A DNA stretch of 63,998 bases, filler included, from Dimargaris cristalligena (lineage: Eukaryota), in assembly GCA_003614675.1 (NCBI GenBank). It is 5 parts of 5 records of this genome, joined end to end, with 100 filler letters (N's around TTAATTAATTAA, not from the genome) between each part and the next. Parts side by side here need not be neighbours in the genome. Positions count along the whole stretch, not along the records: positions 1 to 12,953 come from ML003012.1; 4 more parts are not named here. The stretch is one strand, 5' to 3'. This document shows, one piece after another, positions 1 through 63,998 of this stretch. The translations under genes were made by a program, and so were the position numbers. Under the pieces are notes generated by a model. It had not been told where the DNA came from. It searched no databases and worked only from the letters and a program-made list of their open reading frames with translations. Numbering within the stretch: the stretch's first letter is position 1; each line of letters begins with the position of its first letter.

Positions 1-299
1 TTTTATTAATATTTTCATTTGAGTGACAAACCAGTTTGCCTGGAGAAGCCACCCTGCCCTTTTGATATATTTTTGTTGTTCATTTTAGTGGCTTGACACC
101 ACCACACTGTGGCAACGCCCCGCTTACCATTAGAAGCCTATCCCCGAGACTCTTGACAGACTAAGAGTGGTTAGCCCGGGCAACAATCAACATCATAGTC
201 TAGTTGGAATAGTGTAAGGACCATTCAAGATTTATGTTTATGGCACAGATCATGCGGCCAACACCTTTCAAACTATTGATACTACCCCAACATAGTTCA

Positions 300-760
300 T
301 CAATTTTATTTAAGTGCCCTTATGTGCTATTTCTTTGGGATAATTGGCTATATTGACAGTGTTTAGTAAGCAGCTACTGGTAGAGGAGGTACAATGTGGA
401 CCAGTGTGAGTTGACAGTATGGTGCAAATTATAATGGGGCTTTCACTAATGGACGTCATTCTAATTTACTCTACTCACTGAAGTGGAGGCGGGCTTTGGC
501 AGGTTGGACCGGTAATGGTAAAGAGGACTAAACTAATATGGGATGACTGTGGGCGATGATCGTAACTGACCATTGGTCAACCAAATTATATTGTCAAGTG
601 TGAATAGAAATTTCATACAATTTGCTTGGAGGTAGCGTTGGAAGCCTTGTAAAGACAAATAGGTAACCAAGTCCAGTTGACTATGGTCGTCTACAAAGGT
701 AATAACGGAGCAAAAACGGGAAGCAACACTGGTATTGATGGCATTTGAGGATGAACGGCA
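300..760 (-). mobile_element. Degenerate Ty1/copia-like integrase relic
   Basis: Minus-strand translation SVITFVDDHSQLDLVTYLS...FQRY resembles the copia integrase core (YFxTFxDDxSRxxxVYFL). Further on, TVNIANY resembles AVNTANY. Interrupted by stops; similarity judged by eye. Confidence 0.4.
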
Positions 761-3541
761 GGCAACAAGTTTAGACGTTTGATACCTAATTACTGGCATC
801 CCAATACCAAAGGGATGGCCTAGGGGAGAGTGACTCCTTCAGGAGCCAACCCCATACCGCGAAACCTCGTCGTACTGACGGTATGATCCTCACAACTTGA
901 CTCGGGTGCTTTTCTAACGAGCCCCTGCAATTTGATATACACACGTCCCCCGTTCGTTCCCAGGTTTCATAGTTAATTGATCAGTTCGCTTATAAATGAC
1001 CTCATATATTGATGGGTCAGCACTGGGAGGCAACTCTAACCCCACTGTGTTACACTCAAAACGATTGCAAGTTTAAGCGTGAAAGAAAAACACCGTAGAT
1101 ATAAGGTTTTGCGTAACGAGCCTGTTCGGGTTATGGCCAAATACAGCTCCGCTGCCGCTCACGTCTATAGAATCTTCTTCCCATTATGAATCAGTACCGA
1201 TGGTTTAAATCATAATACAGGCCATATACATTATTTTCAATTTGGTCTGAGCGTCATTGGCAATTCTGCCCTGGATGCTACGTTCCCAGCGGTTGTCAAA
1301 TAATACCAAAAAGAGTTCAAGTTTATAACCTGACGTCAGTTCATGGGATGGGCGGGAAAATAGTAACCGGCTTCTCACATACTGCTCTGGGTTCCTTCCT
1401 AATCAGAGGGAAATACCCAGGCCCATTTCTGACTCAATTTCTTAATAGCACATTCGGTTTGGTAGTATACCCCTAGGAATAAGCTGCCATACTATAGCGC
1501 CCCTTTTGGATTGATACTGGAATCAAGTAGGCCCGTTATTGAGTGTGATGCCTCTCCGAATACTGTCACTCGGTATACTCAAGATTGAGCTAGGAATGAC
1601 CTTGACCACGATACCTGCATGAAATAGCCCATACATGGCATCTGGTCTATAAACTAGAGCTGAATAAGCCGGGTGATCCAACTGGTGGGGCTCACGCTAA
1701 GCATGTTACGCGTATTAGTTTGACGCGTACATGTCGGAACCTCAAGCAGGGACACTCTCAGCTTCGCGTTTAACACCCCGACTTACTTAACTTGACCAGA
1801 ATCCGATTGCCAGGCCACCGATTTGATCCAGGGCAGTGTGTGCTTAAACAGGATTCGATTAAGGGGGAAGCCTTGGGTAAAGAGTAATCGAATCCAAGAA
1901 TTGAGAACGTCCCGTGCTACTTTCGGGGCCGACACAAATACTAATCCTTAACTCGTGTCTGTGCTTTCGACTGTACTAATTACTAAGCCGAGGGGGCCGG
2001 TGGCTAATACCTATCGCTCTATAGTACTCACCATGGTGTTTTGGGAAAAGATGGGCATTAGGTAATGCAGATGGTCTAATAATCGTAACAATACTTCGCC
2101 AGAAGCGTGGTGCGGTGGTGAATCGACCCAATCGACTCGCAACCGTGATTAAAAAGCTGAAATAGCTCGATGGGGAGCCAAATCGGCCAACCCCGCCTAT
2201 ACAGGGTACTCTTGTGGGCCGAGAATATGTAGGACAAGGCCTGTTTATCTCTCCCACACCCGATTCTACATACTATAAACCCCCCATTGTCCCATGGCTA
2301 TAGATGGCATTTGCAAGGGTTAATTGCTTGAATAACCAGCCCAGGCTAACCACACTGCAAATGATTGGATCAAAAATAACCCGACCTAAAGTGCGAGCCG
2401 ACATAAGCCGAAGAGGGGAAAAGACGAGGCTTATTTTTCAGTCTCCTCCCCTCTCCCTACTATATATAGATCGCCATATAGAAAGAGCGCTGTGGGTGGT
2501 GGCTGGGGTGTATAGGACGGAGGGATAGTGGAACTCAACGGTATCCACTCGGCTGACAGCTTTGGTCAGCATGTTATTTTTACGCTGTACTATGGTCGTT
2601 AGCCGGGCGCGGAAACGGAGAGATAGAGCCCAGCCAATCTAAACCAATGGTTGGCATGGCTCATAGTTTGGCCGCCTATCAGGGGCCAACTTAATTACCC
2701 TGCATTGTCACAGTGCACCCAATGACGGTGTTGGGCCGAAACGCCCAACTCTTAAGCTGCCCAAGGATACCTCGGCTTTTGGAACTTGGCGTTTTTCACT
2801 TAAAAAAAGACGAAGAGATGACTAATGAAAAAAAATCCCCAACAAGGGAAAACATAAGTAAGAAAAGAGAGGCGGGCAAGGTTTGGTGGTGGTCATCCTC
2901 ACGGGCTGTAAACGAGAAATATAAGCAACCGTGCCCCCACTATTTAAAGCCACCCCTAGAGTAAAGTTACACTCCACCGTGATTCTGCCCCTTTTATTCA
3001 CCCGGCTCTGTGTAATATTCGCTCATCTTGCCTTCGCCCTGTCACTATTATACACCACCCAACCAGTCTAGCCCTGTTCTTCCGAGGGACTGAATGCCCC
3101 TGGATGAAATCACTGTGCTTTCGATTTCACTTGCCCCATCGTCATTACAGCGGAATTATAGGGGCATCTGTACCTGTATAAATATTCATTACCATTCCTT
3201 CCCCCCTATCTTTTTCATGTTTATCCGGTTTCATTTTTTTGCACTGTACCTTTTACCACAACACTCCCTTGCCTTTGCCATCCATCATTACTGTATATTT
3301 GCATCTTATCTTTCTTTCATCGCGAACAGCTCATTTTCATATTTTCACATTATAGCCTCAATTCGCTCTTCAATTTATACCTGAAACTACTGTGGTGTAA
3401 AATCTCTGAGCCAAAAACACCTATCGGATCGAGCGACACCTGTTTTACCTTAAAGTTTACAATCATTTCCTAACCCTGATTTTGCCCCATTAGAGTAAAC
3501 CGACCGCCAAATTACCTCTAATATAGTCAACAGTCGTACCC

Positions 3542-5653
3542 ATGAGCGATCACCCCGACTCGAAAATTCCTCCCGAGGTTAAATTCGCCACCGAGCCGTC
3601 CTCCCGGTCGCCCCGTCGCCCTCCCCCGTCGCGGATTTCCCTTCCACCGGTACCCCGGGCCTTTCATATAGCCAGTGCACCCGCCTCGCCCACGTTCCTC
3701 CCCAATGATCCCATCGATGAAGAAGCCGAAACCAGCTCGGACGACGAACATGCGGGGGGTAACTTTACTCTGCCCCGACGATCCAGCCCCCCAACCTCAC
3801 CACCACCACTTCATAACAACAACTACCGGATGCCTACAGAGGCGGTAGCGGTGACCCACGAAAAAATGAACGGGGGAGTCCTCCCACCAACCGGAGTCGG
3901 GGCCGGGGTTGGAGTGAGTGAAAATAACGGAGTGTCCAAGGAATCAGTGACCATTGATATGGAGGGGGTGGACAAGCATGAGCAGGAAGCCCATAAATTA
4001 GTCCGGCGGGCCACGGCCACCCGTCGCCAGTCCGTCCAGGGCGGTGTACTCTCCAGTTTGCTCCATCTGTACAACTCCCAGGCGGGTCCGGACGAAAGTA
4101 AAGCCAAGGCCCGGGCCAAACGGCGCCGTGAACGCAAGACCCAATCCACTATAGCGGCTAACAAAGCTATGCGGCCCATCCAGTCATCCGCTACGCTCAG
4201 CGGCTATCTACTCGGTTCGCCCATGCTCTTCGGTGGTAGCGCCAGCGGTAATAATAGTAATGGAGCCCACCATCATCATCATCATCATCACCATCCACCA
4301 AGTTGTCCCGGCACCCCGGGAACCCCTGACTCATGCCGATCCAGTTTCAGCGAGGACGGTCGGACCTCCTATTTCAATATCCCCTATCTGGAACAGGAGC
4401 GCATCAAAGAAAACATCCGCCGCATTCTCATGCAGCATGAGGTCATGATCTTGGTGGCCCGGGCCCTCCTCATGTTCGGCTCACCGTCCCACCGGCTGGA
4501 GGGGAATATGCGGTTGCTGTCGGACCGGTTGGTCGTGGAGTGTTCGGTGGCTAATTTGCCGGGTTTGCTGCTCATGGCTTTCCACGATCCGGATACCCAT
4601 ACCAGTGAAACCCACATGATCCGCGTCCCCATCGGGGGTTACCATATGGCCCGGTTGCGCCGGACGAACCAGCTGATTCGGTGTCTCATGGCCAAGGAAA
4701 TCACCGTCGATACGGCCATTACCGAACTGAACGATATGATCGAGGCCCCGGCCAATTTACCCTGGTACGTCACCATCGTGAATTACAGTATCGTATCGTT
4801 CGCCGCCGCGCCCCTGCTGTTCGGGGGCAGTTGGGTTGACGCCGGCGTGAGTGGGGCCTTGGGCCTCATCATCGGCAGTATGAGTTTAATTGCCGATCGC
4901 CTCAATGCCTACGCCAACGTTTTCGAAGTGTCCGCGGCCGTGTTCAGCGGCCTCATCGCCTCCGTTCTCAGCAGCCACGTCTGCTACTGGGGGGTCGTCC
5001 TCTCCGCCATGGTCAATTTGCTACCGGGCCTTACGCTTACTTTGGCCGTGACTGAACTATCGTCCCGCAATGTTATTTCTGGATCGGTTCGGCTTTTTTA
5101 TGCCCTCATTGTGGCCTTTTTAATTGGGTTCGGCTTGACCCTCGGAACCAACATCTACACCGGTTCCGGCCGAACCATTGCCGTGACTTCGTACACCTGC
5201 CACCCCATATCCCAATACTACTGGTTCCTGCTCTTTCCCATCACCTCCCTCAGCTTTAACGTGTATTTGCGGGCGAGTTACCGGGACTACCTCCCCATGA
5301 TGCTGGTTAGCGCGGCCGGATTCACCGCCAATCATTTCGCCTCCAAGTATTTCGACGCCAGCTACTTGTCCCCCGCCATCGCATCGTTTGTAATCGCTAC
5401 ATTGAGTAACATTTATTCGCGCGTATTTCAGCAAATGGCCATTAATAATATTCTGGCCGGTATTCTCCTGCTAGTCCCCGGGAGTCTAGGGGTTAAGGGA
5501 AGTCTAGCCCTACTGACCAACGACAGCAGCCAAGCTTATCAATTCGCCCTCCAAATGGTGGTCATTTCCCTGAGTGTGAGTGTGGGCCTCTTTGCGTCAT
5601 CACTTATGGTGTACCCCTTGGGCAAGAAACACAACGTATTAATGACCATCTAA
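3542..5653 (+). CDS. PRM10: Prm10/ThrE-family (DUF1212) membrane protein, 703 aa
   Basis: Single ORF with a long disordered N-terminus containing a His run, then ARALLMFGSPSHRLE and HDPDTHTSETH motifs, about 10 hydrophobic helices, and LLPGLTLT / LLLVPGSLG repeats typical of ThrE proteins. Confidence 0.85.
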   Translation: MSDHPDSKIPPEVKFATEPSSRSPRRPPPSRISLPPVPRAFHIASAPASPTFLPNDPIDEEAETSSDDEHAGGNFTLPRRSSPPTSPPPLHNNNYRMPTEAVAVTHEKMNGGVLPPTGVGAGVGVSENNGVSKESVTIDMEGVDKHEQEAHKLVRRATATRRQSVQGGVLSSLLHLYNSQAGPDESKAKARAKRRRERKTQSTIAANKAMRPIQSSATLSGYLLGSPMLFGGSASGNNSNGAHHHHHHHHHPPSCPGTPGTPDSCRSSFSEDGRTSYFNIPYLEQERIKENIRRILMQHEVMILVARALLMFGSPSHRLEGNMRLLSDRLVVECSVANLPGLLLMAFHDPDTHTSETHMIRVPIGGYHMARLRRTNQLIRCLMAKEITVDTAITELNDMIEAPANLPWYVTIVNYSIVSFAAAPLLFGGSWVDAGVSGALGLIIGSMSLIADRLNAYANVFEVSAAVFSGLIASVLSSHVCYWGVVLSAMVNLLPGLTLTLAVTELSSRNVISGSVRLFYALIVAFLIGFGLTLGTNIYTGSGRTIAVTSYTCHPISQYYWFLLFPITSLSFNVYLRASYRDYLPMMLVSAAGFTANHFASKYFDASYLSPAIASFVIATLSNIYSRVFQQMAINNILAGILLLVPGSLGVKGSLALLTNDSSQAYQFALQMVVISLSVSVGLFASSLMVYPLGKKHNVLMTI

Positions 5654-6399
5654 GGGTCCGTCCGTGGATACGATCAGCTTTAATAGACATGTCTGTGTTT
5701 CACAAGTGACCTGGGCATCATCAGTCCAAATATGCATTAATAAAAGTGAACAAAATAACCATAACATCATCTATGGTATCAAAGGGGAGAGCGAGTGCGA
5801 GTGAGAGTAAGAAGGATAGCGAGAATGAGAGAGAGAGCAAGGCAATGAGTAAGGGGTGGGGAGATTATGCAAGCACAAATAGGGATGTGACGTATACTCG
5901 GATAATAGTGATCCGAAAAATCAATGACTTAAACTTGATTGGGAATTAGGGGTGTCCAGCGTATTATCGTACAGCAACATACATAAATATAAGCTTCAAT
6001 GTGAAAAGTAGAAGGGGTAAATTAAAGCAGGGCAAAAAAGAAGCCGGCAGTTTGCAAGCCTGGGGAAATACAGGAAAATAAGCTATACGCGGGAATTAAT
6101 AGTATGCGGTAGAGACTTCCGCGAACCGATGGAGACTAATCGACTTCATAAATTAGGTATATATCGCCAATTAAAGAGCCAAATGGTGTGAAGAGGGGAA
6201 ATTGACGAAAATTAGAGCTCCCCTGCATTACGCTTGAAAGCATGAGCAAACAATTTTTATGTGTGTTCAGATCGGGTACTAGGATAACCCTTTAAAAGGA
6301 GTGTCGATTAAATACTAGTCTACGGTGCAGTATCCAGACAGGGCGGTGGTTATAAGACCCTATGTATGGGTGGTACATTAAACCGAAAATTCATACGGC

Positions 6400-9300
6400 C
6401 TATTGGGGCGGAACCAGCCTCTTTACTTTACGGAAAATCAGATAGTAGGCCTAAATGGAACCAGGAATGGGTACGTGTAGTTGGGTTTGAGAGAGAGAGA
6501 GAGTGTGTGTGTGTGTGTGATATAGGTGTAATAACAAAGAAAAAAAACAACCAAACTCATTAGCCTATGAGGGGGAGGGGTGAAGTAGAGCAAACCTCCG
6601 CTAAATTTATAAGATTCATATTTTCATAAACTATACAAACAATACAGGAATCAATGACTTACATGTACAATGGGAATAGCCGGGACCGGATCCATATCCG
6701 CCACACAAACCTCCTCGGGGTAATCCTCCAGCGTGTACGTTTTCTTGCGGTCTTTACCGTAACCGTCCGGCACTGCAATCATCAGTTCCTTCAAACGTAA
6801 GGTAAAGGGCGAGTCGGCCGCCAGGACGGCATCCCGAATGTCCTCAAAGACCAAAAGACCCAGCGGCCATAATTTACCGGTCCGCGGACAACGGACATCC
6901 TGAACTCCGATGGCCAAAACCCCGCCGGTATCCGTTAGTCGTTGGAGGGCATCCAGGGCGACGGCGACCAACAGTCGTCGATATCCGGGTAGACAAGCGG
7001 GATCCAGTGTCGTCCCGGCCAGGTGGGGTACCGCCAGAAGGGCCAGTGGACTACCACCCCCACCACTGCCACCCTCCTCCATACCATCGTCGAGAAGGGA
7101 CAGGCTATTCATTAGCTCGTAGTGGGGGATATCGTCGGCCACATCATCGTTGAGGTCGGAGATCAGACCCATGGACATTAGCGCCCGTTTGTTTTGCTTA
7201 ATTTTACGGAGCCGTTCTTGCTCGTAGGTGGAAGCATCGGGGTCCAGATTGGCCGGATCGTCAGGGTCATCGTCGCCGTCTTCACCGTCGTCGGTATCAG
7301 ATTCCGAATCACTTGTCATGGTCGGATCCTCGGTAACCAATGTTGACGAACCGTCGGATAAGAATGCCTGGAACACCTCGCCATCATTATCATCTCCATC
7401 GCCAGCACCAACACCAGTAATGGTCTCCATTTTCAGGTCCGAATCGGGTTGTATACCGGCATGGAGCGGCAGAGCATCTTCAGTTGCCAGCGGTACAATA
7501 CTGACCTCTTCCCAATTGGCCCCGTCCGTACCGAACCGCTCCAAAATGCGGGATAGGCAGAGCGCGCCTAGATCATACTGGGTGTTGGGCAGAAACGTCC
7601 ACACCGTGCCCATCGGCCGACTGGTGCGGACAATCGGGGATAGCGGGATAGCCCGAGCATGGCGCCGTAATTCGAAGCCCTCGGGTGAGCTGATCTGATC
7701 AGAGGTTTGGCACTCCCAGACAAAAGTCGACAGGTCCTCCAGTACCATGGACACCACATCATCGACGGGACATTTTCGGAACGTCGCGATAAACTCATGC
7801 GTGAACATGAGAAAGTCGAACTTGGTGCACAGTTCGGTTCCGAGACCGAAAGCCTGACAGTAGCGCTGGCGTTTAATAACCTAACCGAGTGACAAGCGGA
7901 TTGGGATTGTGAAAATCAGAAAAATAGACGAATTAGGTGTTCTGCTAAGGACTCACAAATATATATATATATTACTATCCCCTCCATTGGACGGGTGAAA
8001 TAGGAGTTGGAAAGCAGAAAGTTCCAACATCCACACCGTCGAATCGGTTTGCTCTATCCTATCCCTAACTAGCTGGGCTGAATTTCAGCCACTATACACT
8101 AAGCAACCCCCCCCCCCTCATTCCGTTTAACATACCAATTCTTCAAGCTCGAAACCACGACTCAGGTACTGGCGAAATAGGTGAAAGCTCACTGGGGTGT
8201 AAAAACAATCTTTGCGATTATCACCGATCCCCAGCGTGACCCGGCGGTTCATTTTGAGCAAGCGGCGGGTTTCTAAGATGACTAGGTCCATTTCCTGGAT
8301 AAACTGATTCGACCCGGGGAACCGACTTAAATCCCCGTCAATATGTTTGGAATAGAGGACGCAGTTCTTGTAGGGCGGGTGGGACAACACATGATCGAAA
8401 GATTCCGGGTCCAAACCGGGTCCGATCAAGGACCGCGCATCGCCTAAAAAGATAACCGGCCGGTGTTCCGCGGTGATGCCCGTATCTAGCGGCACCCGAA
8501 ACGAACAGTTCCGTTTGGATCGGTCCACGGCCAGGGGATTGATGTCAATGCCCACACAGCGCCGTTTGAGCAGCATACTTTCAATAGCATCCGTACCTCG
8601 CCCTAGGAAATTGGACAGAATCCGTTCGTGGGGACGGGTATACCGGAGGAGCGCGCGGCGCACCGTTTGGGGTAGCCAGGTGCCGTGATAATCCGAGCCC
8701 GAGTGGGTGGCCCAGCGGGGGGCTCGACCGGGAATATCATAGTAGGTGGAGTCCACAGCCAGGGAAAAGAGTTGGGCTTCGGATGGGCCTAGTGATTCTA
8801 ACTCGGGTACGTCACCCATGGGCTGGTCCATAGTGGCCGAAATCACCGACGCGCGGGTAAGGTAGGTGGTGAAACTGTAGTCTTCAATCGGGGCCAGGTA
8901 CTGGGACAGCAGTACCCCTTCCAAGGGCAAACCAGCGGAAATATCACCACCTTTTTCGCCGCCTCCGACCACCCCGACGCCGACCCCTTGTAAGTCAGAG
9001 TCGGTTGAGTCGAGCACTTTAGTCGGATGGAGTTGGTTTAAGGTCAAATCGTAACAGTCCTTACACATCAACATACCTCCGAACCCACGGCGCCAACCGG
9101 GGGCTAAGAAATTAGGGCAATAGGAGCATTGGATATCGGAAAGTGAGTTTTCGTCCATACCGTCCAGTGCCGATAGCAGCAGGGCCTGTTGGTTTCGTTT
9201 GGCCTTATTACCCCCCCCGGACGACACCCCCCCTCCCTGGCCTTTGCTTCGGGCTGTTGCATCCGGATCACTGCGGGACGACCGGATCCGGAGAGCACAG

Positions 9301-12300
9301 CGCTGTTCCTCTTCCGCCTGTTTCAGCTCGGCAATCTTCGCCCAGGATGTTGTTTGGAAGAGCTCTTGGGAATGGTGGTGGTCTTCGGGCGTATGGACTT
9401 CCGCGCAGCTGTAGCAGAGGTCGTATGACGAGAAATAGTCTTGGCTGCAGAGGCTGCAGGTGATCCAGGAGGTTTCGTCCACCAGGCTCTTACTGCAGCG
9501 ATCACAACTGAAGACATCTTCGTATTGATCTAATAAAAGCCCCCCCCCACCGAAAAAATCGCAGGGATGTTATTGGAGAAGTTAGAGTGTACAGCAGTTA
9601 GACCAACCAAACACCGGGAGGGTTAGAATAAATAATGTATAGGTCATATATCTGTGGGGTGGGGGTGGGTAATGCCAATCAAATGGGCAAATGGTATGTG
9701 TTCGCTAGGGAGAGAGATGTAGTCTCATCCGAACCCAATGGTGGGCTAGATAGGGTGATCAAGTACACAATTCTTACCAGTTGAATGTAGATGGGATTCG
9801 TGTTGTGGGCACCAGAAAATGACTCCCTCTTTAAAGTAGGACAGGGGCTTATTAGTGCAGCCAAAGTGGTAGCTCCTGTTGCATTTGCTGTGAAAGCAGC
9901 CAATCGTGGCACCTTTCTCGCGGCACCGGATGCATTTCTAAGCCGGTCCCAAATAATTGAATAAATGAATATATCATAATGCGAAGGATAAGAGACAAGG
10001 CCACGTAAACATACCAAATTGAGGAATTGGTAAAATTTAACATTGCCGACATAAACTGAATCACGCCTTTGAACATACTATAGTCTGCATTAACATTCAC
10101 GTAAAATCGAATACTTACCATTTGACGGCCCCGTTTGAGGGCGGCCGTGACATTATACCATTCATCGTTCACTACCACCACTTCGGGGGAGTACCGGGCA
10201 CAAGCATCGTGTGCCCAGAACTGCCGGAATTTGGTAGTCCCCTTGCGGCTGCTGACCGGGTACACAAACGGATAAGGTCCGATGAAGGGACCCGTCTTAC
10301 TGCCCGGGGCCTTTTCGTCATCTAAACAGAAGGCACAGATCTTCCGACTCATGTACTTTTTATAGAACTCGAAGTCTTGCTCGCCATTGTCCGGGCAAGG
10401 GTCAGGCGCCTTGTAATTAGTGTCAAATTGATCCTTCTCAAAGCTCTGCACAATTTCCCCGGCGAGGGCTAACGGATCGATAGTGTTGGAACCGTGACTA
10501 CCACTCCCATTCTGGTCGAGGGCACTACTGCTGCTGCTGTTGTTGAGGACGTTAAAGAGTGCCGGGTCAATGCTCGTGGTAATATGGGTAGCGGATGTGC
10601 CCCCCACCGTTGACTGGTCCCCCGGTGCAATCAGCCACTGCATGGCAAATGAGGAGCGCGGGTGCATGTGGTAAATGGGGAACCGGTGCTCGAAGCAATA
10701 GACACATAGTTCGAAGCTCTTGTAGTCGAATCCCTCGGACGGACTTTCGCAGTATGTGCAGTAAAAGCGGACCTGTTTGATAACGCGATTGCAGCAATTG
10801 CAGTAAATGGTCCAGTGGGGGTCGTAATCATCCGGGCATGGCTCAACCATGGCTTCCATTTCTGATAGCTCCATGGGATCGTTGGCGTGACCGCTACAGC
10901 CTCTGGCCACTACCAAGTCGGCATTGACATATTCGATCCCGTCGGTATAAGTGACTTCCGACGTTGAATTTAGTAAAGACTTGTCTTTGCCCTTGTCCTT
11001 AGCTTTGCCCTTGGCCCTGGTACCTACCTTGGCTTTGCCATTAACCTTGACCTTGGATTGTCGTTGGGTGGTACGACCCACGGCATTGTCAGTATTTCGA
11101 CGCGCTTGATGTTGGCCTTTCTTCAGCTTATTACTATTGGTCGCCTTCGTGGGGCCTACGCAACTAGGCTCTTCAACTGGCGGGTGGTTGCAAAGGATGG
11201 AGGGTGTTTCGGTAGGGGATATGACTGGTGGGGGTGACTGAGCGACGGCTGAATCCGGTGGAGGAAGAGGCATCGGTGGGGTAGACGCAGGGGTTAGAGG
11301 AGTGGGGATGGGGATAGGTAAGGCTAGTCGGGGGGCAGGCATCGGAGGGGGAACGGACCTGACCAATGATGCCGCCAGCTTAATTCCCAGACGACTAGTG
11401 ATGAATTTAGAGGTGTATTGCCGGGATAGTTGGGGGAGGTGGTTCGCCTTTAAGTAGACCATGGGGGCAACAACGGGGGTTCCGAAGCAGACATTAATGG
11501 GCTTAGATGGGGGTGGCGGCGTGGGCGTGGGCCAAACAGCCCGGGGCGCCGGTGGAGTAGGGCGGACGACGGGCTTCCCCGCCTCTGACAGTAATTTAAG
11601 TTCCCATTGCAACTTCTCCATTCGAGAGCGCCGCCGATTATCGGCTGTGCTTTACCCCGGGAGCCTACCTGCGGGTACGGGATCACAACCGCCAGTGGAG
11701 CAATGCCCAGGTGGAGTCTGTACACGGGGACTATATTACCATTCACAACGCCGGGTTTTCCCTGGCGACCAAGGAACGAATCCCCCTGAATAGTCCCCGG
11801 CTGCGCGTCCGCCTTAAATCGATCCAGGCACTCTGGCGCCAGTCCCACTTACCCACCCCGGCTTCGATGGCCTCCCCGACCCATCGCCCGAATGGGACCC
11901 TGCCCTCTCCTACCAAGGCTGTTTCACCCGATACCCCCGTACGGAATGGCAACGGGCAACCCGACCGTATACTCTCCCCGCTATCGGAACGGTTCTCGGT
12001 CTCGCCCAATGTTCCCCAAAGCCGGTGCGGCTGGCGGGAATAATGGAAAAGGCAGCGGTGTTGAATGATCGGCTGACCAGGGCCAGGCCCGAAGCGGACA
12101 GCCGAGGTGGACGGCTGGGCGAGGGTGTCACCGTGGGTCGGGGATGGTGGTGCTGGGGGTCAGGTGAGTCCTTCTGCGAAGGCGATACCGATGTGGGGGT
12201 GGGAAGAGGTGGCAGGGAGACAGCCGTAGGGGTGGGGGGAATTGGTGGAGAATAGGGCGTGGTAGTAGTAGGAAGCGGCGGGGAGACGGTCATGGAAGTA

Positions 12301-12953
12301 GGTGGAAGTGGTGGGGAGACGCTCGCAGAAGTAGAGGGAAGGGGTGGGGAGCCCGCGGCAGTGACCACCGGGGCAGGTGTCACTGGAGTCGCTACTACAG
12401 GAGCAGCCGTCACTACGGCAGCCGGTGTAGGGGTCAAATCGGTCTCAGCGGAAGCCGGTGGCTTGCCGACGCGCGGGCGCTTTAGGACAGGCTGGTGTAA
12501 TTTACCGTAGTCCTCTAAGGATAAAAGCCGACGACTGTCGATAGGCACCCATTCGGGAGGCCAGCCGAGCTCCGGTTCGAATTCAGCCTTGACCCGACCG
12601 TCGCTTACCAGCGTTAGCTGGGCCTGGTACCATTGCTGACCGCCCCGACGCACCATAACCTGCTGCATGGGTTTGAATTGGTGAAACTCTTCCACAAACC
12701 CCGTGGAATGCTCGGCCAGCCTTTTGAGGACGCTGCGGGTTAGGAATGCACCCGTGGAGACGAACGCGGAGGCCCCCGGGGTGGCGGACCCAGTCGGCAG
12801 GGTACGTCGGCCCCTTTTCCCTGACGCGGCGGGGGTCGCACCAGGGGTTGTGGTGGTCGACAGTCGGGACCGGGTGACCATTGGTGGTTTGACCAAGGGG
12901 GGGGGGAAGTGGCAGGGGAGGGCCACGGCTTCGGGGGAGAAGAGAAATGTGAC
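6400..12953 (-). CDS. Multidomain chromatin-reader DNA amino-methyltransferase (N6_N4_Mtase-like), 5'-truncated by the contig end and interrupted by an internal 400-bp inversion
   Basis: Exons reconstructed with GT-AG sites and consistent phase: 12953-10119 (after re-inverting 11621-12020), 9937-9778, 9529-8136, 7880-6663, 6450-6400 (AYYLIFRKVKRLVPPQ*); at least 1885 aa. Domains in order: Tudor-like (WYQAQL...EWVPIDSRRL), second Tudor-like, ZZ (CNCC...FYCTYC...ELCVYC), ePHD (CAFC...WAHDACARYSPEV...KCIRCREKGATIGC...YHFGC...FWCPQH), ZZ (CDRC...CSLC...YDLCYSC), GATA-like (CSYC...WRRGFGGMLMCKDC), MTase motif I (SNFLGRGT) and motif IV (SHPPY). Confidence 0.88.
11621..12020 (+). other. Inverted 400-bp coding segment of the methyltransferase gene (encodes the second Tudor-like domain)
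   Basis: Plus strand reads FESAADYRLCFTPGAYLRVRDHNRQWSNAQVESVHGDYITIHNAGFSLATKERIPLNSPRLR...SVSPNVPQ with no stop. Re-inversion joins ...ASRTG|FESAADY... and ...NVPQ|MEKLQWELK... in frame. Confidence 0.9.
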
Positions 12954-13053
12954 NNNNNNNNNNNNNNNNNNNNNNNNNNNNNNNNNNNNNNNNNNNNTTA
13001 ATTAATTAANNNNNNNNNNNNNNNNNNNNNNNNNNNNNNNNNNNNNNNNNNNN
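12954..13053. other. Artificial contig linker (N44-TTAATTAATTAA-N44)
   Basis: Identical 100-nt linker with stops in all six frames, seen four times in the window. Confidence 0.97.
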
Positions 13054-16000
13054 ATGACCTGATGGCCCCGGCGGATCAGGTCCGCCGCAATTTGGTAGCA
13101 GCATCGGTATAGCTTTTCCCCCATTTTGGCGTGACGAACTAGTTGGCCGAGCTCACCGGGCTCCATATCCCGCATGGCCGCAATGGATTTGGCATGCCCC
13201 ACTTTCTCCAACTTCTGGATCGTTTCGTACGGGAGGATGGGAGAAAACTGCGCGAGTGGGTGTTCAAAGGGCCACATTTGCTTTTCGACACATTGGTTGA
13301 GGGCCAGCAGGACGGCCGCTGTGGGGCCCCAGCCGCGGTTGACGGCAATCTCGAATAGAGCCCGAAGCACTCGGCTCGCGTTTTGGCGCACATAGGCCAT
13401 CTCGGATATTAAGGCGAAGTCCTGGACGCTGGCCCGACTGATCGCGGCCTGGAGCAGAATGTTGACTTTGCCGTAACTGGTATCCGCTCCCCCCTTGACC
13501 GCGCAGTAGCATTCGTGGTGGAGGAGGACGTCCAGTTCCTTGGCCTCTACTTCGCGGACCTTAATCTGAGAAAATTCGGAACTCAGACTCAGGAGGGCTA
13601 GAGAGTCGGCCTCAGTCATACGGGGGCGTAGGAACTGGTTAATGGTTTCGACGGTGGCGTGCTGAATATAATAGGCCGACGCGATACGACCTAAATCCTT
13701 GGGGGCCAAGTACCCCGTCTCCGAATGGAACAGAACCATCTGCAGGCGGTGGAGGAGTTTGGCGGACTGAGTCACCAGGTCCACCCGCCGCTTACCGAGC
13801 AGGGGGTCCTGCAATACCTCGGCGAGCGACATGCCGTAGGCCAGAGGGTTTTTACGCATCCGGACGTAAAGAAAGGTGTAACTCAGCCAAACCACGGCTT
13901 CATCCACGTTGGTTACCGTACCCAAGGCCACTTCGGCGTTCAGGTTGTCAGCCAGATTCCGGGCGAAACAAGACTCGATGGGATGTTGTTGGGTGATGGC
14001 CCCCACGTAATGGGCCAGCCGGTCGTGGGTGGTCAAAATATGGCCCACACCCTGACTTTCATACTGGGGCCGACCGGCTCGACCGAAAATCTGTAAAACG
14101 TCCAAGATGGACAAGTCGGTGAATTTACCCTTCTCGGCATCATAGACCTGGGTGCCTTTAATGATGACCGCATACGCGGGGAGATTGACCCCCCAGGCCA
14201 GGGTAGCGGTACAGCAAAGGACCCGCACCAACCCTTCGGCAAACAGTTTCTCGACCAAATTGCGGTCCGAGCGCAGCATACCCGCGTGGTGGATAGCAAA
14301 CCCGAATGAAAACAATTCACGTAATTCACGGTTATTCGATTTGCCAACCTCCTTCTGGTAAAGGCCAAACTGGGGGTGATCAACGGCCTCAAAGTCGGTG
14401 ATAGTGCCTTCTTCCGTGGCCTTGTTCCGCAGGTATTGCGCGGTTTTAACGGTTTCCTTACGCGCATGTACAAACACCATGACCTGATGGCCCTGGCGGA
14501 TCAGGTCCGCCGCAATTTGGTAGCAGCACCGGTTTAGGTTATTGTTCGAGGTGGGGGAATTGGGTTTTCCCTTGACCCCCAGGAAGCGCTGTTCCAGTGG
14601 TACGGGCCGGAACCCGCCATCGAAGAAAAAGAGGCCTTCGTGGAGGTTGACCCGGAGAAACTGGGCCACGTCCAGGAAATTAGGCAGGGTGGCGGAAAGG
14701 CCGACAATACGGATCATAGATTGACTGGTTTCCACCTGCCGTAAGGTTCGGGCCACGATACTCTCAATCACCGAACCACGGTCTTCGTGCAGAAGGTGTA
14801 CTTCGTCGATGATGAGCAGCCGCACTTTCTTGACCAGATCTCCGTCGCCGGTTCCCTTGCGGGTAACCACGTCCCACTTTTCGGGGGTGGTGACAATCAC
14901 TTGGGTGGCGCTGACCTCAGCCTTGGTGAGCTGCATGTCGCCGGTAAATTCGCGTACTTGGATACCCAGCCACTTCAGCCGGCGGCCCATCTTCTGTACA
15001 ATTTCGGCCGCAAGAGCCTTCATAGGAGCAACGTAAACGATTTTCATGGCTTCCCGGTCCACTACGAAGGGGTGGGACGTTGGGGCGGGTTTCTTGCTGG
15101 TATTGGGCCCTTTAGTCTGTGGCTTGGGCTGAGGGTAATCGGCTGGATTGACCGTCCATGGTTTCGGCTCGCAGAATAGCGAGATGGTGCGAAGCATGGT
15201 GAGCATAGCTACATCGGTTTTACCCTGAATTAGGAGAATGGCATAGCGGGATATAAGGGCATACATTAGGCCGATTCATGCAAGGTAGAAAGCAGGAATA
15301 GGTCCATAAAAGCGAAAAGGGTATAGGTCGGTATTAGCGGAGAGTAGGGTGGGAGTTGGCCCGGCAATAAGTGACAGGGTTTGTTGGGTAATCACTATAC
15401 TAATGGGTTGATGGATAAGAGTCGGTAGTTAACTTACCGCACCAGTGGGCGCGCACACCAGCATGTTTTCATTCGACTGGTACGCTGTAGGGTATACAAT
15501 CGATTGGATACGATTGAGAGATTTATAGCCGCGGAAAGTGAGTTGGCAGAGGAGATCCATATCCCCCATTTCAATGGGTTTCTCGGTCGGAAGATCGGGG
15601 GCCCGGTTACTGACGGGAATGACAATCTCCTCGTAGTCCGGATAGTCCTGACGGGTAGTGCCCTCGGGTAAGGCGAATTTGTCACCGTAAATGGATATGG
15701 CATTGCCGCCCCGGTGGGCTTGGTAGACATGCGGGTACTCGTTGGCGTGATAGACGGACTAATGGATATTATTCCGATTAGGTATCCGTAGGACGATTAA
15801 GAGATTCGAATAGTGTGCACAGATGGAGTGGGGAAAGAGGTTTGTGGGACAGGTTAGGTTGTGCCTTTTTTAACCGGTAAAATAAACCGGTGCCTCGTAC
15901 GATAGGGGAGTACTCAGTCCAGCGAGAACTAAACTAGAGTGTTTCCCTTCGACTAGCAGCCAAACAACCGCCCCTACACTAGGGATATAGAGAAGCCAAT

Positions 16001-16523
16001 TGGGGTAGCGACGGCTATTCGGCTACGAGGGTATTATAGCTAATAGGAGCCAGTCTATATTATGCTATGAAGTAATCGTTGGTCTGGTGTAATTAATACC
16101 ACACTTACCTGAGGTTTAAGGGGGCCTCCTGAACCGCCTTTCTTCAGGGCCTTTACCCGGGCTTTGCGTAATCGCAGACCTTCGGGCTGTTTTTCTAATG
16201 CAGTGGAATGGGTTGTATCGAGGTGGGGTAATCGGCAATAACTTCTTGGGATTAGCTGGCAGTTTCACCCAATCGAATTCGACCTAACCAATGGGTAGGT
16301 AACTGGACTATCAGCCCATCGCTATGCTAAGCACCAGTCGGAGCCTGTTTAATTTTTTAATAGGGGACTCACCTTCACTTCGACGATTCTTGGACCGACG
16401 ATTGGTCGTTGTCGGAATGGTGGACAAGCGCTGAACATCACGAAGGGTAACATAATCCCTGGGGGGCTGCGTGAGCGCGGCCACGGGGTCGTAGTAGTTG
16501 GCCAGCAGTGTCGAATGATCCAT
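13054..16523 (-). CDS. SLH1: Ski2-like DExH helicase, Slh1/Rqt2/ASCC3 family; 3'-truncated at the contig end
   Basis: Exons about 16523-16373 and 16194-16109 (both tentative), 15758-15438, 15224-13054. Motifs NMLVCAPTGA|GKTDVAML, YVAPMKALA, TTPEKWDVVTRK, IIDEVHLL, SATLPN, HHAGMLRSDR, QIFGRAGRPQY, then winged-helix and Sec63 region (KVNILLQA). GKTDVAML and GMLRSDRNL fit ASCC3/Slh1 better than Brr2. Confidence 0.9.
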
Positions 16524-17713
16524 GTGTCAATTGGGGGGTGGGTAGTCTAGGGGAATGTTACTTTGGGATTGGATGGAAATAGTAGGTATCGAAATATATA
16601 TATATATATTTAAATCTAAATAGCTTCAAAATAGTATACGGGCAACAAAAAGTGGTGAGGGGGTGTACTATAGAGTATAGCTGTTCATTGCAAAGTTGCA
16701 CGCAGTCGTTTCCGCTTCTCTCACCTCCAGCGGGGAATGGGAATGCCGTTTTGCTTGTGGTAAGACAATAAAATGGTCGGACTGCGGCGGATACATGCTG
16801 ACGTGGCGCAGTAGCAGCCATTCATCCTTAGCACCTTGCATCTCCGCGGATATAAACGGTGATTCTTAACTTCCATGAGTTTATCAGGAAGGACTCACTA
16901 TACCATACCAATGATCTGAGTAAACAGGGGCTATATACTTCCATGGTTAAACAGCTGAAGCAAACGCCAGTGCCGACTACGGTTTGGATAGCCCGTCGTA
17001 TCAAGGCAGCTCGTTGAGCCTGGAGTAGAGTACAACCAGGTCCCCAGGCAGCCTCAGGAGGCAAAACTACTCGAGAAAGTTTGCAAAATAAAGGTGCACT
17101 TACCTGGTTGCTTTGTGGGAATCAGCGTGTATTTTCTAAACTCAGCTGGCTTGACATTAATTTGGAGCACCGATAACTTCAGGTTGACCCACCAGACAGC
17201 CGTGTTCGAAGCCTATAATCTGTGGCAAAGATTAGTTGTATTAGAATGTGTGGGCTGGATCATTGAACAAGGCGAGGCCTCAGATATTAGTTTTATTTAG
17301 CGGGGTAACAACCGTGGCCACACTTAGCCGGACTAATAAGGGAATGCCTGGGAGGGCTGAAGCGATGGTGATACACCCCATGACTCATGATTACTCTAAT
17401 GGACAGAGGCGTGATGGAACAATCCCTCAACTAGCCAAAAAAATAGCAACCTGATTATTATAGTGTACATGGGTGTAAACCCTGGCTAGAGTATTGAAAC
17501 TTGACGAGTGCCTAGTGGCAAGATTCTATGTTAATTAGTGTTATATATAGGGTAGGGTTAGCCTGACGGCCATTTTGATTTAAATACTGAAGATATTACT
17601 AAAGAGAAGAACAGACACGGATACAAACAACATAAACAACATCAAGTTGCGGCTACTTTGTACATACACAAAAGATTAAGAAAAGTTTTAGTGAAAATGG
17701 CACCCATTTCCCC

Positions 17714-20194
17714 TTATTGGGAATGCGGTGGCGGGGGATTATGTTTAGCACAATAGACCAGCTGGTTTTCAAGGTCCAATTGGGGGGTAATCCGCTTTGC
17801 AGGGTCGCCAACATCTGATGAAGGACACGCAGTGGTCAAAGAGGCAACCAGCAGCAAGCATGACACATGGAAAGGAACACAGCAGCGCTTCTCAGCACAT
17901 TGTACACAGGCGCCATCCTTGCTTTTACAAATAAAGCACTTCAAGCCCCAGCGGGCTTTGGGGATGAGCTCGTAACCAGCGGTCAGGGCATATGGCCGTT
18001 CAAAGGAATGCGGGGACTGAACTGGGCCAGAAGGAACCGGCAGTCCAAAAGCGGCAGCGTAAATATCCGACCGCGATATGGTGGACTCCCCATCCACCAC
18101 CTCGGCGTTTTCCGCGTTTAGAGGGAACGGAAATTGGTCAGTAAGCTGTTCCGTTTCGGGTATCCAACGCACACACATGGGGTGGGCAAACCGTAGGTAA
18201 GTGGCCCGCTCGTTGGGTGGGGCCTGCCGTAGTAGCCGCAGTAGGTCGAGTGTATAGTGAGAGCGTCGCATGCGGCGGAGTTTGCGTAGGGTCTCCAGGG
18301 GGCTGATCAGGCAAAGTGCCCCATTGGACACGCGACATAGCGCGCAGCGAAGCTCCTGTGCGCCTACGTGGCAACGTAAACACCGCCAGGGATCCGCAGT
18401 CCCAGTGACCGCCGAGGGTTCGCAGGTTGGATGAATTCGTAGCCGGCAGTTTTCCCCACTACATTCCACCACCGAGTCTTGGGTTGCCAAAGTTGCCCAG
18501 CAGATCCCACAACGATCCGACTGGTTAACGAAAGTGGCCACACAGGCAGGGGAGGACGGTAGGGCGTAGTATTTGGTCAGTGCCTGACAGGTCAAGGGCA
18601 AACCATCAGCTGGGACGGAGGTGGTCCGGGATTTGACGGGCTGGGGGGCCAAGGCCTGGGTCAAGTCCTGGTGGGCCTGGCTCAGCGGGCGTTTCTTGGC
18701 TTTGGTCGGGGTTAATTGAGGACTGCTGTTTTCCAAGGCCCAGCGTTCTGTTAGGCCGTTATAGTCCCCCCGACGTTGCTCCCGCCAGTAGTCAGTGTCA
18801 CCCAAATTATCCGGGTAAAACTCTTCGACGGCGATACGCACACTATCGCCGATGCATTTGCAGGGTGCCGCCTTCTTACCCAAGGGTACCCATGAAGGCA
18901 GGGCGAAGTTGACCGATTCGGCACAATTGAACCCTTGGTTGAAGCCGGCGTGGTAGCCATTGGGAAAGGTAATGATGAATTCGCCCTGGGTCTGGACCAG
19001 TCGGTGGACCGGAATGTCGTACTGGGACTTTAGGATACTCGGAGAGACCAGGAAGGCCTTGTGGCGCAAAAACTCGGAACAGGTGCGGGCATCTTCCGGG
19101 AATATACTCTGCATGGCCCGTTCAAAGCGGGCCCGGTGGGCAGGGGGGATGCAGTACCAACTCTTGGGCTGCCCGAAGTGCAGGAAGTTGATGGAGTACA
19201 GGTCCATGTCCTCGACATGCCATGCGAAGGTCGATTTCCACATGCCTAGGTAAAGGTAGGGCTGGTTGACGCCAGGCATGGGGATATTAATGCGATTGAG
19301 AACGGTACCCAGGTCCTGGGGGTTCCAGGTGGGGAACACCGGGGGAGGGGGGAACAGGGTGCCGGGGATATCGGCCCCGTAGAGGGGCGGACCAAAGGAT
19401 AGGTTACGCCAATAGTTGCGATCGAGGTCGTTGAAGTAATCGACGAGCTTGGGCTGCTGGGCGGGGGACATGTGGTCCATGGAGTCGGCATCATCACTGC
19501 CCTGGAGCGGTAATGACGGTATGGATAACTGGCGAGCGGTGGTGTAGGCTAGCTGGCGATCGAAGTCGATAAACACGCCCGCTGGTGGGGCGGAGGCGGG
19601 GGAGTCGGTTACGGAGGTAGGCTGGGCCAGAGGGGGCGATTTAGGCGGGGTATGGCGGGCTTCGACGCATAGATCATAGAAACGGGATAAACTGACTTTA
19701 CGGTGGTTCTCGACGTTGTACTGTTTGTAGATGCCCTTGGAACCCTCAAAGTGCTGCACTAAGGGGCGCATGGGCGGAAAGTCGTCACTGGCCAAGAAGA
19801 TACGCTGGGTGGGAGCGGAGCTGACTGTTGGTTCCGCTTTAAGACCCCGCTCCTGGACCTGGTGATGGTGTAGCTCTTGCAACCATTCGGGCGGGGGGAT
19901 GATTTTACAGAGCCCCGCCCGCCGGGCGTACGGTTCCGCAGCGGCAATGAAGCGGGAAAAGTCCCGGAACTGGAGGGGCGTGGGACGGAACACAGGGGCC
20001 AGAGTGTGGCCATAGTAGTGGTCCGGTTCGAGTGTGGCGAGAGCGGCATCAATGGCGGCGTCAAGGTCGGAGTCCGTGGTGGGGTCTTGGTAAAAGACTT
20101 CAGGTGCCTGCCCGTGGGCAGCCGCTCCCGTGGCAGGGGGACCCCCGGCGGTAGGTAGGGGAGAATGGGCGGGGAGGGCTTGCTGTGCGATCAT
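17714..20194 (-). CDS. KDM4: JmjN/JmjC histone demethylase of the KDM4/Rph1 family with C-terminal PHD and ePHD fingers
   Basis: JmjN (APVFRPT...FRDFSRFI...GLCKIIPPPEW), JmjC with intact iron ligands (FAWHVEDMDLYSINFLH; GYHAGFNQGFNCAESVNF), and C-terminal Cys/His fingers (CGIC...HPTC...CLRC; CALC...HPMC...CFIC...CVQC...FHVSC...YCAKH). First ATG at 20194; the frame is open to at least 20302. Confidence 0.92.
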   Translation of the reverse strand: MIAQQALPAHSPLPTAGGPPATGAAAHGQAPEVFYQDPTTDSDLDAAIDAALATLEPDHYYGHTLAPVFRPTPLQFRDFSRFIAAAEPYARRAGLCKIIPPPEWLQELHHHQVQERGLKAEPTVSSAPTQRIFLASDDFPPMRPLVQHFEGSKGIYKQYNVENHRKVSLSRFYDLCVEARHTPPKSPPLAQPTSVTDSPASAPPAGVFIDFDRQLAYTTARQLSIPSLPLQGSDDADSMDHMSPAQQPKLVDYFNDLDRNYWRNLSFGPPLYGADIPGTLFPPPPVFPTWNPQDLGTVLNRINIPMPGVNQPYLYLGMWKSTFAWHVEDMDLYSINFLHFGQPKSWYCIPPAHRARFERAMQSIFPEDARTCSEFLRHKAFLVSPSILKSQYDIPVHRLVQTQGEFIITFPNGYHAGFNQGFNCAESVNFALPSWVPLGKKAAPCKCIGDSVRIAVEEFYPDNLGDTDYWREQRRGDYNGLTERWALENSSPQLTPTKAKKRPLSQAHQDLTQALAPQPVKSRTTSVPADGLPLTCQALTKYYALPSSPACVATFVNQSDRCGICWATLATQDSVVECSGENCRLRIHPTCEPSAVTGTADPWRCLRCHVGAQELRCALCRVSNGALCLISPLETLRKLRRMRRSHYTLDLLRLLRQAPPNERATYLRFAHPMCVRWIPETEQLTDQFPFPLNAENAEVVDGESTISRSDIYAAAFGLPVPSGPVQSPHSFERPYALTAGYELIPKARWGLKCFICKSKDGACVQCAEKRCCVPFHVSCLLLVASLTTACPSSDVGDPAKRITPQLDLENQLVYCAKHNPPPPHSQ

Positions 20195-20832
20195 GGGCTG
20201 GTTGGTAGTGGTAGTAGTACGAGCCACAACACCCACGCGGACGGTGCGGGGGCTTAGGGAGTTGGAGGAACGACGAAAAGGGATTGGCTGAGGGACCACC
20301 ACACGGAGGGTGTGTTTAGGGGGGGTTTAAGTAGGAGACGGACCGTGTGCTAACACTGACTGTGGCCAGCGAGGAAGAGTCAGTAGTATATTAATAAGGA
20401 AAATCGATAGGATACAGAAGGGATAGTAGGGCAGAGGCTACCCAAGAACTCTGGCGTTTTTTCTGGGAATGGATCAGTTGGCGAAAGGAATGAGTATAGA
20501 ACGGGCTAAATCCGCTGATTGTAAAGAGCAGTAGCGAAGAAAGTAGAGGTGGAATAGTAATGAGTGTGGAACCGAGAGGAAGGGGCTTCTTATACATGCG
20601 AGAAACGGCCTTTTTACCCACCCTCCTGTATGCATCCTAGAAGAAAACGTGGATTCGCCTGTGCTGAAGCCGCAGCTCTAACGAACAGATTCCCCGTTCG
20701 GTTCCGAATGTTACCCGATCACCACCAGGTCCCTGACGCAACCCCCGCCGGCACTAAGTAGATGGGGAGTTTGGACACCCCAGTCGTTGTTATCTTACAC
20801 ATCCCTCATTTAAAAACTGGAGCTTGTTCCTA

Positions 20833-22230
20833 ATGGCCCCTCGAGTTAATACAAAGTGGATCGGCCGCCGCCACCGCCGCGGTTTGCCCCAGCCAGCCAA
20901 CCCACCCCTCACCGACCCCCGTCTGGTTAGCCTCCGAAACGCCCTTGTCGCCGATCCCAACGCCCATGTCCTAGCCGGCCCCATTCGGGAATGCCATCTT
21001 ACCCGCCGCCACCTCCCAGCGGGATTCTTGGCGCGTTTCCGGCTTGCGCAGAATGTCCCACCGCCCCCAGACCGTACTGGAAACGACCCCGCCACCTGCT
21101 TGAACACCCCACCTGCCAGTATTATTGAAGATAGCGGCCCCATTTGGCTAGCCTTTCAGAGTCCCTTGACACCTACCAAGAATGGCCGATCGATTTACAC
21201 CCTAACTCACGTTAATTTTATACGGGAAATGAAGTCCAAGGTGATTAAACCCATGACGACGCCCTGCTACACCCGCTCCGACTTACCCAACTATGTATTC
21301 CGCATGTTGAGCCTACAACTAGTGGCCCAGCTTACTTGGTTCTGGCAGGCCAGGCAATGTAACTTCCGCCGACTGTCTTCGACGGACTCGAGCAATAGTC
21401 CATCGCCAGCGACCTCTGGGCCACCTTCAACCACACCTGCCAGAATGCCAGCCCCTCCCATATCCACCGAGCCAGCTCCAGCTCCAACATATCTAGTGAC
21501 CCCGCGGTCATTCTCGAAGAAATGGGTCCCCCAAGAGCTCCTATACGCAAAGCACCCTGCTGTATACTGGCTTCGACACCCGCCTACCGAAACCCCGGCG
21601 ACTATAACGACTGCCGAGTGGGACGCCCCTTCTTCGGCCATGCGGCTGCAGTGCGTGTTGGCATTCCCTAGCGAATATCTGCAACCTGAATCAGAAATCA
21701 CCTCTACAATCGATACTATCTCACCCACTCAACCGTCGACTCCTAATCCAGTCGATGCCTCTAATAACACACATAGCTCTTTTCCACTCCCCGAGTCGTT
21801 TTTATCCGACTACAAATCCTGCTTAGTGCCCAAACCAAATGCCCCTAATGTCTACCTGGGGGATATTGCGATAAGCACCGCCCGACCACAGGCCTCCGCC
21901 GACCTTCATCCGAAGGGTGGTAGTCTTCCATTGGTACCCATACCCTGCTATAACACCGCCTCTCTCTTCGCCCCCCCTTTGCTGCAACAGTGCTTGGCCA
22001 TGCTATTGGATCTAACTTATCTACCCCAGACGACAGATCCACCATCTGCCAATTGCCTCTGGGACCGGGACGCTCTTGCCGCCGTGGGCCTACATGTTGC
22101 GCAGCCCGCCGGCATGAAGGGCGAGACACCCTTGGTGCTTCTGGGCGTGTTAGCCACTCCCTGGACCGCTCAAATATGCTCCACCCTACTCCGGATCCGC
22201 CATTATTACCATGGAAATGTGGGAAGGTAG
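20833..22230 (+). CDS. Hypothetical protein, possibly Rrg8-like (mitochondrial)
   Basis: 465-aa ORF with a basic N-terminus. PNAHVLAGPIRECHLTRRHLPAGFL resembles a motif I associate with fungal Rrg8-like proteins. The product call is tentative. Confidence 0.55.
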   Translation: MAPRVNTKWIGRRHRRGLPQPANPPLTDPRLVSLRNALVADPNAHVLAGPIRECHLTRRHLPAGFLARFRLAQNVPPPPDRTGNDPATCLNTPPASIIEDSGPIWLAFQSPLTPTKNGRSIYTLTHVNFIREMKSKVIKPMTTPCYTRSDLPNYVFRMLSLQLVAQLTWFWQARQCNFRRLSSTDSSNSPSPATSGPPSTTPARMPAPPISTEPAPAPTYLVTPRSFSKKWVPQELLYAKHPAVYWLRHPPTETPATITTAEWDAPSSAMRLQCVLAFPSEYLQPESEITSTIDTISPTQPSTPNPVDASNNTHSSFPLPESFLSDYKSCLVPKPNAPNVYLGDIAISTARPQASADLHPKGGSLPLVPIPCYNTASLFAPPLLQQCLAMLLDLTYLPQTTDPPSANCLWDRDALAAVGLHVAQPAGMKGETPLVLLGVLATPWTAQICSTLLRIRHYYHGNVGR

Positions 22231-22765
22231 TGAGTGCCCGGAACAGCAGCACTCTCGACACGATCGGACTGCGTTCTTACCCTATATTAGTTTAATAAAT
22301 CGTGCAGATGGTTCATTTGGCCGATCGATCAAGATATAGATAGGCAGTTCATGTTGGGAGCCTAATTAGGGACGTTGGCATTCTTCCTATAGCATTTTAC
22401 CATAATTCCAAAAGTCCCTGGGGCCAGCATGTTTACGCAAACACGGTTTTATTAAATAATGAATTAATTGGGGGGTCACAATAATTCGCGGAAGCTGTTG
22501 GGGCTAGCACTGCTCCGAGCTTCGGCTTTAACTGGCTGTTTGCTGTAAACCACCAATAGAAGGAACCACCAACTGGGAGGATCCAAAGAGAGAGAGGTGG
22601 CCCATTCGTCTTGCTTACTTACTACCCATCCTGTGCCCTTGCTTCATGAACTGAACCGTCTCCCAGTGGGGTTACATTTGTATGTTTTTTTAGAGGCACC
22701 TTCTTTCTTCTTCGCATTGACAGCCGGCTTGGATCTCCCTGACCTCTCCCCCGTTGTTTCCCAGA

Positions 22766-24886
22766 ATGCTCGCTCGTCAGCTTCGACTTCCCACCATGCG
22801 GGTGCGCGACTTCCGCCGGGTCGCCGCCCCTCAGCTCAGGACCTTCCCCGGCCCAACCCCTTCCCTGGTGTTACCCAGTTCTAGATTGGCCTCCCGATCG
22901 CTGCTGACGTCGTCGTTGTCACCCATGGGCCTGACCCGCCGTGCCTTCGGGACCACCTCTTCTCGCTTCTCGGACGAACCGACGAGCCCCCCCGTCACCA
23001 ATGTCGGTGACATGGCCCCGCTGGAGCGGATCCGCAACATTGGTATCATTGCCCACGTCGACCACGGCAAAACTACCTTGGTCGATTGTCTGCTCCGCCA
23101 GTCCGGCACCCTGCTGGACGCCCAGTCCGACCGGGTCATGGACTCCAACGCTCTCGAACGGGAACGCGGTATCACCATTCTCTCCAAAGTCACCTCCATC
23201 ATCCATAAGGGCTACAAAATTAATATCGTCGATACCCCCGGGCATGCCGATTTCGGTGGTGAAGTCGAGCGTATTCTCTCCATGGTGGACGGCGTGGCCC
23301 TCCTGGTCGATGGTTCCGAGGGGGTCATGACCCAAACGAAGTTCGTTTTGAATAAAGCCCTGCAGCAGAACCTCCGCCCCCTCGTGGTGTTCAATAAGGT
23401 CGATCGTCCATCGGCCCGTATCGACGAGGTTGACAATGAAATCATGGACCTCTTTATGAACCTTGGGGCAAGTGAGGAACAGCTGGATTACCCCATGATC
23501 TTTGCCTCGGGTAAACAGGGCTGGGCCACCGAGTCCCGCGTTACTAGCGAGGCCATCGTGGAGGCCGAATCCAATCCCGACCCATCAGTGACGGGCCCCA
23601 AAGCGGATATGATCCCGCTGCTGGACCTCATCATCAAGCACGTGCGCGCCCCCAGCGCCGAGCGCAGCGAGCCCTTCTCTATGCTGGTGACCCAGATTGA
23701 TTATAACCCGTACCTGGGCAAATGCTATGTCGGCCGCATCACCTCCGGGGTCGTTAAAATCGGTGACCGGCTGAAGGCTCTCGACCCCGAGAGCGGCGCT
23801 GTCATTGATGACAATAAAGTCAGCAAAATGTTCCTGCGGGTCGGTGTCGAACAAGTGGCCATCGAGGAAGCCGGGGCGGGTGAGATTATCACCTTGGCCG
23901 GGGTTCAAAACGCGGGGGTCAACTCCACCCTCTGCCACCCCTCCGTGACCGAACCCCTCCCCTTCATCCCCGTGGACCCACCCACCATTAGTATGGCCTT
24001 TGGGGTAAACGACTCCCCACTGGGTGGTCAAGAAGGTACCCGCCTTACCTCCAACATGATCCGGGACCGACTGATGCAAGAGGCCGCCACCAACGTGGCC
24101 CTGCGCATCAAGGAAGCGGCCAGCAAGGAATCATTCGAAGTCTGTGGTCGCGGTGAGCTCCAGCTCGGTATTTTGATTGAATCCATGCGCCGGGAGGGCT
24201 TCGAACTCTCCATTTCCCCACCCAAGGTCATTTTCAAGACCGATCCGGATTCCAAGGCCCTCCTCGAACCGGTGGAAGAAGTCACCATTGACGTGGACCC
24301 ACAGTACAGTGGCACAGTGATTGAAAAGATGAGCCAGCGCAAGGGTGAACTCAAACATTTCACCGAATTCGGGGACAAATCTCGTCTCATTTTTGAATGC
24401 CCGACCCGTGGTCTGTTGGGTTATACCTCCGAATTCAAGAACGATACCCACGGTACCGGGGTGCTCAACCACGTCTTCGCGGGTTACATTCCCCACAAGG
24501 GGCCCCTCAACCGCGAACGCAAACCCGTGCTCGTGTCGATGGCCACAGGCCAAATTCAGGCCTATTCCCTGAATACCATCGAACCGCGCGGCAAACTGTT
24601 CGTCCTGCCCGGCGAAAAGACCTACACGGGAATGATCATTGGCGAATACAACCGCGAAGAAGCCGATCTGGAAGTGAACCCCACCCGGTCGAAACACGTC
24701 ACGAACCACCGGGCGGCCGGAAAAGAAGAGGCGATTCGACTGACTCCGATTAAACAAATGGGCCTCGAGGAGGTCATCGCTTATGTGAACCAGGACGAGG
24801 TCATTGAAGTGACGCCCAAGACCATTAGGTTGCGGAAGCGTATTTTGGACCCGACCAAGCGAAAGCACTCCCGTAACCAAAGTTAA
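22766..24886 (+). CDS. typA: TypA/BipA translational GTPase with a probable mitochondrial transit peptide
   Basis: IRNIGIIAHVDHGKTTLVD, ERERGITIL, DTPGHADFGGEVER, NKVD, the BipA signature GRGELQLGILIESMRREGFE, and EVTPKTIRLRK. The N-terminal ~70 aa are Arg/Ser/Leu-rich and poor in acidic residues. Confidence 0.95.
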   Translation: MLARQLRLPTMRVRDFRRVAAPQLRTFPGPTPSLVLPSSRLASRSLLTSSLSPMGLTRRAFGTTSSRFSDEPTSPPVTNVGDMAPLERIRNIGIIAHVDHGKTTLVDCLLRQSGTLLDAQSDRVMDSNALERERGITILSKVTSIIHKGYKINIVDTPGHADFGGEVERILSMVDGVALLVDGSEGVMTQTKFVLNKALQQNLRPLVVFNKVDRPSARIDEVDNEIMDLFMNLGASEEQLDYPMIFASGKQGWATESRVTSEAIVEAESNPDPSVTGPKADMIPLLDLIIKHVRAPSAERSEPFSMLVTQIDYNPYLGKCYVGRITSGVVKIGDRLKALDPESGAVIDDNKVSKMFLRVGVEQVAIEEAGAGEIITLAGVQNAGVNSTLCHPSVTEPLPFIPVDPPTISMAFGVNDSPLGGQEGTRLTSNMIRDRLMQEAATNVALRIKEAASKESFEVCGRGELQLGILIESMRREGFELSISPPKVIFKTDPDSKALLEPVEEVTIDVDPQYSGTVIEKMSQRKGELKHFTEFGDKSRLIFECPTRGLLGYTSEFKNDTHGTGVLNHVFAGYIPHKGPLNRERKPVLVSMATGQIQAYSLNTIEPRGKLFVLPGEKTYTGMIIGEYNREEADLEVNPTRSKHVTNHRAAGKEEAIRLTPIKQMGLEEVIAYVNQDEVIEVTPKTIRLRKRILDPTKRKHSRNQS

Positions 24887-25599
24887 CTATGGAATAACGA
24901 ATATATTTAAAAGCTGTTATTTTTTTTTTTAGGAAAAAATATATCTTTACTATTTCTTATACTTATCTATATTTATTTAGAAACATATGGATATTTATAT
25001 ACATATGGTCGGGCATGTACATTCTGTAGTCATTGGGGATATAGGGCTATACTTTATTCAGCTAGGTCGTAGACCACCTATTTTCATAAAATTGACCACT
25101 GTCATACTTTTCCTCTCTCTGTGAACCTACGGGCAATTGCGATATATATTATTACCCCCAATGCGCGGTTTATCTTATGATGATATTTTAAACGTATCGT
25201 TTACTATAAACATAATACTATTTATAGGTATCCATCTCATTAAAGAGCCACATATACATTCTATGTAACCTGCCTATATTATAGATAAAACTATAGCTAC
25301 TGTACGTATTTACTTTGCCCTGGCGCCCCCCTCTCACACCCTCTACTGTTAATAACTCTCTTTGGTATAGGCGAAACAGAAAATTAGTATATAATATCGA
25401 GTAAAATGTGAGAAGTACAATGGGAAAATTAGTGACAGCCAATAATCGACACTGTCATCTTGCCGCATACCCGGAGCCTTCACTCAAATGACAAAAACGT
25501 ATGAACTGTTGGTAAGGATAGGGTTGCATGAATGGTGCCGCAAAGTTCAGTAATCTACATTCAAATAAGGGACACACAGGGGAACCCCAACCCTCGAAA

Positions 25600-25741
25600 T
25601 ATGGGTGAAATTCAGCCCAGCAATATAAGGGTTTACATTATATGTGTATGGGAGAATATATGGGAAATGTATTTTTAGAGAGTAATATTGGCCTTACCTA
25701 ATGGATTTTTCGTTATACAGCTTGGATGAACTTCTTCCATA
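25600..25741 (-). mobile_element. 142-bp MITE-like element, copy 1
   Basis: Imperfect terminal inverted repeats (TATGGGTGAAATTCAGCCCAGCAATATAA ... TTATACAGCTTGGATGAACTTCTTCCATA) with TA ends. A same-length homolog lies at 58626-58767. Confidence 0.7.
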
Positions 25742-26004
25742 TGATTTCCCATTGTAATTCGCAAATTTCTTAGCCAATTTCGAGTTTATCACGTGATTAT
25801 AAAAACAGCCAATAATTATTAAATAATTTATACTTTTTACATGTTGTGATGTGGCAGAGCGACTTATATAATAACAGGCGTAAATGCCTTATAATCAAAG
25901 AAATAATAGAATCAAACCTCAAGAATAATTAGGACAACTGTAGGCAAAACTGCCGGTACAGTTCAGAAGAATGAATGAAAAAAGAGATGTTTTATTAAGA
26001 GTTG

Positions 26005-26104
26005 NNNNNNNNNNNNNNNNNNNNNNNNNNNNNNNNNNNNNNNNNNNNTTAATTAATTAANNNNNNNNNNNNNNNNNNNNNNNNNNNNNNNNNNNNNNNN
26101 NNNN
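26005..26104. other. Artificial contig linker
   Basis: N44-TTAATTAATTAA-N44. Confidence 0.97.
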
Positions 26105-27079
26105 TCCCTTTTTATCACCTATCTTTTCAAATAAAGTTCAGTTTTCAAGGATTTGATTTCAGTTCTTTACACTAATAAAGGGGGTTTATTGAAAGAAAGT
26201 TGGATGTGGAATAGCCAATAAATAAAAACAAAAGCTTTAATAAAACTCTCCATTATAGAATGATTTATCCAGTAAAGAGGGACCTAGAATTGTAATAGAG
26301 GAGTTGGGAAGGGCCCTAAGTAAAAGGTGGGGGGGTAGCCATAGTAGGGCTATGTTTTAGAAAAACTTAAGGCTGCAAAGACTATGTGTACATTTATATG
26401 CAGCAGTGGGCCTCCAGAGAGTGATGATTATTTTGAGCTTAGTAGTCTATTCCTGCCAAGTGCTATACCCAATGCCCCAAGCCCTTGACTCTCAAGGTAT
26501 CTAATGTGTATCCAAACTCCATGAAATTTTAGAGAGGTCTGTCATCCCTGGCATTAATATTGAAAAGTGTTGCTGGGTAATAAACAATCTAGTTGAGGTT
26601 TGGTGGAATAGTTCATTTCTACCTAGGACCTCTTCCCTAGTAGATTTGACTTGTCCAATTGGAGAGAGATAGCTACTGATGGCTATATACTAGTGCCCAT
26701 TGTACTGCCATAGGCTAGGGTGATTTTCCCTTTCCATGAGACAAACTAGTCACATTCCCTTGACACATAATGTTGGTGCACTCAAGTCCCATGATTACAT
26801 TCCTTGCATGAGTACTTGGAAGACATCTATTCCACTGATCTATATTTGATCTACTCACTTCCATTTCCAAGTGACCACTTAACTACTTCCACTTTCATCA
26901 GCTACATGATTCCAGATGAGTCAGTGGGGATGGCTCTCACCTTGGTAAGGGAGTGATGTTGAAGTTCTCCTTGTTTACAATTTTATCTCTATATGTGCCC
27001 CAGAGGATCCGCAGCATCATTGTCTTCCACTTTCTATCCTTCCATATTCCCTTTTTCTTTTTCTACATCCTTTTTGAAA

Positions 27080-27620
27080 CTTAGTAGGCTCAACCAGTTT
27101 TCTCCCCTTACAGTTTTATGGTTGCTCAGTCCATTTGAGAACCTGGTCCCAAAGTCATAGTACATGGTCAATTTATATTTTCATCTTATACATATATATA
27201 ACTTCTCTGCTGGCCCTTAAAATGGCCAGTTGTCTTCAAGATAAGTTTTTATTATTCAGAATAAATATATATTTTAACTTCACCCAGCATTTTACCCAGC
27301 AGCAGCCAAAGACTTCAACTAGAAGTCAATTTTTGTTTCCTTATTTTTTAATTACTTTATTTTCAGTACATAGCTACTGTAGCTCCTCTAGTGCCCAACT
27401 CTAATGACAGGAGTTTAGGATTGATTCATGTGGAACATTTTCCACTGTACCCCAGTATGACTTCTGACAACAGCTCCGATCAAATCTGTCTAGCCAAAGG
27501 TCCATTCCCTGAGTTCTCCATGTTCTATCCAGGTGCTGACCCCTCAAAACCAATGTCTGGTGGACTCACCAGCCCAGGAAAGAGCAAAGGTTCCAACCCC
27601 AGTCTTGACCCTGGAATGGG
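27080..27620 (+). repeat. Dispersed degenerate repeat, homologous to 39690-40230 (opposite strand)
   Basis: Shared blocks AACCAGTTTT, CTTAAAATGGC, TAGCCAAAGGTCCATTCCC, TCCAGGTGCTGnCCCCTCAAAA and CAGTCTTGA occur in collinear order in both copies. Confidence 0.75.
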
Positions 27621-27939
27621 AGAGCCTCAAAACACCAGCCCAACACCCATTAGCTATATCTATTCACTAATGCCCATTCTATGCATATATTCACCAATGT
27701 ACATTGCTTAGAATTTATTAATATATGCCTATTGGCTATAATTATTTGTACCTACAACTCTTGCATCACAATGGCCAGCTTAAATCCCTGTCCCTTGAAC
27801 CATGCAACCATATCACATTAAAACTACAGAGATTTAATTTTAGGGGCTGAGTGGTGTTTAAGTTATATGCCAACCAAGCTTTAAGAAAATGCTGGGGCAA
27901 TCATTGCTTCCTGTCCAAGTATTTTTCCCTCCTACTCTA

Positions 27940-28360
27940 GTTGAAATTGACATTCCAATTGTGCCTCAGCCATATAATTAAGTATCCTCATTACATTTTA
28001 AATGTAAGTCACCAACCTATTTTTTGGTATTTTAGGCTTGGCAGTCCTGAACAAGGGTATTTATTTCACCACCTAATTGGCAGACCTATGTACTTGGCCA
28101 ACTTAATGAGGTCGGATGTTGTCTACATTGGCAACAAATCAAGGGAATTAAATTTCCTAATGCTGGAAATTCTATAGTTGACAACTGTGCAAACTCTTTG
28201 CTGTACAAGCGACCCAAAGTCCCAGGGCCTTTTACCAATCGGGCAGTAGGATAACTCATTCTTAAAAGAGATACCAATAGCGGACTGGGGGATTGCCCCA
28301 AATGATCAAACATCCCTTGTGGGGATCACTTTTGCCCAAGGCTCTGGTGAGCTGGGCTTC
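27940..28360 (+). mobile_element. Ty1/copia reverse transcriptase/RNase H relic
   Basis: HLIGRPMYLANLMRSDVVYIGNKSR resembles copia SLIGSLMYLAxxTRPDIAxAVNxLSR. ADWGIAPNDQTSLVGITFAQG (from 28280) resembles the copia RNase H start DADWGxDxxDRKSTSGYVFxLG. Frameshifted and stop-interrupted. Confidence 0.7.
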
Positions 28361-29377
28361 ATAGTAGTATGAGATAGCGGTACTCCCGATGATTCAGGAC
28401 GAGTATGCCGCTTTAAGCTGGGGCTTTTAAAAATGCAATCCTGTGGAAACTGGCGGTAGCATTCGCTGACGGAGAGTACGGGAATGGACTGTTCTAACCA
28501 CAGCGCGTATTCCAGATATATAGGGCGATTAATCGTATCCCCGGCCACTTGGAGTAAACGGAGCGTGCCACTGACCTTGGCTGTCCTTTAATATTATAGG
28601 CCCCCTCTTATGAATAGACGGATTGAACAGCAGAAAATGGATAATAAGTGGCAATCCACGGGCTTTCTGACGAAGCTCGCCGGGCCTACTGCATTTTCGT
28701 CTAATATGGCCCCTCCCCCTCATTGGATGAGGCTGGATTGAAAATCAAGGTGGAATAATGAAAAACGATTTCCCCACCTTGTCCCATTCACCTATTATAG
28801 AAGCATATATGCCTTGCCTCCTCTCTCCTCCTATGTATATAATTTTGCCCAGTGGGCTTTAATCTACTTAATGATTAATCCTCATGCGATAAAACCCATC
28901 CGCATGGCTCCCAGTGGCAGCCTGGCCAACAGCTTTTTCCCTTTGACGTGTGTGCTATTCGCTTAGCGCTTTAGAGCCGAACTCACTCGAAGGAACTTGT
29001 TCACATCTGACAAGTCGCTCCATTCAACTCTCCCGCGTTGGCAACTACTGCCCCTACTTACCCCCCCTACCCCGTCCCATGTAAGTCATCCATGTCTGCA
29101 TTCCCGCTTTCTTCCCCACCCCAATCCGCCGACCTTCCCTTTGTATTCCACCAACCCACCCGCAACGAACACGTATAACTCTATCGGCAATCTTTTACAG
29201 GCCAAAATCGCATACTACGTAGTCCAAGCCTTCTAAGCGAAGAAGTTCGACTTACTCGACGCGTTGTCCTAATGACCTTATGCATCCCCAGGCCACACTA
29301 TCGGCCGCTTTAAAACAACTCTATTGCTCCCCTTTCGGCCAGATAAGAGATACTCCCTCCAATTCGACAACCCTGCC

Positions 29378-31187
29378 ATGTCGAAGTTCTCCGTGGAATC
29401 CTATGAGGAGAAACTCAAGAAACTCTTTGATACGCAAGATTCGATTTCGTTACTTTCACAATGTAAGTCCGTCATTCGTAGCGTATTGAAATAGGGGAAA
29501 TATGACATTGGCCCTCAAGTGGCCGTCTTTTTTAGTAGGGGATTTCTGTATTCACTTCCCCCGATCCATTTCCCTGTCGTTTCGATCGACCAATATCCAT
29601 TAACGGCAACTGAATACTGACATCGCGGACTATCTACCACCTTATACCACCTACCCACCACTTTCTCCAATATCCGCAGGGATGGTATTCCACCGCCGGC
29701 ACGCCAAAGCCATCGTAGACACTTGGTATTCCTACTTTATTAAAGGCAAGTCTAATCTCTACTCGTATCCCGATAGAATGCCAACCAGGCATCTATAGCC
29801 GATGGTTAAACCGTTTTCGTTTCACGGCTTGAGATACCTTTCCTTTATAACCATTAATTATCCGTCTTTGGAATACCTCTTTGATACGGGAACTCGCGTT
29901 GCCAACAGCTAATTCGCGTTCCAAGATCACATACATCCACCTGGCCAATGATGTTCTTCAATCGGGCCGGAAAAAGGGCCCCGAATATCCGCAGGAATTC
30001 AAGCATCGGCTCCCGGGCGTGGTGAAGGATTTCCGGAAATACGCCACCGATTCACTACGCCAGAAACTCGAGCGGGTTCTTACCGTATGGGAACAGCGCT
30101 CGGTCTACGATCCCGCTTTTGTTCGGCAACTTCGCGACCTTCTCAATAGTAAAGCGGCCGGGGGTCCGTCCCCGGGCCGGCCCACCCCGCCCAACAGCCA
30201 TAATGGCACCACTCCCTCCTACTCCTCTTATACCGAAATCAAAACGATCAATCGACCCAGCTCACCCGTTCGTGTGATTGGTAAACCCACCGAAAGCCTG
30301 GATAAATTAATTGCGCTGAACGGCCAAGTGGCCCTGGGCGAACGGCAGATCCAGTATAGCGAAGAAAAATGCATTAAAGTACTCAAAGAGCTTGATAGTC
30401 AGTTGGCTAATCCGAGTAAGTGATATGGTAATCTTCGGCTGGCACGACGGTCCCCCCCCGCCCCGCCGAACTTCTCACATTACCCTTCTTTTCAAGACGG
30501 AGTAAGGCGACTCTAAAACCAACCAACTCACCTACTCCTTCGTTTTACTATGCACACCTATGTATCCCCCCCCTACGTGACCACCTGTGCCATGTCATTG
30601 ATTCTCACCCTCTAGACGGATCGGTCGACAATGTCCTTCCCGGCGTAGTAGAATCGTGGCAACGGCGGCAGGAGGAACTCCAGGCTCATGTGGCTAAGCG
30701 GCAGCAATTGATTGGTATTTTGGAAAGCACCCTGCTGTCGCACCAGGAAAAACTACTGAAGAACCTCGCGGAAATTCAGGTAAGGGTGAACGACTAGCCC
30801 TAGCTACGGGATATAGGTGGTATTTTTGTACATCGCCCCCCGGAGACCGAAATATACACCCTCCAATGCGCTGCCCGTTAAGCCAGGGCCGGCCCTCTAA
30901 TCCACTCCACTCCACTTATCGAGTAAAATAGCCTACCCCGTCTATACACTTTTGTATACACTAATGCTAACTAATCTATGTCGGATGTTTTGGATTTTCC
31001 GACAATGTACGACAATTAGGAGTGCGAGCTGTCACTAACCCAACTTAACCCCCTGTTACAGTCCCAGACGGATGCACCCATTGAGGATGCCGAGTCCGAA
31101 ATGAGCCCCATCACCAGCGAATCCTCCAGTGAAGTGACTGGTCCTGCCCCAGTCGATATCCAGGCAGTATCCGAAGCCGGCAGTTGA
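29378..31187 (+). CDS. RTT103: CID/RPR-domain RNA polymerase II CTD-binding protein (Rtt103/RPRD1-like)
   Basis: Exons 29378-29462, 29680-29745, 29909-30415, 30616-30779, 31020-31187. MSKFSVESYEEKLKKLFDTQDSISLLSQWMVFHRRHA...KITYIHLANDVLQ...LERVLTVWEQRSVY is a CID domain, followed by a coiled coil. Confidence 0.9.
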
Positions 31188-32234
31188 ACCCGCACTCGCC
31201 TACACCCTTTGAATACACAACATGCACACAGACACATATATTTGAGAGAAGATGGACAAGGCACTTGATTTTCGGGGGAATCGGAATCCAACTATCATCA
31301 TCATCATCATCATCACCATCACCAGACCCTTTTCCCCGCCTCTTCACACACATTCGGGTCGATGTGCCTACGCCCCCAGACGTGCATTTCTTATGCCTCG
31401 CCTGCCATCTTATTTTTAGATTGTCCCTTCCCAAAAGTTGATTGTTGGAGTATTATATATTTATGTTTATGTTTATGTATAGTTATTGCTTCTTAAAAAT
31501 ACCCACACACACACCATGTAACACAGCGTCGTGAATCGATGAATATCCTGCACTGCACCTAGGAGTGTAATGGAATAACCGAGGGTGGAGTTGAGGGAAG
31601 GAGAGAGGGAGAGGGGGGGTTGTTACGGGCTGGACCGATGACGCCTCTTGCAACAACAGTTGGAGGGGGGGGGAACCATTTGGCAAAGGTGCAATCCCAT
31701 TAGGTGAACCCCCCCACTTATTTTCTAAATCAACGATTAGGTTAGTTTTGGTGTAGGGGTTGCATTGGAGCCCGGCGGCCCTGCTCTCCACTCCTTTATA
31801 GCGGGCCATTTAAACGGGGGCGAGCATGCATGGAATAGAACGGAGGGGTAGAGATACCAGGGCCGCTAGGAGAGAGGGGATGGTAGGGAGGTGGAGAGCC
31901 AGGAGAAAGTGAGAGAGGCAGTTGGAGAACGGTGGTTTACTTGACTTCACTGGTGGTGGTCACACGCCCCCTCCGTTCGGGTGTGGATCCCGCGTGCACG
32001 ACTCCTCGTCGTCAACAATCGACGATGCAGCCGTATCCCGTCGGTATTCACTCGCCGGTTGTCAGCCTAATATAACCTCCCCACGCACTCACTTTGCTGT
32101 GCTTTGTTATACTTGATTGTAAGCAACTCTTTAAAAAAAATCAAGTGCCATTTGGTTATTTAAGTTTCAGTCCGCGAGGGTAACTAATTGTACCATCCTT
32201 TCCTATTACCCACATCTCCTCTCTAGGCTGTGTT

Positions 32235-32306
32235 CCTGAGAGCCTGAGAGCCTGAGAGCCTGAGAGCCTGAGAGCCTGAGAGCCTGAGGGCCTGAGGGCC
32301 TGAGAG
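32235..32306 (+). repeat. Tandem repeat (CCTGAGRG)x9
   Basis: Six CCTGAGAG, two CCTGAGGG, one CCTGAGAG. Confidence 0.95.
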
Positions 32307-32607
32307 TAAACCAGACTATCTATAAGCCAGCCCGGTGTGGGTTAGTACTACTATTGCTTATTCTGGATTGGCCGTTCTCTATATTTATTTCGCTCTGACT
32401 CATTCTTCCCATCGGTTTTTTTATTTTGTCCCTAGTTTTAAAGTTATATATATACATTATTTTTTTCTGCCCCTTATAGTCCCTCTTTAGCAATCCCACT
32501 TCACATTGTACCTTGCGAGCCTAGCCTGACCCGATAGTTCGCTCATCTCCCCACACACTGCTTACCCACCCACGTTTATCCGCCTCGGTTTACTTGCCAT
32601 CGTCGTC

Positions 32608-34907
32608 ATGTCCAGTCTTAGCAGTGGCGTCCAGGGTAGGTGTTTTGTATACTATTTTTTATTTATATTTTTATAATTGAAGGTTGCACTTAGAGTAGTG
32701 GGTTGTGTCCCACCGGGAAAGAATGACAATGCCCGTGGGTGCTAAAGAGAGGGTGCGGAGGTGATGTCTACTCGGGTATATGCGGACTAGTAGGGGGGGG
32801 GCACTAGCCAGGCTCCTAAAGGGAGAAGGTGATTTTTTAAAAAAAATAAACCTCTGGCCCCTCCCTACTTCGCCATCTCCCCTTTCAAACTCGTTGTTAG
32901 ACGGAGAGTGGGGGGAGAGGAGAGGAATGTCTTTGGCTAGCCACATACCCCCTATTATACCCAGAAGCCCAGAATGTTGGCCGCCCGATAGTTTTCCCAA
33001 TTCAATACAGCCCACGGAATCACTAACGAGACAGGTTAACCCTCTTGGCCGGTGTATAAACTACATGCACCCCTCTCTCCCTCCGGCACTACCGCCATTC
33101 CCTAGTGAGTCGTGACCTCAAAGAGTTGCTGACCGACCTGAAAGAGGGCCGCCGTGAAAACGTCCTGGCCCTCAAAATCCGTATTCAGGGCTCCGAGATG
33201 GTTCTGGTCGAACAAAAGGAGGGGCCCACCTCTCCCGGGGCGCGCTTCGGGCCGATTGAGTCCATGGTAGCGGAAGACCAGGCGGCCTACTTTCTGATCC
33301 GCCGGGACGACGGCAAGTGGCGGTTCGTCACCTGGATTCCCGAGCCCGTGTCCTTCGGCGGGGCACCCGGGGGCGGCGGCCCGACCGGCCGCCTGTCCGT
33401 GCGGGAAAAGATGCTGTACGCGTCCTCCCAATCCAACCTTAAATTCACCCTCGGCTTCGGCTGTGTGGCCGAAACCGTTCACTTGACGAGCATGAATGAT
33501 ATCAAACCCCGGTTCCGTTCGGCCACCAAGGAACTCTTCAACCCCCGGGAGGTCATGAGTGCCTTTGAGTTGAATAAGGTCGCGGCGTTGCAAATGGAAG
33601 ACAAGGCCCGGGCGGAACGGCTGGATCGGTTCAACCAGTCCGCCCCTTCGCCGGGCTTAAATACCGGTTCTAAAACCAGCCATAATAATAGCAATATCAC
33701 CGACCATGCGCCTGCCCGCAAGGAATCCCCCGCCGCAGTCTCCGGGGGGTTCCATACGGTCCAATTACCGTTTACCGAAGCGGCCCAGTCGGCTCTGGAA
33801 GACTTTTTTAACCCGGCGGTGCTAAGCGATAACATCATTGAATTGGTAAGTTCAGCAGTAACACCCCCCCCGCCCCCTAACCCTCTTATTATTGGGACGG
33901 ATCGGTGTGATGTATGGCATATAGTATTATACATAAGATGGCCTCCACATCTGTCGAGTTAGTAGCATCTGGTTTACTAACCCTTTCATTATTCGGTATA
34001 CTATAACGCAAATCTGTGGATGCGAATTTTATTGTATTTTTTAATAATAATAATAATAATAATCAATCGGCGCCCCATTAGGAAATCACGGACGATAAGG
34101 CGAACGTCGACATAAACCACCAGGAAAACTGCCTGGACATTGGCCACCTATTCACAGTGTCGACCCAACTCCCCCGTTTCTATGCGGTGCGTTTCCCCGA
34201 TGGGCCATTCGTGGGCGAAACTATCCTTGTATACCTCTGTCCCGAGAAGTCGCCGCCGAAATGGCGAATGGTTTATTCCACGGCCCTGGCTGGTTTGTTG
34301 GAAGAATGTAAAAAGTGCGAGTTTTCGTTTGGCTACAAGGTACGACTGGCACCACCACTACCGCCGTCGAGGCTCTCTGTGGTACCGATGTATTGGGCTG
34401 CATCTCCCTCTGTATCATACCGCCATTCTTTAATTCCATATTAGGAACCTGTCCCATCGAACTATTTTCTAACTCATATTTTTTTTATGAATATATATAT
34501 ATATATATAAGGTGAGCCTCTTCGATCCCAAAGAATGCACATTCGCTTCCCTAGCCGACAAGATTCGCACCGAGGTCGCCCAGTCCCTGACAAGCACCCG
34601 CCCAATCCATGACATTGTCAATTACGACAATAGCCCATCAACAGAGAGTCCCCGTGATAATGCCATTGACCGGGTGGGTCGTTACAATTACAGTCGCCCC
34701 ACCTCAAGCACCGGTAGCAATAACAGTGCGCAGCGCTCATCACCCTCGATGGCGAGCCACCCCGTGTACGGCTTGATGGTGGATGCCATGGCCCAGCACC
34801 ATAATCAGAAGAGCAACAGAAAAGGGAGCATCGGCCACTTGCCAACGTCCACTGCATTTGGACCAAAGAAGAAAATTGTTATTCCACCCCCGGGCGCATA
34901 CTGTTGA
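32608..34907 (+). CDS. TWF1: Twinfilin-like protein with two ADF-H domains
   Basis: Exons 32608-32635, 33106-33845, 34082-34339, 34512-34907. MSSLSSGVQ start; first ADF-H (FVTWIPE...VREKMLYASSQSNLK); second ADF-H (PRFY...VYLCPEKSPPKWRMVYST). Confidence 0.8.
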
Positions 34908-37218
34908 TTATAGAACTCAACCCGCCTTCCCGTCCACTCCCCCCCTCTCTCTACCACATGATGGGGTGGGATACTGAGTGATCATTATATACATATGCAT
35001 GAATTGACTATCCCTTCGACCCTTCCAATCCTTGCTTCGGGTCGGGTCGTGTGCTGATTATGATTTGCCTGCCACGCAGAGATCCACTTATTCCGATAGT
35101 TTATTATTATCCCCGTCATTTATACCAGTTCAATCTATCGCGTTCCCCATCCCATCCTGTTTTCTTCGGTAATTAATATATATTATATACATCTATGTGT
35201 GTGCGGGCGAGCCTGGTATGATCAGTAGTTACGCAGGATGCCCCCACCCTCCTACGGCACCCATCGGGCGTGGACTGCCCGGTCTGCCGATATATTTTAT
35301 CGGGGATGTTGCGGTTCTCGACTAGCATACCCTTCGCGATCCAGCCAAGTGAGCTGTGATGAAGATGCCACTAAAGGATAGATCAGTGCTTACTCTTTGC
35401 TTTTTTGGTGGGTTTTTTTCCTCTTTATTTTCTTTAATTAATAATATTTACATTTATTTATCATACCATTGCCGGAGTAAATTGCTGTTGTGTGTGGGTC
35501 TGCGGCCGTACCGTCGTGGTCAAATGTTATTATTATTATTGTTATTATTATTATTATGAGTATTAGTATTATTAAGGGTAGTACTACTACTTCGATCGCA
35601 TAGGCATTCCCCTAACTCCCATATGTTTCCAGAAATTTCGATTGTGGTTTTGAAATAGGGAGAAGGAGTTTGAAGGTCAAAAAACAGCGAGGAGAGGTGC
35701 CGGTGAGAGTCACGTGTATTGGACTATATCCGCAAAGTGACGGAAGGAGTTTAAGTGGTTTACAGACAACTGCCGAGAAGGTTCTATGAAATTCCAACCT
35801 CCATGAATAAAATCGACCAGCCTAGTTGTCTGTGGCATGTCCTAGAAAATAAAATCCCACACTTCCACTATGCGCATACACATGGTACTACATCCCTCTC
35901 TCCTTCAAGAAGGGCCCAAACCCTGAGCCAGGTGCATATACAGGGGAAGCAAGTAGAGGCAAAAGTTGGGTCAGCTCTCCCCTATAAAAAGCAAAGTATA
36001 TCCGCCGCTGGACGTCCTCTCTTCCCCGCTTACCGCTCCTTAATTCTACACCATACTATTGTTTGGGCTATACTTTCTACTGACTATCTCTATTTCCCCT
36101 CTCCAGTATTTTATCTAGGTGGTTTATTAATTAATTGACTTAGTCCCCTAGACACTTCCCACTAAAAATCACCATTTTCATCTTACGGTGGACCACTATT
36201 TTGTATATGACAATTCTTATTAGCACGCATACTCATATGATTTTTTTTGTAGTATCTCATAGCAACCACCCGCCACTGTCTTTAGCGTAATATACATGCA
36301 TCGTTACGGACCAACGGGGCTTTCTACTTTTCCGTAACCAACCCCGCTCTCCCCATTTGACTACCAACGTAACGCCGCGTTATTACTGAACAGAGTGAGT
36401 CAGCGGTTTAGCCAGGGTTGCGCTTCCACCACTAACCCTCTCTTGCATTCCCAGCCCGTTTCTCGCATTCGTTTGGTTCGCTGCGCCCAAGGCCCCGCCG
36501 CCATTGCCGTGCCCGCCTTACACGGCCGTTTCTCAACATACTCTCCCTAATTGCGCCGTAGAGGTTGTTTACTACTCTTTCTACCGCATTTCTTTCTTTC
36601 TGCATACCCTTCTATCCTATTCAATTGTGTAATTTTATCCATTTTTTTTTACATTATTACCCTAGAATATATATCTATTACTTGACTTGATACGGTGGTA
36701 TTTGTTTTCTCACTGCTGGTATCAAACACGCTATTGTTTAAGCAATCTGGTTCTCCCACTCCGGTTCACTGGTTCAGTCTCTTACTGAATACCTCGAAGC
36801 TTTCCTCTTTTTTATGTCTATAAAAAAGAAATAGGCCGCATATCTGTCCTTCAGTTTTCTGGCACCACAGTGAAAAGGGGTCCGAGTGTTTCAATTTTTA
36901 CATATATTTTATCTTAGTACGTTCTAGAGCCTTCCACTGAATTGAGAAGCCGAGCACGCCGAATAGTGACTGAACAATACAACCCTGAGTTGAATTTAGA
37001 GTTTCTCCGGTCCAAAGTTTCCTCCCATTATTCCACCCCACGACTGAATTCTGCAACTTCACACAGCCTATTGCCATTCATTGCCCACTACTTTTATTGA
37101 CTACTGGATTGCGTAGCCCAATTGACGCTACAGAGAATCCCATTTTGCTTATTTTTCCTATTTCCTACGGTCGTATTTCCACTCCCACTCGGTGTTACGG
37201 GTAGCTACCATCGTGTCC

Positions 37219-38343
37219 ATGCGGACTCTTACCCACCAGCACCAACCTATTTGGACCGCCTGCCCTTTAACCCCACCCAGCTCGACCCCTTCCTTTCCAC
37301 CCATGACCCATTCGCATACGTCATTTCCGCTCAAACGCTCGGCGTCCCCCCAGCCATTCCCCAGTCTTAGCGGGAGCGAAACTAACTCGACGGGCGCGTC
37401 ACCTAAACGACTGCGGACGACGGTGGGAAATGACGGTGGCGACACAGCTGCGGGGCCGCAGTGGTCACTGCCGTTCCAACAATCGCCCACACCGACACCG
37501 TTTCCATTTACAGGTACACCCTTTAGTCGTCCAAAACGGTCACTGGAGGAAGACCAAACTGAGCTACCGCCACCACCACCACCAACAGACTCACCTTTCC
37601 ATCCCTTAACCACCCCTAATACGCCTCTGACCTCAAACCATGACTTCACTTCGGTGCCTGCTAAACGACCCCGGTGGACAACACCCCATTCAACGCCTAC
37701 CCCTAATGCACACTTGTCTTCCCCGTTTCGGACGGCTCCAACTACCCCTTTTACGGGCGTAGGGGGAGAGGGATCTTCACCTATGACAACGCCGTATTCA
37801 ATGAGCAACGGCAGCCGCCATTCTTCCGACAGGCTGGTTAACAGCCAAATCGTCGACATGGAAACGGGTGAGGTACTGGACTATCACCACCCTCAGACGG
37901 GCTACCCGACGAACAACCCTACCTCGTTTAGATCCTCTTCGCCCACCATTGCCGCATGGCAGTCCGAGTGTCGTAATGCGGGCCAACCACTGTCGCTGCC
38001 CTTTTCCCCTTCTACTTCCTCCACGGCTTCCCCTCACCTACAATTTCTAATCGATCCGATATCCTCCTCGACCGGGGGGGCCTACGGCCAAAATGATGTA
38101 CCTCCCATAGCCCGGCGACTGACCCTGCATAAAGCGGCAGATTTCTGCAAGCCGGGACCGCAAAATGCCCTCGTGCTTTACCGCCAGCCATCCTCCCTCG
38201 GCGAGGGTGGGTTGTCGACCATGGACGAGACGAGGGGAGAAGACGAAGAAGAGTCTCCCAAAATTTACGAGATTACCGATGAGGAATCGGCATCGTCGTC
38301 GTCGGTACCGGAATCACCCACGGACATTATGGACTTGGACTAA
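37219..38343 (+). CDS. Hypothetical intrinsically disordered Pro/Ser/Thr-rich protein
   Basis: 374-aa ORF with several KR-containing NLS-like motifs (PLKRS, PKRLR, PKRSLEE, PAKRPR), an NALVLYRQP motif and an acidic tail ending MDLD. Confidence 0.7.
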   Translation: MRTLTHQHQPIWTACPLTPPSSTPSFPPMTHSHTSFPLKRSASPQPFPSLSGSETNSTGASPKRLRTTVGNDGGDTAAGPQWSLPFQQSPTPTPFPFTGTPFSRPKRSLEEDQTELPPPPPPTDSPFHPLTTPNTPLTSNHDFTSVPAKRPRWTTPHSTPTPNAHLSSPFRTAPTTPFTGVGGEGSSPMTTPYSMSNGSRHSSDRLVNSQIVDMETGEVLDYHHPQTGYPTNNPTSFRSSSPTIAAWQSECRNAGQPLSLPFSPSTSSTASPHLQFLIDPISSSTGGAYGQNDVPPIARRLTLHKAADFCKPGPQNALVLYRQPSSLGEGGLSTMDETRGEDEEESPKIYEITDEESASSSSVPESPTDIMDLD

Positions 38344-39049
38344 TTGAACCATTGATTTAATCCATACCCCTCTCTCTCTCTCTCTCTCTCTCTACATGTT
38401 TCGATTCGCTTCCAAAATGAATAGTTTAGCACGGTGTGCTATAGGCTAATTGGCCCATGATTTCCCTATTTCCATTCCTATTCCCACCTACCTGGATGGG
38501 GGAGTCTTTTACGACGGAGCAGTATCTCACGCATGTGCTGTAACTTAGTTGTCTATTTTAAAAACATTGGTCATTTTTATCGCGATTTCTTTTATTACAC
38601 TTCCATGTACATCATTATTTGCCATAACCCATGAAGCCCCACCTACTTACCACACCTAGCTGTCCCCGGCCCTTTTGCTTACTCTCTCACCTCTTTTAGA
38701 CCACCCGCCATTGAATGATTTTCGCCACTGCCGATACCCTTGGTTTGGTATGGCTTATATTCCGTATTAAACAGCTATCATGCAAGGTTTGAAGAGTGCC
38801 AGCAGCCGCCCCCCTTCACAGTAATGCCATTTATGAACCTTTGAAGACTTTGGTTGATCTTGTGAGTAACAGAGAGAAGGAATCACACAGTCTGTTGGAA
38901 ATTCATTTCCCCCGTCCCACTGATTCCATCTCTGTGATTGGCTCGTCCTATACTTGGGACTTTACTATAGCCGTTACTATATCATCTTATAACTGGAACT
39001 TCGTCCTAATCGTTATTACTGCTATTATCCAATTCAATAAAACCAACCG

Positions 39050-39149
39050 NNNNNNNNNNNNNNNNNNNNNNNNNNNNNNNNNNNNNNNNNNNNTTAATTA
39101 ATTAANNNNNNNNNNNNNNNNNNNNNNNNNNNNNNNNNNNNNNNNNNNN
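39050..39149. other. Artificial contig linker
   Basis: N44-TTAATTAATTAA-N44. Confidence 0.97.
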
Positions 39150-39689
39150 CATAGTAAACTAATTAAAGAAAGGATAGGAATAAAACCAACTAACCACTAG
39201 TAATTAAGTATGAATATGCATACCCAATTATATGAAAAGGGTAGATTTATTAGAAAACCATTTCATCCCAAGTGTGGAATATTCTTCCCAATGTGTCACA
39301 TGCTTATTGGCCTCCTATTGGTCAGATTTTCCCTAATAAAACTATCGCGGAGAGCTTAATCATCTCCTTGCGGTTCTTTCCTACTTTTATCTAATTTTGA
39401 CTTAAGCTTTATTATCAATCTCAGATTATCATCTACGAGAGAACTTGCGGTTATTCCAACAATTTTCACATGGAAATTTTTTGTTTCCTCTCTATTAACA
39501 TAATGAGTTTATATAAACGAATTATCCCTTGTAAACCATATTGTAATAAAATAAACCTCCCTGTAACTGTCCATCCATTGCCCTACTACCACCCCATATT
39601 AGTTATGGAGGCATTCACTTGGGCACCCACCAGTAAGTTAAGCCCATTCTCTGATTACCCATAGTGGTATCTGTGTTAGGTTGACATTT

Positions 39690-40230
39690 TGAGGGACCCT
39701 GGGATCAAGACTGAGGGTTGGGCTGATGCCCTTGCCTTAGTTCAAGAAGATAGGGTTACTGGACATCAATTTTGAGGGGCCAGCACCTGGAGTGGTCACA
39801 GAGAACTTGGGGAATGGACCTTTGGCTATCCTGAATCCATCAGTCAATATTAGGGTATGTACTGGGATAAGGTGGGAATGATTCTGAGGGCACAGATCCT
39901 GGGCCCCTATTGTTGAAATCATAGAGTAGGTAAGTCACAGCAGCTAAAGAGTGATAATAAAAGGTAGAAAAGAAAAATAAAGTAAAGGGTAGCTTGACTT
40001 CTGCTAGAAGTTAACTGAGGGTAATCCACTGGGTCAAGTTAATGCAGATATTTATTAATTGTATCTTGGAGATAACTTGCCATTTTAAGTGCCAGAGGTA
40101 GAGGTATATATGTGTGTAAATGGGAAAGTGCACTAAACTAAATTATAGCTAAGGGACTATGTTGTCGGGATTAAGCTAAGGACCATAAAAACCCCATCAA
40201 GAGGGAAAACTGGTTAGAACTATGTAGAAT
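39690..40230 (-). repeat. Dispersed degenerate repeat, homologous to 27080-27620
   Basis: Same collinear blocks as 27080-27620 on the reverse strand; lies in a CpG-depleted tract. Confidence 0.75.
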
Positions 40231-41521
40231 GCTTCACATGAAAATGACTTAGAAGGGAATGGGCTAGTGTGGTAGTTGGAAGTTCCTCAGATTCACCAAG
40301 GTGTTCATAGAAGTATGGTTATAATAGGAAAAATAAGTAATGAAGAAGGAAACTTGATGCCTCTTGACTCCTTCTGGTAGGTGGTGTTGGATTTTTCCAC
40401 TTGGTGTGATGATTGATAATAGTTTGTGAAGGTGAGTAGTGGGGTGCAGTTGGGAAGATTGGAGGAAAGTAGCTGGGGATTGGTGTGGGTTTGGCTTTGT
40501 TCTCTGTACTTCTGTGGGAGTTGGCCAAGGGTGAGGCCTTAGTCCATGAGTTACTAGAGTGGTTCTCAAGTGCTGATTAGTCAGTACCTTGCCAGAACAG
40601 AAAAATTGATCCCTGTCTAGGGCAGTACAGATAGGCTACTATGTATCTGCCTAGTCTGTACTTATCAGAATTGTTGAGGATCTTATTACAACCCCTACAT
40701 TACTTAGGAGCCTTTGAGCTGACATAATTACTTATTTTTATCACCTGGTAAACTATAGCTCATGGGACACTGAGAATGTCATAATTATTAGGATCCTTGT
40801 GCCCTCTTTATACATATTATAGAGAATATATCACCTCTTGGGGGATAAATGGGTATATAACATCATAAAATGGAAACACAAATTAATTAATTGTAATATA
40901 TAACATTTAAAAAGAACAAAAAATAAATGTAAAAAATTGGGGCTCAATATATAACCTCCCATGACACTAATTTTTTGTCTCACTTTTGTGTCACTTTTGC
41001 TGGTTATGACTGTACATATATATATCTAGAATTACAGGGGGGCTCTGAAGCAGCTGGGCTTTATATGTGAGGGAGGGGGTATAATTTATATGTGCTCCGG
41101 AACTATTTCAAAACCGCTGACCCAGGAAAGTGGGTCGGCCAATCACATCAAACAATGCTTGGCTCACTTTTCATTTCACCAAAAGTACCCAAGCCTTCCT
41201 CCCTTAGGAAACCCCGAAAAGTCAGCGCCAAGCCTGAAACCCTTATAGCCCTCAAACAAAGCCAAAGAGAGAGAGAAAGAGTCACGCGGTGACGGCCATA
41301 GCCACCGCAGCCAAGGGGAATATTGCGAGCAGCCGCCCATTTGTCACGAATGAATGGCGAATATAGCTGTGGTCATGTTCCTTCCGTTCCTTCCGTTCCC
41401 CCAGTTAACTCCATTTGCTTCTCTTTCCCGCTCTAGCCACCCATTTCCGTGTTTCATTAGTTGCCTTCCCCCGCCCTCTACACTCCAGTTCTCCCTTCCT
41501 TCCCCCTGCATCCGCGTAACC

Positions 41522-42337
41522 ATGGGCGTCCCTGCTTCGGCCCAGCCCCCCTCCGTGGAGCGGCCCCTGTACCCAACCTCCCAGCCCCCACCGGCGTACG
41601 ACCAGCCCGGTCCCTCCACTTACCAAACCATCCCCGACCTGTCCGACGACGACCTGCCCGACGACTTTAAATACGGCACCACCGTCAGCCAGTGCGACCG
41701 GGAGGTCCGGTTCGCGTTCCTGCGCAAGGTCTATTCGATTCTGACCGCCCAGCTCCTGACCACCGTGGCCGTGACCATGCTGTTCTTCTTTCAGCCCTCC
41801 CTCAACGCCTGGGCCTTTCGCAACGTGTGGAGCCTCTACGTGGCCGCCATCGGGGCCATGGGTGCCCTGGTCGGCCTATACTGCCAGCGCCGGTCCGTGC
41901 CGGCCAACTTTGCCTGGCTGGCCCTGTTCACCTCCCTGGAGGCCTACACCGTCGGCTTCGTGGTTTGTCTGTACGATGTCCGCCTGGTAATCCAGGCCCT
42001 GCTCCTCACCCTGGGCCTCTTCACCGTCCTCACCCTCTTTACCTTCCAGTCCCGCTTCGACTTTAGCCGCCTGGGGCCCATTCTGTTCTTCGGCCTGGTG
42101 GCAGTCCTCCTGGTTGGCCTGGTCCAGATATTCCTGCCGTTCAACCGGACGTTTGACCTCATCATGGCCATTTTGACCGCCGTCATCTTCAGCGGCTACA
42201 TCATGTACGACACCCACCTCATCATCCACCGCCTGTCCCCGGAGGAATACATGGTGGCTGCCGTCGACTTGTACCTGGACATCATCAACCTCTTCCTGGC
42301 CATCCTGCGTATCCTGGCCAACTCCAACAGCGACTGA
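41522..42337 (+). CDS. BXI1: Bax inhibitor-1/TMBIM family membrane protein
   Basis: PPPAY and LPDDFKYG N-terminus, VRFAFLRKVYSILTAQLL, about seven TM helices, YIMYDT...LSPEEY...AAVDLYLDIINLFLAILRIL. Confidence 0.95.
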   Translation: MGVPASAQPPSVERPLYPTSQPPPAYDQPGPSTYQTIPDLSDDDLPDDFKYGTTVSQCDREVRFAFLRKVYSILTAQLLTTVAVTMLFFFQPSLNAWAFRNVWSLYVAAIGAMGALVGLYCQRRSVPANFAWLALFTSLEAYTVGFVVCLYDVRLVIQALLLTLGLFTVLTLFTFQSRFDFSRLGPILFFGLVAVLLVGLVQIFLPFNRTFDLIMAILTAVIFSGYIMYDTHLIIHRLSPEEYMVAAVDLYLDIINLFLAILRILANSNSD

Positions 42338-42960
42338 GTGAACTCCAGGGTACACATCCGGTGTCTGCTTGACCTACCTCCACGCCATTGGTTCCGGATA
42401 CACGGGCTGGTATTTTTAGTTTAATATTAAATGCCATTTAAACCTAGTAACGAAAACAAACCAGTAGCATGCGAACATGGGTAAAGTACAGGGGCCGACC
42501 AACCTCCCCGAATTAAGATCATTTAGCTGGCCACGGGGTAAGGGCGGTCGACGTATGGAAGTGCACAAAAAGAATAATCATACTGAATATAAATTTGAAA
42601 ATATATATATATATCAAAAAAAAAGGGGGGGAGTGAATGGGTAATTAATTAGTAGCATACGATAGTCGGAGTGGCTGATAATGAAGTGGGTGCGAGAGGG
42701 GGGGGGGTTGTGTACACAACGCAATATGGATAGGTGGATAGATTAGAATGACCAATAGCCAACTATGGCAGAAACAAAAAACATGGAGGATGGAAGAAGC
42801 CCAACCCAGCGGGGTCGGACCTTGGATGTAATATAAACAGACGAGAGAATAGGGGAGGGGGTCGATCGGACCGTCCCTTTCCGGCAACCGAACCGCTGGG
42901 TTGGGTTAATCTCCCGGAGAGAAACGACCGGGCTGGGAAGAGGGAGGGTTAGTTAGAGGA

Positions 42961-43846
42961 TTAGAGACTGGTATGGCGGGGAACAGCTTGCCGCAGGCGG
43001 GGCGGCCGGTCACTGGGGTAAACGACGCTAAGGAAGTCCTTCCACTCCGAATTTTCGATATCGTCAAACGACACGTGACTGGACAGCAGTGCGCGAGCCA
43101 GGAGGCGGTCAAAGTGGGCGAGACGGGGCTGGTTTTGGTGCGCCCCGTCGGTCGTCAACAAAGACTCCGCCGGGTCGACGGGGGGGCTGTCTTTGGGGGT
43201 AACCGCTAGGTCGGGCTGACGATTGGGGGCGGACCGCTGGAGTATCCAGTCAATCGAGGGCAATACGGTCGACGACTTGGGTGGGCTCTGGGGAGCCACG
43301 GGGGGCGGAAATGTCCGCCGGCGGTGGGGCATGTAGTCCTGGCGGGTGGAGGGCGGGGGGGGGCAGATCTAAAGGATGCATTGGGCGCACGGCAGAAGGG
43401 GACGGGGCCGACGCGGATGGGGAAGGGGAATACGGTGAAAGGGGGTGGGAGGCCGAGTGCACCGGAACCAAACCGGGCCCCGGCTGGGTTGGCGCCCGTG
43501 GGTGAGGGTGTGGGTAAGCGAAAGGGTAGTGCTGGTGAGGAGAATGAGGACGGGGAGGGTGAGGGTAGTAGGGTGCACCGGGGCCGGCCGGGCCCAGATG
43601 GCAATCGTAGGGAGGGCTCCGGCCCGACGGTCGGTAGAGCCGCTGGCGCACGTCGGCGGTCACAGCGGGCGGCGCCTTGGGACAGTCGTTGGAAATGTGG
43701 GCAATAAACCGGGAGGCATTTTTGGCCCGGACGGCATGGCAGTAGTTGCAGCTGTATTGCTCCGTCTGCAGGTGGGTGTTGTTGGATTTTTCCGACTTGA
43801 CCACCGGCGAGAAGTGCTCCCAAATATCGCTGCGTGATTTGGGCAT
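42961..43846 (-). pseudogene. hAT-transposase-derived BED zinc-finger gene split by one frameshift (sequencing error or pseudogene)
   Basis: Frame A (43846-43250) carries a BED finger SDIWEHF...YSCNYC...FIAHISNDC. Frame B (to the stop at 42961) carries LPSIDWIL and FDRLLARALLSSHVSFDDIENSEWKDFL..YP...PP, resembling the hAT N-terminal DNA-binding region. Removing one base from the 9-nt run at 43355-43363 gives one 294-aa ORF. Confidence 0.75.
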
Positions 43847-46800
43847 AGTTAGGTAGTACTATAGCCGTGTGAATAATTTGGAGAATAGAGACCTGGTGAA
43901 CAAAATAACCCTTCCGGTAATAAACAATATGAGGGCAATTGGCGAGTAATTTTGGTCGACTGGTCAGGAGGGTGGGAAAAGAGATGCTGCAGATGGTGAT
44001 GGCTGTGGTCTGGGTCGAGTCAAACGGTAAATCGAACAGCCTAACCGTAATGAAGCATCGTTAATATATAAGGTATGAGAGTGCAAGCAATTAATAATCA
44101 AAATCTAATATCCTTGGGTGGGCAAGAAAAGCTACAGTCCGCCGCGCGCTACCGAGACTGATGAATAATGAGGCTAAGATTAGAGGGAAGGGTAATTAGA
44201 GTTAGGGTTAGGGTTTTTTAAGCACCTACCCGAAACGATGGGTCATCCGCCCGTCTTATATGGCCGGACCCCCTCCTATCGCCTACCAGTCAGTGGCCAC
44301 GGGTGCCCGCTCGTTTGAGCCGCGCTGCCGTGGCCACCACTGGACCCAGCCGGGTGAAGGGACCCTGCCCCTCCGAGTCCTCCGGTCATTTACATAGGGA
44401 GTCCAGCGCACCTGAGTCGTACTGGGTCACTGTTGTCCCACTCATCAGTGCTGAACTGATCCCTACTCCCCACTTTACCATACGTGACCGGATTAATACC
44501 CCCCCCCAGCCAATCGCCGCCGCCAGTACGGTTGGACGGCCAAGCCGAAAATAATAAAAACGAAACGTGAAAATGGAAAAATAGCATCCCCCACTCTCAG
44601 TGCGTGCCGCTGTGAATAGGCACACTGTACCACACCCGATTCCCCCGACTATCCTCTGCTTTCTTGAGCACATCCTCCCTTTCGCTTGGCTCTTGGGTAT
44701 TAATTACAATGTAGTCCAGTGGGCCAGGCCAGAGGGAGGGGGGGTAACACGGACCACACCGCGAATACGGGGTTGAAAATAGCCATTACCCACAGATTAT
44801 ATGCAACCTCAGCGAGAAGGAAAGTTCGTGTAACCCCCGTAAGGAGAGCGGAGTGTACAGCGGCAGCTAAATATACATCCCTCTCGCCTGACAGGTGACA
44901 AGGCTAGCGAGGGAAGAGGGGGTCCGGACATTTCCATTTTCTAGCCGCCCGAGGTGGTGGGCTGATTTATTCGCCCCGTCCATAAGGGGACCGACGGGGC
45001 CCCAGCGTAATTAATCAGGAAATAATACAAGCGAGGAGAATGGGCCTTACCGTAGATGGGGAGGTCGCACCAGAGCGGCTCAAAAATAGGGTCGTGGTTA
45101 GGGCCAGGTGAATGATCCGAGTCACTTTGACCAATCCGTAAAGATTAGACGAGAGAGAGAGAGAGAGGCCGTAGTGCGAGGGTGCATAAATGGGATAGCT
45201 GACAAGGGGCCCGTTGGACCGCCCGAGTAGAAGTAATACCAATAGGAATAATAATAATAGGGTGATTGCGAACAGTACTTGAAGGGCGGTGAAGAGAAAA
45301 ATAGCTCTACTCTATAATAATATAGAGGGGAAAAAGAAATTATGGTGAAATAGGGGGGGGGCTCGGTACCTATTTATACTGTTGAGGATTTACCCAGGCT
45401 CACCTCATGCCACCGTACAGGACAACCAAGCGGGCTTATTCAGGACCTGCTCGTCCAACAATGTAAACCCTAGGCTGGAAGGTCCTGGTGCCAGTGCCCC
45501 GGTACGCATTGCCCTTAAAAATACTCGAAATTTCACATTGGTGGATCAAGCACTAGACTCGAATGAGGTAAAGAGGAAGGGGCCCTTCACCCACCGCTTC
45601 CAACCTAAACGGAATCCTAATGGGACGTGGTCAGACGCCGTATTGCCTCACGGCTGTCCCAATTGCCCGGTTGCACGTCTACAATCAAGCGCGAGTCCGT
45701 AGCCACCGCCGCCCCCGACACGGTTCATACCCATCACCGGGGCATAATGGAAACGGCATACACTGCAACAGGCCACCTCACTGAAACGGCAGGGGAATGA
45801 AGATGTCGCTATTCCCACCTTCTTTCCAAGACCAAATGGTGTTAACGGCCCCGCTTCACACTGCTGGGCCATTAGTTCAGGATCTGGAAGACACTTCGAA
45901 AAAAGAATCCGGAAATCCGTGCCCAAATTAGTTGAGCTGGAATGAGGCGGGCAGAATGTATAAGCGGCCCCATAAACTCCCATGCGGTGATACGTAACGA
46001 ATAATGGTGCAATACCCCGTTGGTCATCGTTGCTTAGAGGGGGGCAATGCGGGCGTCACGCTCCCCCATTCGGGATGCCTCCCATTTCTGTCTTTCCAAA
46101 AGGGATTACCCAACTACGCTTCATCAGTGTGGTATACAAATAAGGGAAAAGTCGGTCTTATTAGGCTGAACCGGGCCCATTAGCCCTCCCCTCCTTCGAG
46201 TGATTGACGGGGTAACAAACCTAATCTAGTATGGCTTCGACCATTCACGGCTGGAACTTGCTCACGGACCAGCCTAGAATGGCATTCCTATTGCTTCCTT
46301 ATTCGCCATCGGTCTTGCCCATACTCCGCTAATACGGGCGGCGATTAACTGGCCTCGTTAGTAGGCTTCATCAACTCTCGGGCATTCTTTTTTTATGGGG
46401 ATTTGGCCTTGGAGAAGGTCTCGCCCACCATGAGCATTCACGGTATCAGCCCGAGCCTCGGCCCCCACGCTAACCCGTCACTCGTAAGGCTGAGTCTGAC
46501 ATTTTCCGAATTCCATTATTCCCGTGTGGGAGGCGAGACCTTATTGAACCGGGTGGAAAAATCACGCCAGATAGCCTCACCGCCTTCCCCCTGCTGCGTG
46601 GTGCATCAGTAGGTGCTTTAGGCGGCAACTTCCACGAAATATTTACCATATGCAGCGACTATGGAGAAACTTATTGATTGATTGTCCATGGTCAGCTGAT
46701 TATATATACATATATTTCCGGTTCATATGACATTGTATTGGCCCCAAATGTAAGTTAAACTTTCTTCCCTTGCACCACAGGGTACCCACTCCTCGACCTG

Positions 46801-49800
46801 GTTTGGTAACCAGGCGGTGGAAACCTCTCTTTTAGGAAGGGGATGTCGATAAAACGACATAGTAATATAGGGGAAACGAGACTTCCCTCCGGAATCCCCA
46901 CCCTAAATTGATAAATCCCCACTGGGAATATCACCAACGATTAACTGTATTCATGTTTCCATCTGTTCATCATTTGGGGAGAGATTCAGCCCGCTTGCAT
47001 AACCCAAAATCAGTCAGGTAAGGCCCGTTTTACTGGCTAGAAAGGAATTTCCCCACCTACTTTACCTTTTTTTTACATTTCATCCGAGATCTTATACAGT
47101 GGAGTTGAACTTCGCCCATAACCATTATTCTCACGGAAAACACCCATAACAATTCCTGCATATTCGGACATTAATAGTTTCCAAGATGCATTTCCGTCTG
47201 TAGGTCACTCTGCACTGACCAGCCAATCCGCCTTTTAATCCCCCCCTCTAATTACACCTAGCATCTTGAGCAATCTAACACACCATCGCCTCACGTTAGA
47301 CTTTCTGGCGGGAGGGGTATATCTCCCAATTTTAATAAGCGAATGGAAGAAGGGGTGATGTCCGTCCACTCCATGAGGTATACTGTTGGAGAGTCTGGTC
47401 TAGAACGCCCTGCTATATTTTACGGGAAGCCCACACGGAGGTTAAATACAAGTAACCCATGTAAGCCGATCTTTGGGCATACTGAGAGGCCGTGGTCATT
47501 GAAATAATGAACGCTTGCTATGTGAAGGCGTGGAGTAGAGTGATCTGAACCAAATAGGCTTGAGATAAGACCCCCCACTAATCTATATATATACTTTTTT
47601 TAAAAAAAACTCGACGGAAAGCAGGACTCACTGTATCGGGGAGCCAATCACTCGAAAACCAGCATGGTACAACTTGACTAACCCAGAGTGGCATTAAATT
47701 CCCTATCATGAAAAAGATACTGTATAATTTGTAGCCGTGCGTATGGCAAAGATTGTAGGGCCGTAATTTTAGCCTCATGAAATTCTCATGATAAAATGGA
47801 CCCTCTAATGATGGTTGTCGGGTATGTCTATAAAAGTTGGGCTGCACAAAACTCCAAGTAAGTTGACATGGGCTTAGATTCGATTTGCTTGGTGGGGAGT
47901 AGGTTAGCCATCCGTATTGCCCCAGCCACACCTTCCTAAGCCGGGCGACTTAAATGGGGTAGCTTCGTTATTGCGGTAAACCCACTGCCACCCTAAAACC
48001 ACCAGGTAACACGAGCAACGCGTGTTTCGCTAATAGGTAACGTGAATGGAAGTTTCGGGGCATCACCATAGGTGGAGATGGCAAAAGTGACTTCCAAATG
48101 CCTGAAATCCTCCTGGTCGACATGGCGCATTAGCGAGAAGTAGAGCGCCCAAGGACTGGCAGTGGTTAAGCTCAAGCTAATTTGGCTGTAGTTGACTCAT
48201 ATTGGGTTACAGTAGTGACCAGTCAATGGAAACAATGTTGAAAAAAGATTGCCTGCTATAGATTCCAAAGAACTCAATAAAATCTACGCAATTAGCCACC
48301 ATGTCGGACAAGGCGGGCTCGACTGCACTTTTGAAATGTATTGGTCTATGTTTTCCCTTTATATCCTGTACAGCGACAGCATCACAAACTCCTTAGAGGC
48401 CCCTGTGAGGACTCTAATGAGTCCCCGGGTGCATATCAACTTGGCCAGGCTGGGGGATTTTTAAAGTGTGGGAAGTGATAACTATATTTCCTGAAAACAT
48501 TTTTAGTCAATTTAGGATGGGTCAATTCCTCTCCGAAACACCCGTCATATACTTGTTTTGTCAGTATTTTGTACACCTTAGATTAATTTCGGCCTAGCTT
48601 TCACCCATCTGACCAACGGCAGCAGCAAAAGGTGGAGAATGCAGCCTAACGTTGGCCCTACAGTCGCACATTTGTAAAATTGTTCAGACTCTCTTTACGG
48701 CGCTAGGTTCAGGCAAACCAACAATAATATATTATAAATCAGTACATCTAATCCAGAAATCAGCCTGCCACTTCACTGAAGTGGGAACGTAGATATAACT
48801 AAGTAAATGGAGGAGGCGGGGACAGAAACCTGGGCAACCCATTGCCTGTGATTATCTCATTCACCCCCATGCACATCACAACAACGGGGCGTATTATGAT
48901 TACCAAATGGGTATTGTTCGTAAACTTGGAATAGTAGTGCTCTTTGGCTCTGGCCCTTCTGAAATGCGGTTTCGCCCATCTCAAACCTTAACTTAGCCAG
49001 CCGCCTTTGAATAGAAGCGACTAGCCGGTAATGTATACCAAATACGCTAACCGGGAAGCCCAGTGCCAAACTCCAACAATATGGTATTGGCCATGGCGGA
49101 TACGGAAGGGGTTGGAATGACAAAACAACCCGCACGCATGGGGTAGCTGGTGGTACCCTGGAGCTGTGTAATGGTATTATGACGCTAGTCTGGGACTTTG
49201 AACACTTACTATTCCTTGGGGATCCCCACGACCCTTTTCCCCCAGCTGCAAGCCGCTGTCAGTGATAGGGTAATGGTGGGGAAGGGTAGGGGGGTCTTGC
49301 TAGAAGGTCGGATACCGACAGCACAACACCGTGGCGGACGAGGCGGCAACCCACCCACAGTCGGACTGCTTCGTATCTCGTTGACGTTCGAATGCCAGGA
49401 ATGGGGTCAGCTGCTGGGGCTTTGTTCAAGCAAGCAATACTGCCACGGGCACTAGGCGAGATGTGTGCCTGTACAGTGGATTGATGGTTGTAAAGTGGGT
49501 AACACGCCCCGGCCCAACGTCATTGTCTGATCAATCCGGCAACAAAGCGATGGGGGGTTTCACCTCTGCGTGGCACCCAAAAGCAATAAACTCGACCATC
49601 GCGCCCTCACTTATCACCAGAGGTCGGGTAAATGGATGGGCCCTTGGTAGAGGCAACTGGCGCTGCTGATATGGGAAACCAAATTGGGTATTACATACGG
49701 TCCCTTCTTTATCCACTCCTCTTGCATCGGCCATCAATCTAGGATCTTGCTGGTTGAAACTCCGCCATTGCTGTGTCTTCTAGCCAATGGTGTAGACAGG

Positions 49801-50450
49801 GTCTTTGAGGACCACCACTCTTCACGTGTCCGCTGCGAGCTACCGCATATCCGTTTGGAAAGTATCCCTTACCGTCTTCATCTGCTCTTGGACCCTTCAC
49901 GCTTCGGCTACGGAGTTACTTCGACTGTACGACCAATGTCCCCTGCAAAAGGAACGCCCAAAAGTGGGACAATGTCCGCTGAACAGGAATCCCTCGCCAA
50001 CCCAACGAGCGTAGCGTGGTGGTTCCTAGTTTTTAATAACGAGGCCAACCACTCGCATACATCCACCATCATGAATGTATGCGCAGGGCCCAGCCCTATA
50101 TAACCAGGCCCCGCCCCTCCCCTTTGAAAGGGGCAGCAGAATTTCTTTGGTTCCCTATTTCGCCTGACCCTCTTCTACCTCTCTTTTTATCTACTCTGTC
50201 CAGTCCTCTCACCTTTCCCTACACTTTGAGACTCGGTCGTGCTTTTGCCCTTATTATCTCCGGTTCTCTCCTAGGGCCTCCTTAACAAAACCCTCTTTGG
50301 CACTTAGGCCTCCTCCCTTCTTTCCTAACACTAACCTACCAAATACCTCCCACCCGTTTTCACCAACTTCCCAATAACCCTTACTTGCGTGCCCATCGGT
50401 ACCACCTTCCCTTTCTCCCCTCTTCGCTTCGCCTGCGTTTTACCCAACCC

Positions 50451-52065
50451 ATGTACGAAGACCCCAATTTCCGTCGGGACCTAAAGGTAAAACACATCCT
50501 CGCCCATCTCAGTTTCCCAGCAGCAGCTACGCTGTACTTGCTGGACTCTCCTACTACTTCCTTGTACTCTATTCCCAGCCGGTGTGACTAACCCCCCCCC
50601 TCCTTAGGAACCGTACTACGTTTCTTTAAAATCCCCCTGTTACCCTTTTCTAGGCCCTGGCTCGATTGCAAACCGATATTCGTCTCGCCGAACACATACA
50701 GGCCTGCTCCGGTCTATCTCCTAAATGGGCGGCCCAGCGGCCCCTGGGCCCAATCGATCCAACACCGCCTCCTCGTCGCCAGCCTCGTCCTTTCCGACCC
50801 GCCTCGTCGGATGCCCTCACCTGGGGCCCCCGGTATCCCTCTACTCCTGACCAATGGTCACCCACGTTAATCTTGAATCCGTCACTCGTAACCGCTCCGA
50901 CTGGGACCGCCGCCACCGGAAACTGGTCCACCTCTGGCGACCCAACTGCCTTTCGCATCTCCCTGGTAACCCGCGAAATGACTCTGCCGCCCGATTCCCC
51001 TCATTTATTCTTCCTTGATCGGGAATACCACTTAGTAGGGGTACTGCCTCGCTCCTACTTTGTGGTGCTCAAGCTCAACCGGGTCCCGCATCAATTTGTA
51101 TTCGATTTTCCCGACCACCCCTGGTTCCGCGATTTATTTGGCCTGCGTAAAAGCGCCTATGTGCGCATCCGGGTGGACAACTCCAACGAGGACTGGGACC
51201 TCCACCTTAAGCCCAGCCTCGATAGTTCGAACCTATTCGGCTATATTTACAAACGGTCCAACCTACAGCGGATTGTCGTGGAGCAACAGCGCGCCCTCCT
51301 ACATTCCCGGCGACTTCCGCTGGTGTTTGACCTGGACGACACCCTGGTACGGGTAGTCGCCAACAACGACGGGCGCTATGTGCCTGAGAAGGAGGCGGCC
51401 AAGGTGCCCCACCGCGTGCGTGAACTCGAAGATGGGCGCAAAATTGTTCTGGGCGAGCGGGTCCACGAGTTTTTAGAGTGGGCCCACCACCACTACGAGA
51501 TCTCAGTCTGTTCACTCGGTGACCCCAGCTACGTTAAAATGGTGGTGAAAATCCTCGATCCGACCCAGACGTGGATTAAAGGTATCCTTTATTCGGCCCG
51601 TCAGGAATACAACCACCACGCCCAGCAATCCTCCCGCCATCGACCACCCAAGGACCTTTTGGCCCTCTATGCATACTGCACCCTGACCCCCGAGGAGTAT
51701 CAGTACTCGATGCTGGCCCCAACCGACCGGGTTCCCTTCTACGGGGGGGCCCTCGGTGCGTCATCGCCGCCGGCCCGCGCCACCTCCATGCACCTACCGC
51801 TGGTCGTGGACGACATGCCCCAAATGTGGGCCACCGATCAGCACGATAACGTAATTTCCGTGCGGGACCGGCGGGGACAGGGAGTGTGGGATGTGGCCCT
51901 CTACCCCATGGTCTATAATGTGCTGAGTTTCGTTCATACCGAGTTCTTTCGACGTCTGGATATCCACCAGGCCAACCCCCGGGAATTTAACAACGCGCCA
52001 TCGGCCCTGGCCATATACAAGGAGTACCTGCGTGGTATGCTGCGGGATCAAATCGGATCTACCCC
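50451..52065 (+). CDS. FCP1/NIF-family HAD phosphatase (CTD phosphatase-like); 3'-truncated by the contig end
   Basis: Exons 50451-50486 and 50654-52065. RRLPLVFDLDDTLV (DxDxT), VHEFLEWA..HYEISVCSLGDPSYVKMVVKILDP, LVVDDMPQMW. Confidence 0.85.
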
Positions 52066-52165
52066 NNNNNNNNNNNNNNNNNNNNNNNNNNNNNNNNNNN
52101 NNNNNNNNNTTAATTAATTAANNNNNNNNNNNNNNNNNNNNNNNNNNNNNNNNNNNNNNNNNNNN
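52066..52165. other. Artificial contig linker
   Basis: N44-TTAATTAATTAA-N44. Confidence 0.97.
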
Positions 52166-52220
52166 CCCATACACGTATATTGTAAAACCTTATACAGCTG
52201 GTTTGAATTTTACCCATATA
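52166..52220 (+). mobile_element. MITE family partial copy, truncated by the contig start
   Basis: CCCATACACGTATATTGTAAAACCTTATACAGCTGGTTTGAATTTTACCCATA matches the right end of the 142-bp element. Confidence 0.65.
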
Positions 52221-53982
52221 GAGTATCCTGTATGTATATATAAATCATTCCCGCCTCAGGCCTCCGAGAGATGGGACTAGAGTCTCTCTAGTCTCGGTCC
52301 AAGCTTAGCCCTTGCAGCCACTCGTTGGTATTTAGTACCCGCTTCTAACGGCCATTGGGTGGTAATGGTGAAACTGGATAAATACTTGAATAATGACCAT
52401 TGCCCCGCTAAAAACCATAGTCAATAACGACCATAGGCGACGAGGTTTAAGAGCGGAGGGGAGGGTGGGGGGGCACCTATTGCGATGTTGACGAAAATGG
52501 AGAGACGCTGCTGCCCAAGCGTCATTGCGAAACTGACCTAGCGGAGAACAGGCTTGTGGAATAGTGGGACAAGGGTACTGTGGAAGGTAGGACACGTTCC
52601 ACAGGCCTTCCTTCGAGCTTAGTTTCCGACCTGCCGTTTTATGAGCTACAAGGCAGGCCTGACCGACTTGCTGATGTTAGCGAAGGGGATTCATCTATTT
52701 TTCATTTTTTATATATATAAAAATAATGATGCAGGAAGCTGCGCCGTCCTGCCGCTTTAGCCACCCCGATTACTTCCACTTCGCATGACCTTTAGATTTT
52801 ACTTACCAAGGGCGACGTCCCTTTGCAGGGAATGTACTTTTTTATTTACTTATAAGTAAGCCGATAGTCGACTCCGACAACGGGTCATAGGTATTCGGTG
52901 GCTAGTGATCACTGTCCATAAGTATACATCCTTTAATCATTAGCAGCACCCTGCCGCACGTCCAACATTCGCTATATTATTGGAAATGGGGGTTGGGCAT
53001 GGTGAAAGTTGTTTAGATCATGGGTCTCCAATCTGGCACTGCCCAAAAGCTTCTTTGATAGTACAGCAAAGGCAGCTTGCCATTTGGGCGGGGGACTTGC
53101 CTGTAGGCAGGTAGCTAAGCGGCCTTCCTCTAGATATCAGGGATCCTTTTATCAAAGGAGTACATTCCATTATTCTAGGAACGGCCCCATTGTCCAATTA
53201 GTCCACTAATCTAGACCTCCCCACCCCTGGCCCGCGACGAATGGCCGTTGTCATGAAAGAACAGAGAGAGAGAGGGAAAGGGAGGGATTTCTTCCCCCTA
53301 TTCTTGGGCAGTGTACACGTCGCTTGCCTCTCGTCGGCATCATTGATGTTTACAAGAATTCCGATTTCCATATTCATGTAGACCAAGATGTGGTTGAACT
53401 TTTTGCCCTTATGAAGGGTGTTACGGCACGAGGCCCCAATGGTTATTCTTTACTGCACAAAGACACACGGCACCCGCACCGGCTCGTCTCCCCAGATGAT
53501 GACCCACCCAGTCCGTTATAGAAAAAACGAAGGAGGGGGGGAAGAAGGGGGATCTCGGCGCCAGCGAAATTGGCTATATTTTTACCCTGGGTATATAAAT
53601 CCCGACCTGGCCCCGCCCCGAATAGCATAGATGTTTGATTTTGCGGCAAGTATTATTATCTTCCAATCATTATTTTGAGGCTAGTTTCAAGGTAAAGCTC
53701 ACATTATCCATATTTACATGCATGCTCACTTCTCCTCAAATAACTGAGTTTACACTATTTTCCCGACTTCGACTACTTTCACTCCCATTGAGACTGCCCT
53801 GGTGCACTTGCATTCCCCTGCAACCCTGGCCAGTTCGATAAAAGTTCGACCCGAAGATATCCATTTGGGGTTACTTCCGGTCCTTCCTTTGGTTCAAATT
53901 TTTGGGTACTCGTTAGTCCTACCCTGACGGGTGGTTTCCTTCGTACCGTTACACCCGTATCCCTTTCGTCATTTCAACCGCC

Positions 53983-54960
53983 ATGCAGCTATTAAAGATC
54001 CGCCTCAGCCTCAACCTACTCATGGTTTTGGGGTTATGGTCCACCACCACCAGTCACGTCGCCGCCGACTCGGACCCCCAGGAGGCCATGGCCAGTCTGG
54101 CCAAGAAAGACTCATCCGTCAAGGGTAAAGTCATCCTCACCGTCAAGGAAGTTTCCGCCAGCGACATGGCGCAGGGTTCGTCTTCTTCCTCTTCCGGGGG
54201 AAGCAGGCAAACCTACGTGGAACTCCAGGTCGAAATGTCGGGCCTGAAACCCAACTACCCCTACGAGTGGTTCATCCAGCGTAACCCGGTCCCGAAAGAC
54301 GATAGCTGTACCGGACTCGGGCCCATGGTCTCGTTCCAACCTACTACCCAGGTCGACGCTTCGGTGGTCACCGCTAATGGGGGCACGAACGGGACGGTGT
54401 CGCCGACCTCTGGTGAACAGACCCGTATGTTTGTGCGACGGGACCTCGGTATCCAGTCTAATATCCCGGAGGCCCCCGCTGACCCTAATAACCCCCCGCC
54501 GGTCGAAGAAGCGAGCTTGGTGGATGGAGATGTCTCTTCAGCCTCTTCCTCTGCTTCTTCTTCTGCCCCAACGTCCGCCGCTTCCAATTCCAATTCCGAT
54601 TCCGATTTCGGTAGTCTTGTAGACCCAGCCAACGAATTCACTACTACCACTACCACTGCCGCCATGTTCCCGTTTCAACTCTGCCAGACGGGGGATTTGC
54701 AAAACAAGTTTGGGTATATCCGGAGCTCCAGTTCTAAATTCGACCAAAAGTTTATGGACCAGGGACTTCACCTGAGCGGAGAATACGCGGTGGTGAACCA
54801 CGCCATTGTGGTTTGGGACAAGGAGGGGAACGTGGCGGCCTGCGGTACGATTACTACGGACATGTCGGGCCGTACGAGCGCCGCTACTCTATCGACTACC
54901 TGGTCGGGTACTTCATTTGTCCTGGCCGTTGTCGTGGCGTTGGGGGCCCACCTCTACTAA
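53983..54960 (+). CDS. Secreted, probably GPI-anchored Cu/Zn-SOD-fold (Sod5-like) protein lacking the metal ligands
   Basis: Signal peptide; VKGKVIL; GLKPNYPYEWFIQRNPVPKDDSCTGLG; CQTGDLQNKFG; LSGEYAVVNHAIVVWDKEGNVAACGTI; Ser/Thr spacer and a hydrophobic C-terminus. Confidence 0.8.
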   Translation: MQLLKIRLSLNLLMVLGLWSTTTSHVAADSDPQEAMASLAKKDSSVKGKVILTVKEVSASDMAQGSSSSSSGGSRQTYVELQVEMSGLKPNYPYEWFIQRNPVPKDDSCTGLGPMVSFQPTTQVDASVVTANGGTNGTVSPTSGEQTRMFVRRDLGIQSNIPEAPADPNNPPPVEEASLVDGDVSSASSSASSSAPTSAASNSNSDSDFGSLVDPANEFTTTTTTAAMFPFQLCQTGDLQNKFGYIRSSSSKFDQKFMDQGLHLSGEYAVVNHAIVVWDKEGNVAACGTITTDMSGRTSAATLSTTWSGTSFVLAVVVALGAHLY

Positions 54961-55243
54961 CCCCTATTACTACTTTATTTTTATTTTATTTTTAAAAAAA
55001 GATAGCTTACACTGTATATACACTTGGCGGGATGATGTCCATATATTCATTACTTCTCCCTCCCCTTATTATTTTGACCAGCTACACCACCCCAAATTCA
55101 TAACGTAGTTACACAATTGTTTAGACCAATGCCTATGGATAACACACATAAATGCTTTTTAGGAAATACGGGATTATATATTTTAATGAATGGAGATGGA
55201 TCAATATCGCGGGCGCAAGAATTAGATTAAAGGGGTAAGTAGG

Positions 55244-55281
<38 letters not shown>

Positions 55282-55304
55282 CAAAAAAAGACGGTACCGG
55301 CAGG

Positions 55305-56744
55305 TTAGACCACCCGCTCGGGCTGGATTGACGAGGAACTCGTAGGAAGGTCATAATGGTTGGTGGAATGATGGTGGGGCTCCAATTTTTCCACCATGGA
55401 CGACGACGAGGTGGCCGACTGGGGCAGGGCAATGGGGTGTTGCTGCTGCGAGTCTTCCTTGATCGCGGCATAGTAGTCTTCGCCCATCTGGGCCATATCA
55501 ATACCGAGCACCTCATCCTCGTGGTCCACCCGCACTCTTAGGAAGGGAATGAAGTTCATAATCCGGAGGATAAGGTAAGTGACCACGAAGGACCAACCGG
55601 CGCCGACACCGCAGGCAAACAGTTGGAGCAGCAGCTGTTTCCAGTGACCGTCGATACCGCCCCCGGGAATTTCGGTACCGTCAACCGCGGCGATGGACGC
55701 GGAGGCGAAGAAACCGGTCAGCATGTTACCGACCACACCTCCTACTCCGTGGACGGCAAAGACGTCCAGGGCATCATCGAACCAGTACTTGTCCTTGAGT
55801 TCCACGGCGAAATGGCACATGGCACCGGCGACGACACCGTAGATGAGGGCAGCCCAGGCAGTGGTGAACCCGGAACCCGGGGTAATGGCGACCAATCCGG
55901 CCACGGCCCCGCAACAGAAGCCAAAAGAGGACAGTTTCTTTTCGTGGCGGTACTGCAGGAGCATCCAGGTCAGACCACCACACGCTGCAGCAATGTGAGT
56001 CACAATCATGGCTTGCCCGGCCTTGGCGCCCGCCATGACAGCACTTCCGCCGTTGAAGCCGAACCAACCGAACCAGAGCAGGGCGGTACCCAGCATGATG
56101 TTGGAATAATTGTGGGGTTTGTATTCACTGCTAGCGTCCTTGAGCCCGTGCCGCCGGCCGAGGACCATGGCGTAGGCCAAGGCAGCGAACCCACTGGCCA
56201 TGTGGACGGGGGTACCCCCGGCAAAATCGAGACTACCGGCGGTGTGGAGGAACCCGTTGACGCCCCAGGTCCAATAAGCGATGGGGTCATAGACCAGGGT
56301 AGACCAGACGAAGAAGTAGACGAGGGCGGGGATAAGGCGCACCCGTTCGGCCGTAGCCCCGAGGGCCAGGGCGGGGGTCAAAGCGGAGAACATGCACTGG
56401 AAGATGGCGTACACGGTGGCCGGGATGGTGGGGGCCATGGGGTGGGGCTCGTTGCCCACCTTGGCCAAAAAGGCAAACTCGAGGTTGCCGATAAACTTGC
56501 CACCGGTGGGGGAGAGGGCCAAAGAATAGCCCCAGATGTACCATTGGATGGGTACCACGGCCAGACTGAGCATGCAGACGAAAATCATGGACAGTGCGGA
56601 CTTGCTGGTGGCCATACCGCTGTAGAAGTAGCCCAAACCAGGGATCATGAGGAACACCAGGCCGGCGGACATGAGGATCCAGGCCGTGTCCCCGGTATCG
56701 ATGGGGGAGACCACGGCAGCGACATCAGTGGAGTTGCTGGACAT
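55305..56744 (-). CDS. amt: Ammonium transporter, Amt/Mep family
   Basis: GDTAWIL...LVFLMIPGLGYFYSG, FQCMFSALTPAL..GATAER, LDFAGGTPVH, GTALLWFGWFGFNGGS, DDALDVFAVHGVGG; both pore histidines are present. Confidence 0.97.
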   Translation of the reverse strand: MSSNSTDVAAVVSPIDTGDTAWILMSAGLVFLMIPGLGYFYSGMATSKSALSMIFVCMLSLAVVPIQWYIWGYSLALSPTGGKFIGNLEFAFLAKVGNEPHPMAPTIPATVYAIFQCMFSALTPALALGATAERVRLIPALVYFFVWSTLVYDPIAYWTWGVNGFLHTAGSLDFAGGTPVHMASGFAALAYAMVLGRRHGLKDASSEYKPHNYSNIMLGTALLWFGWFGFNGGSAVMAGAKAGQAMIVTHIAAACGGLTWMLLQYRHEKKLSSFGFCCGAVAGLVAITPGSGFTTAWAALIYGVVAGAMCHFAVELKDKYWFDDALDVFAVHGVGGVVGNMLTGFFASASIAAVDGTEIPGGGIDGHWKQLLLQLFACGVGAGWSFVVTYLILRIMNFIPFLRVRVDHEDEVLGIDMAQMGEDYYAAIKEDSQQQHPIALPQSATSSSSMVEKLEPHHHSTNHYDLPTSSSSIQPERVV

Positions 56745-56798
56745 GGTGACTTAGGGTGCCAGGGTCCAAAGATATAATGGAAAGTAACTGTCGGGACG

Positions 56799-56835
<37 letters not shown>

Positions 56836-58625
56836 TTGGCAAAATCGGCGGAGTATCCGAGGAATGGTGTGCGGGGTTTTATACTGAATGCCTGGGGGGG
56901 CGTGGCATTCGCCCAAGGTAAAGTATAAAAGGGGGCTGGTTCAATGTCTGTGTAATATGGCGGGAGACAGGTAGAGGGGAGTGGCTAAACCGGGCTGACA
57001 GTAGCCGAGATGAAAGGAACTGGATAGGAATAGAGAGAATATGTGAGCCGTCTAAAGGGGGCAGTGGGAGGCAAAGTATTTATAGTCTCTCTGTGTGTGT
57101 GTGTGTGTGTGTGTGTCGTGCGGCCCGATGCATGCAGGATGGATGTATGCGTGGAGAGCAGATTATTTGAGCGGGTTATCGGATCCGCACCGATGCCTGG
57201 CTGACTGATGAATCGATAACGATACCGGAAAACCCATGCAGGCTCAGACACCAGGAGTGGGTGTGCGTTGGGTAGAGGGAGAAGGGAGGATGCGGCTAAT
57301 CATACTTGCTTAGCCAGAGGGATATCCCAATGATTGATTCAGGGCACACGGCAAAGGGATATTAATCTGCACATAATGGTAGCGATTAATTAATGGGAGG
57401 TATAGTGCAATATACTAATAACTAACTGACTGACAGGCTGTTTTGTTGTTCCCCTTGACATCAACCGGGGCAGTGGATTCGGCTCCAAACACAATGTGTT
57501 CAGCTAAAACTACTTATTTACTTACAAGGTGGTGTGGCGATAGTGATCGCATCGCAGGCATCCCCCTCTCCCCGTATAAGGGGACTAGCCAATCGAAGGG
57601 ACACCTTCCCGCCAATCAGCCCTAGCCCGGCGAAACATCGTGACGACCTAGTCGCCCAATCGGACATTCACCCGAACCAACCGCAACCCCGTCATGGGCC
57701 AGTCGCGAATAAACACTCGAATGGAAAATTATGTGGACCCAATTAAAGGGGGCCGATAGCAATGCAGTTTAAATGCTACCCCTGCGGGGGAGAAGAAGAA
57801 GAAGAAGAAGTAGCACCCATTGTTGATTGCAGGTCAATCTAATGGCCATACCGCCCCATAGTAACACCCCCCCCACTATACCCTTATGCAACAACCACCA
57901 GCGCCTTCGGCCATACTAGTACAAACAAAATAAGGGGGGCGGCATCGACATGGCCATGGGCCCAGGTCGTTGCAGGACTAGCATGGAGAGAGCATTGGGT
58001 TAGGGCAGGCTTCGCAAACAAATTGGGAAGCGGCTCTCTCACAGGTGGCGGTATCTGTCTGATCCGACGGTCATCGATAGTGCGCAAATGAAGGTCGCTC
58101 TAATCAGACTCCGCATCTGTGGCCACGCTGATTGGTACTCCACGAATCGATAAGCCCGATAAATTTGGGAGCGGGGGCGGCTTCAGACAGAAGCGGAGTA
58201 GGCCATTGGCCGCGGGTGGTTTCCACATGCCCCCCTGAATCACTTGGTATGATGTCGGCCCGATATAGACCCCCTTTCCAGTCAGGACTGGTGCTGTTTA
58301 ATATAAACTGACCATTAACCACCAAGGGATCCCTCCCCTCCCCAGAGTAGGCCGCCTTTCCCTGCCGTCACCTGCCAGGGGAAAAGGGCGCCTAATTAAG
58401 CTCGTCTATTAAAGGGACCCCGCCATCAATGAACTGGCCCGGAAGCCACCGCACCGCGTCGGATCAAGTCGGAATACAGGGACGACGGCACCCACTGAAC
58501 GTAAGGCAGGGTGATATGATTTAGCAATGGTTAGTGGTTGGCTTGGCCCAGACCTCCCGGGTCTTAAAAAGGGATGTTTCGAAAATAGCTCCTACCATGT
58601 GACCGCCGTTATCTTATCGATTCCA

Positions 58626-58767
58626 TATGGGAAAAGTTCAACCAGGCTGCATAACGATAAATCTGTTGGATGAGGCAAAAATCACTGGTTTAAAACGATT
58701 CTCCTACATATTTCCCCATACGTGCATCATTCAAAACCTTATACAGCTGCACTGAATTCCACCCGTA
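58626..58767 (+). mobile_element. 142-bp MITE-like element, copy 2
   Basis: TATGGGAAAAGTTCAACCAGGCTGCATAAC ... CCTTATACAGCTGCACTGAATTCCACCCGTA; collinear with the reverse complement of 25600-25741. Confidence 0.7.
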
Positions 58768-59184
58768 TTCTTTTCTTTAGAGAAATTCCACCCGGTGGGC
58801 TGTGTGAACAAAAACAACTGGTCGGGGGATTTTCGGCTGGGCCTGCCGGATTTTGGGTTATGCAGTCGTAAAATGAAGAGATTTCGTTTTTAAAAATGAG
58901 GGCCTTCTATTCCTGGCCTCTTCTGCTTAAACTACTTGCATGGTGGGGAAGGAGAGAGGTGCGTGGATTTAAATGACTCAGCCCCGTGCCGACTCTTTCA
59001 CTATGCACATGAGAAACGGCCATACTACACGGACCGATTGGGTCAGATAACCCCATTAGAAGCACACATAGGCACCAGTAATCCCAATAGCCTCCTTATC
59101 CGGGCACCATCTCATTATCTATCTTATCTATACCATAAAATGGATCACATGTTGTCCTGTATTTAAGCCCACTTTCCCTTGGCG

Positions 59185-59312
59185 TGTATCCAACCGCTGT
59201 AAATCTCAGCCATTTCGGCGAATATTACTAGTTAAAAATGAATATCCCGTCTACTCTCCTATACACATAACATGTAAAACCCTATACAGCTTGGATGAAC
59301 TTCTCCCATATA
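59185..59312 (+). mobile_element. MITE family copy with a degraded left end
   Basis: GGCGAATATTACT...TAAAAAT...CTCTCCTATACACAT...TGTAAAACCCTATACAGCTTGGATGAACTTCTCCCATA matches the element interior and right TIR. Confidence 0.65.
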
Positions 59313-60330
59313 TATATATATATATATTATAGACATTGGTTGCAACTGGCTCGGCTAGAATCAACCCTGGCCAGTTGATCCGCTTCTTCCTGCTTCCCTC
59401 TCTTAGCTCCAACCGGCCTTATTTTATGTGCATTACCTACCAATAAAAACCTCTCAGGTCCTTTTCGAATATGTGCTGATTCACCACTGCGGGCCCAGTT
59501 TAACCACCGGGTCATTGGAGTCGATGCGCGCTGGCCATGGGGGAAAAGGGGCATATTGTAGCCAACCAAGCCCTTGGTGCTGCTTATGACCCTCCTCAAA
59601 CATAAGCACTGCCAGGGGGCGAAGACCCTGGACGCACCTGTGCCACTTTTATTCCCCTCTCAGCGAAATAGGGATGTTTAAGGAAGGCTAAAGAGGTGGT
59701 GGTTGGTATACACCAAATGCAACTGTGCACAGTAGCGGAAGAGTGCCACTGAAAGATTGCCTAGGCCGGTTTATTCGCTGAAAATGCTTCACGGTCACTG
59801 TGGGGCACACCAAGAGAAAGAGAAATCCATTCTTTTCCCGCCTTCCATAGTCAGCTTGTCCATCCGAAATAGGTTGGCATAGCTTTATTGCCCACGTTTG
59901 CTGTCCGTTTCTTGACTCTATTGTTATGGGCCTGGTGCTCAAATTCGACTCATTTTAGAGTAACGGTTTGTTCCCCACTTTTTCCCGAATTACCTCAGGC
60001 TCCGTAGACTTAGATTATTAACATTATAGTTATTAACTCAGTCCTTTGTTTCCCATCCGTACTCGAGAGCCTTCTTCCCCCATATCGTTTTACTCGGCCC
60101 CATTAACCGAACGAGCGACTCGGCTTGGGCTTTGCTTCGTGAAGCCCCCCTCTCTACTATTATAATTTGTTTATTGGGCCGCTCCCGATCCCTTCAGCCG
60201 CTCTACACTTCCTTGTTATTATACCCTCGAACCCCAGCTCCCTCTTCTTCCACCGCCCCCGCACTCCCGGTCGCTCGTTCATAGCTCCGCGGAAGCCGAC
60301 CGACCGACCACCCAGTCGCAGGCATACGCC

Positions 60331-61431
60331 ATGGATGTCCTTGCTCCACTTAGCCCGGGAGTACGGCAGGCCGTTGATGCTCTCCCCCAGTACACCTTGG
60401 AGGCCGAGCCCCAGCTGGCCCTCGATCCGGACATTGCCTACGGCCGCAAGTCCTTCCACATGGAGGAGGTTCAACAGAATCTCCCCGAGCTCCTTCAGCT
60501 CCACGTCGAGTTAGCCGCAGCGGCTTCCAATCCCCCTACTGCCACGGGTGCTGTTGTCCCCCCGCCTGACTCGTCGTTAGTGTCGTCGTCTACCTTGACC
60601 CCGGGGTCCGACCGGGAAAGTCAGACCATCGAGGCGTTGCTCGAGGGGTCCCGCTCCTCCCCTCCTCCACCCCTCCCCAGCCGGGCAGGAGTCCTCCAAT
60701 CCGTCTCGTCGGCCTCCCCTTCAGAGGCCGCCCCATCTCTGCTGGAACACGATTCGGTGCCCATGCCCCAGATTACTACAGCTCCACCTGGAGGCACAAC
60801 AGCGGCCCACTCCACTGCCCTGGCGGCAACGGCCGCGCAGCTCGAGGAGGGGGTGGCAGCAACCACGACGACTCCCCTAGCCGACCATCGCCCCGCCCGG
60901 ACTCCGTGGTCCGCCGAGGCCTCCATCTGGAAACCCTCGGTCGCTTGGAGCCAGGCCTGCTTCATTTCTTTCGTGGCCCTCCCCCTGACCCTACCGTACA
61001 TGGCCATTACCGTCGTCTTTAACCTGGCCGCCCTCTTGACCTTTTTCCTATTTCCCGTGGGGTTACCCATCACCTTTGTACTGTCCGCCGGTGTGCGCGC
61101 CATGGGCCGAGTCGAACTATGGTGCTTACAAAAGGTCAGCCACCGGCCCCCAATAGCCAACCCACCCTGGATTATCGAGCCCCCTAACACGCCCCCCGCC
61201 AACTTCATCCGTTTTCTCGGCCGGCCGTTCTTATCCATCTACATTCTGCAGAGCTTCGTTTACTTCACTATCATCCGGCCCCTCTTATGTTGCGCGCTTT
61301 GGATGGCCTGCGTGGTCTGCTGGTGCGGGCTTTTTCCTTTCGGTTTCATCTGGCCCGCTCACTTTAATTATGCCTTCATCTACCTGGGCGAATCCCTTTA
61401 CTTGGCTTCCGTATTCTACCTTGGCGAATAG
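60331..61431 (+). CDS. Hypothetical membrane protein with a disordered N-terminus and about four C-terminal TM helices
   Basis: 366-aa ORF. The hydrophobic hairpin ALPLTLPYMAITVVF...FPVGLPI...AGVRAMGRVE is followed by a second hairpin, and resembles the PF13796 putative sensor pattern (tentative). Confidence 0.7.
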   Translation: MDVLAPLSPGVRQAVDALPQYTLEAEPQLALDPDIAYGRKSFHMEEVQQNLPELLQLHVELAAAASNPPTATGAVVPPPDSSLVSSSTLTPGSDRESQTIEALLEGSRSSPPPPLPSRAGVLQSVSSASPSEAAPSLLEHDSVPMPQITTAPPGGTTAAHSTALAATAAQLEEGVAATTTTPLADHRPARTPWSAEASIWKPSVAWSQACFISFVALPLTLPYMAITVVFNLAALLTFFLFPVGLPITFVLSAGVRAMGRVELWCLQKVSHRPPIANPPWIIEPPNTPPANFIRFLGRPFLSIYILQSFVYFTIIRPLLCCALWMACVVCWCGLFPFGFIWPAHFNYAFIYLGESLYLASVFYLGE

Positions 61432-63998
61432 CAAGAGCCCTTCCTTCATTAACCTATTGTTCGAGGGACCTAATCCACAGTGGTGTTGGCCTTGGCTTTG
61501 AACACACTCTCTCCTTCCTCCATCCCGCTCGAATTGTTATTTCTCTGTGTGTAACCACACTCTCCCTCCTACCAAAGCGGCGGCTGACTTCCCCGTGCCC
61601 CCCCCCCTCCTTGACGATCACCCCTTTAAACTGCATTAGGCCGACCCCTACTAATTTCTTTTTATTGTTCCTCATTATGAGCTGTTCTGGCTAATTTGGA
61701 CGAGCGGCTGTTCCGCATTCGATCCAGACAAATTTTAAACATACTTGTATTTTAGACACTGATTTTTACGATCCCTTCATTTAACGACCTTTCTACTTGA
61801 TTAATTGGCCTGTTTGGTCGTCGTCCTTGAAGGTCAATTCGCTCCGTAACGTAAGTTCTTGGATAGTACCAATTTCCCCGTCTTCCCTGATATATATATA
61901 TATAGATAATTTTTATAAAAGTCAAAAGACGAAGGCCAAAACTACCATAATAAATATAACGGGCGTGGACGCGCCCCTTACAAATTGCATCGATGTGATT
62001 GCTATATTCTATACACTTGACTAGCTATTGTCCGATGGAAAGCAAGCCCGAAGAGTGGTGGTATAGTTGGGCAGCCTAATGCGACGGTCTTTTGGATTAT
62101 AATGGAGTACATAGACAGGCAGGGGCACCGGCCCTCGAGGTGGATGAAAGGCTGACCACCTTCCTATAGCCTCAGCCTGGCCAGCGATGATGCTCCTCAT
62201 TCCCTTACAGGACAGTATCAAGGTCCAGATTATCCTGAGTTTATTGAGATATATAATGTCCCCTTGGCCACTGCGCTCTTCTTCAATATTGCATCGATTA
62301 ACCCTAGTGGCTTTACCCAGACATGTTGGGACACTCGTCTTGTTGCTGTATTGAGAGACTAACAGTTTGGCCATTAACATGGCCAGTCGGGTCTGGTATT
62401 GATAGAGGGAAGTTAGAGTGAATAGCAGAAAAATCGCATTCATAAACAATAAGAACCAATCGGGCCGCTCACTTCGATAAAGTCAGCCGATAGACGCCCG
62501 CGTGGCTAGTTGACGAACTGACAAGCACGAGTAATACCCAATTCATTATAAACTACCCTTATTAAAATTATTGTCTTAAAGAGAGAGAGAGGTGTAAGCA
62601 CATATGATCCATAGGACTACTGAAACAGACTACCTTATGGGCCAGATTTTTCTGGCTTTAACCAATATTCCCTTTGGTCGTGTAGTGCGTATTTTAAATA
62701 GCTTCGCCCAAGAAGAGGTATGTAGTGTTTCTCCTCCGAACTGCGGTGATTCTGCGGCGAGTTTTTGGGGGAGGCCGTCCGTATAGTAATATGGCGTTGT
62801 AACTTATTGCTAAAAACGGGTGGCACTAGAAGATAGGCAATCGGTATTAGGCCTTTCATTTTGGCCTGATGGGGTAGTGCATATCTCAACTTATAGGACC
62901 TTGGCAGGCTAAATAAGCTATACGGATACTAGAGGGGGAGAGGACGTCACAGGTGCTGTGGACATTTCAGAGAGGCTGAGGTCAACTATAGAAAGAAGAT
63001 CCCGTTTGAACAAGACGAAATTTACAGCTTCAAATTTATTTACTGCCTATTGCCTTATTTGTATTTCACTCATCAACTACACTAAACAGTATACAGTACT
63101 GTGGTTTGTTACGGGTAATGTACCCTTACTACCTATTCTCTTGGCTGAGCGCTATGCCTCTATCCGAGAGCTTTGCCAGGTTGTTTACATGTATTACTCC
63201 AGGGCAAAGTTCCGACTACTATTAAGGGGAGACATCCCCAATGCTCTTTGTCGGACCCATAAACACCAATCCTGTAGGACCGAACAAATTAAACTCCTTT
63301 CACAATGGTTTGAGGGAACCCTTTTAAGATCAGGCAAAGTCGCCATTAATTTGAGCTCTATTTCCTAAATATGGTGCCATACGGCCATCTTGGCTTTCGT
63401 TACTCGCGCGTATCTAGTACAGGTGCTTGCAATTATTAATAAATGGTTGATTCTGAAGTAATATAAAGAGGAGATGGGTTATTTATAGTTTCGACTAAAG
63501 CGTATGGGTAGGTTATAGCAGGGCGCAAGAGACAGAGAAGGAGGTCGGGGCTCCTCGGTCTCTCGCGTGGCTGCATCCACAGCATAATGTTTGTATACAA
63601 TGCTGCATACCAGGATTTCAAGTCCGCAGTCATACATATATTGCCTGATGTTATTGCTCTTTCCTAGCTGAGGCTGTCTTACCCGTCTGGTGTTAGTATA
63701 GTGGCCACTTACCAAAACAATGAATTAGCGACGGCCTCTAGCTAAGTGCCCGGATATATAAACCCGCCCTCTCCGCACTGGAGGCCCTTCACCTTCTCTT
63801 TCCCGCTCTCACTTCCCAACTCATTTTCCATTTCATAGCGTGTTTCATTCGCAAGCGCTGGTTCACCACTGCCGTCCGTGTCGATATTGTCTAGACATAT
63901 CTCATCTCTCATTCCTCCCCCCATCTATCCTTCGTTTAGACCCTTATCGGTCCCTTTCCACCATGATCACCACCAACTTTTACCTGCCACGTCTTTTC

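What the first reader, a model, noticed from the sequence alone, without database searches (positions are those of the whole stretch)
6400..12953. Large histone-reader/DNA amino-methyltransferase fusion: a candidate chromatin-guided 6mA or 4mC writer
Seen: one reconstructed protein of at least 1885 aa, which the ORF track shows only as unrelated fragments. It links an AT-hook-like KRGRR, two Tudor-like barrels, ZZ, ePHD, ZZ and a GATA-like finger to a prokaryote-type SAM-dependent amino-MTase (FLGRGT, GIDINP, GDAR, SHPPY). Established: Tudor, PHD and ZZ domains read histone tails; early-diverging fungi have abundant 6mA; reader-fused prokaryote-type adenine MTases distinct from MT-A70 have been noted in these fungi, so the family itself is probably not new. 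Inference: this single chain could read histone marks and DNA sequence and write a DNA mark, and this exact architecture may be uncharacterised.
Basis: partly seen in the sequence, partly recalled or inferred. Interest (0 to 1): 0.85.

Follow-up and report, generated by a model that had tools for sequence, protein, structure and literature searches.

The report
Chromatin-reader adenine methyltransferase of early fungi
This is the Dimargaris cristalligena copy of a very large protein that joins histone-reader modules to a bacterial-type adenine methyltransferase; the family was described by comparative genomics in 2016 but I found no bench test of it, and the odd inverted piece inside the gene is an assembly error.

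Summary
Window 6400-12953 (minus strand) is one gene, NCBI BJ085DRAFT_40155 of Dimargaris cristalligena (100% match). The annotated 1713-aa model skips a 411-nt piece (11616-12026) that encodes the second Tudor-like barrel on the plus strand. Contigs of two independent studies carry that piece in the gene's own orientation, with about 40 and 149 extra letters at the joints and the frame kept. So the inversion is an assembly chimera. The gene is also cut at its 5' end by the contig end (12953).

The family is not new. [quoted passage not shown] Every feature I could test fits.

New support found here:
- Motif IV is HPPY in 130 of 131 fungal members.
- Prokaryotic relatives also carry HPPY (79 of 80 loci).
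- 21 of those 80 loci hold a DpnII-type restriction enzyme.

This favours DNA N6-adenine over 4mC or tRNA. It is not MetB (PF02384). The papers I searched hold no experimental test. Interest is moderate.

The parts
12954..13053 (.). N runs around a TTAATTAATTAA linker: a contig boundary. The gene is cut here at its 5' end.
   Evidence: One search gives contig length 12953 for P0001.
12018..12953 (-). First part of exon 1. The frame is open to the contig end and the annotated ATG is at 12881. It holds KRGRR (12804-12818) and a P/T-rich linker.
   Evidence: Homology to P0002 426-525 and P0003 474-581.
12519..12683 (-). Tudor/MBT-like barrel 1.
   Evidence: A profile of 25 non-Dimargaritales relatives hits it at E 7e-7. 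It aligns with the Pfam MBT/Tudor_4/Agenet hits of P0024 and P0036. Pfam itself gives nothing.
11616..12026 (+). Mis-oriented piece of exon 1, coding on the plus strand in this assembly. The true locus has it in the minus-strand sense, with about 40 and about 149 extra nt at the joints.
11657..11806 (+). Tudor/MBT-like barrel 2. Most aromatic positions of the family consensus are replaced.
   Evidence: Profile hit E 2.4e-5. It aligns with the Pfam MBT/Chromo_MORC2/Agenet hits of P0036 and P0050.
11670..11717 (-). Spurious 16-aa mini-exon of the annotated model, read on the antisense of the mis-oriented piece.
10119..11621 (-). Rest of exon 1: linker, basic region, ZZ finger 1 (about 10640-10810) and the first half of the ePHD (10119-10226).
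9938..10118 (-). Intron 1 (GTAAGT...AG).
9778..9937 (-). Exon 2: second half of the ePHD (zf-HC5HC2H).
   Evidence: Pfam E 1.4e-7. Whole domain E 2.6e-9 in P0001.
9530..9777 (-). Intron 2 (GTAAGA...AG).
9372..9506 (-). ZZ finger 2.
   Evidence: ZZ1 and ZZ2 family profiles align at 97.4% probability, E 1.2e-11. Pfam ZZ is found at this position in P0112 (2.4e-4) and P0114 (7.2e-4).
9054..9128 (-). GATA-like finger, C-x2-C-x17-C-x2-C with WRR.
   Evidence: Pfam GATA is below cut-off in P0036 (2.2e-5) and P0026 (3.7e-4). The top Foldseek rows are GATA fingers, but at E 0.15-0.7.
8134..8741 (-). Catalytic methyltransferase domain, main part: WATH..GTW motif, I FLGRGT (8592-8609), II GIDINP (8535-8552), GDAR (8433-8444), IV SHPPY (8370-8384), GIGDNR.
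7881..8133 (-). Intron 3 (GTATGT...AG).
7773..7880 (-). End of the catalytic domain (KRQRY ... THEFIATFRK).
6663..7601 (-). Second, inactive methyltransferase-like domain, split by an acidic disordered insert and the KRI-like helix (7164-7226).
   Evidence: hhalign against the catalytic domain: 93.7% probability, E 1.9e-7, with the HPPY position not conserved. AF2 model.
6451..6662 (-). Intron 4 (GTAAGT...AG).
6400..6450 (-). Last exon (AYYLIFRK... plus stop): the last strand of the inactive domain.

Best explanation
What it is. The locus is the Dimargaris cristalligena orthologue of the basal-fungal 'Group-1 Clade 4' (DpnA-like) amino-methyltransferase. In this assembly it is cut at its 5' end and carries a local chimeric inversion.

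Shown here.
- It is one gene of five exons.
- It encodes, in order, at least two royal-family (Tudor/MBT-like) barrels, ZZ, ePHD, ZZ, a GATA-like finger, and an intact-looking unpermuted methyltransferase domain with motif IV HPPY.
- It ends in a degenerate copy of that domain, interrupted by an acidic loop and a KRI-like helix.

Inferred.
- The barrels, ePHD and ZZ dock the protein on particular histone tails. The GATA-like finger and basic stretches hold DNA.
- The active domain, braced by its inactive twin as an intramolecular pseudo-dimer, transfers methyl from SAM to N6 of adenine in DNA. The arrangement would resemble METTL3-METTL14 or Mta1-Mta9.
- The substrate may be single-stranded or transiently opened DNA, as for DpnA.
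- GATC-type specificity may be inherited from its restriction-modification ancestors, or may have been relaxed.
For: Identity.
- 100% match to BJ085DRAFT_40155 on a contig of 12953 nt.
- 116 of the 120 listed long relatives carry names. All named genera are early-diverging fungi by my recall of their taxonomy; only Dimargaris was looked up.
- 34 of 35 sampled fungal domains form one clade, support 98.

One gene.
- The exons have GT..AG borders.
- ZZ2, the GATA-like finger and the methyltransferase share one exon.
- The un-inverted form stands in contigs of two studies (X1; X2 at depth 185). 40 + 411 + 149 = 600 nt keeps the frame.
- The loose letters before 11616 translate to LNLNSFVAV, which matches NLNLQSFVAL of Dispira.

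Catalytic competence, in 131 fungal members.
- Motif I G..G.T: 130 and 128 of 131.
- Motif II D: 130. GDxR D: 128. HPPY: 130.

DNA adenine.
- Pfam N6_N4_Mtase scores 33 bits, cut-off 26.7.
- Prokaryotic relatives reach 94-117 bits in two permuted stretches, against 20-32 bits for UPF0020.
- The Fusobacterium relative (35% identity, THPPY) lies in a locus ordered D12 methylase, DpnII endonuclease, Mrr, then this methyltransferase.
- Of 80 prokaryotic loci, 21 hold a DpnII-like endonuclease, mostly adjacent and on the same strand. 11 hold a D12 methylase. 79 of the 80 methyltransferases carry HPPY.
- DpnA methylates ssDNA and protects GATC sites from DpnII (PMC3573125, abstract and passages).

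Inactive twin.
- hhalign gives 93.7% probability, E 1.9e-7.
- The AF2 model has pLDDT 79.8 and pTM 0.82.
- Complex prediction scored 0.83, best of 3 controls 0.00. The mark was reached by 51 of 78 solved complexes and 2 of 108 mismatched pairs. On eukaryotes it was reached by 39 of 65 solved pairs and 2 of 126 unrelated pairs. The runs agree in at least 45% of contacts and the partner's pLDDT is at least 57.
- The lowest-error contacts pair equivalent elements of the two domains.

Published description. It matches Iyer et al. 2016.
Against: - No activity data exist for any fungal member in the papers I searched.
- A single-sequence PDB search scores Trm11 (1.8e-4) the same as a Thermus DNA-type methylase (1.9e-4).
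- 52 of the 80 prokaryotic loci show no DpnII or D12 neighbour. Many are archaeal MAGs, so part of that family could do something else.
- I did not verify that S. pneumoniae DpnA itself is of the HPPY unpermuted type. That link is Iyer's statement.
- Pfam finds no barrel, ZZ or GATA in this species. Barrel 2 has lost most consensus aromatic residues, so histone reading by it is doubtful.
- In the complex-prediction job, chain 1 also held the N-terminal third of the inactive domain. Part of the interface is therefore within one domain. The alignments were not used.
- There is no RNA evidence for a single transcript.
Confidence: 0.6

Rival explanations
1. The enzyme is an RNA methyltransferase. 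It would act on nascent RNA, or be a Trm11-like N2-guanine or N6-adenine enzyme recruited to chromatin, and would not write DNA.
For: Trm11, TrmN and Trm14 top both fold searches. TIGR01177 and UPF0020 give weak hits to the prokaryotic relatives. Iyer et al. note that N6A enzymes acting on ssDNA often shifted to RNA in eukaryotes.
Against: P0001 gives no UPF0020 or TIGR01177 hit at E <= 0.01. N6_N4_Mtase scores are far higher in the relatives. The relatives are adjacent to DpnII endonucleases. The fusions are chromatin and DNA modules, with no RNA-binding domain found.
Confidence: 0.15
2. It writes N4-methylcytosine, like the bdelloid N4CMT.
For: It belongs to the same Pfam family, PF01555. 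That family has switched between 6mA and 4mC several times (PMC8885841, passages).
Against: The motif is HPPY, not SPPY. The motif order is unpermuted, whereas N4CMT is permuted. The relatives pair with DpnII-type enzymes, which are blocked by adenine methylation at GATC.
Confidence: 0.05
3. It is a catalytically silent scaffold or reader. The methyltransferase fold would only bind SAM, DNA or a partner.
For: H replaces the usual D/N/S. One of the two domains is clearly dead. Lax et al. explain Mucor's asymmetric 6mA by MetB and its symmetric 6mA by Mta1 without this gene.
Against: All SAM-binding and motif IV positions are kept in 128-130 of 131 fungal members. The same HPPY is carried by the restriction-modification relatives, which must be active.
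Confidence: 0.08
4. The target is a protein amide or amine, for example a histone glutamine as with HemK-type NPPY enzymes.
For: The [DNSH]PP[YFW] clade includes glutamine methyltransferases. HEMK2 and PrmA appear among the fold neighbours. The reader modules bind histones.
Against: There is no specific sequence relation to HemK or PrmA (E 1e-2 or worse). The nearest relatives are restriction-modification enzymes.
Confidence: 0.05
5. The inversion is real in this strain, so the gene is broken or encodes a protein without barrel 2.
For: The deposited assembly and one contig of run X3 carry the window's left joint.
Against: Contigs of X1 and X2 (two studies; X2 at depth 185) carry the colinear form with the frame kept. 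The X3 contig leaves the window at 12026 in a hairpin-like way. There are only 6- and 9-nt microhomologies and no long inverted repeat at the joints. A D. cristalligena genome project used single-cell MDA (PMC6784888, passages). By my recall, that method makes inverted chimeras.
Confidence: 0.03

Closest known systems
Group-1 Clade 4 N6A-methyltransferases of basal fungi (Iyer, Zhang, Aravind 2016, PMC4738411)
   Same: Unpermuted catalytic domain with a [DNSH]PP[YFW] motif. Found only in basal fungi. [quoted passage not shown] Second inactive C-terminal methyltransferase domain with the KRI insert. Related to methylases of DpnII systems.
   Different: Nothing essential: this is a member. This species shows divergent barrels, with the third family barrel not detectable, and no canonical AT-hook in the part that is held. 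The published description is computational only.
DpnA-type second methylase of DpnII restriction-modification systems
   Same: 35% identity to a Fusobacterium member. It shares the WATH..GNW, GxGT, GDAR, HPPY, GDxR, K.Q and HE..F.K motifs and has a small domain without a separate target-recognition domain.
   Different: The prokaryotic proteins are 244-320 aa, stand alone and sit next to endonucleases. The fungal one is over 1900 aa, with readers and an internal inactive twin. Specificity for GATC or for ssDNA is untested.
Bdelloid rotifer N4CMT (PMC8885841)
   Same: A bacterial PF01555 amino-methyltransferase captured by a eukaryote and fused to a royal-family reader: a 'histone-read-DNA-write' logic.
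   Different: N4CMT is the permuted beta type with SPPY. It writes 4mC and has one chromodomain. It was an independent acquisition.
MTA1c / AMT1 complex (MT-A70), the established ApT 6mA writer of early fungi and ciliates
   Same: The same organisms and probably the same mark. An active subunit is paired with an inactive paralogue.
   Different: A different family (permuted MT-A70, DPPW) made of separate polypeptides. The DNA binding comes from Myb-like P1.
MetB of Mucorales (N6_Mtase PF02384)
   Same: A prokaryote-derived adenine methyltransferase of early-diverging fungi.
   Different: A different family (type I/IIL gamma class with a target-recognition domain) and no reader fusions. It was shown to write AAA6mACA.
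Trm11 / TrmN / Trm14 N2-guanine tRNA methyltransferases
   Different: No THUMP-type RNA module was seen. HMM scores are below cut-off. The WATH..GNW and HE..F.K motifs are those of N6_N4 DNA enzymes.

Membership tests
Group-1 Clade 4 (Iyer 2016) | Unpermuted order: motif I before motif IV. | tested here: met
   FLGRGT is at residue 1134 and SHPPY at 1209 of P0001. The alignment with Trm11 is colinear, while the beta-class 2zie aligns in two swapped pieces.
Group-1 Clade 4 (Iyer 2016) | [DNSH]PP[YFW] motif on strand 4. | tested here: met
   HPPY in 130 of 131 fungal members, this one included.
Group-1 Clade 4 (Iyer 2016) | Confined to basal fungi. | tested here: met
   116 of the 120 listed relatives are named. 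All named genera are early-diverging fungi by my recall of their taxonomy; 4 are unnamed. Only the Dimargaris lineage was looked up.
Group-1 Clade 4 (Iyer 2016) | Fusion to Chromo-like, ZZ, PHD and GATA modules. | tested here: met
   ePHD by Pfam, 2.6e-9. Barrels by family profiles, 7e-7 and 2.4e-5. ZZ1 against ZZ2 at 97.4% and Pfam ZZ in two orthologues. The GATA pattern, with sub-threshold Pfam hits in orthologues.
Group-1 Clade 4 (Iyer 2016) | AT-hook. | tested here: inconclusive
   Only KRGRR lies in the part that is held. Dispira has RGRGRPRK. The 5' end of the gene is missing.
Group-1 Clade 4 (Iyer 2016) | Second, inactive C-terminal methyltransferase domain with a KRI insert. | tested here: met
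   hhalign 93.7%, E 1.9e-7, with the motif IV position degenerate. The AF2 model shows a second Rossmann-like domain split by a disordered acidic loop and a helix.
Group-1 Clade 4 (Iyer 2016) | Prokaryotic kin in DpnII restriction-modification systems. | tested here: met
   The Fusobacterium locus. 21 of 80 loci hold a DpnII-like endonuclease and 11 of 80 a D12 methylase.
Pfam N6_N4_Mtase PF01555 | Score above the gathering cut-off. | tested here: met
   33 bits against 26.7, but only profile positions 158-218 are matched.
MetB / N6_Mtase PF02384 | PF02384 domain with a target-recognition domain. | tested here: not met
   No PF02384 hit in P0001, P0002 or P0003 at E <= 0.01.
MT-A70 (Mta1/METTL) | MT-A70 domain, permuted, DPPW. 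| tested here: not met
   No such Pfam hit. The motif is HPPY and the order is unpermuted.
N4CMT-type 4mC writers | Permuted beta-type domain with SPPY. | tested here: not met
   The N4CMT features are taken from PMC8885841.
Trm11 / UPF0020 (PF01170, TIGR01177) | HMM score above the curated cut-off. | tested here: not met
   No hit in P0001. The window's domain gives no TIGR01177 hit at E <= 0.01. The relatives score 35-50 bits against a cut-off of 316.
Trm11 / UPF0020 (PF01170, TIGR01177) | Closest fold. | tested here: inconclusive
Any family above | Methyl transfer to DNA adenine N6; binding of histone tails. | not testable with these tools
   Needs biochemistry and genetics.

The most novel reading that the evidence does not exclude
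Early-diverging fungi have a third 6mA pathway that nobody has tested, besides MTA1c and MetB. In it, a single giant polypeptide reads several histone marks at once. It uses an intramolecular active/inactive methyltransferase pair, derived from a GATC-specific enzyme able to act on ssDNA, to mark DNA that is opened by transcription or replication. The HPPY variant of motif IV would define this enzyme class in archaea, bacteria and fungi.
Probability: 0.3. Interest if true: 0.7.

Novelty: new member of a known kind. Interest (0 to 1): 0.35.

Why it matters
6mA in early-diverging fungi is among the better supported cases of adenine DNA methylation in eukaryotes. Its known writers are MTA1c and MetB. 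This conserved family has chromatin readers and a bacterial-type adenine methyltransferase in one chain. It was predicted in 2016, yet it is absent from the main text of the Mucorales study that deleted candidate writers (0 occurrences of PF01555, N6_N4 or DpnA).

Showing what it writes, and which histone marks guide it, would complete the list of fungal DNA-mark writers. It would also give a second natural 'histone-read, DNA-write' enzyme beside the rotifer N4CMT.

For annotation, the deposited D. cristalligena model is wrong. It lacks barrel 2, contains a spurious mini-exon and is cut at its 5' end.

Tried and rejected
Expression and genome.
- No RNA holder was listed for this stretch, so the single-transcript question could not be addressed.
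- No whole genome is held for the window.

Searches for a better copy or more relatives.
- A search for a fuller D. cristalligena protein with the N-terminal part found only P0001.
- The phage collection gave no match. The plasmid collection gave two records, of which only the Fusobacterium one was useful.

Reader modules.
- Pfam on the window's own barrels and on the ZZ1 region found nothing significant. ZZ_ADA2 reached E 0.4.
- Single-sequence PDB searches of the zinc-finger regions gave only noise. GATA1 appeared at E 3.9.

Inversion.
- The inverted-repeat scan at the joints showed nothing long; the best pair was 21 nt at 71%.
- My first by-eye breakpoints (about 11619 and 12036), and an apparent match of the joint to D. 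verticillata, were replaced by the joints seen.

Other points.
- The barrel profiles found no third barrel in the window at E <= 10.
- MetB membership was considered and rejected.
- Literature: PF01555 with 'fungal' gave 4 papers, none on this family. Four locus tags of the family gave 0 papers. N6_N4_Mtase with fungi and 6mA gave only the rotifer paper.
- Figures and supplements were not visible: Iyer's Fig. 1C and Supporting Information, and Lax's Supplementary Data. They may list this architecture or these genes.


Full report
WHAT IS THERE

Window 1-12953 is one contig. It is followed by an N run and a TTAATTAATTAA linker. Such linkers recur at 26049, 39094 and 52110, so the window is a chain of contigs.

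The 478-aa frame with the methyltransferase motifs matches, at 100%, the 1713-aa NCBI protein BJ085DRAFT_40155 of Dimargaris cristalligena. That protein lies on a contig of 12953 nt. The species belongs to Kickxellomycota, Dimargaritales.

The nearest orthologues are Dispira simplex (2301 aa, P0002) and Dimargaris verticillata (2245 aa, P0003).

THE GENE MODEL AND THE INVERSION

tblastn of both orthologues puts every segment on the minus strand, with one exception. Residues 671-802 (P0002) and 669-746 (P0003) hit the plus strand at 11606-11953, at E 8e-19 and 7e-14.

The annotated model bridges this stretch with two invented introns and a 16-aa mini-exon at 11717-11670, read on the antisense.

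Public contigs laid on 10900-12800 settle the matter.
- A 3955-nt contig of run X1 and an 8606-nt contig of run X2 carry 11616-12026 in the opposite orientation to both flanks. The runs are from different studies, and X2 has depth 185.
- In both contigs, 40 further letters lie at one joint and 149 at the other.
- By my count, 40 + 411 + 149 = 600 nt. Position 12018 ends a codon and 11621 starts one, so the colinear form keeps a single frame.
- Loose letters before 11616 in a contig of X5 translate in that frame to LNLNSFVAV. Dispira has NLNLQSFVAL at the same place.
- A contig of X3 follows the window through 11616-11621 but leaves it at 12026, which is hairpin-like behaviour.

The joints have microhomologies of only 6 and 9 nt, and no long inverted repeat lies there. 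A D. cristalligena genome project used single-cell multiple displacement amplification (PMC6784888, passages). By my recall, that method produces inverted chimeras. I did not try to link the coded runs or this assembly to that project.

The frame is also open up to the contig end, and orthologues have about 425-470 more residues upstream. The gene is therefore cut at its 5' end. The real protein is probably well over 2000 aa.

The other introns have GT..AG borders: 10118-9938, 9777-9530, 8133-7881 and 6662-6451.

Pfam finds only the ePHD in this species: zf-HC5HC2H at 2.6e-9.

The barrels.
- They are divergent. Pfam gives nothing at E <= 1.
- Profiles built from the two barrels of 25 relatives outside Dimargaritales were searched against the 178 six-frame ORFs of the contig. 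They find exactly two places: the minus-strand frame at residues 91-145 (E 7e-7) and the plus-strand frame at residues 20-69 (E 2.4e-5).
- In the family alignment these columns are the ones Pfam calls MBT, Tudor_4, Agenet, SAWADEE or Chromo_MORC2 in Funneliformis, Umbelopsis and Spizellomyces.
- Barrel 1 keeps the W-Y ... W ... EW pattern of the family. Barrel 2 has lost most of it, so I doubt it still has a methyl-lysine cage (inference).
- No third barrel, present in the orthologues, was detected.

The zinc fingers.
- The two ZZ-like fingers are homologous to each other: hhalign 97.4%, E 1.2e-11, with the pattern C-x2-C ... C-x2-C ... DLC-x2-C ... H-x-H.
- Pfam ZZ hits the second position in two orthologues, at 2.4e-4 and 7.2e-4, about at cut-off.
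- The GATA-like finger is C-x2-C-x17-C-x2-C with WRR. Pfam GATA is below cut-off in two orthologues.
- KRGRR is not a canonical AT-hook.

THE METHYLTRANSFERASE HALF

Motif order is I (FLGRGT), II (GIDINP), GDAR, IV (SHPPY), then GIGDNR, KRQRY and THEFIATFRK. Pfam N6_N4_Mtase matches only its C-terminal third (33 bits, cut-off 26.7). The reason is that the Pfam model is of the permuted beta type.

Across 131 fungal members, the motif I glycines, the motif II aspartate, the GDxR aspartate and HPPY are kept in 128-130. The domain therefore looks active.

The residue before PP is H, not S. The published definition of the amino-methyltransferase motif is [DNSH]PP[YFW] (PMC4738411).

The C-terminal 360 residues are a degenerate copy of the domain.
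- hhalign gives 93.7% probability, E 1.9e-7, over 148 columns, and the HPPY position is not conserved.
- The copy is split by an acidic disordered loop and a conserved helix, YEQERLRKI..N...L..LGL.
- AlphaFold2 on residues 1073-1713 with 50 relatives gives pLDDT 79.8 and pTM 0.82.

A complex test of the two parts scored 0.83, with the best of 3 controls at 0.00.
- The mark was reached by 51 of 78 solved complexes and 2 of 108 mismatched pairs.
- On eukaryotes it was reached by 39 of 65 solved pairs and 2 of 126 unrelated pairs.
- The runs agree in at least 45% of contacts, and the partner's pLDDT is at least 57.
- The lowest-error contacts join the hairpin after GIGDNR, and the strand before KRQRY, of the active domain to the equivalent elements of the dead one. 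That is a pseudo-twofold pair.
- Caveats: chain 1 also held the first third of the dead domain, the alignments were not used, and the model supports binding but does not show it.

DNA OR RNA, ADENINE OR CYTOSINE

1. HMM scores. The nearest non-fungal relatives are proteins of 240-550 aa, 35-42% identical, from metagenomes. Two clusters are named 'DNA modification methylase' or 'DNA methylase'. They score 94-117 bits on N6_N4_Mtase in two swapped stretches. They score 20-32 bits on UPF0020, and 35-50 bits on TIGR01177, whose cut-off is 316.

2. Gene neighbourhood.
- The one useful annotated-record hit is a 244-aa Fusobacterium vincentii protein: 35% identity, pairwise E 8e-38, motif THPPY. It lies in the order D12 Dam-type methylase, DpnII endonuclease (Pfam 5e-109), Mrr-type endonuclease, then this methylase.
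- A scan of one genome per prokaryotic species found at least 597 loci. The best 80 were kept. They are mostly archaeal MAGs, with some thermophilic bacteria.
- 21 of the 80 hold a DpnII-like endonuclease, mostly adjacent and on the same strand. 11 hold a D12 methylase. 28 hold either. 52 hold neither.
- 79 of the 80 methylases carry HPPY, including 20 of the 21 beside DpnII-like genes. The exception is a truncated ORF.

DpnII systems cut unmethylated GATC. Their second methylase, DpnA, methylates single-stranded DNA (PMC3573125, abstract and passages).

I infer that the HPPY class is a DNA N6-adenine class and that the fungal domain descends from it. I did not check the pneumococcal DpnA sequence itself.

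A FastTree of 204 domains puts 34 of 35 sampled fungal rows in one clade (support 98). It is separated from 165 prokaryote-type rows by a branch with support 99. One acquisition is not ruled out.

COMPARISON WITH WHAT IS KNOWN

Iyer, Zhang and Aravind (BioEssays 2016, PMC4738411; section 8 read in full) describe 'Clade 4' of their Group 1 as follows.
- It has an unpermuted domain and is seen only in basal fungi.
- It has a second C-terminal inactive methyltransferase domain, with KRI inserted between strands 3 and 4.
- Its prokaryotic versions lie in DpnII systems.
- They predict action on ssDNA.

Every feature I could test fits, so this gene is a member and the architecture is not new on paper.

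It is not MetB, which is PF02384 and writes AAA6mACA. It is not MT-A70. The functional analogue with bench data is the rotifer N4CMT: a permuted SPPY enzyme plus a chromodomain, which writes 4mC.

I found no experimental work on the family.
- The Mucorales study that deleted metA, metB, metC, mta1 and p1 has 0 occurrences of PF01555, N6_N4 or DpnA in its main text.
- The 2026 review of fungal methylation has 0 occurrences of N6_N4 or Tudor.
- Searches for PF01555 with 'fungal' and for four locus tags gave nothing relevant.
- Figures and supplements of these papers could not be seen.

VERDICT

The most likely mechanism is a chromatin-docked N6-adenine DNA methyltransferase that works as an internal active/inactive pair. 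I put this at about 0.6. The identity of the gene is near certain. The activity and the histone reading are inferred.

Interest is moderate. The family is a real, conserved and still untested candidate writer in the fungi that have the most 6mA.

Noticed in passing
window 12998, 26049, 39094, 52110: Four TTAATTAATTAA linkers flanked by N runs. The window is a chain of at least five short contigs, so neighbours across these points are not linked in the genome.
   Followed up: partly
window 13005-15275 (-): A fragment of a Brr2/SNRNP200-type helicase (Sec63, DEAD and SNRNP200_wHTH by Pfam) on the next contig. Its last residues at the contig end (CCYQIAADLIR.GHQV) repeat an internal stretch of the same frame. 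This may be another chimeric joint of the assembly.
   Followed up: no
window 3527-5653 (+): The upstream neighbour on the same contig is a ThrE-family membrane protein (PF06738, 4.8e-52). It has a long disordered N-terminus and a run of nine histidines.
   Followed up: partly
window 11330-11480 (-): Where the orthologues have a third barrel, this species has only a short stretch ending in ...FITSRLGIKL. The barrel profiles do not detect it. It is either degenerate or affected by a further assembly fault.
   Followed up: partly
L002-L081: The stand-alone HPPY methylase is very widespread in archaeal MAGs (Bathyarchaeia, Methanoperedens, Thermoplasmata, Nitrososphaeria, Asgard-related) at 55-84% identity to one another. 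At least 597 loci were found. 52 of the 80 kept loci show no DpnII or Dam partner in the flanks, and several recurrent small neighbours have no Pfam family.
   Followed up: partly
L001 (NZ_CP084075.1): This record is filed as a Fusobacterium vincentii 'plasmid' but is 2.1 Mb long and carries DNA polymerase III alpha beside the DpnII locus. It looks like a chromosome filed as a plasmid.
   Followed up: no
P0002, P0003 N-termini: The orthologues carry two or three short C-x2-C ... C-x2-C ribbons, each followed by PLF, upstream of barrel 1. The window's frame just before the contig end resembles the tail of the last one. These may be the 'DNMT3-like Zn-finger' or a further DNA-binding module.
   Followed up: no

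Follow-up and report, generated by a model that had tools for sequence, protein, structure and literature searches.

The strand flip inside a DNA adenine methyltransferase gene of Dimargaris cristalligena most likely reflects the assembly of chimeric amplification molecules into the draft contig rather than a feature of the organism, a reading to which we give a probability of about 80%. The window, that is, the whole stretch of 63,998 bases that was analyzed, is made of five blocks with N44-TTAATTAATTAA-N44 spacers between neighbors, the flipped segment being carried by block 1 (positions 1-12953), whereas blocks 2-5 occupy positions 13054-26004, 26105-39049, 39150-52065, and 52166-63998. The lengths of the blocks decrease slightly from the first to the last, which suggests contigs of a draft assembly sorted by length. 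A previous, sequence-only reading of this DNA had proposed a clean 400-bp intragenic inversion that would hide a Tudor domain and split the gene. What favors a chimeric amplification and assembly error is that the gene is intact in further public data from this organism. In the organism, the gene very probably runs continuously on one strand in the order upstream flank, 40 letters, second Tudor-like segment, 149 letters, and downstream flank.

According to tblastn on block 1, the methyltransferase gene is located on the minus strand and extends from at least position 12953 down to about 6660. The upstream part of exon 1 (12027-12953, minus strand, in the ORF 11910-13001) encodes a first Tudor-like domain and a Pro-rich linker and leaves the contig at its end, at 12953; its blastp matches cover residues 290-388 of P0001, 454-610 of P0003, and 35-198 of P0004. 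The downstream part of the same exon (10117-11615, minus strand, in the ORF 9852-11651) encodes a linker, a ZZ-like finger, and the first half of an extended PHD, with blastp matches to P0004 (649-835), P0003 (1078-1182), and P0006 (1012-1295). The second half of the extended PHD is encoded by an exon at 9785-9937 (minus strand; tblastn match to P0013 806-856), and the zf-HC5HC2H family (PF13771) is found by Pfam in 9749-9937 with an E-value of 1.4e-07 and 32 bits for a cut-off of 29.1. The exon at 8133-9530 (minus strand) encodes the N6_N4 DNA methyltransferase domain, supported by tblastn (P0013 859-1316, 61% identity) and by Pfam, which detects N6_N4_Mtase (PF01555) in 8127-9569 with an E-value of 3.1e-07 and 31 bits for a cut-off of 26.7. 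A SHPPYK stretch is seen in the translation of this ORF, and we take it to be the catalytic motif of the methyltransferase. The last exon (6660-7880, minus strand) encodes a conserved C-terminal region matching P0013 1316-1743 (45% identity) and P0006 1793-2178 by tblastn. The description of this portion of the gene as a ZZ/PHD/methyltransferase part is therefore borne out by Pfam for the PHD-like and methyltransferase domains, while the ZZ assignment corresponds to a sub-threshold match, ZZ_ADA2 reaching 13.7 bits (E 0.07) on the downstream part, under the Pfam cut-off.

As judged from its domains and orthologues, the gene is a member of a known clade of reader-fused N6A-methyltransferases from basal fungi (Group-1 clade-4). 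In the description given by Iyer, Zhang & Aravind (2016, PMC4738411), the enzymes of this clade carry fused Chromo, ZZ, and PHD domains and feature a second, inactive C-terminal methyltransferase with a KRI insert, and high levels of 6mA are predicted for such basal fungi. In agreement with that description, the present gene combines an unpermuted N6_N4_Mtase domain with PHD-like, ZZ-like (the ZZ match being sub-threshold), and Royal-family readers, has a long conserved C-terminal region, and has orthologues in Dimargaritales and Kickxellales. It departs from it in that the readers look Tudor/MBT-like instead of being the Chromo domains named in that source. The clade membership of the gene bears on the high 6mA predicted for basal fungi (PMC4738411).

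In the deposited sequence, the minus-strand ORFs 11910-13001 and 9852-11651 share one common frame with four minus-strand stops between them, and the plus strand carries an ORF devoid of stops at 11600-12043, two observations of the sequence-only reading that are reproduced. The coding region of the plus strand, at about 11616-12026, encodes a Tudor-like barrel, and both flanks code for the same gene on the minus strand. When codon usage is scored with 11 long ORFs of the other blocks as the training set, the uniquely inverted segment (11622-12017) obtains the top score of the six frames on the plus strand (+0.136), the best minus-strand frame scoring -0.147, and the four flanking intervals (4/4) all score best on the minus strand. 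A rough scan of the whole window with the codon score revealed no second short opposite-strand ORF sandwiched within a gene. Re-inverting 11621-12020 as proposed does open the frame, but so do 1680 of the 18,200 boundary pairs tried, and the breakpoints are consequently not fixed by the frame. Likewise, the palindromes reported near both ends do exist (11633-11645 and 12020-12032), but hairpins with 5-bp stems number 36 in the 12.95 kb of contig 1; at this background density of 2.8 per kb, the end hairpins were rejected as meaningful.

A single-sequence AF2 model of the segment predicts a five-stranded barrel (strands 13-16, 22-26, 32-40, 44-49, and 56-61) with pLDDT values of 65-79 over the strands and 52.7 overall. 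The best VIA match of this model is the SETDB1 Tudor domain (Z 8.6, rmsd 1.3 over 52 residues); among the matches listed, one is a PWWP domain and most are Tudor, MBT, or chromo domains. The best Foldseek match is the PHF20L1 Tudor domain with an E-value of 2.4e-3, none being found at or below 1e-3. Pfam assigned 0 families to the segment and to the first Tudor-like region, even at an E-value of 10, and the PDB sequence search with the segment returned SH3 domains only, with E-values of at least 0.3. The paralogous repeats of the Coemansia orthologue match MBT with 38.2 bits for a Pfam cut-off of 22, SAWADEE and Agenet being just under their cut-offs. The Tudor call made from the sequence is thus supported as a predicted Tudor-like barrel at the fold level (AF2, VIA, and Foldseek) but not as a Pfam family. 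The related claim that the segment mirrors the first Tudor domain is faintly suggested by pairwise BLAST of the two Tudor-like regions, which gives one 24-residue match with an E-value of 0.005.

Orthologous proteins provide the ancestral arrangement with which the deposited sequence can be compared. While a protein homologue search with the segment ORF returned 363 candidates, none of them at an E-value of 0.001 or less, an exhaustive HMMER search with the plus-strand ORF identified 12 proteins at this threshold (best E-value 3.7e-16), four of which belong to Dispira parvispora, Dimargaris xerosporica, Tieghemiomyces parasiticus, and Coemansia spiralis. These species suggest that the source of the window is probably a Dimargaritales-like fungus within Kickxellomycotina. 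In blastp comparisons with five orthologues, the order is colinear, namely upstream flank (minus strand), segment (plus strand), and downstream flank (minus strand): the best upstream-flank match lies N-terminal of the best segment match in all five, and the downstream-flank match lies C-terminal of it in the three orthologues having one (3/3). The minus-strand reading of the segment gave 0 blastp matches against the same five proteins. Furthermore, tblastn with full-length P0013 and P0006 produced six HSPs each on block 1, five on the minus strand and that of the second Tudor-like domain alone on the plus strand. Since the orthologues fit a plus-strand segment between minus-strand flanks, the deposited sequence does carry a flip with respect to the ancestral gene, one that, on the evidence of coding strand and orthologue order, exceeds chance. 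To this extent, the inversion call agrees with the orthologues, which match the segment in its plus-strand reading and not in the deposited minus-strand one. The same evidence bears on the idea of an intron or of a nested antisense gene at this place, with the flanks being spliced together. Although this would accommodate the minus-strand stops in the segment, the counterpart of the Tudor-like domain sits in line in the orthologues, with the homologues of the two flanks on either side of it, and the segment is in sense orientation in public contigs, which makes this explanation hardly credible.

The stretch is represented in five public runs from two studies, the word shares being 0.96, 0.95, 0.59, 0.49, and 0.42. 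Four of the five (X1, X2, X3, and X5) were compared, all as Logan contigs and not as raw reads, so that presence is shown but absence is not. X1 record 2, with a depth of 41, and X2 record 4, with a depth of 185, are from different studies and are the sole contigs to bridge both joints, and each has 11616-12026 on the strand opposite to both flanks; X2, which belongs to the study other than that of X1 and X3, gives a single clean contig. In these contigs, 149 letters separate the ends at 11621 and 12026 (record coordinates 3455-3603 in X1 and 5129-5277 in X2) and 40 letters separate those at 11616 and 12018 (3004-3043 in X1 and 5689-5728 in X2), the two records giving the same figures. The joint table of the contig comparison lists no letters between the joint sides, and it is from the record coordinates, together with the loose ends described below, that the values of 149 and 40 are taken. 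The adjoining contig pieces overlap by 6 nt at joint 1 (11616-11621, CTCCAT), a microhomology compatible, in X1 record 2 and X2 record 4, with the downstream flank as well as with the inverted segment. At joint 2, the overlap is of 9 nt (12018-12026, AAAGCCGGT), and in X1 and X2 these letters match the upstream flank as well as the inverted segment.

Compared with the intact form, 11622-12017 (396 nt) is uniquely inverted in the window, and 189 unique letters are absent, or 204 nt (68 codons, in frame) when the copies of the 6- and 9-nt microhomologies are included. The notion of a clean inversion of 400 bp with no indel and a 2-bp microhomology must hence be abandoned: 149 and 40 letters are missing, and the microhomologies measure 6 and 9 nt. 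The junction peptides restored on that basis were also wrong, with 16 and 52 residues missing at the two joints.

The intact form appears to keep the reading frame at both joints. Position 12026 is codon position 1 of the plus-strand ORF and, together with the 149 letters, gives 50 codons before the ATG at 11621; on the other side, the upstream flank has a complete codon at 12020-12018, and the 40 letters together with 11616-11617 make 14 codons. This in-frame call is arithmetic on lengths, 30 of the 149 letters having been read. The letters that can be read come from loose ends: in X5, foreign letters precede both 11616 (41 letters) and 12018 (10 letters), and X3 shows 106 foreign letters behind 12026. 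The 30-letter consensus strings of these ends occur nowhere in the window, even when up to three mismatches are allowed. Translated by hand in the frame of the segment, the X5 string reads LNLNSFVAV, then PPF, where the orthologues have NLNLQSFVALPPF (P0001, Dispira) and YVAVPPF (P0004, Tieghemiomyces), and the X3 string, also translated by hand, reads LLPLFMQFKR, to be compared with LWSALFNFKQ in P0001 and LMSLLEQFRS in P0004. As these readable letters translate into motifs conserved in Dimargaritales, they argue that the missing letters are true coding sequence; for the parts that were read, 30 of the 149 letters, the translations identify conserved coding sequence.

The existence of two arrangements has consequences for the idea, raised in the sequence-only reading, of an orientation switch, whereby a programmed site-specific recombination would turn the reader part of the gene on or off. 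An in-frame segment lying in opposite orientation and the presence of both types of joint in public data would suit such a device, and site-specific invertible switches likewise have one segment found in two orientations. However, the two forms differ by 189 unique letters and therefore cannot interconvert, which excludes a switch in practice. The inverted matches at the ends are of 6 and 9 nt, so that the earlier statement that recombinase-type inverted repeats are lacking is upheld; no inverted-repeat arms lie at the segment ends among the 25 longest of 46 pairs (seed 14, minimum 24). Moreover, the window form contains stops and loses conserved residues. Unlike site-specific invertible switches, the present case involves no repeats of the recombinase type, loses sequence between the two forms, and concerns a eukaryotic coding exon.

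The joints of the window fare differently in the public data. Joint 1 is bridged in one of the four runs, by X3 record 6 (depth 10), which is collinear with 11004-12026 with 0 differences; X3 is a low-depth, patchy run whose cover ends at about 12100. Past joint 1, the segment in this record continues into its true 149-letter neighbor and not into the upstream flank, which indicates that joint 1 is there on a fold-back molecule and not on the allele represented by the window. Joint 2 is bridged in none of the four runs and contradicted in all four, by the joints of X1 and X2 and by the loose ends of X3 at 12026 and X5 at 12018. Furthermore, the runs of the study comprising X1 and X3 contain two extra inverted joints within 2.4 kb: in X1 record 3 (depth 25.8), the plus strand at 11299 is joined to 10436-10410 on the minus strand, and in X3 record 7, the minus strand at 8961-8932 is joined to the plus strand at 11004. 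Two further inverted joints in the same study argue for a library-wide artefact.

These observations have to be weighed against a true structural variant present in some nuclei or in one haplotype, in which an inversion of the FoSTeS/MMBIR type with two deletions would have arisen in vivo and left the methyltransferase gene with a null allele. In line with this proposal, joint 1 occurs in a public run and the deposited contig contains both joints, and microhomologies of 6 or 9 nt, as well as two closely spaced switches, are also typical of in vivo replicative rearrangements. Against it, joint 1 of X3 leads to the 149-letter neighbor and not to joint 2, joint 2 is recovered from 0/4 runs, the intact form is found in X2 and in X1, which belongs to the same study as X3 and has a depth of 41, and the additional inverted joints occur in runs of that study. 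We regard such a variant as unlikely and, in the narrower version of a complex rearrangement generated by serial microhomology-mediated template switching in a subset of nuclei with the gene knocked out, as very unlikely. Because contigs rather than reads were compared, a minority allele could exist in X1 or X2.

Alternatively, part of the structure, notably joint 2, may have been made by the assembler, the scaffolder, or a later in silico step, without any molecule having contained it. The lack of a run bridging joint 2 fits this idea, as does the fact that the window is itself an in silico concatenation of contigs with spacers. But joint 1 is found letter for letter in the X3 contig and was thus not made by later editing, a random cut is unlikely to fall on a 9-nt microhomology (the chance of at least nine matching letters being about 4e-6) and would not remove 149 and 40 letters, and 9 nt is too short for joining by k-mer assemblers. 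The odds against this explanation are long. The artefact invoked in the sequence-only reading is accordingly retained as far as amplification or assembly is concerned, given the intact X1 and X2 contigs, and set aside for an in silico origin, given joint 1 in X3.

According to the chimera reading that we prefer, the nascent strand copying the downstream flank would have been displaced at CTCCAT and would have re-primed about 550 nt away, at the complementary ATGGAG of the opposite strand, the second Tudor-like segment then being copied backwards, and a second switch at AAAGCCGGT would have led into the upstream flank. The assembler may then have threaded the chimeric joints where true cover was thin, so that the contig would follow a double fold-back path with 396 nt inverted and 204 nt dropped, a product that mimics an in-frame inversion with 68 codons deleted. 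The chimeras presumably arose in vitro during amplification, and the patchy cover (word shares of 0.42-0.96) and the many inverted joints point to an amplification of the library. That joint 2 is seen in 0/4 runs speaks against the chimera reading, under which reads containing joint 2 would have existed in some library beyond those compared.

The main value of this case is one of caution, as a conserved and intact gene looks, in a deposited contig, like a split pseudogene hiding a domain. Such a gene would come out of a gene caller split or truncated, and an inversion could be called by software for structural variants. The case illustrates that a neat in-frame inversion can be mimicked by two chained fold-back chimeras and that the colinearity of orthologues combined with independent runs resolves it. 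Annotation of the gene should follow the intact form. If the rearrangement were true, a DNA adenine methyltransferase fused to chromatin readers would be knocked out in a subset of nuclei.

The structure of the window can be compared with two known sources of inverted joints. FoSTeS/MMBIR rearrangements originate in vivo and are present in all reads of an allele. The window resembles them by the microhomology at its joints, by an inversion with flanking deletions, and by serial template switches; it differs from them in that the deep contigs of two studies are intact and one of the joints occurs by itself on a fold-back. The other source is multiple displacement amplification (MDA) by phi29, whose signature chimeras are inverted joints formed at short complementary sequences of sites closer than 10 kb. 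Among the MDA chimeras described by Lasken & Stockwell (2007, PMC1855051), 85% were inverted, mostly with less than 10 kb between the joined sites, 93.5% of the inverted joints below this distance had complementary stretches of at least 2 bp and up to 21, and 495 chimeras were counted in 10.9 Mb, which amounts to about one in 22 kb of reads. At this published rate, a single molecule would rarely undergo two template switches within about 400 nt, which speaks against the chimera reading. Unlike a typical chimera of that report, the deposited contig has two joints chained so as to mimic a neat inversion, and the use of MDA is here presumed. In common with the chimeras of that report (PMC1855051), the joined segment is inverted relative to the genome, the distance between the joined sites in contig coordinates is about 450-550 nt, everything falling within 600 letters and hence under 10 kb, the complementarity of 6 and 9 nt is inside the reported range of 2-21 nt, the intervening sequence is deleted (149 and 40 letters), and several such joints occur in the same libraries.

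Two additional inverted joints occur inside the reader-fused methyltransferase gene of block 1, both in contigs of public sequencing runs from one study (X1 and X3). The first, in record 3 of X1, connects 11270–11299 to 10436–10410 at a depth of 25.8 and interrupts the X1 contigs at 11270–11299, and the second, in record 7 of X3, connects 11004 to 8961–8932 at a depth of 5.8.

The terminal bases of block 1 (12896–12953) disagree with the public contigs. Relative to the window, a G>T change at 12916 is common to X1 and X2, a run from another study, and the X2 contig carries one additional G following 12896, while a contig of 2104 letters from a further public run (X5) matches only 12917–12950, with 2 differences. 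Errors thus seem frequent at this contig end, beyond which lies the 5′ end of the methyltransferase gene. At the start of block 2, the initial 62 bases (13054–13115) form a direct repeat with 14479–14540 (94%, offset of 1425 bases), the latter copy being contained in a long minus-strand helicase-like ORF (13002–15275), possibly Brr2-like, whose translation changes over, where the contig ends, to the peptide of the repeat. Here, too, the end of the contig may be chimeric or wrongly extended.

Four spacers of 100 bases each (12954–13053, 26005–26104, 39050–39149 and 52066–52165), composed of N44, TTAATTAATTAA and N44, delimit five blocks of 12953, 12951, 12945, 12916 and 11833 bases. The window has the look of contigs sorted by length and strung together, in which case adjoining blocks need not be genomic neighbours. 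Block 3 contains a tandem array of an 8-base, CCTGAGAG-like unit at 32217–32320, with 9 registered copies of a 40-nt reference.

Taken as a whole, the methyltransferase gene (6660–12953, minus strand) codes for a protein that combines an N6_N4 methyltransferase domain, which includes an SHPPYK stretch, with two Tudor-like barrels, a ZZ-like finger and an extended PHD, and whose C-terminal region is conserved. Orthologues were found in Dimargaritales and Coemansia. The gene is consistent with membership of the clade-4 N6A-methyltransferases of basal fungi that are fused to reader domains, and its product is a candidate chromatin-guided DNA adenine methyltransferase.
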